A DNA stretch of 63,989 nucleotides, the filler included, from Octopus bimaculoides (Eukaryota): the NCBI RefSeq assembly GCF_001194135.2. It is 5 parts of 5 records of this genome, joined end to end, with 100 filler letters (N's around TTAATTAATTAA, not from the genome) between each part and the next. Parts side by side here need not be neighbours in the genome. Positions count along the whole stretch, not along the records: positions 1 to 19,563 come from NC_068995.1; 4 more parts are not named here. One strand, 5' to 3'. The notes beneath the pieces were generated by a model. It saw nothing but the letters and a program-made list of their open reading frames with translations, ran no database searches and was not told the DNA's origin. The translations under genes were made by a program, and so were the position numbers. This document shows positions 1 to 63,989 of the stretch, piece after piece (the first letter of the stretch is position 1; each line of letters opens with the position of its first letter).

Positions 1-541
1 TGTACGTGCGTGTTTGTGTGTGTGTGCGTGTGCGAGAGAGAGAGACAGAGAGAAAGAGAGAGATTGAGAAAGTGAGTCTGTGTGCGTGTATGTACGTGTA
101 AGACTGAATAAGAGCGCGCAATTGTGTGTGCGTATGTGTGTTTGTGCGTGTGTGTACTTGTGCTTAGCTCGCTTGGTTTATATACGTCCCCAGTAATCTT
201 ACACTTTAGTAAAGCGGGGTCTATGTACCAGACTTAAATAATGTACAGGGGTCGATTTGTTCTGCAAAATCCTTCAAGGTTCCGAGATGGTCACATTCCA
301 ATGAACGAAACAACTATAAGATTAAAAGAGTACATATTATACCCACAAACATATACCTACCAACCTGTATGTATGTGGTGCAAAACTGAGTATTACCTAT
401 TGGTTGATAACTAATGAAGAACCAGGGGACCCTCTGTGTTTGTCTCCCGTCTGGTTGTACCCTTAGTATACGTTGCCGTTTGTTTATTTACCACATTTTC
501 CCCTTTATTGTGTATGTATGTATGTATGTATGTATGTATAC

Positions 542-955
542 TCTTTTACTCTTTTACTTGTTTCAGTCATTTGACTGTGGCCATGCTGGAGCACCGCCTT
601 TATAGTCGAGCAAATCGACCCCAGAGTTTATTCTTTGTAAGCCTAGTACTTATTCTATCGGTTTCTTTTGCCGAGCTGCTAAGTTACGGGACGTAAACAC
701 ACCAGCATCGGTTGTCAAGCGATACTGGGGGGTGGGTGGGGACAAACAGACACACAAACACACACACCTACATATATATATATATATACGACGGGCTTCT
801 TCCAGTTTCCGTCTACCAAATCCACTCACAAGGTTTTGGTCGGCCCGAGGCTATAGTAGAAGACACTTTGCTCAAGGTGCCGGGTGCAGTGGGACTGAAC
901 CCGGGACCATGTGGTTGCTAAGCAAGCTACTTACCACACAGCCACTCCTGCGCCT
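542..955 (-). mobile_element. tRNA-derived SINE family A, full length
   Basis: Reverse complement of the 3355-3780 copy: tRNA-like head, CTTGGGCAAGTGTCTT-like block, central (TA/TG)n, tail GGCGGTGCTCCAGCATGGCC...(GTAAAAGA)n. Confidence 0.9.
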
Positions 956-1277
956 GAATGTGTGTATGTATGTATGTGTTAGTAAAAGAAATAAAAGTTC
1001 AAGAGATACAGGTGTGTTGGGTGCAGCAACAGCAGTAGTAGTAGTAGTATTTCAGATTGTTCAGAGGTCGTTTAGTTAGCTCTTATCAGTGTTATCCATG
1101 GATTTCTTGAAGCGGAAGTGCCAATGATCGCTTTATAAGTGTTTCCAGACGAAAACATGCATGTTTTCTTCTTCCGCTTCCTTCCTTTTCTTCCTTTCTT
1201 TTTCTTTCCTTCTTTCTATTAAGTTCTTGTCTGGAGATATCAGAAACATAATAGTTTAAAACTGAATAATGAAAAGT

Positions 1278-1320
<43 letters not shown>

Positions 1321-1328
1321 TTTTTTTT

Positions 1329-1402
<74 letters not shown>

Positions 1403-1530
1403 GTCTCTTTCATTATATATGCATATATGTGTATGTGTATGTATGTATGTATGTATGTATGTATGTATTTGTGTGTGAGTGAATGAGCGTATGTAAGTGA
1501 ATGACTGTGTGTGTGTGTGTGTGTGTGTAT
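1278..1530. repeat. Compound microsatellite (CT)n/(T)n/(TATG)n/(TG)n
   Basis: Directly visible simple repeats. Confidence 0.95.
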
Positions 1531-2209
1531 TTGTATACATATGTATATATATGCACATCCTCAAGAGATAAATCAATATTCATCTTCATGTACATAGCTG
1601 TATGTGAAACTGAGAAAATGCACAACAGTGGAAAATGGCGCTATTACAACACTATTATTTACATAACCAAGCTAAGAGCTAAAAATATACCCAGGTAGAA
1701 AACAGTTACATAAACTAATATTAAAACCAATTACGAGTATATTAACACCTCAGTTTTACTGCACTGAATTTCAGAAGACGTATTAAAATCTCTGTTTCAC
1801 AGTTACGAACGCATCATGGCTGTCTTTTTTCTTTTTAATTTTAACAGCGAGAGAGAAAACTATTGGCAACTCAACTATCTATTTATCAACCTATATTTCT
1901 TTCTGCCTGTCTTTTCAACATATCAGCCAATAATATATTCACCAATCTGTCTACCAGTAAAGTCACGTGTGTAGTATAGTAACGAAATGACCAGCTGGAC
2001 AACTAATGGATTATTAACCGATAGTCTCTAAGATCAAATCCTTGCAGGTGTTTCATTTTTATTAGTCGAAAATAGAGACTGAATGGTTGATTCGCCTATC
2101 TTATTCAGGGAACAATATTTTTTTCTGTTTAATTGAAATTTTTGTTTCTAATGTAGGTACATCACCAGCAATCTTGATTGAAGGACTTCATTCGATTACA
2201 TCGAACACA

Positions 2210-2542
2210 GAAAGCGGTGAGCTGGCAGAATCGTTAGGACGCCGGGCGAAATGCTCAGCGGGATTTCGTTTGCCACTACGTTCTGAGTTCAAATTCCGCC
2301 GAGGTCGTCTTTGCCTTTCATCCTTTCGGGGTCGATTAAATAAGTACCAGTTACGCACTGGGGTCGATGTAATCGACTTAATCCCTTCGTCTGTCCTTGT
2401 TTGTCCCCTCTATGTTTAGCCCCTTGTGGGCAATAAAGAAATAAGAAACGTTAGCACGCAGGGTGAAATGCTGGGGTCGATCTGATCGACTGGCCCCCTC
2501 CCACAAAATTTTGGGTCCTGTGCATAGAGTTAAAAAGATTAT
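2210..2542 (+). mobile_element. SINE family B composite: young unit with 67-bp alternative tail (2381-2447) followed by remnant of an older B copy
   Basis: Head GAGCTGGCAGAATCGTTAG, B-box-like GAGTTCAAATTCC, core GCCTTTCATCCTTTCGGGGTCGAT; restarts at ACGTTAGCACG (2448) and ends in a TGTGCATAGAGTTAAAAAGA tail. Confidence 0.85.
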
Positions 2543-3354
2543 TTATACATCCTTCGTTGTATATTCAGTGCGTTCATGTCAGACTTTGTGGGATATTTTA
2601 AAATCACAAGGGCCTTTATTTCTATCGAGAGATTAAATCTTAATGTGTTTTTTATGTATACTTGTGTGCGTATATTGATATGTTGCTGCACACACACACA
2701 CACACACATCAGAAAGTGACGGTGGAACTCGAGAGAATTACCTCTATTCAATGAATCGTGTATGTGTGTGCGTGCACGTGTGTGTGTGTTTGTGTGCGTT
2801 TGAGTCTATGTGTAGAGACGTAGAGTGAGAAACAAAGAGAGAGGGGAGATAGGTAGGTAGACAGGCAGACAGATAGACAGATACATACATACATACATAC
2901 ATACATACATACATACATACATACATGTATATACATACGTGCAAACATGTACATATGTACATACATACATTTACGCGTGTGCGATGTGTGTTTGTGTGAG
3001 TGTGCGTGTGTGTGTGTTTGTGTGTACTCTGTGGGGCTCACCGTAACATTTTGGCGTTTGCTATCGTACATATGTTGAAAAGTACCCACTGAGCGTGACA
3101 AACCCCATCCATTACACGCAGCAGCAGCAGCAGCAGCAGCAACAAGAACAACAAATAGCCCCACCCCACCCAGCAGCAGCAGTCACAACAGATACAGAAA
3201 GAATTTCTTTTGCCTAATTTCCTTCCTCTGATTTCTTACATAGATACAATGGTTTACAAAGGGAGAGGTTATTAAATGAGCCGTGTGGCGGTTATGCCTT
3301 TCCCAAAGTGAAAGTGAAAGCTATTTCGAACTTAACATTTAAACATACACATAT

Positions 3355-3780
3355 AGGCGTAGGAGTGGCTGTGTGGTAAGTAGTTTGCTTACCAACGACA
3401 TGGATCCGGGTTCAGTCCCACTGCGAGGCATCTTGGGCAAGGGTCTTCTACTATAGCCTCGGGCCGATCAAAGCCTTGTGAGTGGATTTGGTAGACGGAA
3501 ACTGAAAAAAGCCCGTCGTATATGTGTGTGTGTGTTTGTATATATATATGTGTGTATGTGTTTGTGTATCTGTGTTTGTCCCGCCAACATCGCTTGACAA
3601 CCGATGCTGGTGTGTTTACGTCCCCGTAACTTAGCGGTTCGGCAAAAGAGACCTATACAATAAGTACTAGGCTTCCAAAGAATAAGTCCTGGGGTCGATT
3701 TGCTCGACTAAAGGCGGTGCTCTAGCATGGCCACAGTCAAAAGACTGAAACAAGTAAAAGAGTAAAAGAGAGTAAAGAGA
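3355..3780 (+). mobile_element. tRNA-derived SINE family A, full length
   Basis: A-box-like TGGCTGTGTGGTA, B-box-like GGTTCAGTCCC, central (TG)n, 3' (GTAAAAGA)n tail; more than 12 related copies in the window. Confidence 0.9.
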
Positions 3781-4093
3781 GATATAGTTCTTAGCATGAG
3801 AGTCCAACTTCATGAGAAGAGGTAGAATGTGATGCTGTTTATCCTGTTTCCAATGTATTCAATAGTGATCGCTATTATTATTCTTATTAAGCCACATGTC
3901 AGAGTTGATCCAGCAGACTTATATTCCAATGTGTTTTCAGCCGTGACCATCACGATTATTTCAGTAATCTACCTTGCTGTATCGCGGACTATATTGTCGA
4001 ATATCTTTCCTCCCCGACAGCTCCCAACCTTTTCTTTACTTCTTACCAGTTAATATTTTGGTAACTGTTTTAATCCACTTACTCTACATTATA

Positions 4094-4178
4094 ATAAATC
4101 ACTACTACTACTACTACTATACACACACACACACACGCACGCACGCACACACACACGCACACACATACATACATGCAA

Positions 4179-4210
<32 letters not shown>

Positions 4211-4226
4211 ATATATATATACACAT

Positions 4227-4295
<69 letters not shown>

Positions 4296-4320
4296 ATACA
4301 TATATATATATATATATATA
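4094..4320. repeat. Compound microsatellite (CTA)n/(AC)n/(AT)n/(TG)n
   Basis: Directly visible. Confidence 0.95.
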
Positions 4321-6358
4321 GGTAAGTGGTAGGTTTGCCTCGATCCTTCAGGGATAGTCTGAAGCATCCAAGCAACCAGGGATGTTTAAATCCGGAGGCA
4401 CTCCTGGGGATCACCTGTATGGGTACCGTCTTGGGAAGAGGTCGTCCAGAGGCAGGTAATATGTTGCTTAAACCGTAGTTAACGTATTTACTTGGAGAAT
4501 GGAGCAACAAATACAAGAAAAAGCATTTTCGTTGGACTAGATAGCCGTTGTTTTATTATGTGGAGCTTGTTAAATGAGTCAGTGTGGAGGTTTAGGTTAT
4601 GTAATGAGTCATTTTGTATATTATGTCTTAGTCACTTACGTCACTTACATAGTTAAAGTTATGCTAAGTAACGGTGAACGGTACCAGTATATTCAGCATA
4701 ACAAACTACTCCACCTCGTTGTTAGAATATCCGCATAATTGGAGTCTGGACCGGCTAGTTTGTAATGGCATTGAGTCGTATTAGTTCTGATAATGAAGTC
4801 AAACCAAATAGTGATATTTTGAAATCATTTAATACGTATGTTTCTGGTCTGTGTAATATATAATTGGAAAAGTATTCGTTATATAAATATTTCAACATAA
4901 TTTGAAATGTTTTAACTGAGAAAGGTCTTACGTAATGGATGCTTTTCGTACCATATATTACGCAGAACTTGAAACACAGATATTAAATAACTTCAAAATA
5001 CTTGTTTAGTTTGACTTCATTATCACAACTTGTGTGTGTGAGTGTGTGTGTGTATGTGTGTGCCTGTGCGTGCGTGTGTCTATATATATACATACATATG
5101 TTTATATTTATGTTTACAGGTGTGAATGTATGTATGTTATTGTGTGTGTATGTATGCCGGTATGATGTATGTACTTGTTTGAGATAGCAGAATCGGTTCT
5201 TTGAACAAAAATTACTACGTATTATCTGGTTCCGTCTTGTTGCATCCGTTTGTAGGGGAATTTTTTTCTCTCCATTAGAAGATAAATGCAATACAAAGCA
5301 GAGAGCAGGAATCGTCAAAATCAACTAAAACCTTCAACAGCAGTGCTCCTGCTTGGCCGCAGCTCAATTACTGAAACCGCGGAAAGGCTAACTGAAAGCG
5401 ATCAAATTAAACAAAACTATTTGCTAAACAATTAGCATTACCAAAAGCGAGATCAACAAACATTTAAAAGTGTCATACTTTACACATTCAACATGAAACG
5501 AAAAAATAAACGACAATGGTTTTTGCCTTCTCAAGCTGTTGACGTCACAAAAGTCATGTGGCGTGGTTGTTTAAATCTCAGCTCAATAACAAAACGAACA
5601 TGATTAAATAACGCGTTTTCACAATTTATAATGTGGTTCGATTGTCAAATGACCATTGTTGGATTATTGTCAGGTTTCTTTTTCTCGAGCAACTAAATTC
5701 TTATAAACATAATGTAACATACAGAAAGTCGTGATCACTTGACAAACAACAGCCATCTTAATCACATTTGACGTAAATTTATGGGCTTCTCGTGGTTTTG
5801 TTCATTAGAATTGTTGGCATTTCAGACCATTCTGGAGTATCATTTTATCTTGTTTTCCCCCATATATGTACCTCGTCAAACAAACCTATATTCACGTGTG
5901 TTCTAAGCATGACGATTTTCAGACAAATGTATCTTGGACTAAATTTTTAATGTGCTCTTTAATATGTACTTTCGTATTTCAAGCAGAAGTTTTGTGTATA
6001 TGATTCGATTAGAGATTTCCTTATTGTTTTTGATAAATCGATCAATCACAAATAGGTCTCGATGAATCAATAATTTGCGCCAGACTGCTTTATATAACAC
6101 ACCGATGATGTCAGATGTTTATAAGATTTTGGACAGGTATCAACAAATGCATTTATTGATCAGGAAATATGCTTCAACCTTAAATTTAACATTGAACATA
6201 GGAGGTGAATCAGTGTCTTCAGCCTTCCTTATTATATATCTAAAATTAAATATCTGTATGTGTGTATACATACATGAATATGTATGTATAAAGCAAAAGT
6301 ACATCACCATATTAGGCAGAAGTCTAATGACATCTGTCTTCCCAACCCTAATTCTATA

Positions 6359-6404
<46 letters not shown>

Positions 6405-7280
6405 NNNNNNNNNNNNNNNNNNNNNNNNNNNNNNNNNNNNNNNNNNNNNNNNNNNNNNNNNNNNNNNNNNNNNNNNNNNNNNNNNNNNNNNNNNNNNNNN
6501 NNNNNNNNNNNNNNNNNNNNNNNNNNNNNNNNNNNNNNNNNNNNNNNNNNNNNNNNNNNNNNNNNNNNNNNNNNNNNNNNNNNNNNNNNNNNNNNNNNNN
6601 NNNNNNNNNNNNNNNNNNNNNNNNNNNNNNNNNNNNNNNNNNNNNNNNNNNNNNNNNNNNNNNNNNNNNNNNNNNNNNNNNNNNNNNNNNNNNNNNNNNN
6701 NNNNNNNNNNNNNNNNNNNNNNNNNNNNNNNNNNNNNNNNNNNNNNNNNNNNNNNNNNNNNNNNNNNNNNNNNNNNNNNNNNNNNNNNNNNNNNNNNNNN
6801 NNNNNNNNNNNNNNNNNNNNNNNNNNNNNNNNNNNNNNNNNNNNNNNNNNNNNNNNNNNNNNNNNNNNNNNNNNNNNNNNNNNNNNNNNNNNNNNNNNNN
6901 NNNNNNNNNNNNNNNNNNNNNNNNNNNNNNNNNNNNNNNNNNNNNNNNNNNNNNNNNNNNNNNNNNNNNNNNNNNNNNNNNNNNNNNNNNNNNNNNNNNN
7001 NNNNNNNNNNNNNNNNNNNNNNNNNNNNNNNNNNNNNNNNNNNNNNNNNNNNNNNNNNNNNNNNNNNNNNNNNNNNNNNNNNNNNNNNNNNNNNNNNNNN
7101 NNNNNNNNNNNNNNNNNNNNNNNNNNNNNNNNNNNNNNNNNNNNNNNNNNNNNNNNNTATATTAATATATATATATACACACACACACAAATAGTTATGG
7201 TATATTCACTTAAGAATGTAGTAGTTCGTCCACCTTCAGATTTACTCTGAGTTATCAATTATATATATATATATATATTA

Positions 7281-7758
7281 TTTTACTCTTTTACTTGTTC
7301 CAGTGATTTGACTGCGGCCATGCTGGAGCACCGCCTTTAGTCGAGCAAATCGACCCCAGGACTTATTCTTTGTAAGCCTAGTACTTATTCTATCGGTGAC
7401 TTTTGCCGAACCGCTAAGTTACGGGGACGTAAACACACCAGCATCGATTGTCAAGCGATGTTGTGGGGACAAACATAAACACACATACACACACACACAC
7501 ATATATATATATACATATACGTATATACGACGGGCTTGTTTCTGTTTCCGTCTACCAAATCCACTCAAGGCTTTGGTCGGCCCGAGGCTATAGTAGAAGA
7601 CACTTGCCCAAGGTACCACGCAGTGGGACTGAACCCGGAACAATGTGGTTGGTAAGCAAACTACTTACCACACAGCCACTCCTGCGCCTGTACGCAGTAA
7701 GACTGAACCCGGAACCATGTGGTTGGGAAGCAAGCTTCTTACTGCACAGCCACGCATA
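7281..7758 (-). mobile_element. SINE family A, full length (7281-7689) plus a second partial head (7690-7758)
   Basis: High similarity to 542-955; GACTGAACCCGGAAC..ATGTGGTTGG occurs twice. Confidence 0.88.
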
Positions 7759-7764
7759 TACTAT

Positions 7765-7805
<41 letters not shown>

Positions 7806-7984
7806 AGTTTGCATATACATATGTATGTATGTATGTGTATTTTGAAGTCCCAGTCAATTTGATCTTCATTATAATTTTGATTCTCCGTACAAAGTCATCA
7901 CATCTGTAAGTATTCTGTTGTTATTCTTAAATTTGATTTGAAATCTTAACTTTATTTCAACACTCACATACCTACAGACACAGG

Positions 7985-8044
<60 letters not shown>

Positions 8045-8681
8045 TACACACACATGTATATTAATGTATATCTATCTTTATATATGTAGAATATATGTGT
8101 GCTTCTATAAGTATTAGTATTTATAGATATGTGCGTATATATATCTGTGTGTGCGCGATTGTGTATATATGTGTGCATATATGTATAATGTGGATGTGTA
8201 TAGGTGTGTGTGTGCGCACGCACGTATCTGTGTGTATGTACGCATCTTTGACTTTCAAGAATAATTCATTACCAAAGTTATAGTTTACAACAATGGCTTC
8301 TCAGTAGAAAATGGTGTATATTTGAGTTTTCTACAAAAAGTCTTAAGAAAAAAGCACATAAAGAAAATAACCAAAACGGGAAAAAAATATATAATAATAA
8401 TAAATTTGAAATCTAATGGCTGCCAAAGCATTGTAGAGAAATGTTGAAATGTTAAAATTAGTGAGATAATAAAAGTTAATAATAACATTTAATGCTATTA
8501 GCATAAGTAGTTTCCAGAATATTCTTGAAATAAATATGAAAAAGAAACATCATGCAAATGTTTGTTTATTCCGTACTTCTTCTGGTTTTGGAAATATAAT
8601 GAATAGTGAGATGCTGTGATATAGTGGCAGGAAGTATCAACGACCAGGTTGCACAAGAGAGGATGAAATAATTTGGTATTT

Positions 8682-9455
8682 ACTGGCAGAAACGTTAGCA
8701 CACCGGGCGAAATGCTTAGCGGTATTTCGTCTGCCGTTACGTTCTGAGTTCAAATTCCGCCGAGGTCGACTTTCCCTTTCATCCTTTCGGGGTCGATAAA
8801 TTAAGTACCAGTTACGCACTGGAGTCGATGTAATCGACTTAACCCCTTTGTCTGTCCTTGTTTGACCCCTCTATGTTTAGTCCCCTTGTGGGCAATAAAG
8901 AAATAAGGNNNNNNNNNNNNNNNNNNNNNNNNNNNNNNNNNNNNNNNNNNNNNNNNNNNNNNNNNNNNNNNNNNNNNNNNNNNNNNNNNNNNNNNNNNNN
9001 NNNNNNNNNNNNNNNNNNNNNNNNNNNNNNNNNNNNNNNNNNNNNNNNNNNNNNCCTTGTGGGCAATAAAGAAATAAGAAACGTTAGCACGCCGGGAAAA
9101 ATGCTTAGCGGTATTTCGTCTGCCGTTACGTTCTGAGTTCAAATTCCGTCGAGGTCGACTTTGCCTTTCATCCTTTCGGGGTCGATAAATTAAGTACCAG
9201 TTACGCACTGGGGTCGATGTAATCGACTTAACCCCTTTGTCTGTCCTTGTTTGACCCCTCTATGTTTAGTCCCCTTGTGGGCAATAAAGAAATAAGGAAC
9301 GTTAGCACGCTTAGCAGCACTTTACGTTCTGAGTTCAAATTCCACCGAGGACGATGAAATAAGTACCAGTTGAGTACTGGGTCGATATAATCGATTTAAC
9401 TCCTTCCCCGAACTTACTGGCTTGCTGTCAGAATTTAAAACCAATATTATTACAT
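8682..9455 (+). mobile_element. Tandem array (at least 3 units, period 218 bp) of the young SINE-B variant inside an older B copy
   Basis: Units start ACGTTAGCAC at 8692 and 9081, old remnant resumes at 9299; units differ by several substitutions; gap 8909-9054. Confidence 0.85.
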
Positions 9456-9620
9456 TCAACTTTACAATGAAAGAGATGTGAGTTCGAGTCTCATGGCTGG
9501 CCAGTAACGTATTTTTCTGCATTATATGGATAATTTATCCTGATCACACTATTTATAGCATTATCACGCGTTTGAGAAATAAATTTATTTCTGTATCTTA
9601 CAATATTATTACATATTAGC

Positions 9621-9809
9621 GAAGGCGGCAAATTGACAGATTCGTTAGGATACCAGACAAAATGCTTGGTGGTATTCTGTCCTGCCGAGGTCGACTTTAC
9701 TTTACAAACTTTCCGAGTCGATAAAATAAGTACCAGTTGAGCAGTGGGGTCGATGTAATCAACTTAACCCCTCCGCCCAAATTCCTGGCTTTGTGTCAAA
9801 ATTCGATGC
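9621..9809 (+). mobile_element. SINE family B (old subtype) with probable 17-bp TSD
   Basis: Head GAAGGCGGCAAATTGACAGA; flanks CAATATTATTACATATT (9601-9617) and CAATATTATTATATATT (9810-9826). Confidence 0.75.
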
Positions 9810-9918
9810 CAATATTATTATATATTGCCGAAAGCGGCGTGCTAGCAAAATCATTAATACTACAGACAAAATACACAGCTACATTTCGTCCCACTTTACA
9901 TATATATATGTATGTATG

Positions 9919-10141
9919 TTTGTGTGTCGGTGTTTGTCACCCCCAACATCGCTTGACAACCGATGCTATTGTGTTTACGTCTCCGTAACTTAGCGGTTCG
10001 GGAAAATGGACCGATAGAATAAGTACTAAGCTTACAAAGAATAAGTCCTGGGGTCGATTTGCTCGAATAAAGGCGGTGCTCCAGCATGGCCACAGTCAAA
10101 TGGCTGAAACAAGTAAAAGAGTAAGAGAGTAAAGAGTAAGA
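9919..10141 (+). mobile_element. SINE family A, 3' half
   Basis: CCAACATCGCTTGACAACCGATGC...GGCGGTGCTCCAGCATGGCC...GTAAAAGAG. Confidence 0.85.
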
Positions 10142-10312
10142 GTATATATGTGCGTGTGTGTATGTATATGCATATATACTTGTGTNNNNNNNNNNNNNNN
10201 NNNNNNNNNNNNNNNNNNNNNNNNNNNNNNNNNNNNNNNNNNNNNNNNNNNNNNNNNNNNNNNNNNNNNNNNNNNNNNNNNNNNNNNNNNNNNNNNNNNN
10301 NNNNNNNNNNNN

Positions 10313-10377
<65 letters not shown>

Positions 10378-10454
10378 GAGTGCGTGTCTGTGTGCGTCTG
10401 TGTGCGTGTATGTCTGTGTCTGTGTGTATCCCATATGTAAATGTAACAATGTGA

Positions 10455-11340
10455 ATATCTTAACCCAGAAACCTCTAATGGCGAATTTCTGAAATGTTTT
10501 ACAAATTTTCACAGTTACCCCGATTCGATTGTATTTCGAAAATGCAAATCAGTTTATTTTATTCTTTCATAAAAAAAACCCAAATACTTCTAGGCTCCTT
10601 GTAGATTTATAGTTATGTAACCCCATGCACCTATAACAATAGAAAGCAATAAAAATCTATTGCTTGGGTAAATGTTTCTTGCTTGAGCTGTAGTTTTCTC
10701 ATCAGTTTTTCTATAGATGTTCTTCTTTTCCTTAATCTTTGAAGATGCATTCACATCTACAACTCAGCTGTGGAGGCGCAATAGCCCAGTGGTTAGGGCA
10801 GCGGACTCGCGGTCATAGGATCGCGGTTTCGATTCCCAAACCGGGCGTTGTGAGTGTTTATTGAGCGAAAACACCTAAAGCTCCACGAGGCTCCGACAGG
10901 GGATGGTGGCGAACCTTGCTGTACTCTTTCACCACAACTTTCTCTCACTCTTACTCCCTGTTTCTGTTGTGCCTGTAATTCAAAAGGGTCAGCCTTGTCA
11001 CACACTGTGTCACGCTGAATATCCCCGAGAACTACGTTAAGGGTACACGTGTCTGTGGAGTGCTCAGCCACTTGCACGTTAATTTCACGAGCAGGCTGTT
11101 CCGTTGATCGGATCAACTGGCACCCTCGACGTCGTAAGCGACGGAGTGCCAACGAACGAACGATTACTCAGCTGATCTCTACAACTATGAATCACTTTTG
11201 CTCCCTGTCCTATAAGAATTATACATGTCCTGTTGTGTTTACACTGGTTTACTTATCACATTCGAATGTTCCACTTGTACTCTTTATTTCTAAATGTGTA
11301 GATACTTTCTGCTTCTAGTGTGCCTTTGATATAGCCAGTA
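10455..11340 (-). pseudogene. Decayed C-terminal restriction-like endonuclease region of an R4/Dong-like non-LTR retrotransposon, split by SINE C
   Basis: My minus-strand translation across frameshifts: CKHNR..II..DREQK..IVVEIS..VDVN..KIKEKKNIY...IVIGAWGY...TVKICKTFQKFAI, a PD-(D/E)XK layout homologous to 18700-19250. Confidence 0.75.
10771..11165 (+). mobile_element. tRNA-derived SINE family C, full length with 9-bp TSD
   Basis: Head GGAGGCGCAATAGCCCAGTGGTTAGGG...GGTTTCGATTCCC, (AACG)n tail, TSD ACTCAGCTG at 10762-10770 and 11166-11174. Confidence 0.92.
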
Positions 11341-12209
11341 TTGTAAATCGTCTTGGCGAACAGTCTCTTGTATTATGGCAACGTATGATAAGGCATAAAA
11401 AAACGGTGCTCTTTCTTTATGTTCATAACTTAGCAGTCTGAACTAGAAATCGATAAAATGAGTACCAGAGATAAATATAACCAGGCAGTACAATCATTGA
11501 TGTGATTAACTACAAATCATTCACGCTGTTGCCTCATCGTGGCCGCTGTTCAAATTGACTTGGACCACCAGAAATATATGAAGAATATTGAATATTCATC
11601 TCTGTTTTGTCCAATCAATTTGTCCTTCATATTTTTAAAAAAGGCAGGCTGTGATTTGACTGTTATTTCTAGATATGGCTTAGTTTTGATTTTGGAAAAG
11701 TAAATGGTAAGTTTTATAGGGGCAATGGGGAAGAGTTAGATGGTGCAAAATTCGCCACCACCATCCCATCCACTAATCTATTTAATTAATGCCGGTAAAA
11801 CAATTAATGAAATATGGTACAGTTTATGTTTCATGTCTACTTCCGGACTATATGTGTATATAGGCATGTATCCGTCTGTATGTATGTATGTTTATATGTA
11901 TGTATGTATTATGCATGTATGTATTTATGTATGTATGTATGTGCATGTGTATGTGCGTTTGTGCATGTGCGCGTGTATATGAGGGAATGTATGTGTGAGT
12001 ATGTAAATATGTATTCTTACATATGTGTGCATATGAATGTGTGTGAAAGGAGCTGTGTTGGTAATCAATATGTATGCGTGCTTGCTTATTTGTGTGTGTG
12101 CGTGCGTGTGTGTTTGTATGCGTGTGTGTTTGGACAGTTGATATAGAAACGTTTGATTCTAGAGATTAGATTGGCTAATCAAATCTATATGGAGCATATA
12201 ATTCCACAT

Positions 12210-12270
<61 letters not shown>

Positions 12271-14145
12271 NNNNNNNNNNNNNNNNNNNNNNNNNNNNNN
12301 NNNNNNNNNNNNNNNNNNNNNNNNNNNNNNNNNNNNNNNNNNNNNNNNNNNNNNNNNNNNNNNNNNNNNNNNNNNNNNNNNNNNNNNNNNNNNNNNNNNN
12401 NNNNNNNNNNNNNNNNNNNNNNNNNNNNNNNNNNNNNNNNNNNNNNNNNNNNNNNNNNNNNNNNNNNNNNNNNNNNNNNNNNNNNNNNNNNNNNNNNNNN
12501 NNNNNNNNNNNNNNNNNNNNNNNNNNNNNNNNNNNNNNNNNNNNNNNNNNNNNNNNNNNNNNNNNNNNNNNNNNNNNNNNNNNNNNNNNNNNNNNNNNNN
12601 NNNNNNNNNNNNNNNNNNNNNNNNNNNNNNNNNNNNNNNNNNNNNNNNNNNNNNNNNNNNNNNNNNNNNNNNNNNNNNNNNNNNNNNNNNNNNNNNNNAT
12701 ATATATATATATATATATATATACATGCATATATATATATATAGGTGTATACATCTATGTACATACATACGTATATATACATGTATACATATACATCTAT
12801 GTATATATATATGCATACATATTGTGTCACGTCACTTGTGTGGTCTGTCATGAGTGTTACTGGTAACATGCACTGCAGTACAACCAGTTGCAAGGTCAGG
12901 TCGTCGGCGTCTAAACTGCACCCACCCCCCCACACACACTATGTTTGCCTGGTGAGGAGGATTACTAAAACCCCAGCAGGACTAAGAAGAAGGTCTATTA
13001 AAAGGAGGGATGAACTCAATGTAGGTTCAATGATTTAGCAGGAGGCCGCCGAGGGGAGCGAAGAAGCCGCGGGCGGGCGCGATTCTAGGTGAAACCTACA
13101 GCTAGTGCAATTATCTCATGCTCTGTTATTACTGACATTTTGTACGGCAATGGTCAATGATGGTCTTCTCCGGTCACTAGTGGACAGCCATAAATAATAC
13201 ACATATATATACGTATGTATATATGTATTTGTGTGCGTTTGTGTGTGTATGCGTGTGTATGTGAGAGAGAGGGAGAGAAAGAGAAATTGATTGAGTGGTG
13301 AAAGCGTGAGTCTTTCAGCATTCTGTTCGACTTTCTAGGATCTGAATTCAAAGACTGCTAAAGTCAACTGCACCTTCTGATCTTTGCCCCATCCTTTCTA
13401 AGCTTTCAGATTTGTCAGTGCCGATCTAAAGCCAGACAGAGACAGACAGACAGACAGAGACAGAAAGACAAACAGACAGACAGAAAGTGTGTATGCCTGA
13501 TGTCATTTGGCTGCCATTTCTAGGTACGGCGCCAACCAAGTACAAGGTATTTTCTGTCCTTTCACATTAAGTCAATTAACGAGAGAGATATGGGTGGGAC
13601 ACATTAACAACAGCACGTCACACACACAGCTAACACATTAATAACAATATGTCACACACACACACATACTGCATTAACTTCCATTATTTTTCGGAAACAA
13701 CCAAAACTAACGGTCGAGTCAAATTTTCGTTGAATGAGGACTATCTCCTGTCCCTTAAAATAATATTAGTCCAAATTTGAGGGAAACCTATAACCGAGTC
13801 TAAGGACCTTTCATGTTAAGTTTGAACCTGATTGGTTCACTGGTTTTTGAGTCCATTGGTAACAAACAGACCAGCAAACAAGCAATTTTATATATATATA
13901 TAAATATTCAATTTTGAATTATTTATCGTCCCGTATATAAACTGTGCTACGAGTAGCAGCTAAGAAATTACGGCCATATGGCGTCTGGTTAATTCAATTC
14001 TGATCTCACATCACAGGCGGAGATAAATTGTGATGATGCTATATCAACTTGCAAAGAAGCCAACACAACCCCTAGTTAGAAAACAAAAACAAAAAAAAAA
14101 CCCAGCAAACACTCTTCTCAGATATTTGTTCGAACTGAACGGGAA

Positions 14146-14193
<48 letters not shown>

Positions 14194-14449
14194 AATGATG
14201 ATGATGATGATGATGAAGATTTTTTTTTAATGATTTCTTTTAATTTTTAATAATGATTTCAACAGCAATAACACCAAAATCTGTTTTCCACAACAAAAAT
14301 AAATACGAAAATAAAAGCAACAAAATTAGTTTCTTTCGGCAGAGAAGCAATTAGATACACCGTTGAGAATTCACTTGCGCTCATAACATAGCACCATTAC
14401 TTGTATTTTAGTTGGGGGTGGTGTGGCGTGACGGTTTCTTTATTGAACT

Positions 14450-14487
<38 letters not shown>

Positions 14488-14729
14488 ACGTATACGCGTT
14501 GGTACCAAGAAACCCCTTGAAATCCAGCATTTAATCCGTTATATTTTTTCCTATCTCGTTCAATTACAACTCTAGTTGTTTTTAACTGAAAACTGAAAAG
14601 TGTTCCTATCGTATGAATCGATATAAGAAGGAGAGTGACCAATTCAATCGATCAAGCAGTTCTTACCATCTTAGAACGCAAGACAATAAAGAAGGAAAGT
14701 ATCTTTAATCCAACGAAGAATTATTGATA

Positions 14730-14950
14730 CTAGCTGGACCCGTGAAAAATTCACGAAAAATATAAAAAATTTAAGCATCTGTAAATTGTGTGCTGGTGCT
14801 ATGAGAAATGTTTCTATATTGCGACAGTTACAGAATATAGAAAGGCGAGTAAAAGCGATAACTATATAATCCAACCAAAATATCTCAGTTACGCAAACAT
14901 AAACAGAATTGCTATTCGGCCTTAAAATGCATCGTACATATTCAAAGGAC
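14730..14950 (-). mobile_element. Helitron 3' terminus (5' end not found)
   Basis: Minus strand CGTGAA-TTT-TTCACG hairpin then GGTCCAG-CTAG|T, the canonical Helitron end. Confidence 0.55.
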
Positions 14951-15123
14951 CTCTTTGGTTTATATTTTTCAGTCATTTGACGGTGGTCATACTGGAGCAA
15001 CGCCCTTTAGTCGAAGAAATCGATCTCTGGACTTAATCTCCCTGTAAGCCTGGTGCTTATTCTATCAGTCTCTTCTGCCGAACAACTAAGTTACAGGGAC
15101 GCGGGGGACAAACACAAACACAA

Positions 15124-15161
<38 letters not shown>

Positions 15162-15965
15162 NNNNNNNNNNNNNNNNNNNNNNNNNNNNNNNNNNNNNNN
15201 NNNNNNNNNNNNNNNNNNNNNNNNNNNNNNNNNNNNNNNNNNNNNNNNNNNNNNNNNNNNNNNNNNNNNNNNNNNNNNNNNNNNNNNNNNNNNNNNNNNN
15301 NNNNNNNNNNNNNNNNNNNNNNNNNNNNNNNNNNNNNNNNNNNNNNNNNNNNNNNNNNNNNNNNNNNNNNNNNNNNNNNNNNNNNNNNNNNNNNNNNNNN
15401 NNNNNNNNNNNNNNNNNNNNNNNNNNNNNNNNNNNNNNNNNNNNNNNNNNNNNNNNNNNNNNNNNNNNNNNNNNNNNNNNNNNNNNNNNNNNNNNNNNNN
15501 NNNNNNNNNNNNNNNNNNNNNNNNNNNNNNNNNNNNNNNNNNNNNNNNNNNNNNNNNNNNNNNNNNNNNNNNNNNNNNNNNNNNNNNNNNNNNNNNNNNN
15601 NNNNNNNNNNNNNNNNNNNNNNNNNNNNNNNNNNNNNNNNNNNNNNNNNNNNNNNNNNNNNNNNNNNNNNNNNNNNNNNNNNNNNNNNNNNNNNNNNNNN
15701 NNNNNNNNNNNNNNNNNNNNNNNNNNNNNNNNNNNNNNNNNNNNNNNNNNNNNNNNNNNNNNNNNNNNNNNNNNNNNNNNNNNNNNNNNNNNNNNNNNNN
15801 NNNNNNNNNNNNNNNNNNNNNNNNNNNNNNNNNNNNNNNNNNNNNNNNNNNNNNNNNNNNNNNNNNNNNNNNNNNNNNNNNNNNNNNNNNNNNNNNNNNN
15901 NNNNNNNNNNNNNNNNNNNNNNNNNNNNNNNNNNNNNNNNNNNNNNNNNNNNNNNNNNNNNNNNN

Positions 15966-16016
<51 letters not shown>

Positions 16017-16249
16017 ATGTATGTATATATATGTATGTATATATGTATGTATATATGTATGTATGCATATATATATATATATATGTATATATATACATAT
16101 ATGTATTATTTATGTATGCATGTATATATATGTATGTATGTATTTATGTATAGATAGATAGATATTTAGCAGGCTTCTTTCAGTTTCCGCCTACCAAATT
16201 CACTCACGAGGCTTTGGTCGGCCCGAGGCTATAGTAGACGACACTCTTT
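14950..16249 (-). mobile_element. SINE family A spanning an N gap (3' half 14950-15115, 5' part 16167-16249)
   Basis: Both halves match family A; central microsatellite lost in the gap. Confidence 0.75.
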
Positions 16250-17934
16250 AAAGAGTGTCTTCTCCTATAGCCTCGGGCCGACCAAATAATCTATTAAACT
16301 CTTGATTAATAACATTCTGAGTTTTGTCCTTGTTACTTTGGGACGACAGAGGAATTATTCTCAACGCTCCTGTTTCCCTGAGTTTCTTGATCATTAGAGA
16401 AAATTCCACAGCTTTTCAATCTGCCTTTGATGTAATAATGTTTATATAATATACGGCCACACAGTTTTATCGTTAACGCATTTTTATGTACAGAATACTG
16501 CGAACAGATAGACGACTGAGCGAAACTAACTAAACCATCATTGCCATGTTTAGACATCTAAAGCATTATTTCCATTGACAAAACAAATATTTCTTGCTGC
16601 TTCCATTTCTGAGGATCCCCTTTTGAATCCACACAACATGCCATGTCTGATATGTGTTTGATTTTACTTCATTTTAAAAAGGTAAAATCGATACGGATTT
16701 AACCACCATGGCACAAAACTTTATTTACAGCCTGATACATATACGACAGGCTTCTAAATAGTTTCTGTCTACTAAATCCACTTACAAGGCATTAATCGTT
16801 TCGTGACTACAATAGAAGACACTTGCGCATCACCGAAGTCGAAACAATATGATTGCGAAACGAACTTCTTAACTACAGAGCTATGCCTGCGTAGTTTTTT
16901 CACTGTAGAGGAAAATATGGTAAGTGTCTGGAAATAAATTGAATTGTTCGGTGAAATTATCAAAGAAATTATACACATCACACGATTCTGATTCAAAGAA
17001 TTAAGAATTTCTCAATGAAACAAAATATTATCTCGTAGATTGCAAGACCTGATAAGAAAACCAGTCAGAGAAGTGCCATTGGGTCAAAATGCCAAACTCT
17101 GCCAAAATATATATATCTACCTTATATTTTAAGGTAGATGAGATCATTTTGGAAATGGAATCCAAGACATATTTCGTACACTCTGTCTTGATGTGTTAAC
17201 TGACTCAGACGAGCGATATCAAATAGTTGCTTTACGTTACAGAATTGTTTCGACTTTTTTTAAAGGTAGAAAAGGTAATTTGTACAAAGTTTGTCACGGA
17301 CCATAACACACCCGTCAGGTTCACTGACAACTATAGGTGGAGTTGTTGAAAGTGTTTAAAAAACAATCTTCATGGCGTATTTCAAGTCTTCAACAAGTAA
17401 GTTGGTATCTTGGTAACCATTCCTACATCATTGTGTTCAACAGAGCGCGGTTTCAGCGGCAGTAGTTGAATGGAGATATATCTAAAGTATACAATGGATC
17501 GAATATACAGTCAAACAGTACAACAATATTTAGTATTGAACAACCGTATAGCAACATGGCTATCGGCAAAAATGTTGACCAAATAATCGATAATTTTTTT
17601 TTTCTTTTTGCTATTAAAAACGCAGCAATATTTCTTTTTGAGTTGCATATTCTGTGATTTCTATTGTGTATTGTCGATTGAAAAACATTTTCTGTTAGAA
17701 AATAGTATTTACATTTTCATCTGAATAAAATTTCGGGTTAATCAACCTCCGTGTATTTCCTTACTCATGGATACCATAGCAATCTTTTATATATGAGTGA
17801 TGTGAACAGGATTAGTTAGTCGTGCGCCTAATGAACGTAAGACTATCAATTTGACAGTGTGTTTGTTATATTTAATGGATGACCTGACAGAGTTTATGTA
17901 CCCCTGGTTGCTGGGAGTTACACACTCACATATA

Positions 17935-18028
<94 letters not shown>

Positions 18029-18359
18029 TGTGTGTGTGTGATGTTACTCACCAACTACTGAGGATGTTAGACTGACGATCATAAAGTTGGGAAGACGATT
18101 CCGGGCGTTTATCATTAACCAAGGCGCCTCGTTTCTCATCGCTTTATTTTACTCAGTTGTAAATGAATAAGAAGCCAAGGGCTGGTGAGTCTCTCTCCGC
18201 TTTCAGCAATCACATCCTTGACATATGGCTGGGTCAAGAGGGAGGAGCAGTCGGAAGTTCGTCTGTGTCTGCTCGTGGCAATATTAATCACCAAAAATAA
18301 TTAGAGAATACATAGCACAAGTTGCAAAGTCATACACACTTCTGAGTGAGAAATGAGCT

Positions 18360-18391
<32 letters not shown>

Positions 18392-18410
18392 TGTATGTAT
18401 GTATGTATGT

Positions 18411-19252
18411 AGCTGTTCAGTTTTATTCAGGATTCCTTGTTCATAGAGAAAGAGCCGGTTTCTAACCTAGATCCAAGGCACTCATTGAAATTTCAACATC
18501 AACAAAGTATTTTTGTATGTATGTATGTATGTACGTACATATGTATGTACGTACATATGTATGTATGCATGTATGTATGCATGAATGAATGTATCCATGT
18601 ATGCATTATGTATGTATAAATGTATATATATTTTTATGTATGAATACGTGCAGATTTGTATGTTTTGTTTTATGTATGTCTTCTCATGCATATCTAGACA
18701 TGCTCATATATACTTAAATGATAAACTTCTGAATTTGTACAGTTCCAGTGATGAATTAGATTTGTCGTCATCGAATCAGCTCTCTCCTTTCTGGTTCTGA
18801 GAAGTCTAATTTATCAAGATTGGCATTTAAGCAGTATGTTATATATCGCAGTACCCCAATGATTTCAAGTATAAACCTGAACTTGTAATCTGGAAAGAGT
18901 AACTGCAGATTCCTCAGTAGTTCAGCGTAGGTATTCTCTTTTTCGCTGATCTTTAGCTTTGTTAACATCCGCTAGGCAGCTGATTTCCTAAACTGTACAC
19001 AGTTTCTCTTCTGTATCCCAAATCATTATGTCAGGTCTATTGTCTTTACAATTTCATTGATGTTTTCACTGGGACATTGCACCAGTACTCCTTCTGATTA
19101 TGAGTGGCTATGGCTTCCACTGTACTGTGGGTTCTTATTTCTAGGTCCTCGGGATTATCCTTCCGGTGGATCTCGTTATACCCTGCTTTAGCTAGAACAT
19201 CATGTCTCATCGGTAGATAGTTCCGTAATGACATTTTCGGGCATCTGCTTAT
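18411..19252 (-). mobile_element. 5'-truncated R4/Dong-like RLE non-LTR retrotransposon (endonuclease domain plus 3' UTR), decayed
   Basis: SRCPKMSLRNYLPMRHDVLAK...EYWCNVPVKTS/CKDNRPDIMIWD.EEKLCTV*EISCLADVN/KLKISEKENTYAELLRNLQ: end of the CCHC motif, RHD, PD..D, E..K..Y; the 3' UTR matches 47530-47750. Confidence 0.85.
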
Positions 19253-19511
19253 GTATGCATACATGTATGTATGCATGCATTTGTGTACGCGCGTGCGTAT
19301 GCTTCTTGTTATAATGTAGTTAAACCAAAAGCGTTATCATATTTCGAAATCCTTTATTACGTAACCTTTAGATTTAGGTAATATATTATAGGAAATGCAT
19401 CTTTTCTATAAACCTTCCTCAGTTTAAACATTTCAAAATATTAATATCAATAATATCAACATATATATATATATACATACACATGTATGTGTGTGTGTGA
19501 GTGTGAGTGTG

Positions 19512-19563
<52 letters not shown>

Positions 19564-19607
19564 NNNNNNNNNNNNNNNNNNNNNNNNNNNNNNNNNNNNN
19601 NNNNNNN

Positions 19608-19619
19608 TTAATTAATTAA
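19608..19619. other. Artificial scaffold-join linker (N44-TTAATTAATTAA-N44); also 35806-35817, 56432-56443, 62740-62751
   Basis: Four identical 100-bp blocks; the 12-mer is palindromic with stop codons in all six frames. Confidence 0.95.
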
Positions 19620-19820
19620 NNNNNNNNNNNNNNNNNNNNNNNNNNNNNNNNNNNNNNNNNNNNACGTATAGTAATGTGTCATAGTAGATGTGTGTAGAGA
19701 CAGACACACAGACAGACGGACAGGTAAATAGATAGACAGATAGACAGATAGACAGACAGATAGATAGAGAGACAAACAGAGACAGAGACAGAGATAAACA
19801 GAGAGAGAGAGAGAGATATG

Positions 19821-19864
<44 letters not shown>

Positions 19865-20914
19865 CAGATAGATAGATACATACATACATACATACATACA
19901 TACACATACATACATACATACATACATAGACAGACAGATAGACAGAGAAAAACAGACACACAGACCGACAGACAGACAGACAAACAGATAGATAGATAGA
20001 CAGATAGATAGACTGCCATAGCCATGAATTTCAGTGGAAAATATTCCTGCTGTTCAAAATATAAGTCATAAAATATCAGTTGGTCACGTGTGTGCATCTT
20101 GGCGAATCGCATCAACACTGAACACACATACGCGCGCGCTCACACACACACACACGCGCGCACATACCCCACCTACCTCATCCACACATTAATAATAGCA
20201 ACAACACACCGGAAGTGATTTCCGCTATTAACCCTCCACGTGTGGTCATTGTTTCGGCCGGTGATGGCAACAATTGAGAGTCGAACGCAAGGGACGTGTT
20301 GTTGGATACACATTGGTTATGGGTGGTGGGGAGAGGAGAGGGACTGGAGGTCGGAGAGGGGGGATATTGGACTGCAGTAACAACAACAATTAATGACGTC
20401 AAAAGCGATTGTAACAACATCAGAACAGCAACAACAACAACAACAACAAAGGGAAACAACGAAGAATCGTGTACGTGGTCGCTTGAATTGCTGGAAATAG
20501 CAGCGAAATCTCTCCCAAATCGTATTAAACAAGAGAAACCTACTTTTCACAACGTAGACCTGGATAAGGAGATAAGTCTTTTTTGGAATGCCTTTGGTAG
20601 GATCGATTCGCGTTCGCCCACGGCCACAGTAACAACATCAACAACAAATGCTGGAAGTAAAAACTGGTAAAAGGAATACAGAAAACAAGCACAATTTTCA
20701 CTTTATTTATATTCTTATATATATATANNNNNNNNNNNNNNNNNNNNNNNNNNNNNNNNNNNNNNNNNNNNNNNNNNNNNNNNNNNNNNNNNNNNNNNNN
20801 NNNNNNNNNNNNNNNNATATAAATGGCGGTGCCCCAGCATGGCCACAGCTCAGGAGCTGAAACTAGATCAAATCAAATCAAATCTAATATATATATATAT
20901 ATATATATATAATT

Positions 20915-22170
20915 TTAGTCTTTTACTTGTTTCAGTCATTTGACTGTGGCCATGCTGGAGCACCGCCTTTAGTCTACCAAATCGCCCCCAGGCTTATTCT
21001 TTGTAAGCCTAGTACTCCTTGTTCTATCGAATGATTTTGCCAAACCGCTAAGTTACAGGGACGTAAACACACCAACATCGGTTGTCAAGCGATGTTGGGG
21101 GGGGGACAAACACAGACACAAACGTATACACACGCATACATACATAAATACATATATATATGTGTGTGTGTGTGTGTTATAACTAGGTGACGTACCCGGT
21201 AATTCCCGGAAAAGTGGGGCTTATCTCTTGGTTCCGTTCTCATAATTGTTTCGCTAATTCAATAACAACAATACAAGGTATGTAGCCCTTAAAACGGTTT
21301 TTGTGCATTTACAGAGAATACCGAATTGTCTTACATAGGATCTTGTTTTTAGGAATTCCCAATAAGTTATGAATACCCAAATTGTGAAGTCAGTTACGTA
21401 ATAACATGAAATTAGTTACCCGATAGCGTAAGAATTCAAAGAAAGTAGCTTCGAAAAGGGCTTTAATGCGTTCGCAGAGTATATAGAACTTCATGCAGCG
21501 CTTGTCAATTGGCTGAAGTGACATGAATGGCATCGTCATTCATGGTATATTCGGGAATAAGTCACTAACCGAAATAAGTGGATCTATTGTTTAGAAAGAT
21601 CATATTTACTTGTTTAAGAGTTATACTGGAGAAATTGCGAAAATAACTCGAACGGTTCAAATACTAAGAAATAAACATACTCAACTTGATTTAAACCAAG
21701 TAAAATCACTGACCTTGTCTGACAAAGTCCACGTAATGTAAAATGCTTGTTTAATAAATCGAAAGTATTTATTATACATTTTTTCATTTATTATATGAAA
21801 ATGAATGGGTTATATAATGGTTATAGTGGATCCCTTCTAGGGGCCCTAGCCATCCAGTTATAGATTTTTATTGAAGTTCAATGAGCCTAGTAACAAACTG
21901 GATGCTACTTTAGCACATTTGCAAAGCTTCACGAAAATTCGTTAACGGGTGTAGACGGCGACTTGACGCAAACAGACAAACAAACAGACGACTTGCTTTT
22001 ATATATGTATAAGATATATACGACAGGCTGCTTTTGGTTTCCGTCTACCAAATTCACTTACAAGGCTTTAATCGGCCCGAGGCTATAGTAGAAGACACTT
22101 GCCCAAGGTGCCACGCAGTGTGACTGAAACCGGAACCGTGTGGTCGGTAAGCAAGCTACTCCTGCGGTTA
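20915..22170 (-). mobile_element. SINE family A interrupted by a Helitron (halves 20915-21182 and 22015-22170)
   Basis: The two halves join into one family-A copy once 21183-22014 is removed. Confidence 0.85.
21183..22014 (-). mobile_element. Non-autonomous Helitron, 832 bp, apparently complete
   Basis: Minus strand A|TCTTATACATATATAAAAGC...(TGTT/TGTC)n...CCGG-GAATTA-CCGG...CTAG|T; A/T target, no TSD. Confidence 0.8.
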
Positions 22171-22265
22171 TATATATATATATATATATATATNNNNNNN
22201 NNNNNNNNNNNNNNNNNNNNNNNNNNNNNNNNNNNNAATGCAAGACCCCTGACTCTCTTGCATTA

Positions 22266-22297
<32 letters not shown>

Positions 22298-22644
22298 ATG
22301 CAAGAGAGTCAGGGGTTGAGGATTCAACCCACTAAGGGATAGTATCTATCCAATATACTGCTGGAAGGGTACCCAATTATTGTTACACCAGTGTTATACC
22401 AAGTGTAAATAAGTGGGTGCGGGTAAAAGGGGGTTATTTTACCCTAAATTTATATAGCAATTACAAAATGGAGGAGAATATGTGGTACCCATCGACTTGC
22501 AGACAGTGTATTCCGTTGAGTTAATTAACTTATTTTGTAACTAAAATGAAAAAAACGACAACATACAAATGCTTATGACATACCATGTTATATTAACAAT
22601 CGAGGTTACAAATAAACACTACATTAGGAATTTGAGAATAAATT

Positions 22645-23185
22645 CCTAGTACTTATTCTATCGGTCAATTTAGCCGAACCGCTAGTTACGGGGACGTAAA
22701 CACACCAGCATCGGTTGTCAAGTGATGGTGCCACGCAGTGGGACTGAACCCAGAACCATGTGGTTGGTAAGCAAGTTACTTACCATACAGCCACTCCTGC
22801 GCCTATATGTATATGTATAGTTTATCAAAAAGCAGCAAAAATATCACAAAAACTGTTACTCAAAGTTTCACGTTCCCATTCGTCGGACAGTTTTTCTGTC
22901 CGACGAATAAAGAGTATTACTCTACCTCTGGTATTCGAGTACTATTTTTTACACCTTGTTTCGCATTTATGTGCTTTCTCTGGTCTATGTATATGTGTAT
23001 GGAAATGAGTATATGTCTGTGTTTGTCCCCCACCATCGCTTGACAACCGATGCTGGTGTGTTTACGTCACCGTAACTTAGTACTAGGCTTACAACGAATA
23101 AATCTTGGGGTCGACTTGTTCGACTAAAGGCAGTGCTCCAGCATGACCGCAGTCAAATGACTGAAACAAATAAAAGAATAAAAGT
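22645..23185. mobile_element. Two SINE-A fragments: internally deleted minus copy (22645-22804) and plus 3' half (23010-23185)
   Basis: Family-A diagnostic blocks. Confidence 0.8.
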
Positions 23186-23867
23186 NNNNNNNNNNNNNNN
23201 NNNNNNNNNNNNNNNNNNNNNNNNNNNNNNNNNNNNNNNNNNNNNNNNNNNNNNNNNNNNNNNNNNNNNNNNNNNNNNNNNNNNNNNNNNNNNNNNNNNN
23301 NNNNNNNNNNNNNNNNNNNNNNNNNNNNNNNNNNNNNNNNNNNNNNNNNNNNNNNNNNNNNNNNNNNNNNNNNNNNNNNNNNNNNNNNNNNNNNNNNNNN
23401 NNNNNNNNNNNNNNNNNNNNNNNNNNNNNNNNNNNNNNNNNNNNNNNNNNNNNNNNNNNNNNNNNNNNNNNNNNNNNNNNNNNNNNNNNNNNNNNNNNNN
23501 NNNNNNNNNNNNNNNNNNNNNNNNNNNNNNNNNNNNNNNNNNNNNNNNNNNNNNNNNNNNNNNNNNNNNNNNNNNNNNNNNNNNNNNNNNNNNNNNNNNN
23601 NNNNNNNNNNNNNNNNNNNNNNNNNNNNNNNNNNNNNNNNNNNNNNNNNNNNNNNNNNNNNNNNNNNNNNNNNNNNNNNNNNNNNNNNNNNNNNNNNNNN
23701 NNNNNNNNNNNNNNNNNNNNNNNNNNNNNNNNNNNNNNNNNNNNNNNNNNNNNNNNNNNNNNNNNNNNNNNNNNNNNNNNNNNNNNNNNNNNNNNNNNNN
23801 NNNNNNNNNNNNNNNNNNNNNNNNNNNNNNNNNNNNNNNNNNNNNNNNNNNNNNNNNNNNNNNNNNN

Positions 23868-23915
<48 letters not shown>

Positions 23916-24364
23916 AAGCAAAAGACGAAGACAGGTGTATGAACAACAAGCAAGTCTATTAGTTTGACGCTCAGGAAAAATGAAAAAATCTTTTATGTTT
24001 CGAGCCTACGCTCTTCAGTAGAAAGGAATAAGAGAAGATAAACAGAGAGAGAATGAAAAAACGTGTAGATTTCAGCGACCCAGCATGGCGAATGATTGGA
24101 AAAAAAGAAGTTGAAAAAAAGAAGTTGAAAAAAAGAAAGATAATAATTTTAAAAAGAGATTGAATGAAAGGGAGATAATAAAGTGCTAATGATCCCAACA
24201 AGAGAAGGTGTGCGTGTGTGTGTATGTGAGAATGGCGGGTGTGAGCGTGTAAGTCTGTGTGTATGAACACAAAAGCATCCATGCACAGAGTGCGTTGAAT
24301 AAAATGTCGTCTAAATTACGCAAAAATGAAAATAACAATGACATCTCATTTTAACAAATATATT

Positions 24365-24758
24365 CGTATCTACTCTAGGCACAAGGCCCGAAAGTTTGGG
24401 GGAGGGAGCCAGTCGATTAGATCGATTCCAGAATGCAACTGGTACTTAATTTATCGACCCCTAAAGGATGAAGCGCAAAGTCGACCTCAGCAGAATTTAA
24501 ACTCAGAACGTAGACAGACGAAATACCTATTTCTTTACTGCCCACAAGGGGCTATACACAGAGGGGACAAACAAAGACAGACAAACGGATTAAGTCGATT
24601 ATATCGACCCCAGTGCGTAACTGGTACTTATTTAATCGACCCCGAAAGGATGAAAGGCAAAGTCGGCCTCGGCGGAATTTGAACTCAGAACGTAGCGACG
24701 GTAAAATACCGTTAAGCATTTTTCCCGGCGCGCTAACGATTCTGCCAGCTCGCCACCT
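24365..24758 (-). mobile_element. SINE-B composite (young unit plus old remnant) with 16-bp TSD, inserted in the DD37D element
   Basis: TSD TTTTAACAAATATATT (24349-24364) and TTTTAACAGATATATT (24759-24774); alternative tail 24528-24590. Confidence 0.85.
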
Positions 24759-24818
24759 TTTTAACAGATATATTTACCAAAATTACATAAAAATATCTTG
24801 AAATAATAAAGAGTAAAT

Positions 24819-25316
24819 TTATTCAATAAAATCGCCATTGGCTCCAACCACAGCCTCCAGACGACTTCGGAATCTCCTGCAGCTCTTCTGGATGGTCTCC
24901 TTGTTTAAGTTGGTGAATGCACCCATAATCCTTGCCTTCAGTTCATTTTTGGTGTCACAAGGAGTTTTGTCAACTGCAACCCACACATAATAATAATCAA
25001 GGGGGTTGCAGTCTGAGGAGTTAGGTGACCAGATATTAGAGGTGATATGATCGCAGAAATTATCTGACAGCCACGACTGGGTTCTGCTTTTGTGGCATGG
25101 TGCAGAGCCCTCTTGCTAGACATAGGGTCTTCCAGCAGTCACTCTCTGGAATCAGGGCAGCACTACCTCCTCCAGGCACTTGATGTAGGCCTCCGTGTTG
25201 AGTGTGAGGCAGTGTAGGAAGATGAATGGAGGCATAAGGTCGCCATCACTAGTGATCACTCCAAACACCATGTTGTTGACTGGACGTTTGATTTTTATCA
25301 CTCTCGGTACATGTCC
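24819..25316 (-). pseudogene. DD37D-type transposase C-terminal half with two in-frame stops
   Basis: VPRVIKIKRPVNNMVFGVITSDGDLMPPFIF...NTEAYIKCLEEVVLP*...YV*QEGSAPCHKSRTQSWL...WSPNSSDCNPLDYYYVW...RSRLEAVVGANGDFIE*. Confidence 0.88.
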
Positions 25317-27060
25317 TCAGATTGCACTATCCTCAGATTGACACCCAAACACTCTGAAACCTTCGTATTGGAGCTTCCGGTGCGAACGCCAATCAGTACA
25401 GCATGTCGTTTCCAAATTTCTGGCAGAGTGAACTGCATCATGGTGATGTTTTTCTCACAGACAGTGCCTAACTGAGCCTACTATACTGTGTGGTCGACAA
25501 AATCAAAAACAGGCAATGCGCAAGCGCGAAATTAAAAATATAAAGTGGCAACATACAAACTGCCAGATAGGACTGAACCCAGAACCATGTGGTTGGGAAG
25601 CATACCCTTACCTCTCAGCCACGCCTTTGTTCCGGTTCTTTACGTTCTGAGTTCAAATCCTGCTGCGGTCCACTTGGACGTTCCTCCTTCTGACGTCGAT
25701 AAACTAAAGTACCAGTCATTTGCTGGGCCCCTTTTTAATAAACTGTACCCTTCCCCTTTCTACCCATATCGCAAATGATTGCTTTGTTTTATTGTTTTAA
25801 CATTTATACTTTTTATTCCTCGCCGTTCTTACTTGACGGAACCTCCCCATGTTTTCTCGACCTGTCAGAAATAACAGCTAAATCTCCCTCAAATAAGAAA
25901 AATAGGAAACATATTCGATAATGCAGTCTGTGATAAATTATGTTTGCAAAGACAAGAGGGTCATGAATGGAACGCCTTGGTCTAAACAACAGCTACAACG
26001 GTTGCAGAAAATGGCAATTTAATTGGTGTTTAAATTCACATTAATAAAGCGTTTTGCGGATGTGGTGGCGGCGATGGTCGTGGTGGTGGTCGTGGTGGTG
26101 GTGGTGGTGGCGGTGATGGTGGTGGTCGTGGTCGTGGNNNNNNNNNNNNNNNNNNNNNNNNNNNNNNNNNNNNNNNNNNNNNNNNNNNNNNNNNNNNNNN
26201 NNNNNNNNNNNNNNNNNNNNNNNNNNNNNNNNNNNNNNNNNNNNNNNNNNNNNNNNNNNNNNNNNNNNNNNNNNNNNNNNNNNNNNNNNNNNNNNNNNNN
26301 NNNNNNNNNNNNNNNNNNNNNNNNNNNNNNNNNNNNNNNNNNNNNNNNNNNNNNNNNNNNNNNNNNNNNNNNNNNNNNNNNNNNNNNNNNNNNNNNNNNN
26401 NNNNNNNNNNNNNNNNNNNNNNNNNNNNNNNNNNNNNNNNNNNNNNNNNNNNNNNNNNNNNNNNNNNNNNNNNNNNNNNNNNNNNNNNNNNNNNNNNNNN
26501 NNNNNNNNNNNNNNNNNNNNNNNNNNNNNNNNNNNNNNNNNNNNNNNNNNNNNNNNNNNNNNNNNNNNNNNNNNNNNNNNNNNNNNNNNNNNNNNNNNNN
26601 NNNNNNNNNNNNNNNNNNNNNNNNNNNNNNNNNNNNNNNNNNNNNNNNNNNNNNNNNNNNNNNNNNNNNNNNNNNNNNNNNNNNNNNNNNNNNNNNNNNN
26701 NNNNNNNNNNNNNNNNNNNNNNNNNNNNNNNNNNNNNNNNNNNNNNNNNNNNNNNNNNNNNNNNNNNNNNNNNNNNNNNNNNNNNNNNNNNNNNNNNNNN
26801 NNNNNNNNNNNNNNNNNNNNNNNNNNNNNNNNNNNNNNNNNNNNNNNNNNNNNNNNNNNNNNNNNNNNNNNNNNNNNNNNNNNNNNNNNNNNNNNNNNNN
26901 NNNNNNNNNNNNNNNNNNNNNNNNNNNNNNNNNNNNNNNNNNNNNNNNNNNNNNNNNNNNNNNNNNNNNNNNNNNNNNNNNNNNNNNNNNNNNNNNNNNN
27001 NNNNNNNNNNNNNNNNNNNNNNNNNNNNNNNNNNNNNNNNNNNNNNNATATATATATACA

Positions 27061-27152
27061 CTGTCTGGTTTAAAAAGCCACATCAGACGCCATGAAAGGG
27101 CTAAGGTGTAGGTGCAGGAGGTGGTCAAACTCTGTTTAAGGAGTAGACAACC
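27061..27152 (+). mobile_element. Probable 3' terminus of an RTE-like LINE
   Basis: SGLKSHIRRHERAKV* resembles the RTE C-terminal zinc-finger end (xIGLxSHxRxH); short 3' UTR, then (AT)n. Confidence 0.45.
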
Positions 27153-27155
27153 ACC

Positions 27156-27195
<40 letters not shown>

Positions 27196-27197
27196 GC

Positions 27198-27228
<31 letters not shown>

Positions 27229-27637
27229 CACATACATATATACATACATACATACACAACTACAACAATAGTGCGTGCCCACACATCCTCTATCTCTCAC
27301 GCTTTCTCTATCTATCTATATGTATGTGTGTACGTGGTAAAATAGCTCACCATAATTATATACAAAACATATTTGTATATTTGTTTGTGTGAGTGTGTGT
27401 CTCTGTGTGTGTGATATAAGATATAGATTCGTAGAATCATGTTGCTATCACAGAAAGCTCTTCTACCGGACTCGGCTACCATACGCCATCGTAATCCTAT
27501 GCAGGGGAATATAAGTCAGAGTATCCATACGGCTGAAATCCAGAAGTTCCAATCGATGAAATTATTTCATGAGGAGTATACAAACCATAAAATGTCAAAA
27601 GGTATGGGCGATGAATATATTTATTCAACCACGTGAC

Positions 27638-27884
27638 AACTTTAGGATTACAGCTGTGATGGTGAGTCGCGTTGGTGGATCTGTTTGAAACCCCCTCCTA
27701 AACTGTCTTTGCACTTCGACTGCGTGCTCGCACTTCCATTAGCATTTCAGAATGAATTTCCTTTGTTCAAAGCTTAGTCTGACTGCCATCATTAATTCCA
27801 ATGGGTTTAATCTGGAAAGAAAAAACATCAATTGAGTTATCAGCTGCTAAAGTGTGTATACATTTTTCTTTTTTGGACACCCTG
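27638..27884 (-). mobile_element. 5' end of a Tc1/mariner transposon with DUF4817-like HTH N-terminus
   Basis: TA|CAGGGTGTCCAAAAAG terminus at 27884; MMAVRLSFEQRKFILKC*WKCEHAVEVQRQFRRGFQTDPPTRLTI from 27792. Confidence 0.75.
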
Positions 27885-28523
27885 TATATATACACACACA
27901 CACACATATATATATATATATGTATGTATGTATATACTTTAANNNNNNNNNNNNNNNNNNNNNNNNNNNNNNNNNNNNNNNNNNNNNNNNNNNNNNNNNN
28001 NNNNNNNNNNNNNNNNNNNNNNNNNNNNNNNNNNNNNNNNNNNNNNNNNNNNNNNNNNNNNNNNNNNNNNNNNNNNNNNNNNNNNNNNNNNNNNNNNNNN
28101 NNNNNNNNNNNNNNNNNNNNNNNNNNNNNNNNNNNNNNNNNNNNNNNNNNNNNNNNNNNNNNNNNNNNNNNNNNNNNNNNNNNNNNNNNNNNNNNNNNNN
28201 NNNNNNNNNNNNNNNNNNNNNNNNNNNNNNNNNNNNNNNNNNNNNNNNNNNNNNNNNNNNNNNNNNNNNNNNNNNNNNNNNNNNNNNNNNNNNNNNNNNN
28301 NNNNNNNNNNNNNNNNNNNNNNNNNNNNNNNNNNNNNNNNNNNNNNNNNNNNNNNNNNNNNNNNNNNNNNNNNNNNNNNNNNNNNNNNNNNNNNNNNNNN
28401 NNNNNNNNNNNNNNNNNNNNNNNNNNNNNNNNNNNNNNNNNNNNNNNNNNNNNNNNNNNNNNNNNNNNNNNNNNNNNNNNNNNNNNNNNNNNNNNNNNNN
28501 NNNNNNNNNNNNNNNNNNTATAT

Positions 28524-28583
<60 letters not shown>

Positions 28584-28679
28584 GTATGTATGTATATACT
28601 TTAATATCGAACAATGAGAATAAGTGCTCTATCTATCTATCTATCTAACTGCCTGTCTATCCATCTATCCATCTATCTA

Positions 28680-28734
<55 letters not shown>

Positions 28735-28796
28735 GCCTGTCAGCTTGTCTGTCTGATTCTATCTTTAACCCTCGCTATGTATATTCATACATACAT

Positions 28797-28905
28797 TGCT
28801 TCCCAACCACAAGATTCCGGGTTCAGTCCCGCCGCTTGACACCTTGGGAAAGTGTCTTCTACTATAGCCCCGGGCCAAACAAAGCAATGTGAGTCGATAT
28901 GGCAG

Positions 28906-28910
<5 letters not shown>
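28797..28910 (+). mobile_element. SINE family A, 5' half
   Basis: CCGGGTTCAGTCCC...CCTTGGGAAAGTGTCTTCTACTATAGCC. Confidence 0.75.
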
Positions 28911-28988
<78 letters not shown>

Positions 28989-29039
28989 CATATATACATA
29001 TATGTAANNNNNNNNNNCATATATGTAAATAGATAGATG

Positions 29040-29109
<70 letters not shown>

Positions 29110-29182
29110 AAGAAAGAAGGAGAGAGAAAGTAATGACGGAAATGGTATCTGTTGACATACGCCTGTAAATAATATCTTTGGA

Positions 29183-29237
<55 letters not shown>

Positions 29238-29483
29238 GCAAAGTAAAGGAGGACGAGCCGGCTTCGCAAATGTTTATCTTCTTCCAAATAGACTTAATCG
29301 TAGCATTGACCTCATCTTGGTCAAGATCATCGATTCCTGCCTCTGGTATTTATTCTGTAAACCAGCTGTACAAGAGTTCGGTTCTACGCACTTCTGTCTT
29401 CCATAGAAACATAGCATATCTCGATTACATCTCTATGCACAGCATACAATAACACACAAACACACACATACACACACACACAT

Positions 29484-29544
<61 letters not shown>

Positions 29545-29769
29545 CAGACGCACACACACATGTACACACATATATACACACATACGCACAAACACACACA
29601 AACACTCACACACACACACAAACACACAAACACTCACACGCACCCTACACACACACATACACACAAGCACACAAACACCCTATACCCACACACACACTCA
29701 CACACGTACCTCTTCAATTACAACCACACCAAAATAATGCATGTGTGTAAATGTATTTTTGTCTTTTAA

Positions 29770-31062
29770 ACACGTTTCAGTCATTCGGCAACGGCCATGC
29801 GGAGGCACCACCTTGGAGAATCCACCCCAGTACTTATTCTACCGGTATCTTTTGCCGAACCGCTATCCGGAAGTCAAGCGGTGATGGGAAGTAAACAGAC
29901 ACGAAGATTCATGGATATATTCGTGCGTGTGTATGTGTGTGTGTGTTTATATATATATATATATATATNNNNNNNNNNNNNNNNNNNNNNNNNNNNNNNN
30001 NNNNNNNNNNNNNNNNNNNNNNNNNNNNNNNNNNNNNNNNNNNNNNNNNNNNNNNNNNNNNNNNNNNNNNNNNNNNNNNNNNNNNNNNNNNNNNNNNNNN
30101 NNNNNNNNNNNNNNNNNNNNNNNNNNNNNNNNNNNNNNNNNNNNNNNNNNNNNNNNNNNNNNNNNNNNNNNNNNNNNNNNNNNNNNNNNNNNNNNNNNNN
30201 NNNNNNNNNNNNNNNNNNNNNNNNNNNNNNNNNNNNNNNNNNNNNNNNNNNNNNNNNNNNNNNNNNNNNNNNNNNNNNNNNNNNNNNNNNNNNNNNNNNN
30301 NNNNNNNNNNNNNNNNNNNNNNNNNNNNNNNNNNNNNNNNNNNNNNNNNNNNNNNNNNNNNNNNNNNNNNNNNNNNNNNNNNNNNNNNNNNNNNNNNNNN
30401 NNNNNNNNNNNNNNNNNNNNNNNNNNNNNNNNNNNNNNNNNNNNNNNNNNNNNNNNNNNNNNNNNNNNNNNNNNNNNNNNNNNNNNNNNNNNNNNNNNNN
30501 NNNNNNNNNNNNNNNNNNNNNNNNNNNNNNNNNNNNNNNNNNNNNNNNNNNNNNNNNNNNNNNNNNNNNNNNNNNNNNNNNNNNNNNNNNNNNNNNNNNN
30601 NNNNNNNNNNNNNNNNNNNNNNNNNNNNNNNNNNNNNNNNNNNNNNNNNNNNNNNNNNNNNNNNNNNNNNNNNNNNNNNNNNNNNNNNNNNNNNNNNNNN
30701 NNNNNNNNNNNNNNNNNNNNNNNNNNNNNNNNNNNNNNNNNNNNNNNNNNNNNNNNNNNNNNNNNNNNNNNNNNNNNNNNNNNNNNNNNNNNNNNNNNNN
30801 NNNNNNNNNNNNNNNNNNNNNNNNNNNNNNNNNNNNNNNNNNNNNNNNNNNNNNNNNNNNNNNNNNNNNNNNNNNNNNNNNNNNNNNNNNNNNNNNNNNN
30901 NNNNNNNNNNNNNNNNNNNNNNNNNNNNNNNNNNNNNNNNNNNNNNNNNNNNNNNNNNNNNNNNNNNTATATATATATATTATAATACATCCCTATATAA
31001 ATATATTCTTTTGTTTTTTATTTGTTTCAGTCATTTGACTGCGGCCATGCTGGAGCACCGCC
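29770..31062 (-). mobile_element. Two degenerate SINE-A 3' fragments (29770-29900, 31010-31062) either side of an N gap
   Basis: TTTCAGTCATT...GGCCATGC..AGCACC blocks. Confidence 0.65.
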
Positions 31063-31072
31063 CATGTGTATG

Positions 31073-31122
<50 letters not shown>

Positions 31123-32141
31123 ACCTTTATGATTATTTGTGGGTATAGATATATACACATATATACACACAAACACACATATATATTCATACAGTCACAC
31201 ACAGACACACTGACAAACACGCCAGTGATATAACAGAACACAGTACATAGGAACTCAAGTTATTCGCCGCCACCCCCATCCTGGTCCCATCTTCACTCAC
31301 TTCCTCCATCTTAAAACCTTTTATTTACCAACAAAAAATGGCGGCCGTTCAAATCTTTCTTCGCTTTCTTTATGCAGCTGTCCTTCCTCTTCCCCCTCCC
31401 GCCCCGTCGCATTTCAAATCTTTTCTTGTTTCTCCTTGTTTTCCCCTTTATTCCGTTTCTCCTTCATCCTCTTCATCATCCTTTCTCTCTTCTTATCCTC
31501 CTTCACTTTTCCTTTCATACTTCTTCCTCTCTATCACCCGCTCTCCCTTCCTCTCTTCTCTCCCTCTCTCCCTCTCCGACCCCTTCCCTCTCCTTGCTCT
31601 CCCACTCACCATATTTTCATTAAACATCGGATGTTACAGCCAATAACCTCATTTTTCAGCAATTATCTGGAAGTCTATCAAGGTCAATCATTTTCTTAAA
31701 TGAACATCAGGACAATCGCTGGCTTTTCTGCCCCACATAGGGGCCCACACTGATGTTGTTTACCTAACATTTCTGCTCCTTAAACGGAACCCTACCCAAC
31801 CACCGCATCAGATACTTTTGTATTTATTCTCTGTAATATTTATTTTCGTCTCTGCATTCCCCTTTTATTTGTTAAGTCTATAAGACCAACACAATGTTAT
31901 GTGATCCCACACCGATATATCTGCTGTGGTCCCTCCTCACCAACATCACCAACAACACCAAACCCCTACATTATGCTTACCCCACTCACATCAACCAGTA
32001 ACTGTCTCTCCCACACACTCCCCTCTCAATTTCTCCCTCCCCCTCTTTCTTTATCTCTCTCTTTTCTCTCTCTCCCTCTTTCTCTCACTCTTTCATATCA
32101 TTCCTGGACTTCATTTCATTCACTCTCCTTTCGTATATATG

Positions 32142-32194
<53 letters not shown>

Positions 32195-32493
32195 NNNNNN
32201 NNNNNNNNNNNNNNNNNNNNNNNNNNNNNNNNNNNNNNNNNNNNNNNNNNNNNNNNNNNNNNNNNNNNNNNNNNNNNNNNNNNNNNNNNNNNNNNNNNNN
32301 NNNNNNNNNNNNNNNNNNNNNNNNNNNNNNNNNNNNNNNNNNNNNNNNNNNNNNNNNNNNNNNNNNNNNNNNNNNNNNNNNNNNNNNNNNNNNNNNNNNN
32401 NNNNNNNNNNNNNNNNNNNNNNNNNNNNNNNNNNNNNNNNNNNNNNNNNNNNNNNNNNNNNNNNNNNNNNNNNNNNNNNNNNNNNNNNNNNNN

Positions 32494-32534
<41 letters not shown>

Positions 32535-32798
32535 TATGTACATGGGCACATATAATTCGTCTCTATCTATTGAACTCTAAGTAGATAAAGCTATAAATAA
32601 AAGCGTGCTTACAGGTCCCTTTGAATAGAAAAAGCTGAAGGCTGCTCGTAAAAGTTGAACCCATATCTTCTGTTAACAAGGCAAGCGTTTTTTCAACCCA
32701 CCGTTTGCACACAACTATTCATATCCTAGTCTAATTATTTCACGTTCTCTTGAAGTTTCTAAATTCTTAAAGGGTAAATAGTATATACGCACACAATA

Positions 32799-33013
32799 TA
32801 TATGCGTATAAGAAAGGATGACCACTAAGTGGACATCCTATATGCTAGAAAGAGGTCATCAACGACCCAACCACAAAGAAAAATAATGTTCTCCAGAAAA
32901 AATTCAGCAAACACCAGAACATTTGTGGTTGGGTCGTTGTGGTTGGGTCGTTGATGACCTCTTTCTAGCATATCGGATGTCCACTTAGTGGTCATCCCTT
33001 CTTATACGTATAT
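32799..33013. mobile_element. MITE-like element, about 76-bp terminal inverted repeats, TA-flanked
   Basis: GTATAAGAAAGGATGACCACTAAGTGGACATCC...AACGACCCAACCACAA mirrored at 32938-33013. Confidence 0.85.
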
Positions 33014-33257
33014 AATACAATTTTTCTGAATTTTCAGATTTTTTATATGCTAGGCAACTGGTTTTAAATTTATGTTAATTAAATTAATATTGAATTTATC
33101 ACCCTCAGTATATATATATATAATATAAATTGAACATGGGCGACCGTTGTATTCTTTCTTGTCTCGAGGTTCACGGCCAAACGGCTGGGTGGATTCGCGT
33201 GAAAAATGGCACACATGTGGAGATGGGTGCATAGATTGGAACGCACTTTATTTTTTT

Positions 33258-33857
33258 GGATCTTTTTTAAAACGGGGGCCACATCTTTCATTAACGAAAC
33301 ACTTTGAAACTTGGAACACTGGTAGAATGTGTCATATAAAACATCTTTTTCTCTTAGTCTTCTTTAAAAAAAAAGAAATCCCTAAGTTATTCCATGTTAA
33401 AGTTGTCGTATTTCTGTAATTTCAACCAATCACTGACGTCCATTCAGCCGATATACATTAAGTGCCGAATACATAAACAAACGATTCTGAAACAATTCTA
33501 TCGGTGATAGGGTTAGGGTTAGGGTAAAACAGCAAATTTAAAAAGAAAAAAGCAAATAAAACGAAGAAAAAAAAAAGAAAATGAAAAAAGCAAATTTAAA
33601 ATGAAAAAAGCAAATAAAACGAAGCTATGGCTTAATCAGCCAAAGGAGTAAATATAAACAACTGAATACTTGTCAGTGATTGGTTGAAATTATCGAAATA
33701 AGACAATTTTTTTACATGAGATAAATTCGAATACAAAAATATTTTTCTGTTCTATAACACAAAATAGATAAGTATACGAAGTTTGAAAGTCTTTCGGTAC
33801 CAAAAACACTACGTAAAACATTAATGAAAATTGTGGCCCCCGTTTTAAAAAAGATCC
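33258..33857. mobile_element. Foldback/MITE element with long imperfect TIRs and central TAGGG(TTAGGG)2
   Basis: GGATCTTTTTTAAAACGGGGGCCAC mirrored by GTGGCCCCCGTTTTAAAAAAGATCC; inner AATTTCAACCAATCACTGAC mirrored by GTCAGTGATTGGTTGAAATT. Confidence 0.8.
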
Positions 33858-34089
33858 ATATTTTTTCCTAGCCCCCATAGTTATCGAAAAAATCGATTAA
33901 AGCAACCTGCGTGCGTGCGTGTATGTGAGTCACTGAAGCCATTCATACATTCATACATACATACATACATAATTACTCTCTTTCTCTCACTCTCTCTCGG
34001 TTTTTCTCTGTCAATCACTCACACATTCACTCACTACAAAAACTGAATACAAAATTTCAGTTATCTCTCTCTCTCTTTCTCTCTTTCTT

Positions 34090-34176
<87 letters not shown>

Positions 34177-35573
34177 CACACACACCATCAACATTACTCT
34201 CTCTGTCTCGCACATCATGGAAAGAGGGAGAAAATGCAAACTCTAGGCTGTGGATTGGTGGGACAGTTTGAACATCGGACCAAATACCATGTGGTATTTA
34301 TTCCAGATCTTTACCCTCTGAGGTCAAGTTCCGCCATGATCTACGTGTGTGGTGGGCGTAGTCCATCGCCCGGTTTAGCATCACCACCACCTGGTCCTTG
34401 ATGACCTTTAGTGGACTCCTCTTTTTCACGGGCGTTAGGGATCAGGACTTCCCTTTGAGGATCCCTCGGTCCCTCCTACAAACCAAAGAGACCCTGTAAA
34501 TGTTCATGAAGACTGACTTCTCTCCTAACTGAAAGAATTTTTTCTAATGAGGATGATCTCACTGTTACTTCTTTTATCTTTTACTTGTTTCAGTCATTAA
34601 GCTGCGGTCTAAGGTGCCAGGCAGTGAGACTGAACCCAAAATTATATAGCTGAGAAGCAAACTTCTTACCGCACAGCCACGCCTGCGCCTACTTTTAGAA
34701 GATTATCAGATTGTTCCGCCGTTGCCCCATCCACAGTTAAGTATAGACATCAAGTGTACACGTCACGTGCACAACCCATCAACCCTTGCACCAGATTTGA
34801 ACTCACAGTCTTTCAACCAACAAAACGGATCAATTCCGTATTTACTCGGCCAGCACAACTTTCCTTTCATAAAAGCAACCAAAATGCTGGTAGTACTTAG
34901 CTCGACATAATTCGAGCTCAATGTTGCTATGTTAATCTATACAAGCTACAGCCATCATAGTAATCGTTCACGTGACCGGAAGTAAGGATTTTAAAGTCTG
35001 CAAAGCAATAGTTTTAAGACACAATATGAAAAGGGTTTATTTTTTTTAATTTATTGATAACGTATGAAGAAAGGAAGCCTTCTTTAACGAACGTAGGCTG
35101 TTAACGTCGTCAACTTTATGAGGGAAAGTAATTCAACAAATTTTGATGAATATTTCCCCGTAGCTGTATATTTTACATCATGGCTACTGTCACGTTAAGT
35201 ACGTTGGGGGAGGAGGTATTTATGTACACAGGTGTGAATGTTTCTAAAGAATTGTATATAAAGACAGTCGTGCAGTAAGGGCGACTGTGGAAATCTATAC
35301 ATACATACACATGTGTGTATGTGTGTATGTGTGTATACGTATGTATGCATGTATACATGTATGTATGTGTAGAACCCGCTGCTCTACTCAGCCGGGTTTC
35401 TTGCGCTCTGCTTGTGTTCTTGGTATTGCTAGTGAGAGTGGTTTTGGTCTTGTGCAAGCTGCACTCGACTTAAAACACTTGTGAGGGCAAACTGGGAATT
35501 ATGATAATATGATTTAATATATAATAGATATTAACATATACACACGTATGCATATATATATATATATATATAT

Positions 35574-35756
35574 AATTTAAAATAAGTAGAAAATGGAGAA
35601 AAAGTTTCATCAACAAACAAACTGAGTATCATCGGTTAATTATTTTTTAATACTAAACTTTAAAGTTTTATATTAAAAAAATAATAATAATTAACCGATG
35701 GCAGTCAATTTTTTTGTTGATGAAACGTCTTCTCCATTTTCTGCTTAATTTAAATT
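35574..35756. repeat. About 183-bp imperfect palindrome (hairpin MITE-like)
   Basis: AGAAAATGGAGAA...CATCGGTTAATTATT mirrored; centre AAACTTT|AAAGTTT. Confidence 0.85.
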
Positions 35757-36256
35757 TGATTNNNNNNNNNNNNNNNNNNNNNNNNNNNNNNNNNNNNNNN
35801 NNNNNTTAATTAATTAANNNNNNNNNNNNNNNNNNNNNNNNNNNNNNNNNNNNNNNNNNNNATATATATATATATATACATAACATATACATGCGTGCAC
35901 ACATACTACTGTTGCATTCGTTACTCAGGGTTTTCGCGCACACAGCCTCTGCGTTTTGCTTGTGTGTTCTACCTGCATATTATACGTTTGTTTATCTGCA
36001 GATAAATTATTTTCATTATCATTAAGGGATAGTTTAATCTTTACTCTCAATGGAATTTACTAAACATTTGTACTCTAGGTAAATTTAAGCTGAAAAAAAA
36101 ACGCTACATGATCTTATTTACCTCACATGCATCAACCTACAGTTATACTCTTCCTATCATCCACATCAATTATACTAATGTACGAAAAATGATGATACAA
36201 GGGAGAATAATCCGTCTTTCCTAACTGACTGATTCTAATATTATGTAGAATGTGTA

Positions 36257-36466
36257 GAAGACGGTGTGCTGGCTGAATCGTTAGCACGCTTGGAAAATTT
36301 CTCAGCCGCATTACGTCCGGCCTTGATATCTGAGTTCAAATTCCGTAGAGGTTGACTTTAGCTTTCATACATCCGTAGTCGATAAAATGAGAACCACTGG
36401 AATACTGTAATCGACGTAGCTTTTCCCCTGAAATTGCTGGATTTGTGCAACAATTTGAAACCAATC
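36257..36466 (+). mobile_element. SINE family B, old diverged copy
   Basis: GCTGGCTGAATCGTTAGCACG...GAGTTCAAATTCCG...GTCGATAAAATGAG...AATTTGAAACCAAT. Confidence 0.75.
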
Positions 36467-37456
36467 TTCAGTAGAATTTTTCGAAAATTCTACAAAAATA
36501 TCGCGGCATTTTGTGTGGTATCCCTCAAGTAGTTTGCACAAAAGTATGTGTAGTTGTAATGCCAGGCAAACATCTGCTAACGTGTCAGTATATGTTGAGT
36601 AAAGAATTACATTGAAGGGAGAAAAGAAACAAAATATAAAAACGTTTTCTTAAGAAGTTACAAGTAGAAATCCACGGTTGATTCACAATTTAAACGGAGA
36701 TAAGTATAGTTTGAAACCAGTGATCCGTGTGTAACAACTGTGAATTTTCATTGTAAACACATTTGTTATTCTCATCTACAATTTCCGCTTCTTCGCCCAA
36801 ATTTTCTAAATTGTAATGGAATACCACCTGCATCGTTTGCCGAAAGAGTTTTCAATAGAACGGCTCACTTAACTTCATTAACGATGAGCCGCTTCGAAGT
36901 AAATATATCACCTGATGTGCAATGATGCCTCGTATAAATATTCAATAAGAAATATTCTTCGTATAGAAGTGTGTTATGTTTAACAAGTGTTCAATTGTTG
37001 GTTTGCAGTCACACAAGTAGCTATGTTAACGTAGACCAACAATAGGAATATGATAAGCAAATGTAATAATAAAGAAATTGGAAATCTATCCCTAAATACC
37101 AAGTCCATTAAGGGAATTCAGAATTGTTTGATGCAGACAAAATTCAGAGTTTAAAAGATTATGAATGGAATAAAGATAATAAATCTATATCTAAATATTT
37201 ATGTAGGAAATATAGATGGTGATGGCTTCTCGTGTTATATATGAATGCTGCAATAGCAGTTCTGACGATTTCATTAAATTTAAGTCCCCGAACTCACCAA
37301 TTGATACAGTATGTCCACCGTATTATTTGAAGAAGGAAATACACAGTAGCTTTCCCCTATCAATTTTCAAACGCATATTTACAAAGGTCGTCGTATTGAC
37401 TGAAACTGTAGATAGTCATATTAAATAGCTTAGGATCATAAACCATAACGTTAGAT

Positions 37457-37844
37457 TGTTGTTAGCACTCCGTCGATTGCGACGTCGAGGGTTCCAGTCG
37501 ATCCGATCAACGGAACAGCCTGCTCGTGAAATTAACGTGCAAGTGGCTGAGCACTCCACAGACACGTGTACCCTTAAGGTAGTTCTCGGGGATGTTCAGC
37601 GTGACACAGTGTGACAAGGCTGACCCTTTGAAATACAGGCACAACTGAAACAGGCAGTAAGAGTGAGAGAAAGTTGTGGTGAAAGAGTACAGCAGGGTTC
37701 GCCACCAAAACCCTGCCAGAGCCTCGTGGAGCTTTAGGTGTTTTCACTTAATAAACACTCACAACGCCCGGTCTGGGAATCGAAACCGTGATCCTATGAC
37801 CGCGAGTCTGATGCCCTAACCACTGGGCCATTACGCCTCCACGG
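37457..37844 (-). mobile_element. SINE family C, full length with 11-bp TSD
   Basis: Reverse complement of 10771-11165; TSD TAACGTTAGAT at 37446-37456 and 37845-37855. Confidence 0.92.
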
Positions 37845-39112
37845 TAACGTTAGATATTCTAATATCAAATTTCACCGTGGTTGCTTTTGTCTTAGAACGT
37901 CGTCTTTTCGGGATAATCCAAGAAATGTCACTCAAGTACTGGGCTAGAATAATCGACTGTACCAACCAGCAAAAATTTCTTAACCGTGCATCAATGATGT
38001 ATTGTATGAGTAATTTTGCAGCTTATAGATTGAGGTACTTTTCTGGGACGTATGCAGATACCGTTGCGTCACAGAAATGTTGTATTTTTTAAATAGTACC
38101 AGGTAACGTGTAATACCGTAAAGTGAAACGCATTTCCCATTGACCTCCGTGTTCATTATCAGATTATCAAATTGGAAATTGATGGGAAATACTTTCCACA
38201 TTACGGCAAGATTTTTCAGTACGCTTCCATAAGGAAGGGGAACTGATTGGAATTAAGTGAAACAATTGTTGACAGTAAGAGCTGATGTTTGATGCCCAAC
38301 TGACTAGGTGTGCGTACCCATGGGAGAGGAGCATGTGTGTCTATGCGCGTGTTGTTCACATGTTGTTTGAGACTGATGAGATCCACAGGTATATTTTAGC
38401 CAAATTTTATTACTATCCGCTATTCCTGAATTTTTTCTTTCACTTTCTTGAAACTTCAAATGAATGTTTATCAAATTATTAACTTTTCAAGCCCCCCACG
38501 GCTTGGATACAGAGTGGTGCTCTTTGGGGAGGGGTTGAACATAACCCATGTCGAACAATGAAAGCATGGAAATTCGTGATAACAATGCTTTAATCTGTAG
38601 TGATGAATTTCTATGATGACAGGTTGACTGATTTACTTTCAGTTTTAAAATAGGCCCGTGTGTTTTCATGCTTGTTTTGGATTATATATTTTGTATAGAA
38701 GTACGGGAGTGGCGAGGTCTACCCTTTATATTATAGTTATATTTGTGGTTTTACCAATAGATATTAAATGTAAAATTGGAAGCGAAATATGATGTTCCCA
38801 GTTTTAAATCAGAACAGTCTTAGGATTTCTGCAGATTTTACTTTTCCATTTATTAGTTGGCCACCCTGCATCCTGAATCAGTATTCTTCACCTCAAGAAT
38901 TTGTAAGCAGCGAATATAAGAATTGTTAATGACGAATTAAAGAATTGTTAGCGGCAAACTGATAATTTGTATTTTCAATCTTATATTTTTATTAATCATT
39001 CAATTTATTTTCTTGCTTCCCACTACATTATAATGAGCAAAGAAAAACAAAGTTGTACCAGCAAAAATTCTGAAAGGAATGGCTTAAGATGCTAACGTTT
39101 ACTCAGTGGCTG

Positions 39113-39820
39113 TGTTTACAGCAGTGCTTGGAAGGAAGGAGTGGAGCTTGTGATCGTCGCATTGACCATAACAGAGAAAGTTGAGCAGAGAATCTGCATC
39201 ACATTTTGCCAAAAGCTTGGTGATACCTGCTCAGAGACTTACGGAAAATTTCCCAAAAGTTTTCATCGTTCTCGACACAATGACGGAGATCTTGTGCAAT
39301 TGAAACTCGAGTGTCATTTTGCTCAGCTGAAAGACGTTTTGGCACAAACTTGACTGACACGCGTCTCATATGAAAATATTCAGTAATAATGGATTGAACT
39401 CAACCGTAATTAATCTGAACATGCTCTGATAGCTCACAGTTGGTGATTCGACGATTTCTCCTCACAGCTGCACGCACATCTGGGATCGTTATTTGTCTCA
39501 ATTTTTTCGGCCATTTTGGAAACGTCTGAAGCACTCGCACACTTGTGTGCGGCTCATACACTCCTCTCCATACACTTTCTGCAACATTGCGTAGGCCTCC
39601 GAGCAGGTATCACCATAACAGCTTTCTCTATCATGGTCAATGCGACTATCACATGCTACACACGCTCCATCAAAGCACTGCTGTAAACGACGGAAGTGTG
39701 CTAGAACATTAAAACATAGTGCACATGCGCAGCAGCAATCAAGGTCTTTTTGTGCGAAGCAGCTTCACTCTGCGAGGTTTAGCTTCGTTACTATGGTAAC
39801 AGTCCGGATACATATTGATC
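39113..39820. mobile_element. Two mariner (Mos1-like) 5' fragments in inverted orientation: plus 39113-39248, minus 39243-39820
   Basis: Plus: TEKVEQRICITFCQKLGDTCSETYG; minus: GDTCSEAYAMLQKVYGEECMSRTQV...MRRVSVKFVPKRLSAEQNDTRVSIAQDL. Confidence 0.82.
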
Positions 39821-40383
39821 TGAGCCAGGCGTCTGAAAAAGTTCAGCTTTACATGTATGTATTGGTATGTATTGCAAGAAACAGCTAGGTTTCTTTCTCT
39901 AACATCTTATATAGTTCAATCTACACAAATTAATGTGTGAAAAACAAAATAGGAAATTTGAAAGAAGTTTCTATAAAACTAGTTTTACAACATCGAATAG
40001 CTATGGGGGTCCATCAGAGCAGAATAGTAATTAAAAGAACTCCATAGATAAAAAGTGGCTGAGAAACCCTGATTTAAATCTTCGTCTTTTCTCTCAATCT
40101 CTGTTTTCCTCTTCATGGTCCATGTTGGAATAAAAGTTATTTCTCTAATTTAAAGACGAAATGACATTTTCCAATAATTGAAATTAGCCTATTCATTTGG
40201 ATAGTAGGAACTAGAAATTATTACGTGTAAGTGAAGATAAATGGTAATTTCTTTTTTTTTTTGTATTTCGTACTAATTCTGCGAGAATAAAAATGTACAT
40301 GTAGTATTGGCACAACTTATTTAGAAGTGTTAAATTAATGAATAAATTTCCTACCGAAAAGTTCTGTTTATAATTTTGTATTC

Positions 40384-40778
40384 GAAGGTGGCGAGCTAAC
40401 TGAATCGTTAGTTTGCCGGGCAAAATGCTTTACAGCATTTTGTTCGTCTTTACGTCCTGGGTTCAAATGCTGCCAGGGTCAACTTGGCTTTTATATTTTC
40501 GTAATCGATAAAATAAATACCATTTGATCACTAGAGGTCAATTTGATGGCCTTGTACCAAAATATGAAACCAATATTTCTGTATTCCAAGGCGGCGAGCA
40601 ACCAGAATCGCCGGCCAACAACTTAGCGGCATTTTGTCTGTCTTTACGTTGAAAGGCTGCCTGGTCCTACTTTGTCTCTCCTCCTTTCGCCGTCTATAAA
40701 ACATGGTTGATGTAATTGACACACTCTCACCCACGAAATTGCTGCTTTGCAGACTAAAAGGATTATAGGTCAACATCT
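40384..40778 (+). mobile_element. Tandem pair of old SINE-B copies (40384-40578, 40588-40778)
   Basis: Two AAGG(T/C)GGCGAGC heads followed by diverged family-B bodies. Confidence 0.72.
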
Positions 40779-40956
40779 ATTCTTATGTTTATTTACATTA
40801 TTTTTTGTTCATAAATCCTTTATTTTCATAATTCAAGTTTCACCAAATTTGACTAAGCATTTTCACTCTCTCAAGTGTAATAAAATACATACCAATTTAT
40901 TTTTCTTACACCTGTAATAGATACATTGTCCCTTAAAATTTTGCTTAACCTAGATC

Positions 40957-41190
40957 TTGGGGAGATTCAGTGTGACAAGGCTGGCCGTTTGAAATACAGG
41001 TACAACAGTGACAGGAAGAAAGAGTGAGAGAAAATTGTGGTAAAAGAGTACAGCAGTGTTCGCCACCAACCCTCGTGGAACTTTAGGCGTTTTCACTCAA
41101 TAAACACTCACAACGCCCGGTTGGGGAATCAAAACCGCGATCCTACGACCGCGAGTCCGCTGCCCTAAGCACTGGGCCATTGCGCCTCCA
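40957..41190 (-). mobile_element. SINE family C, 3'-truncated
   Basis: CACTCACAACGCCCGG...CACTGGGCCATTGCGCCTCCAC matches the family-C head. Confidence 0.85.
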
Positions 41191-41973
41191 CAATATATTA
41201 TGTTAATAGATAAAGAAAATATCTCTAAGAGATGAATGGACATTATGCACTTTCGTGACGAAAATGGTATTTGATAATTCTGTCCACGAGGATTAGGCTG
41301 GAAGACATTTGCAGAGAAAATTTATTCATTTTTCTATATTGTTTGAACCAGTATAGAATGCAATGTATCTCCTAGAACAGGAAACACTCGGCCTTCTTAT
41401 GAATTAAAATGTTGGAAACATTACGCGCCCTCCACTATGTTATTCTAAAACCCTACGAAACTAATTTTATACTTTCTAAAGCATAGCTACTTCCCCTTTA
41501 GCCATTTATATAGTTAGATTGTCGAAGGTGATGTAAATCTAATAAGCAGCGGAAGTGTAAATCAAAAATAAGGTCAGATGATGTTTTACCTATTATGAAC
41601 GATATCGTTATATACTGACAGGTATTATTATGTTACTGATATCTATTTACAATTGATTTGGATAACAGGTCGGTTACTGGACTTTAAAACTCCCAGAGGT
41701 AAGCACATTTATTATTTAGACAATGTGAAAATTCTAGCAGAGCAAATAATCGATAATAATGAATAATAATGACTGTTGCAAAGGTGTGATTTCCTGAGCA
41801 CACGTGTCCAAGATTTGGTTTCAGTTCCTAGGGGAAACGATTTTTAGTACATTTACATTGATCATAATTTCTTTCCTCCACTCTCTCTCTTTCTCTTCGC
41901 TGCCTTTCTCTTCTCTCTCTCTCTGTGTCTCTGTCTCTCTGTCTCTATGTCTCTCTCTCTGTCTGTCTGTCTG

Positions 41974-42040
<67 letters not shown>

Positions 42041-43514
42041 GTATACATACATTCATAGATACGTATGTATGGAAGAATCAAAAGATGTTCTGCAATTTCC
42101 AAAGCAATAACTAAATCATCGTTGGAGAGATCTGATAATATGCTAGTTAGCTGAAACTGCAACATATGTTTGGTGTCCAACAAAACGATATCACTTCAGT
42201 GGCGATTTTCAACCTCAGTGAATTAAATTATAGTCCCCATGAGGCTAACTTCATTTGGGTACATTGAATAGAATCTACATGTATTCTGCTTTAGTGACGG
42301 CACATTAAAAACTACAGAAGGTTTTAAATGAATGACTGGCATATGATGGAATGGATTGGACATGGGGAAAATTTTGCTATAGCTAATAAAGGTAAACGAT
42401 AAAGACATATTTCGGTCGTGAATGACCATGGGATTGCAACTAGAAAGTTCTCCTCCGAGGCACAAGTCTGGGCAAGGTTGTTTATGGAAGACCAGCAGTC
42501 GCATATGCACACCAGAACTCCCTCTCCGTGCCACCGATTTTATCCAAGGGAAAGGTAGAGATTTGATACAGATTGACACCAGTTTAACTATTGTAAAGGT
42601 TGTAAGACGCAACGAAAATTTCAGAAAAAAAAAGAAAGTGGAAATTTTACCGGTGAGTGTGTTAAATTATAAGACACTAAAAGAGAATGACTNNNNNNNN
42701 NNCACACACACACGACTTCTTTCAGTTTACGTCCACAAAACTCGCTCACAGGTTCGTGGTCGGCTTCGATAGATAGATATGATTTTCCTTATAGGATTTA
42801 GACATCTGATGTACATGTTTCAGTCCTACTTATGCAAAATCTCTGTACCCAGATTGAAAGGAGAAACAGTACGGCGAATATCCCCCAAAATAAAACCATT
42901 TCAAGGTATATACTGGCCAAGATAAATGGAACGCCTTGAAGAGAAGGATATAAAAATACAATAAAAGAATTAAAGGAGCTTTTAGTAGGCAAGAACTAAA
43001 GGAAAATACGGAGATATCTAAGTAAACAACGATAAAAAGATGAAGGAAAAGTGAGAAGAAACATTTAATAATACACTTCCTCCATCTTTCTCTTCATTCA
43101 CCACTTAATTTATGTATTTCTCGTGTGTTTTCCTTATTCTTTTTACCTCCATTTATATATTTTCGTAATTTCTTAATACTGTCCATTCTCCAGCTTAGTT
43201 GCCTTCTTATAAACCTACCCTCTTTATTCTCCTCTACTCTTTCCGACATTATTTCCTCTGGCCTTTGTCAGTTTATTTTAAGTTTTATTTTATTTTTGCC
43301 TATATTTATTTATACATTTCCTATATCTTTTTCGAAATCTTTATTGCCTTTCCTTTATTATTATTGTCTTTGTTTCGTTGTATCTTTTTTATGTCTTCCT
43401 GTCAAGGTTCCTTTTCTTCTTTTACTCTTTTCTCTTATCATTACCCGAGCGTGCTTTCCACCGCTATCACTATCTGTTCCGTCGCCATTTTAGATTCATT
43501 CTATTCTTCTACTC

Positions 43515-43596
<82 letters not shown>

Positions 43597-43972
43597 CCTC
43601 TCTCCCCCTCTCTCTCTATCTCTCCCTCTCTCTTTCCGCTATCTCAATTTATCCTACTATGATGTCTCTATTTATGTCTGATTTAGCAAAACCTCACGAC
43701 AAATTCAGACAATTTCTTCGACGAAGATGTTTTCCCCTCCCGTTTTCGGAATGGGCACCATTGATCAAGTTTAAAATTGCCGTCAGCTTGGCGCCAGCGC
43801 TATTGGCATGATCTACGAGGATATTCACAGATGTACCTTCGTACATATGTATGTATGTGTGCACGTATGACTATACATGCATTTATATGTGTGTATGTAT
43901 AAGCGTGTGTATGCATGTATAAATGCAAGTATCACACTCTCTCTCTATCTCTATATATCTACCTGTCAATGA

Positions 43973-44020
<48 letters not shown>

Positions 44021-44646
44021 GCCTGTATGTTGAGAGAGAATGAAAGGGAAGTTTAAGCATGTGTACGTGTATGTATGTGTGTGCTTGTGTGTTCGTGTGC
44101 GTAGTCCCCTCCTGCTCTCTCTCACTCTCGCTCTCTCTCACTCTCGCTCTCTGTTGTGTGAACATGTCTATTGCTGTATAAGTAAGTATACATAAATGGG
44201 AGCAAGTATGTAACGATATATATGCATACACAAACACATTTCTGTCTTACTTGCATCCATTATTTCACGTTCATATTAGCATGCGGAGAATCGCGCATAC
44301 AGGTGGTAAAAAACAACAATACAAAAAAGCAAAAAAAAAACAAAAAGAAAAACACCAGATTCGCTAGAGACCTCTCAAGCATCTCCATAATCGTCACAAT
44401 AAATGAAGGGAATATGATAGCTTTTACGCAAGGAAGAGTGTGTAATGGGATGCTACAATTTTGATTCGGAATATAGTGAGAATCAATCCTGTGATCATAG
44501 ATCGTATTTAAGATGCGCTTGTCGAAAATCAGATTGAGATTATGAAGGACCCAGGATACACAAAAATAGCGTTACTATTTAGAAACACAAAAGAGGCAGC
44601 AGCAGCAGCAGCAACGTGAGCAACTGCAGCAGCATCAATGATGATG

Positions 44647-44686
<40 letters not shown>

Positions 44687-44728
44687 GCATTCTCCCTGGC
44701 GTGCTAACTGTTTTGTTAGCTCACATTA

Positions 44729-44948
44729 ATAATTATAATAATCCTTCTGTTATAGGTACGAGGCCTGAAATTGGGGGGGGGGAGGGCAAGGGGGATAGAC
44801 GATTACTTTTACCCCAGTACTCAACTGGTATTTAATGTATCGATCCTGAAAAAAATGGAAGGCAAAGTCAACTTCGGCTGAATTTGAACTCAGAACGTCA
44901 CGGCGGACCAAATGCCGCTAAGCATTTCTCCGGCGTGCTAACGATTCT
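44729..44948 (-). mobile_element. SINE family B (old subtype), head truncated at a (TTC)n tract
   Basis: GGCAAAGTCAACTTCGGCTGAATTTGAACTCAGAACG...GCTAACGATTCT. Confidence 0.8.
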
Positions 44949-45551
44949 TCTTCTTCTTATTCTTCTTCTTCTTCTTCTTATTCTTCTTATTCTTCTTATT
45001 ATTATTATTATAATAAAGAAGAAGAAGAAGAAGAAGAACAAGAACAAGAATGAGAACAGGAAGAAGAAGAATCCTTACTATAGACGCGAGGCCTGAAACT
45101 TGGGGAAAGGAGATAGTCGATTACTTGATTTATCCAACGTCATATATTCAGAGTGCTGAATTGTATAATATGAATGCTGACAATATTTCATGCACAGAAA
45201 TCAGATTTTTCTTCAAGCATAAACATTTATACGTTTCTGTAAAATTCATTCGTTACGATTAATTCTTTAGTTTCCATGTTTCAGTCTTCAAAGAAATATT
45301 TTTATAAGCGAATTAGATAAATGATACTCTCTCAGATCAAATATTTGGGCTTTTGGTCTTTGTTGTTATATAAATAAAGTAGGACGTGTCCAATGTAGCA
45401 GGGAGCATGCGGTGTAAATCCTAAGGATACGGGCATGATGGGGCACCGCTGAGTTTCTCTACATTGTCCCAGTTATATTCCTATATAACTACAACTCCAA
45501 ATTTAATTCACTTAAGCACTTCTTACCAGTTTATGCTCATAATTATATATG

Positions 45552-45587
<36 letters not shown>

Positions 45588-45597
45588 TATATGTTCT

Positions 45598-45975
45598 TTT
45601 GTTTTTTTAATGCTTTAGACATTTTGACTGTGGCCATGCTGAGCTCCGCCCTGAAATTTTTTTTATTCGAACAAATCGACCCCAGGCCTTATTATTCTAA
45701 AGCTTGGTACTTATGCTCTTGGTCTTATTTGCTGAACCGTTAAGTTACAGAGATGTAAACAGACAAACATACATAAATATATATATAAACACAAACATAT
45801 ACACACACATACATATACGATAGGCTTCTTTCATTTTCCCTTAACAAATCCACTCACAATGCTTTGGTCGACCTAACATTATTGTAGAAGATATTTTCCC
45901 AGGGTGCGACATTCTGGAACTGAACCCGGAACAGTGTAGTTGGAAGGCAAGCTTCTTACCACGCAATCACGCCTC
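45598..45975 (-). mobile_element. SINE family A, degenerate near-full-length copy
   Basis: GACTGTGGCCATGCTG...AAATCGACCCCAGG...GAACTGAACCCGGAA. Confidence 0.72.
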
Positions 45976-46290
45976 TCTNNNNNNNNNNATCTATATATAC
46001 ATACATAAGTAGAGATCATGTGAGGTAATAGTGTAAATAAGACCCAAAGGTGTCAGGTAATGTTGAGTAAGTGCTATAGAGAGACTATAGTTAAGATCCA
46101 GGTTCGGTGATTATGCGAACTAGGAGTCCAACGTAGGTCATATATCAGCATGTATATATATAAAGAAATTTTCAGAATGAGATAAAAACCGGAGGCTGTG
46201 AAAGATTTTACAACATTTATAAATAGAAGGTCTTACAGATGTTTCCGGGATATTTAATATATCCCTTCATTGAAGGGATATATATATATA

Positions 46291-47066
46291 AGCATAAAGT
46301 GTAATATGAGCATTTCTAGAACGCAGTCCTTTATGAAGTCAACTAACAATTAAAGATGGAGAAGCCATGTTAAATTGTAACATTTTAATCCATGCATACG
46401 ATCTTTCAAGTGGTCACACCAACATGTAGGGAACATGGAAGAGATTGAATTAATTATTGTTAAGTTAATTACATATTCTCGTCAGTGCAAAAAATGAAGG
46501 AAACCTCAGAAAAGTCGTAAGAGAAGAAGAAATATCTTGTTAGAGGAGACTGCATTTAGTCCGTGTCGAGTAACTCATTCAGATATTAATAAGAATAATG
46601 TGAAAGATGAAATATAAAATATAAAAACATGGTTATGTAGTTTTGCGTCTAGTTGTGTAAGAACTAAATCTGGTTTGGCTAACGTATATTTAGACTCAAC
46701 ACTACATAAATAACCATGTTTTTATATTTTATATTTCATCTTTCACATTCTTTTTATTAATATCTGAATGAGTTATCCGACACGGACTAAATGCAATCTC
46801 CTGTAACAAAAATATTTCTTCTTCTGTTATGACTTTTCTGCTGTTTCCTTCATTTTGTTGCACTGACAAGAATGGTAATATATATTTACTTAATCATAAT
46901 CAATTTAATCTCTTCCATATTTCCTACATGGTTGTGGTGGCATCTCAAACGATCGCATGCATGGATTAAAATGCTATCAAACTTTTAACATATCTTCTCC
47001 ATCTTTAATTGTGTGTTGACATTATATAGGACCGAGTTCTATAAATGCGCATAATAACCTTATACT
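46291..47066. repeat. Large foldback: about 360-375-bp imperfect inverted arms (46291-46651, 46691-47066), 39-bp spacer
   Basis: For example GAAAGATGAAATATAAAATATAAAAACATGGTTAT is mirrored exactly; similarity continues to the outer ends. Confidence 0.88.
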
Positions 47067-47200
47067 TGGAAAATTTTCATATTATTAATGAAATATTTGC
47101 AATAGCAAGCTACCAACTTAATATGACGAATCTGTATTAGAAATCTAACTTTGGCCCCCCCCCCCAGAGTAAAACTGTTCTTATTGAACTCAACCTTTCT

Positions 47201-47264
<64 letters not shown>

Positions 47265-47340
47265 AATAAATATATATAAATATATTTACATACATATATA
47301 TATATCCATACATATATGTAAACATACATACATAGATATA

Positions 47341-47750
47341 TATATCCAGATTACTAGTTCAGGTTTAAACCTGTAATTATTAGGGACCTGGGATATGTAA
47401 CACACTGCCTAAATACTAATCTGGAGAAATTAGGCTTCTCAAAACCAAAAAGAAGAAAGCTGATTCGGAAAACACAGATACAAGCCATTACTAGAACTGT
47501 AAAAAATTGTATAACGTTCCAGAAGTTAAATATTTAAGTATATATGATCATGCCTGGACATGCAACTATATATATGAAAATATATACATAAAACGAAACA
47601 TACAAATCTGCACATATACATACATATATACAAACAAAACTACTCTGTTGATGTTGTTGATATTCAAACGAAGGAGCCTTGGATCTAGGTTAGAAATCGA
47701 CTCTATATCTCTATTGGCAAGAAATCTTTAAATACACCTGAATATTGGCA
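47341..47750 (+). mobile_element. Second 5'-truncated copy of the R4/Dong-like RLE element
   Basis: YPDY*FRFKPVIIRDLGYVTHCLNTNLEKLGFSKPKRRKLIRKTQIQAITRTVKNCITFQKLNI*; 3' UTR GCCTTGGATCTAGGTTAGAAA shared with 18460-18480. Confidence 0.85.
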
Positions 47751-48549
47751 TACATACATTCATATAATATATATATATATTCCCATGTTCCGACCTTACA
47801 TATAATTTTTTACACTATTGTATCACGCCTACACTGAGCCATTTTAAAATTATATTTCATTTAACTTATATATAGCCAAAATATTTGGGGAAGTGGTAGG
47901 ATCGACTAACCGTTACTCTATTTTATCGAAAGCCGAAGGATAAAAAAAATGCTATCCGTATTATTAAATCTGAAGCTGTAGAGTGAGACATCTGAAAATG
48001 TCTAAAAAGACAAATAAAAGGACAAAATTGATTCCAAGTTTTAGTGGACTTATTGTGGAACTTGCACAAAAATTCCGGTATCCGGTTTTTGACAAATATG
48101 ACAAAAATATTGATTTCTCATATAATTATTGATCAGATATTGCGGGTAAAAGGAGCATGTGATTGGATCTATCTTAAACACAAAATTGCTATGTATTTTT
48201 CGACAGCAACGAAATTTCATCTCACACCGTAAAACTGATCTGAATATATTCCGTTGGGAATATTGGCAGCCATTTCATCGTTCTTCCTACTCTGTTGTCT
48301 TCACAAAAGAACAACAACAAAAACAAGAAGAAGAAGAAGAAGGAGGAGAAAAGTAGCACCGAGAGATACAAGATAAGAAAAACAAAGCAAGAAAATAAAT
48401 AATATTGTGAAAATATAGAATATGTGGTTATAAAATATTTGTCGAATCTAAGACAAAAACATATAGATATATAAACGTGTGCATATACATATATCCATAT
48501 TTATGTAAATGCACAAATATAACCGAACGTACGGACTAGGTATATGTAC

Positions 48550-48622
<73 letters not shown>

Positions 48623-49648
48623 CATAGATATATATATATACACATAGATATAGATATAGATATATACATATGTCCACACATATGTACATATGTATTTGTA
48701 CATATGTATTTATGAGCGTCAGAATGTGTATCTGTGTTGATGTGTATTTTGGAGTGTACATGTAGGTGAAGAAGAAAAAAATTATGATAGTCATCGTCGT
48801 GGATATGTTGTGGAATGTTCTGATGAGCAAGGTATCATCAAATCCGTAATCATTAGTCTAAGATGGCGTGGTCTTATCTGCAAATACTTAACGTTCCATC
48901 TGTCTAGTCGGTTCCTCTACTGAAGTTTTGCAACTGTTTCTAATGGAAACACTATCTCAGCTGCCATCTAGGCGATAGTTATGATTAATATGAATGATTT
49001 ACGATGCCCACACAGAATGGAACTGGTAAAAGACAGCATAACTAAGTGGTTAAGGGTGTATAAAAAAGTTGGAGCGGGATACATGCATATATGTATTACA
49101 TGTGCATGAATATATATATATATATATATATNNNNNNNNNNNNNNNNNNNNNNNNNNNNNNNNNNNNNNNNNNNNNNNNNNNNNNNNNNNNNNNNNNNNN
49201 NNNNNNNNNNNNNNNNNNNNNNNNNNNNNNNNNNNNNNNNNNNNNNNNNNNNNNNNNNNNNNNNNNNNNNNNNNNNNNNNNNNNNNNNNNNNNNNNNNNN
49301 NNNNNNNNNNNNNNNNNNNNNNNNNNNNNNNNNNNNNNNNNNNNNNNNNNNNNNNNNNNNNNNNNNNNNNNNNNNNNNNNNNNNNNNNNNNNNNNNNNNN
49401 NNNNNNNNNNNNNNNNNNNNNNNNNNNNNNNNNNNNNNNNNNNNNNNNNNNNNNNNNNNNNNNNNNNNNNNNNNNNNNNNNNNNNNNNNNNNNNNNNNNN
49501 NNNNNNNNNNNNNNNNNNNNNNNNNNNNNNNNNNNNNNNNNNNNNNNNNNNNNNNNNNNNNNNNNNNNNNNNNNNNNNNNNNNNNNNNNNNNNNNNNNNN
49601 NNNNNNNNNNNNNNNNNNNNNNNNNNNNNNNNNNNNNNNNNNNNNNNN

Positions 49649-49719
<71 letters not shown>

Positions 49720-49823
49720 CAGAGTCGTACTTACCTATATCTATCTATCTATCTATCTATTCATCTATCTATCTGTCTATGTATCTATCTACCTACGTAT
49801 GTGTGTATGTATGTATATATCTG

Positions 49824-49854
<31 letters not shown>

Positions 49855-50220
49855 ATCTATCTATCTATGTATGTATGTATGTATGTATGTATGTATATCT
49901 CTATCTATCTATACACGGATATATATAAATATGATTGTGTGTGTGATCATATGTATACATACACAAATGGATATGTGTAATATGAAGATGGGTGCACGCA
50001 GAGAGAATTTTCCACAGCACAGACATGTTAAAGTAGAGTGATGTGACAGATGGACTGAGATAAATACTTTGCAGACGCTGAGAGTAAAAGTAATGATAAC
50101 ACATGATTAAAATTGAATATACTTCCGTGTATGAGTATTCGAGGGGAAAATGCAACAGGAATGGAGATACATATGCAGGCATATCTGTCTCTCACATAGA
50201 TGAATTTGTCATTCGTTCCA

Positions 50221-50311
<91 letters not shown>

Positions 50312-50828
50312 ATCTATTTGCCCCCCACCGAAAATTATTGATTACTTCATCCCCGAATCACACCCCTTTACCATTAATGTTATTTCTGTTGGGGGATATA
50401 TATGGATTTGAGCTGTGATTTCTAGAAGTGAACGATATGAAAGTAGCGTATGTGACAGAGTGTGATGGAAGTGTTTGATGCTAAGATAAGTAGAAATCCA
50501 AAAGAAAGATTAATTGATGAGTAACAAAAACAAATAATAGAATGAATAAAATAAAATATAATAAAGAAAGATATTTATCGTGTGAGAAGATCATGAATTA
50601 GAGCGTCAAAAATATGTAGCTGATTACTAAGAAAACATATGCGCATTCACTGGCAAACACACACATATACAGATACAGTTATTGTCATCCACCAGCACAA
50701 ACATATGGATGGAGATAAATGTGCAAGGGTATACACACATATCTTTGGTAAATGCAAAATTCCAATCGTTGTTTCAAGAGGTATTAATGAATATATAGCA
50801 GGTATTACACACACACACACACACAAAC

Positions 50829-50880
<52 letters not shown>

Positions 50881-50929
50881 ACATATAAATATATATATAT
50901 ACACACATGTATGTATATTTATATTTTCT

Positions 50930-50979
50930 TCTTTTTCTTCTTCTTCTTCTTCTTCTTCTTGTCATTATTACTGCTATTG

Positions 50980-51037
<58 letters not shown>

Positions 51038-51153
51038 CATTTATATTATTATTATTATTATTATTATTATTGTTATCATTATTATTATCATTATTATTAT
51101 TATTACTGTAATTATAAATATTATTATTATTATTGTTATTAGTATTATTATTA

Positions 51154-51185
<32 letters not shown>

Positions 51186-51189
51186 GTTA

Positions 51190-51235
<46 letters not shown>

Positions 51236-51240
51236 CATTA
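50930..51240. repeat. Long (TTC)n/(TAT)n triplet microsatellite
   Basis: Directly visible; source of the poly-I/L/Y/N ORFs. Confidence 0.95.
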
Positions 51241-53761
51241 AAAATTGCGAAGCCTTGGGTAAGCAGCATATGATATTTTTCATTCAGTTCAACAAAGAAC
51301 ATAGAAGGGTTACATTGACCTTGCTGATGTTCAGTTCACTGAATTAAAACACGGGAAGGGGAGTGTGCCTGAGATTGATGCGGTTGTACTGAAAAGAAAG
51401 AAAAAAAAATGTTTGAATGCACTTACTCAAGGTTTTTCTTTAACAATGTGTGGGCACCGATCGAGGACTGCTATATCAGTGGTGTTCCACTTGTGACACC
51501 CACATTAACAGTGCTACGAATGTTATTATTCCTTATTTCGTATAATTAAAATTTCATAATCCAATGTTTACCTATTTTTTTAGAAATGCAGAATGAAATG
51601 TGTTTTCTGTTCCTAGCACGTCCAAGCGCTTACGTAGAAACTTCTTTATTAGCTCTTTCTAAAAGGTATGGTTTCTACGAAGGAGAAGCGGATAAATATT
51701 GCAGATTTTAAGTACAAGTAATATTGCAGCTGGCACTAACATTCTTTCAGCTGTGAGAAGACCGCAGAAGAAACTAAGAAAATACAATTAATTGTCTTAT
51801 AGATACTAGAGTATTACGTGAATGCATGGCAATTTTTCATATCAAGGCTGTTTTCCATTTTTTGACATGGATACAATCAGAGATGTTTATACGAGAACCA
51901 GCAGTTAATAGATGTGTTGGTAGTACTGGCAAACATATTCTTTTTTCTGAATTTTGTCTTAATGAGGAGTCTCTAATTGTTGCCTTAATGAAGAGTCTCT
52001 AATTTTAAGAATAAAATTGTTTCACATTTATTAGATGAGTCGATTCCATTATTAGTATGTTTAGTTATTCAGTCTGGACTTACAGTGATAAGGTTCATTA
52101 TAACTTTCTAATATCAGTTTATTTTTCACGGTAACAGATCAGAGAGCTTGTACAGATCTGATGGGAGTGGGAAAAGAATCAAGCTTGTGAATAATCTCGT
52201 ACTTGGTAAGATGTACCGTGGTGTTATGTGTCACTGTCGGTTTCATAATTAAAAGTTGAATGTGTTGCTAATCATCTTAGCTACGAGATACTCGCTCGAA
52301 ATCTGCCCAGTATGTGCGATAAATTTGAATTAGCAACATTTTCTTGGAAGACATTCTCTCTGCCCCTCCTCCAAAAAACAAAGCAAAACAAAAATAAGCA
52401 TAAAAATGCAGTGTCACATGGTAGGAAAACTTTCTCATAAAAATAGAAACGAGAAAGGAACTTTCTTTCAACTAGTTGTCAACTGCATTCTAGGTCCATT
52501 CTAGGTCCTTCCACTTCAAATACATTTATTTCGCTATCTTATAAATATGGCTCTCAGCTGAGAGTGAAGAGCTCCATATATCTGAAATATTTCGTGGCGT
52601 TTTCTGTGCAGGGCTGTTGCTGGTTTTTCAACAAAGGTGGCCAGTCTTCTTTTTTCTACCTACTATCTTTGGTACCCCTAACTTTTTTCGACCACGCTCA
52701 ATGCATTCACAGCCAAGACGGGAACGTTTCTACAATTTACCTCTATACTTTGTGACAGTCCCGAAATATCTTTGGATACGGCAGACTGGATGTGGTTCTG
52801 GTTCAAGAATATGAGTTGTACTCTTCCATGATGACTTTTTCCTGTTGCTAGTTCACGGATGTAGAGGTGCATATTTTTTATTTCTAATGAACCATAGTTA
52901 ATTTAGATGATGCTTGTAAATTATCAGACGCTATTGTGAGAATGCAGAATTGAAATGTCTTACGTTTGATAACCAGGCTATAAAACAAAGATTTTAAATG
53001 TGCATTAACGTTATGATGTTAGAGGATATAAATACTTGAATTAGTTTACAAGAAAATATAACTGACCGATAACTCCTAAGATTGAAATACAATATCCTTC
53101 AACTATTTTCGTTTTTACATTTCCTTGAACATATATTCAAAGGATATACACATTCCGCAGTTCACCACCCCACTGATAGATGCGATATACACAACCAGAG
53201 TCAGAGAGCTCACGTAGGTCAGAGGTACTCAATTCAGAGTGCGGTGCACGTGTGGAAGTCATTAAACTATTCTACCCTGTCATTTCATCATATACTTGGG
53301 TGCGAAATGTATACCGAGAACTTGCAATCTGAGCAGCCTATTTCAGGTGCGATAACATTCGAGGTACACGCCGTGATGTTGGGGGTGGTGTTAGTGTTTT
53401 TTGTCTTCCCCGGTGCTATTTTGAGGAAGTTTATATTTATATTTTTACTTTTTTATTTTTGATATTACTTATTCGTCTTGATTATGATCAATCACTTTGC
53501 CAGACAGATGGGTATATAATTTTACATCTTATCCACTTCGGTTTAAGTTGAAATATCTGATACATTCCTTCATTTCTAGCAGACTTACTTATCTCCTTCC
53601 TGCATTCTATACAATTTTCTCTTGGCCTTTCTCTCACTCTAAATTCTGATTCTTATTTTCCAACTCAAAATACAAAAAACACACATTTTTTCACGTTATA
53701 TCTTTGCATTAGCCTGTCTCTTGATATGCATAGTTTTCTCCCTATTCACCTAATTACCTTT

Positions 53762-53795
<34 letters not shown>

Positions 53796-53886
53796 CAAAC
53801 AATGTACCTATTTATCCATCAGCCCTTATGCATAACTGAGTACATTTACATACGCACTATTATAGGCTTATGTGTGCATGTCGAGT

Positions 53887-53955
<69 letters not shown>

Positions 53956-54280
53956 AAATCAAAATACATAAATATAAACATGTATCTTCATGCGTGTGTA
54001 TGTATATGCACCTATATCTATCTATCCATCTACCTTCCTCCCTCACTCTCTTTCACCGTATACACACACACATTCAGAAACACACACACACATTGAGACA
54101 CACACACATATATACACCCATATTTATGTCTTTTCATACGCATATGCAAATATAAACCTACAACTTTCATATTCTCCTTTCGTTCTCTTCTGCAGACACG
54201 TTCTCCCTTTATGTATCTTTGTTTCCCACTCTCACTCACTCCGACACTCCCTCTCTATCTCTCTCTCTCTCTCCCTGTCC

Positions 54281-54312
<32 letters not shown>

Positions 54313-55081
54313 CTGTCCCTCTCTCTCTCTATCTCAGTCTCTATCCCTCATTGTTTTTAACTATCTTAACTGCAATCTCTCGTTCATTCATGTTGGCTTG
54401 TTACCTTAAATGATCATTAATACAGCAATGTGTTTTCTTACAATTATTATAGACGTAAGTCCGTTTATCTGTTGTATTGAGTTTAGACGTGAGAAGTTGG
54501 CGTACGCTCAGAAATTTAGTCTGCATTATTCACCTTTCACACAACAGATATCTTACAGAAACTCTAGGGTTGAGCAAAGGTCATCTGTGTTTTGTTTGCG
54601 GTGATGGTTTAAGGTGAAACAGCCAAAACAATGGAGAAAATGTAAGGGGAAGGCTACGGAGGGTGGAAAATATATGCATAAACTTTAAATCAGTACATGC
54701 GTGTGTGAATACGTTTAAAATATCTAATCCATAATCATTAGTTCCACAAAATATATTTTGTTTCGCCTATGGCTGTAGCTATGCATACAGCTACCCATAT
54801 ACATACGCACGTATACCTGTCCATAGGAATTTGTGCAGATGTTATTCTATAAAAAAAAACAGGAGTACCTCACGTAATGCAAACTAGGATAGTTATAGTG
54901 CCAATAAAGATAGATTAAACGATAAATATCTCGGATGCAAAGTTTTGTGAGTCGAAGTTGCTCAAGAATATATGTTTTACGATTCAAGAATGAAATTATA
55001 TAAGTAAGAGATGTACAATTCAATACTTACAACAAACTTCCAGGAAGTATTTCCACGGAAAAAACCTACGATAGACTTTAT

Positions 55082-55116
<35 letters not shown>

Positions 55117-55537
55117 NNNNNNNNNNNNNNNNNNNNNNNNNNNNNNNNNNNNNNNNNNNNNNNNNNNNNNNNNNNNNNNNNNNNNNNNNNNNNNNNNNNN
55201 NNNNNNNNNNNNNNNNNNNNNNNNNNNNNNNNNNNNNNNNNNNNNNNNNNNNNNNNNNNNNNNNNNNNNNNNNNNNNNNNNNNNNNNNNNNNNNNNNNNN
55301 NNNNNNNNNNNNNNNNNNATGTGTATGCATATAAATTGTTTCGACGTGTTTCTTTGTTTTACTCTCCATCATGTCCGACGATTGAACGACGAAAAAATGA
55401 AAAAGAAACACAAAAATGAAACATGCCATTTAAAATCGATTTAACCTTAAATTCTGTAAGATTTACTAAATCAAGTCATTTAATTTCAAACTGGCATTCA
55501 GTGTCAGAAATAAAACTTTTGCATTCTGAAAACAGTA

Positions 55538-55580
<43 letters not shown>

Positions 55581-55839
55581 TTGCTTGAAAGTGTTAAGTT
55601 TCACCCTGTTCATTATAATGTATATGTTAATTCTGCTTATATATATCACTCGCTTGAATTAAGTGAAACAGATTTCGTGGCAGTTTACGTCTTTATGTCT
55701 TTCTCTGTTTTCTTCTTTACAAGTTTACTATACTTTTTTTTTTTTTCATTTACTGAAATGAAATGTAGACTTAAACAAAATGGCAACATCCAAAACTATA
55801 ACACTAAAACCTATGATGCAATGAGTATAATGGTATTGG

Positions 55840-55840
55840 C

Positions 55841-55884
<44 letters not shown>

Positions 55885-55936
55885 CGATGATGATGGTGAT
55901 GATAATGATAGTGATGATGATGATGATGATGATGAA

Positions 55937-55978
<42 letters not shown>

Positions 55979-56125
55979 GATGATGATGATGATGATGATG
56001 ATGATGGTGAACACGATGACAATCAAATATGTTGATTACAGTCATAATCGTGTAAAATATACCACCTTTTCTTGATGGGTTTGATAATGATGATGATGAT
56101 CGTGATGATAATGATGTGATGACGA
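55840..56125. repeat. (GAT)n triplet microsatellite
   Basis: Directly visible; source of the poly-M/H/S ORFs. Confidence 0.95.
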
Positions 56126-56339
56126 TGAAAAGTAGGAGGAAAATGTTGGTGAAAATAAATACTGAAAACGAAAAATATTTACAAAAATGATAAAGTAGAA
56201 TTCTACGTCTACATAAATCTAAATAAATGTTCCGCGCAAAGCGACATTTATATTTTACGTAACGCTTCTCTTAGACTTTGAAATTAAAAGTTGGCGGTTC
56301 ACATATATTTACAATATACATTACACCTTGTATGTCAGC

Positions 56340-56387
<48 letters not shown>

Positions 56388-57724
56388 NNNNNNNNNNNNN
56401 NNNNNNNNNNNNNNNNNNNNNNNNNNNNNNNTTAATTAATTAANNNNNNNNNNNNNNNNNNNNNNNNNNNNNNNNNNNNNNNNNNNNTATGGCACACATA
56501 GAACAAAAAACCGGAGGGAAAAACATAAACAAAGGTTTTTTCATACTGAACTACTTGGCAAAATTGTTAATTATTAATTCTATTATTAATTGACGATTCC
56601 CTGCCCTTATTCTTGTATATATATATATATATATATGTATGTATATACATTTATGTGTGTATATAAACATAAACTGAATGGATAATATAGGAATTACTTC
56701 ATGTCTTTGAGTAACAAGTCTATTATTATCATTTTGCATCGTACAATTTGGTATGCAATAATATCTAAGATTATATAAGATTTAGCAAAACATGTATCTT
56801 TCCTATATGCATCCGTGTGTGTGTGCATGTTTGTGCATGCGTATGTTTGTATCTGTGTGTGCACACACATACGAAAATGCACACACATGGACATTAACTC
56901 ATACAGATGCACACATTATTTGAACAAACATGACTGTATTGTTAAGAGTTTCATTTTTCTGAAACAAGTGGTGCATGGTTCATTCCCAGTCTGCAGTACC
57001 TTCGGCAAGTGTCCTTTTTTTTCTTTTTTGTTTTCATTATAGCCCTGAAGTAGGTAGCCAATACATTCTGAGCTAATCTGTAAGTCAGAAATTGTAATTG
57101 AAATAAAATCAGTGTCTGCGTGAGAAGCCATCTATATGATAATTTTGTGTTAACTAAGAAAAAAAACTTATATTTAACTTTTGGAACACTGAAAAATCAA
57201 AAGTGAGATATGAATGTGTGTGTGAGATATGTATGTGTGTGTGTGTGTGTGTTGAGGGAGAGAGAGCGAGAGAGAGAGAGAAAAGAGAACAGCAAAAATG
57301 CGAAATAGACAGAGACAGGGAGAAGTGAGTGAGAAAAATACATACATAAATAATTTGCTAGTTATATAGACAAAAAGATAGACAGAAACATAGATGAACA
57401 GTTAAATATATGGGTCCGTAACTGATACATATGGCTAGGTTTGTATATTTGCAAAGATGCACACACACACACAGACACACTTTTTATTAAAGCTGCAAAA
57501 TTATCATAGAAGTCTTACTCAGAGTTTCATGTTCCTGTTTGTTGGACAGATGTGATGAAAACTGAATTAAGATTGTTCAGGTACATGTAAAATAATATTA
57601 TGTAATTCTAAAAATGTGTATATATGTATATATATGTGTATGTATATATGTATGTATGTATATTTATACACATGCGTCTACATGTATATAAACATACATA
57701 TGAATTAAATACATATTATCTTTT

Positions 57725-57950
57725 ACTTGTTTTTATCTTTTATTATCTTTTACTTGTCATTGCGGCCATGCTGGAGCACCAACTTGAACAACCTTAGTGG
57801 AACAAGTCAACCCCAGTACATTTTTTTTTTTAGACTGAAACTTGAACTGTTGGTCACTTTTGCCAATTTGCTAAGTTATAGGGATGTAAACACACCAACA
57901 TCTGCTGTCAAGTGGTGATGGAAGACAAATACAGACACCAAGATACACAT
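57725..57950 (-). mobile_element. SINE family A, 3' half, diverged
   Basis: GCGGCCATGCTGGAGCACC...GCTAAGTTATAGGGATGTAAACACACC. Confidence 0.75.
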
Positions 57951-57963
57951 ATGTATATATATG

Positions 57964-57996
<33 letters not shown>

Positions 57997-58101
57997 GTAC
58001 ATATACGTATGTGTGTGTATATGTATATTTATATATATATATAAACAAAGTAGCTAGCTGTAAAATCTCAAAAAGAGATGAGAATAGTGACTATACTAAC
58101 A

Positions 58102-58321
58102 AGTAAAGTTAATCACCACATCAATATGGCTGTTCAACGTTACTACCAGTTTAACCCGAGGCAGATCTTCTGCCAGCTGGTTACAAGTACAGCCTGCACC
58201 CTGTATATATATTGCAAGTAATATACAGGGCTGCACCTATTACCAGCTGGCAGAAGATCTGCCTGCAGTTAAACTATTAGTAACACTGAGCAGCCTTATT
58301 GATGTGGTGATCATCTTTACT
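58102..58321. repeat. About 220-bp palindrome (hairpin MITE-like)
   Basis: AGGCAGATCTTCTGCCAGCTGGT mirrored by ACCAGCTGGCAGAAGATCTGCCT; ATCACCACATCAATA mirrored by TATTGATGTGGTGAT. Confidence 0.85.
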
Positions 58322-60030
58322 AGCATATATATATTATATATATATATACCTATATATATATATTTATATATATATATAAACANNNNNNNNNNNNNNNNNN
58401 NNNNNNNNNNNNNNNNNNNNNNNNNNNNNNNNNNNNNNNNNNNNNNNNNNNNNNNNNNNNNNNNNNNNNNNNNNNNNNNNNNNNNNNNNNNNNNNNNNNN
58501 NNNNNNNNNNNNNNNNNNNNNNNNNNNNNNNNNNNNNNNNNNNNNNNNNNNNNNNNNNNNNNNNNNNNNNNNNNNNNNNNNNNNNNNNNNNNNNNNNNNN
58601 NNNNNNNNNNNNNNNNNNNNNNNNNNNNNNNNNNNNNNNNNNNNNNNNNNNNNNNNNNNNNNNGTGTGTGTGTGTGTGTGTGTGTGTGTACACTGAGCTT
58701 CTATTAATTTTGGTTCCTCAAATCCACTCGCAATTAATATATTAATTGCCACATTTTCATACTTTCATTGAAATAAATTAGCTATATTCAAATGCCTTTC
58801 TTGTTATGAATCTTCACTAGCTTCCAGGCACACAGCATTGTTTTTCACTATAGCCGGACATATTTCGTAGGAAGATTGGAATTAAACAACACTTACATAA
58901 ATTGTGGTGACAGAGGTTTACAAGTAACATGTGATTTCAAAATATGGTTAAACAAACACACCTACACTTGCACATGCAGAAACAGGCTCTCACATGAAAT
59001 ACACAGACATGCACATACAAACACACATACCACACACACATACATGAACGCATACACATACAGAGACACAAACATACACCCACTTACAAACACACACCAA
59101 CACTCCTCTCCACATACATGCAAGCATGTACTCACATAAACATATATTAAATATTAAATATACATGGCCACCAGGCACAGGTATGGCTGCTTTTAAGACC
59201 TTGTCTCCATTTTCATGCTATTTTGTTATGAGTAGTTGTTTATAAGCTTGGCTAAGCTGTGTGTTATTCATACATGACAAAAGTGAACATAATAAAATAT
59301 ATTTATAGTGAGGTTTATTGAACATATTTGTATAAATTTCTAATGATTGCTGGTGGACACGTGGGAGGTTAGAATCAAGCTTCATTGTAACTAATATCCA
59401 TAGTAGTGATTAGTAAAGCTTGAGAGGCCAGAAAATGTTGCTTCAAAATTCTGAAGAAGAATTCCTTTCACTTCTAGTTGGATTCATGGATTGATGAGAG
59501 TGGAGATTGAGCCATTGATAGAGTCTAATCTACCTCTGACTTAACTGTTCATGCTTTCTACTAAATAACTAGAGAGAAGTGTGGGAATTCCGAGCCCATT
59601 GTAGCTGATGTTCATGATGTGACGACACATTGCTGCCAACTGATAAAGCAGGAAACACCACATGATATGAGCATGGTCTGTGTGTGGTGCTGATTTGGCA
59701 ACTGAAAGTGTGAAGTTCGATTCTAGGTTTTACTACAACTTTCACTTCTCAATCATGTGGCATTAAGGATTGCTAAGTCAAATACAGTCTAAAGATATAA
59801 GATACCCAGAATTTACTTGTGTGGCTGGGATATTGTTCAGACTATAGTAGATTACTTCTGCTTTCAGTGAAATCTGAATTTTTAACTGTGCATATCAACC
59901 TTAGATCTATTGAGTTAACCCATAAATAATGTGGGTTTTTTAATTGCATGAACTAAAAGTTGGAGGGGGATGGGATAAACTACCTGCATCAACTTCCTCT
60001 GAAAGCAGAAGCAGGTAGTAATTTTACCTT

Positions 60031-60295
60031 CATTATTTACATTATTTACATTTGACGGATATTTGTCCTCATCTTATTTGTTGTTAAAACAACGTTTTGG
60101 CTGATATACCCTCCAGCCTTCATCAGGAAATTTCAATCCTGGGTTCGAAATTTCCCCAAGACACCTGATGAAGGCCGGAGGGTATGTCAGCTGAAACGCT
60201 GTGTTAACAACAAACAAGATAAGGACAAATATCCATCAATTGTAAATAATGTAAATAATGCACATAATTCCTCATCTCTTAAATATAGAACTGTA
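60031..60295 (+). mobile_element. Penelope-like end in inverted (pseudo-LTR-like) duplication with hammerhead-like cores, inserted in the mariner 5' region
   Basis: About 97-bp inverted arms 60031-60127 and 60164-60260; CTGATGA (60165-60171)...GAAAC (60193-60197); unpaired 3' extension to about 60295. Confidence 0.65.
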
Positions 60296-60367
60296 TTAGT
60301 TTTACCATTCTCAGTGCAAATGTTGAAGAGTGCAGTTCGATTTTAACAGTTATTTTTTAAAGCTATC

Positions 60368-60995
60368 ATGGAAGTGACAAAGGAACATATTCAGTATATT
60401 TTGCTTTATGAATTCAATAAGGACAACAATGCAACTGAAAGTGGAAGGAATATTAATGCAGTATATGGGGATTGGACAACAAGTGTAAGCCAGTGCCAAC
60501 GGTGGTTCCAGAAATTCTGAGTCAGAAACTACAGCCTAGAAGATGATTCTCATCCTGGAAGGTCTGTAGGACTCAACAAGGATGAGAATCATCTTCTTGG
60601 CAACTGTTGAGGAACTAGCAGAGAAACTTGAATTTGGTCATTCAACCATTCGTTGACACCTACATGCCATAAGAAAAGTCAGCAAATTGAGTCAATGGGT
60701 CTCTCACAAACTTTCTGAGTCTAATGCTTGGCTGCATACAGTGAGGAGGACATTCCAAATGTTGGAGCAGTTTGAATTTTAAACTATGCTCCACTCTCCA
60801 TATTCACCAGACATTGCCTCATCTGATTATCATTTATTTCGCAGTCTTCAAAATTATTTGGATGGAAAAAATACGAATTTTGTAGACAAGGTCAGAACAG
60901 TACTGGAGGAGTGAATTTTGAAAGAGGGCCTTGGAAGTCTACCAGATAGATGGAAGATCATTGTAGAAAATGAAGGAGAGTATATTTTAAATTTA
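60368..60995 (+). pseudogene. Mariner transposase with stops, frameshift and internal deletions
   Basis: MEVTKEHIQYILLYEFNK...CQRWFQKF*...WVSHKLSE...HSPYSPDIASSDYHLFRSLQNYLDG...LPDRWKIIVENEGEY (WVPHEL-like and YSPDLAP-like motifs). Confidence 0.9.
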
Positions 60996-61494
60996 AAAAG
61001 AACTTTGTCTATCTCAATTTTTGAAAAATAAAAGAAGTATAAAAAAAATACACATTATTTATGGGATGACCCAATATATGTAGTAACATCCTCCTATATA
61101 TATATATATATATTCCATTTGTCCAAATTTACATGCAAATGATAAATGGTTGGAGAAGTCCAGAGCAAGTCAGTATTGGAATTGCTAAGGAAATAGAGAA
61201 TAGAAGCTGCGCAGGTGTATAATTTTTCTTATTTATTTGAATTGTTTTGGATATTCACTAAGTCAATGGTTTATAAGCCAATGAAGCAAACTCGGAATTT
61301 ACACAATGGGTGAAATACACCAGGATTGTTTACCTGAAATAGTCCCACATTATTCCATATCATTTGATGTGCTGAGCCAGAACTTGAATTATACTAGAGT
61401 GCTTGAACAGAAGTTGCCTGGATAAGTTAGCCCTATCTACACACAAACACACACACACACAAAAACACACACACACATACACACACACACACAC

Positions 61495-61534
<40 letters not shown>

Positions 61535-62038
61535 TCTATTTATATATAGTCTTTAGATGAGAGACTGATATTCTCCATATAGAATACACTCCATAGTGCT
61601 CAAGAGATTTAAACTTCAGTCAGTAGAGNNNNNNNNNNNNNNNNNNNNNNNNNNNNNNNNNNNNNNNNNNNNNNNNNNNNNNNNNNNNNNNNNNNNNNNN
61701 NNNNNNNNNNNNNNNNNNNNNNNNNNNNNNNNNNNNNNNNNNNNNNNNNNNNNNNNNNNNNNNNNNNNNNNNNNNNNNNNNNNNNNNNNNNNNNNNNNNN
61801 NNNNNNNNNNNNNNNNNNNNNNNNNNNNNNNNNNNNNNNNNNNNNNNNNNNNNNNNNNNNNNNNNNNNNNNTGGTAAAAAATATAGTATCTGTTAACAAT
61901 CTTAGCAGAAAACTCACAGTTGAGTCTTTGAATATATATCAGCGTACATAGGTCTATTTATTTGTTATTATTATTGTTATTATTGTTGTTGCAATAAAGT
62001 ATTTTCAACGGGTCAATTTTGAGTTCTATTTAAAGTTG

Positions 62039-62069
<31 letters not shown>

Positions 62070-62367
62070 TATACATATATGTATTTCGTTTTTGGATTTG
62101 GTTTGCAAGATTCTTCATGTGAGTTTGTGTGTGTGCATGCAACTGCATGAGATGGTGTGTATGTGTGCATGTGCATGTACCTTTATATTGTACATTGCGT
62201 GTTTGTGTGTGTGCACATAACTCAAGAGTCAAGATTATTGAAAAGGTTGCAAGTCGCAACGAAAATTGTAGGAAAATAAAAATAAGGAATAAGTGGAAAT
62301 TTTACCTGTGAGTACGTTAAATTAAAAGGCACAAAAAGAACATGACTCTCCCTAGACACACTACAGA

Positions 62368-62412
<45 letters not shown>

Positions 62413-62490
62413 NNNNNNNNNNNNNNNNNNNNNNNNNNNNNNNNNNNNNNNNNNNNNNNNNNNNNNNNNNNNNNNNNNNNNNNNNNNNNN

Positions 62491-62538
<48 letters not shown>

Positions 62539-62559
62539 TATATGTATCATATTTCGTTT

Positions 62560-62670
62560 ATTTTCTTTTTACCAATTCCAGTCATTAGACTGTGGAAATG
62601 CCAGGGCACTGCCTATGAGTATTTTCAGTCAAATGTATCAACTGCAGAACTTATTTTTTAAAGCTTAGTA
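62560..62670 (-). mobile_element. SINE family A, degenerate 3' fragment
   Basis: CAGTCATTAGACTGTGG..ATGCCAGGGCACTGCC...AAAGCTTAGTACTTA. Confidence 0.55.
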
Positions 62671-63835
62671 CTTACATATACATATACATATATATNNNNN
62701 NNNNNNNNNNNNNNNNNNNNNNNNNNNNNNNNNNNNNNNTTAATTAATTAANNNNNNNNNNNNNNNNNNNNNNNNNNNNNNNNNNNNNNNNNNNNTATAT
62801 ATATACCTATATCACTCCAAACAATATTTACATATAACAACTTGTGCCTCTTACGACATATTTTTGCCCAAAATATGACAGCCAATATACTTCACGAATA
62901 TTTTACGAACTGAGTTTTGTTGTCTGAGCATTGCTTCAAATAAACTGAACATGAAAATTGAAGCTATATTATATTACCGCTGGCAGACTTATAGATAGAC
63001 AGATAGAGAGACAGGCGTATATGTGTGTCTGAACTCTCTTCGTAATAAAACATCAAGACACAACTTTTGTGACACACACTATACGTTTTAAGAATATATC
63101 CGTGGATATTTTCAAAGTCTTTATCTTTTTATGCTTATCCCCACATAGCAAGCTATTCTCAAGGATCATGACCTTTACTCTACATCAGGCTTAGCCCAAT
63201 AATAAGCATTTCTCAATTCGCTACAGTTTTTAATATAGCTAATATTAACTAATCTTAAACCAATATTTGCAAATCTTTATCTTTCCATATCTCCGTATTG
63301 TAGAGATTTTTTCCCCGACATTTAACAACTTCCACTTTCTTCGGGCATATGTTTTTAACTTGCTTCTCTTCAATATTTTAAACTACCCAAGAGATATAGG
63401 TGAATTCCGTTACAACTTATAACAATGTTTTACCCAAATTACATCACTGGAAATTCTGTTCTATTACAACAATTTGTATATCACGAAAAACTTAGGAAGT
63501 ATTTGAGTTAGTTGTCTGACGATTGCATCTCGTGAGCTGAATATGAAACATGAAATTATGATGGATTATTAATAACAGGTTCTTACCCTCGCATCACACC
63601 ACGCACACACTACAACTGACCAACTCCTTTCTCCCCTCCCCATTTTCACACTACATACGTCAAGATCACCAGCATTTTATCTCCCACACACAGCCCCTCG
63701 TTCTTCGATCACCGTTTGTTATCTCCCCCTTTTCTTAGCTCTCCTGAAAAAAGAATTTCTAACTTCCGGTCAGCCATTGTTATGATCAGCCATTATTATG
63801 ATTGACCGTTGACTGAACACTCCTTGTCTCCGTAT

Positions 63836-63872
63836 TCTTTCTGTTGAAGAGCGTAGCTCGAAACGTCAAAGA
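63836..63872 (+). ncRNA. Minimal type-I hammerhead-ribozyme-like motif in a probable Penelope-like 3' end (about 63560-63960)
   Basis: TCTTT..TTGAAGA-GCGTAGCTC-GAAAC-GTC-AAAGA: C3 position reads T, GAAAC and GUC present, stem III is the palindrome ACGT. Confidence 0.5.
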
Positions 63873-63989
63873 CTTTCCGTATTCCCGAGCGTCATACTAA
63901 TACATCCTTTTGTTATTTACACCACCTGTCCTCGTCTGTTGTTGTTTTTCGTATATTCTCCCATATATATATATACACACATATATATA

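What the first reader, a model, noticed from the sequence alone, without database searches (positions are those of the whole stretch)
2210..2542. A young SINE-B variant found only inside older SINE-B copies: possible self-targeting (homing) SINE
Seen: at all three loci carrying the 63-68-bp alternative tail ATCCCTT.GTCTGTCCTTGTTTG.CCCCTCT.TGT.TAG.CCCTTGTGGGCA.TAAAGAAATA (2381-2447; 8842-8908 and 9231-9298; 24528-24590), that tail runs directly back into the 5' region of another, more decayed SINE-B body. The young units share the diagnostic CAGTTACGCACTGG where hosts have GTTGAG.ACTGG or GTTGCATTCTGG. Re-entry is at ACGTTAGCACG (about 20 nt into the head) at two loci and at GGTATTTCG (about 50 nt in) at the third. 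Host remnants end in two different old tail subtypes (TGTGC.TAGAGT at loci 1 and 3, AGAATTTAAAACC at locus 2). Old B copies without the module are common (9621, 36257, 40384, 40588, 44729), but no free-standing young unit occurs. Inference: a fixed dimeric master would carry one uniform right arm. Different decayed right arms instead suggest independent insertion into pre-existing copies, by target-primed reverse transcription in the tRNA-like head with the 5' end resolved by homology, regenerating the target each time. Sequence-specific retroelements of the R2, Utopia and Tx1 types are established; I do not know of a described SINE homing into its own family in cephalopods.
Basis: partly seen in the sequence, partly recalled or inferred. 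Interest (0 to 1): 0.75.

Follow-up and report, generated by a model that had tools for sequence, protein, structure and literature searches.

The report
Octopus SINE copies nested head-to-tail
An ordinary octopus SINE subfamily usually inserts into unique DNA, but its preferred landing motif (AGAA…) also sits in the head of its own family. New copies therefore sometimes land inside older copies and build dimers and short arrays; this is not a true self-homing element.

Summary
The sequence facts mostly hold. Three units carrying the alternative tail (2210-2443, 8683-8905, 9077-9294) run through one identical junction, …AAAGAAATA|AG(A/G)AACGTTAGC, into another SINE-B. However, the junction at 8908 runs into an assembly gap, and the unit beyond the gap is young, not decayed.

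"No free-standing young unit" is a small-sample artefact. In about 440 kb of Octopus bimaculoides, O. vulgaris and O. sinensis DNA I found 21 independent loci with this tail:
- 11 are free monomers with clean 8-19-bp target-site duplications (TSDs), several with precise empty sites in the other species.
- 4 are dimers or arrays inserted as whole units.
- Only 5 run into other SINE-B pieces.

TSDs often start with AGAA, the same motif as SINE-B head positions 17-20.

Best reading: ordinary target-primed insertion at a short preferred motif that the family carries itself. The 5' junction is made seamless by homology. Local duplication follows (units 2 and 3 share private variants), and elsewhere dimers have become source genes.

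Insertion into older copies is plausible here. Obligate self-targeting is refuted. Interest is modest.

The parts
2210..2443 (+). Unit u1: full-length SINE-B with the alternative 'tail A' (tail about 2381-2443, canonical end …GGGCAATAAAGAAATA).
   Evidence: Read. nhmmer model positions 1-235, score 284. 14 of 14 shared consensus CpG sites kept. 6.4% from the young consensus.
2444..2539 (+). Right arm d1: remnant of an older SINE-B. It holds consensus positions 17-45 (2444-2472), then a core piece GGGGTCGATCTGATCGACTG (2473-2492), then an old 'alpha' tail ending …TGTGCATAGAGTTAAAAAGAT.
   Evidence: The tail matches alpha-type copies such as L003:18941 and L002:22537.
8683..8905 (+). Unit u2: tail-A unit truncated at its 5' end at consensus position 12. 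It is followed by AGG (8906-8908) and the gap.
   Evidence: 12 of 13 CpG sites kept.
8909..9054 (.). Assembly gap (146 N) inside the run of young units. The contig ends on either side overlap by 24 nt (CCTTGTGGGCAATAAAGAAATAAG), so the number of units is unknown.
9055..9076 (+). Last 22 nt of a tail A (either u2's own tail or that of a further unit).
9077..9294 (+). Unit u3: tail-A unit starting at consensus position 17 (AGAAACGTTAGC…). It is 97.3% identical to u2.
   Evidence: u2 and u3 share two substitutions (positions 172 and 194) seen in 0 of 42 other copies. They also share a 1-nt insertion, TAGTCCCC, that u1 and L001 lack. 13 of 13 CpG sites kept.
9295..9442 (+). Right arm d3: older 'gamma'-type SINE-B from position 17 (AGGAACGTTAGC…), with several internal deletions. 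Tail …CTGTCAGAATTTAAAACC.
   Evidence: 5 of 7 CpG sites kept; 11.5% non-CpG difference from the old consensus.
9621..9810 (+). Old gamma-type SINE-B without the young module. It is flanked by an approximately 18-bp TSD, AATATTATTA[C/T]ATATT.. (9602-9619 and 9811-8928 region; second copy at 9811-9828), and lies directly in front of the next copy.
   Evidence: 22-nt flank repeat; 0 of 500 shuffles reach its score.
9830..9891 (+). Head (positions 2-61) of a further old SINE-B copy, cut off by a (TA)n run and another SINE family.

Best explanation
The 'young' unit is an ordinary, recently active subfamily of a box-A/box-B type SINE, called SINE-B here. Its alternative 3' module (tail A) ends …GTGGG(C/T)A(A/G)TAAAGAAATA.

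It moves by target-primed reverse transcription, with 8-19-bp TSDs that begin with a purine and very often with AGAA. This resembles its own 3' end (AAAGAAATA).

Every SINE-B head carries this motif at consensus positions 17-22 (GGC|AGAAAC or AGAATC). A fraction of new copies is therefore primed there, inside pre-existing SINE-B copies.

Because the nicked host and the new cDNA are homologous, the host's upstream overhang (positions 17 to about 33) can pair with the same stretch of the cDNA. The 5' junction then becomes seamless, with no second head and no visible TSD. The product reads as [host 1 to about 33 + new unit up to tail A][host 17 to end], which is the anatomy at 2210-2539 and 9077-9442.

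The composite keeps the target motif twice and contains direct repeats. It can then grow by unequal recombination or slippage, as at window locus 2 (u2/u3). In other lineages it can be transcribed as a whole and become a dimeric source gene.

Shown:
- The junctions.
- The free copies with TSDs and empty sites.
- The AGAA bias of the TSDs.
- The dimers inserted as units.
- The copy-number change of an array between sister species.

Inferred:
- The homology-assisted resolution of the 5' junction.
- That the window's composites arose in place.
For: (1) One junction is used throughout. …AAATA|AG(A/G)AACGTTAGC occurs at 2443/4, 9076/7 and 9294/5. The same junction occurs in O. bimaculoides at L005:21981 and in O. 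vulgaris/O. sinensis at L015:15832.

(2) It looks like a normal 3' junction. Free copies read …AAATA|AGAACTTTCC, |AGAAATAAAA, |AGAAATGTTT, |AGAAACCATG and |AGAAGATTTG. Between 5 and 7 of 15 TSDs start with AGAA.

(3) The family is a normal SINE. There are 11 free monomers with TSDs. Ten of the 11 insertions (7 monomers, 3 dimers/arrays) whose flanks could be mapped to the other species show a precise empty site.

(4) Right arms belong to three different old tail subfamilies: alpha at 2444-2539, gamma at 9295-9442, beta at L005:21981. One dimeric master therefore cannot explain them.

(5) Right arms are older than left arms.
- d3 is 11.5% from the old consensus at non-CpG sites with 5 of 7 CpG kept; u3 is 3% with 13 of 13 kept.
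- At L015 the right arm keeps 2 of 13 CpG sites and the left arm 6 of 14.

(6) Free copies that are 5-8% diverged still have 15-18-bp perfect or near-perfect TSDs. The window composites, whose left arms are 3-6% diverged, have none. This is expected if the flanks are those of an old host.

(7) At L015:15832 the host's TSD (AATATTAAGAG.ATAG) flanks the whole composite. The O. bimaculoides ortholog keeps that TSD plus a remnant of host head positions 1-20.

(8) Growth at the DNA level is documented.
- u2 and u3 share private variants.
- An O. vulgaris array has 1 full plus 6 partial units where O. sinensis has 1 plus 1 at the same TSD.

(9) Insertions into SINE-B are enriched.
- 5 of 21 loci lie in SINE-B, against 4.8% sequence coverage (p = 0.003).
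- 2 of 21 lie at head position 17, against 1.1% of all AGAA sites (p = 0.02).
Against: - No orthologous 'host only' state was seen for any position-17 composite. The window's own orthologs could not be fetched.
- At L005:21915 the left arm is much more degenerate than the right arm, the opposite polarity.
- At locus 1 the supposed TSD copies differ at 3 of 18 positions (AGAATCGTTAGGACGCCG against AGAAACGTTAGCACGCAG). The duplicated stretch must therefore have been short, or the model is wrong there.
- In the O. vulgaris dimers the right arm also looks older (13-14% from the left arm, with C>T changes), although the dimer was inserted as one piece. An 'older-looking right arm' is thus not proof of insertion in place.
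- The test for host origin of the first 30 nt is not significant (0 of 3 against 6 of 11 CpG sites kept).
- Sample sizes are small, and the window was chosen because of this feature.
- No partner LINE was found.
Confidence: 0.55

Rival explanations
1. The composites are copies of dimeric source genes: [young unit][SINE-B from position 17 with an old tail] is transcribed from the left promoter and retrotransposed as one piece. In that case the decayed right arm was inherited from the master, not aged in place.
For: This is exactly what happens for the second junction class (tail A | GGTATTTCG, position 50) in O. vulgaris and O. sinensis.
- Four dimers are flanked as wholes by TSDs, and three have precise empty sites in O. 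bimaculoides.
- Two independent dimers share right-arm-specific states: a 10-nt deletion and changes at positions 87, 96, 155, 202, 221 and 223.
Against: - The position-17 composites have right arms of three different old subfamilies, each with its own deletions.
- No clean TSD surrounds the window composites, although their left arms are no more diverged than free copies with perfect TSDs.
- No second copy of either composite type was seen in 458 kb.
Confidence: 0.17
2. Each composite was made in a single retrotransposition event by template switching. The reverse transcriptase starts on an old-tail SINE-B RNA, stalls or pairs at AGAAAC near its 5' end, and jumps to the 3' end (…AAAGAAATA) of a tail-A RNA.
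For: - There is AGAAA microhomology between the tail end and head position 17.
- A permuted mosaic in O. vulgaris (L002:24259-24000, pieces 91-232 | 49-109 | 1-49) is absent from O. bimaculoides. It is hard to explain by simple nesting.
Against: - Both arms would then be the same age. Yet right arms are clearly more decayed at d3 and at L015:15832.
- The L015 host predates the split of the two species.
- A clean TSD around the whole would be expected and is missing in the window.
Confidence: 0.13
3. The structures arose purely at the DNA level. Neighbouring SINE-B copies recombined unequally or slipped at short homologies, producing satellite-like arrays with no insertion into a copy.
For: - u2 and u3 share private variants.
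- There are 7 units in O. vulgaris against 2 in O. sinensis at one orthologous site.
- Old-type copies also lie head-to-tail (window 9621/9830; L005:28906-28488; transcript comp3721).
Against: - Recombination does not explain why a tail-A end is joined to the very same head position in hosts of three subfamilies and in two lineages.
- It does not explain why that position equals the family's TSD start motif.
- It accounts for array growth, not for the first junction.
Confidence: 0.1

Closest known systems
Dimeric and multimeric SINEs (Alu-type dimers; tRNA-derived dimers and trimers such as the colugo elements cited in PMC4758252; the shrew-mole dimeric SINE, PMC13023118)
   Same: Two related monomers are joined head-to-tail at a fixed point. 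In O. vulgaris and O. sinensis the dimer is flanked as a whole by a TSD, and arm-specific differences are shared between loci.
   Different: In the window the right arms are not uniform (three old subfamilies) and no TSD surrounds the composite. The window shows the step that creates such dimers rather than an established dimer family.
Nick-site and primer choice guided by the 3' end of the RNA in RTE-related SINEs and LINEs (Nishiyama & Ohshima 2018, PMC6007223)
   Same: The first bases of the TSD correlate with the element's own 3' end. Tail A ends …AAAGAAATA and its TSDs often start with AGAA. Gamma-type copies end …GAAACC and their TSDs start with AATATT or AATAAT.
   Different: The partner LINE and its clade are unknown here. 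The T-stretch signature described in that paper was not examined.
Sequence-specific non-LTR elements (R2, Tx1, Utopia) and SINEs that ride on them (e.g. SINEU, PMC4494074)
   Same: The same target position is used repeatedly, and head-to-tail arrays can result.
   Different: Those elements sit almost exclusively in one target sequence. Here 15 of 21 loci end in unrelated DNA, and the recognisable target is only about 4-5 nt.
Alu insertions into the A-rich parts of older Alus, and tandem arrays or satellites derived from SINEs (my own knowledge, not checked here)
   Same: A family carries within itself a sequence that its own integration machinery prefers, which produces nested and tandem copies. 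Arrays then change copy number by recombination.
   Different: The hot spot here lies in the promoter-like head, not in the tail. The 5' junction is seamless.
Octopus SINEs OK, OR1 and OR2 (Ohshima & Okada 1994, cited in PMC4824008 and PMC4758252)
   Same: Abundant octopus SINEs with A- and B-box heads. SINE-B may correspond to one of them or to a Repbase entry.
   Different: Their sequences are not in the held library, so identity could not be tested.

Membership tests
SINE (non-autonomous, moved by target-primed reverse transcription) | Short, non-coding, many dispersed copies | tested here: met
   Units of about 235 bp. 156 model hits in 458 kb from three Octopus species plus the window. 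ORFs in it are spurious.
SINE (non-autonomous, moved by target-primed reverse transcription) | Copies flanked by target-site duplications, with precise empty sites in relatives | tested here: met
   8-19-bp TSDs at 15 insertions. Flanks overlap by exactly the TSD in the other species at 10 of the 11 insertions that could be mapped. Not met for the two window composites themselves.
SINE (non-autonomous, moved by target-primed reverse transcription) | Head derived from a tRNA (or other small RNA) with internal Pol III boxes | tested here: inconclusive
   Box-A-like TGGCAGAAACG and box-B-like GAGTTCAAATTCC are visible. ARAGORN finds no tRNA and Rfam finds no family.
SINE (non-autonomous, moved by target-primed reverse transcription) | 3' tail shared with a partner LINE | tested here: inconclusive
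   A tail-only profile found no tail A outside SINE-B units in 458 kb. The last ~25 nt of tail A resemble the ends of the old tails (CCTTGTG…AGAAA), read by eye.
Sequence-specific ('homing') retroelement | Nearly all copies lie in one defined target sequence | tested here: not met
   11 free monomers and 4 unit-inserted dimers or arrays out of 21 loci lie in unrelated DNA.
Sequence-specific ('homing') retroelement | Use of the target exceeds what a short motif predicts | tested here: inconclusive
   2 of 21 at head position 17, against 1.1% of AGAA sites (p = 0.02). 5 of 21 in SINE-B, against 4.8% coverage (p = 0.003). Small numbers.
Dimeric SINE family | Fixed junction, whole dimer flanked by a TSD, arm-specific differences shared among loci | tested here: not met
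   For the window composites the junction is fixed, but there is no surrounding TSD and the right arms come from different subfamilies. The feature IS met by the position-50 dimers of O. vulgaris and O. sinensis.
SINE-derived tandem array | Head-to-tail units of constant period, with copy number differing between orthologous loci | tested here: inconclusive
   Window locus 2 has at least 2 units of about 218-222 bp with shared private variants, but a gap hides the middle. The feature is clearly met at L012:13243-14585 (7 units) against L013:12834-13254 (2 units).

The most novel reading that the evidence does not exclude
The tail-A subfamily has a real preference for two positions of its own family, head position 17 (AGAAAC) and position about 50 (GGTATTTCG), that goes beyond a 4-5-nt motif. 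Homology between the incoming cDNA and the nicked host both captures the event and restores the target. Arrays would then grow by repeated insertion, and new dimeric source genes would be born this way. That would be a soft form of self-targeting not described for SINEs.
Probability: 0.2. Interest if true: 0.6.

Novelty: new variant of a known kind. Interest (0 to 1): 0.33.

Why it matters
The locus gives a concrete, sequence-level route from monomeric SINE to nested composite. From there the route leads either to a dimeric source gene or to a tandem array, and all stages are visible in three closely related octopus genomes.

It also has practical consequences. Such composites break short-read assemblies: the gap at 8909-9054 lies inside one. 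They also mislead repeat annotation and age estimates, because an 'older' right arm can be inherited from a dimeric master.

It does not reveal a new class of mobile element.

Tried and rejected
- **DNA scans.** Exact-pattern scans of metagenome and prokaryote genome collections, with the tail and with the SINE core, gave 0 hits.
- **Literature.** A full-text search for the SINE sequences gave 0 papers. Octopus repeat papers say nothing on SINE structure. Albertin 2015 is not held.
- **Pfam.** The window holds no usable gene, so its own orthologs could not be fetched.
- **Head identity.** Rfam and ARAGORN found nothing on the head.
- **Partner LINE.** A search for a partner LINE with tail A found nothing.
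- **TSDs around the window composites.** None found.
- **A single dimeric master for the window.** Rejected, because the right arms come from three different subfamilies.
- **Template switching as the main route.** Rejected, because right arms are older and one host predates speciation.
- **The left arm at L005:21915 as a different SINE family.** Considered and rejected. It aligns to SINE-B positions 76-235, score 89 against 25±5 for shuffles.

Full report
**What is in the window**

The piece (1-19563) contains five assembly gaps, one of them at 8909-9054.

Three units of about 220-235 bp carry the alternative 3' module, which I call tail A:
- u1, 2210-2443
- u2, 8683-8905
- u3, 9077-9294

They are 92-97% identical to one another. 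A 15-mer from the tail occurs exactly three times. With up to 3 mismatches there are 7 sites, against 0.65 expected.

All readable tail ends continue in the same way: …GGGCAATAAAGAAATA then AGAAACGTTAGCACGC (2444, 9077) or AGGAACGTTAGCACGC (9295).

- After u1 comes a 96-bp remnant, d1 (2444-2539). It holds head positions 17-45, a 20-nt core piece and an old-type tail.
- After u3 comes d3 (9295-9442), an old-type copy with several internal deletions and a different old tail.
- After u2 come AGG and the gap. Beyond the gap lie the last 22 nt of a tail A and then u3, which is young and intact.

Locus 2 is therefore a head-to-tail run of young units ending in an old remnant. It is not 'a young unit in a decayed host' twice. 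The two contig ends at the gap overlap by 24 nt, which is typical of a repeat-induced assembly break.

ARAGORN and Rfam do not recognise the head as a tRNA. Only box-A-like and box-B-like motifs are visible.

**Getting comparison data**

No eukaryote DNA collection was searchable. Pattern scans of the metagenome and prokaryote collections found nothing. SINE reading frames hit a single 543-bp metagenome contig, L001.

A workable route was the following:
- I took complete ORFs from the O. vulgaris transcriptome held as a supplement of PMC9115989, plus a rhodopsin query.
- I looked them up exactly in the protein collection.
- I fetched the genes with 10-kb flanks from the O. vulgaris, O. sinensis and O. 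bimaculoides assemblies.

This gave 16 loci. Non-N DNA amounts to 185 kb from O. vulgaris, 140 kb from O. sinensis and 115 kb from O. bimaculoides, in orthologous sets. I scanned them with a profile of the young unit.

**The young subfamily is an ordinary SINE**

Outside the window there are 21 independent loci with tail A, counting O. vulgaris/O. sinensis orthologs once.

Eleven are free-standing monomers in unrelated DNA, with TSDs of 8-19 bp. Examples:
- L017:26645-26876 in O. bimaculoides, TSD AGAACTTTCCACTGC, 15/15 matching.
- L015:37370-37602, TSD AGAAATGTTTCCATATTG, 18/18 matching.
- L015:26568-26802, TSD 17/17 matching.
- L005:15469-15698 in O. bimaculoides, TSD 12/14 matching.

For seven of these monomers the flanks could be mapped to the other species. 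There they overlap by exactly the TSD, which marks a precise empty site. This holds in both directions: copies specific to O. vulgaris and a copy specific to O. bimaculoides.

The statement that no free-standing young unit exists therefore reflects only the 19.5-kb sample. The canonical element end is …GTGGG(C/T)A(A/G)TAAAGAAATA.

**A target motif that the family carries itself**

The TSDs begin with a purine. Five to seven of the 15 begin with AGAA (AGAAC, AGAAA, AGAAG). This echoes the element's own end, AAAGAAATA.

A link between the first TSD bases and the 3' end of the RNA is known for RTE-related SINEs and LINEs (PMC6007223). The old gamma-type copies show their own version of it. They end …GAAACC and their TSDs start with AATATT or AATAAT.

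In the SINE-B consensus built from 45 young and 60 old copies, positions 17-22 read AGAAAC or AGAATC. The window junction …AAATA|AGAAACGTTAGC is therefore indistinguishable from a normal 3' junction at a preferred target, and that target happens to lie in a SINE-B head.

The same junction occurs in O. bimaculoides at L005:21981, into a well-kept beta-type copy with an (ATT)n end. It also occurs in O. vulgaris/O. sinensis at L015:15832.

**Is the right arm a pre-existing host?**

Several lines say yes for this junction class.

1. The right arms belong to three old tail subfamilies: alpha (d1), gamma (d3 and the L015 host) and beta (L005). One master dimer is therefore excluded.

2. Right arms are older than left arms.
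   - d3 differs from the old consensus at 11.5% of non-CpG sites and keeps 5 of 7 CpG sites.
   - u3 differs from the young consensus at about 3% and keeps 13 of 13.
   - At L015 the right arm keeps 2 of 13 CpG sites, the left arm 6 of 14.

3. Free copies that are 5-8% from the consensus still have perfect or near-perfect TSDs. The window composites have left arms only 3-6% from the consensus, yet no detectable TSD. This fits flanks that belong to an old host.

4. At L015:15832 the host's own TSD (AATATTAAGAG.ATAG) flanks the whole composite. The O. bimaculoides ortholog keeps that TSD followed by GTGGTGAGCTGACAGAAAC, a remnant of the host head, and then a deletion. The host therefore predates the species split.

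None of the five composites has a second head or a visible TSD at the 5' side. This is what one expects if the host's top-strand overhang (positions 17 to about 33) pairs with the identical stretch of the new cDNA and primes second-strand synthesis. That step is inferred, not shown.

**Cautions**

- At L005:21915 the left arm is far more degenerate than the right.
- At locus 1 the two supposed TSD copies differ at 3 of 18 positions.
- The test for host origin of the first 30 nt at L015 is not significant.
- I found no host-only ortholog for any composite.
- An older-looking right arm can be inherited, as the dimers below show.

**Dimers and arrays**

A second junction, …AAAGAAATA|GGTATTTCG (position 50), is common in O. 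vulgaris and O. sinensis.

Four loci are [full unit][unit from position 50], flanked as a whole by a TSD (AGAAACCATGTCAAA; AGAAGATTTGATACATAA; GGTGGAGCATTGAA; TA(TA)CTACC…). Three of them have precise empty sites in O. bimaculoides.

Two independent dimers share right-arm-specific states: a 10-nt deletion and six substitutions, three of them C>T at consensus CpG sites. Their arms differ by 13-14%. A dimeric source gene therefore exists. It probably arose when a younger unit landed in an older one.

At one site O. sinensis has 1 full plus 1 partial unit, while O. vulgaris has 1 full plus 6 partial units of 185 bp, with the same TSD. Arrays thus change size at the DNA level.

In the window, u2 and u3 share two substitutions found in none of 42 other copies, plus a 1-nt insertion. 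They differ at six sites. Local duplication is the simplest reading.

The same position-50 junction also leads into non-uniform pieces:
- L013:18814, into an old-type arm with an old tail.
- L013:18587.
- L002:24259-24000, a permuted mosaic absent from O. bimaculoides.
- The metagenome contig L001.

Old-type copies are also often head-to-tail, for example at window 9621 and 9830, at L005:28906-28488, and in transcript comp3721.

**How strong is 'self-targeting'?**

Five of 21 loci run into SINE-B, although SINE-B covers 4.8% of the sampled DNA (p = 0.003). Two of 21 sit at head position 17, although such heads hold 1.1% of all AGAA sites (p = 0.02).

There is thus some excess beyond the short motif. 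The numbers are small, and retention bias or unit-copied composites could contribute. Obligate homing is excluded. A soft preference remains possible.

**Verdict**

Its headline claim, a variant found only inside older copies and a homing SINE, is not supported.

The phenomenon is a variant of known things: a target preference linked to the 3' end, nested SINEs, the birth of dimeric SINEs, and SINE-derived arrays. It is of moderate interest mainly because all stages are visible side by side in three octopus genomes.

Noticed in passing
window 8909-9054: The assembly gap sits inside the run of near-identical young units. The sequence before it (…CCTTGTGGGCAATAAAGAAATAAGG) and after it (CCTTGTGGGCAATAAAGAAATAAGA…) overlap by 24 nt. 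The gap is probably a repeat-collapse artefact and the true unit number is unknown.
   Followed up: partly
window 9443-9455, 9602-9619, 9811-9828: AATATTATTA[C/T]AT follows the tail of d3, precedes the old copy at 9621 and follows its tail. The old copy has an ~18-bp TSD and lies directly in front of the next copy (9830). Gamma-type TSDs elsewhere also start with AATATT or AATAAT, which suggests a target motif specific to that tail.
   Followed up: partly
window 525-977, 3335-3779 (-), 7262-7753, 9897-10136 (-), 14959-15101, 16141-16245: A second, longer SINE-like family has many copies. It shares the core …CGATAGAATAAGTAC…GGGGTCGAT… with SINE-B (model positions ~120-171). It also contains TTTGTGTGTC.GTGTTTGT.CCCC, which resembles the first half of tail A, hinting at module shuffling between families.
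   Followed up: partly
window 10770-11160: A third repeat has a clearly tRNA-like start (GGAGGCGCAATAGCCCAGTGGTTAGGGCAGCGGACTCGCGGTCATAGGATCGCGGTTTCGATTCCC). It explains the only GC-rich ORF of the window (10793-11152, minus strand), so that ORF is not a gene.
   Followed up: no
L012:13243-14585 (O. vulgaris) vs L013:12834-13254 (O. sinensis): At the same insertion site and TSD (GGTGGAGCATTGA), O. vulgaris has 7 units and O. sinensis has 2. The site is empty in O. bimaculoides (L014:~13100). This is either a very recent array expansion or an assembly collapse.
   Followed up: partly
L002:24000-24259 (minus strand, O. vulgaris): SINE-B pieces lie in reversed order, 91-232 (with tail A) | 49-109 | 1-49, and then flank. 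Together they would make one full unit. O. bimaculoides (L003:~19955) lacks the block at the 3' boundary. The origin is unexplained; template switching is one possibility.
   Followed up: partly
L017:~12440-12480 (minus strand, O. bimaculoides): The remnant of the host head ends exactly at …CAGAAAC, the same point where the young unit is joined in O. vulgaris (L015:15832). This may be coincidence, or a recurrent break at this motif.
   Followed up: no
L003:21679-21733; L002:24000-24055: 'Head-only' SINE-B fragments (positions 1 to about 50-56) are followed by unrelated DNA. A 3' truncation is unusual for retroposed copies.
   Followed up: no
L005:7071-7254 and 6911-7028 (minus strand); orthologs L006:2441-2559 and 1797-1912: Old SINE-B copies are joined by a conserved linker (…TTTGAAACCCTTATGTTTCAGCAGATTAG|GG…). 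The same linker also precedes the first copy, so the repeat unit appears to be SINE plus linker. The arrangement is conserved between O. bimaculoides and O. vulgaris.
   Followed up: no
window 2690-2710, 2880-2930 and many other places: Dense (AC)n, (CATA)n and (TA)n microsatellites flank most repeats and border all five assembly gaps.
   Followed up: no
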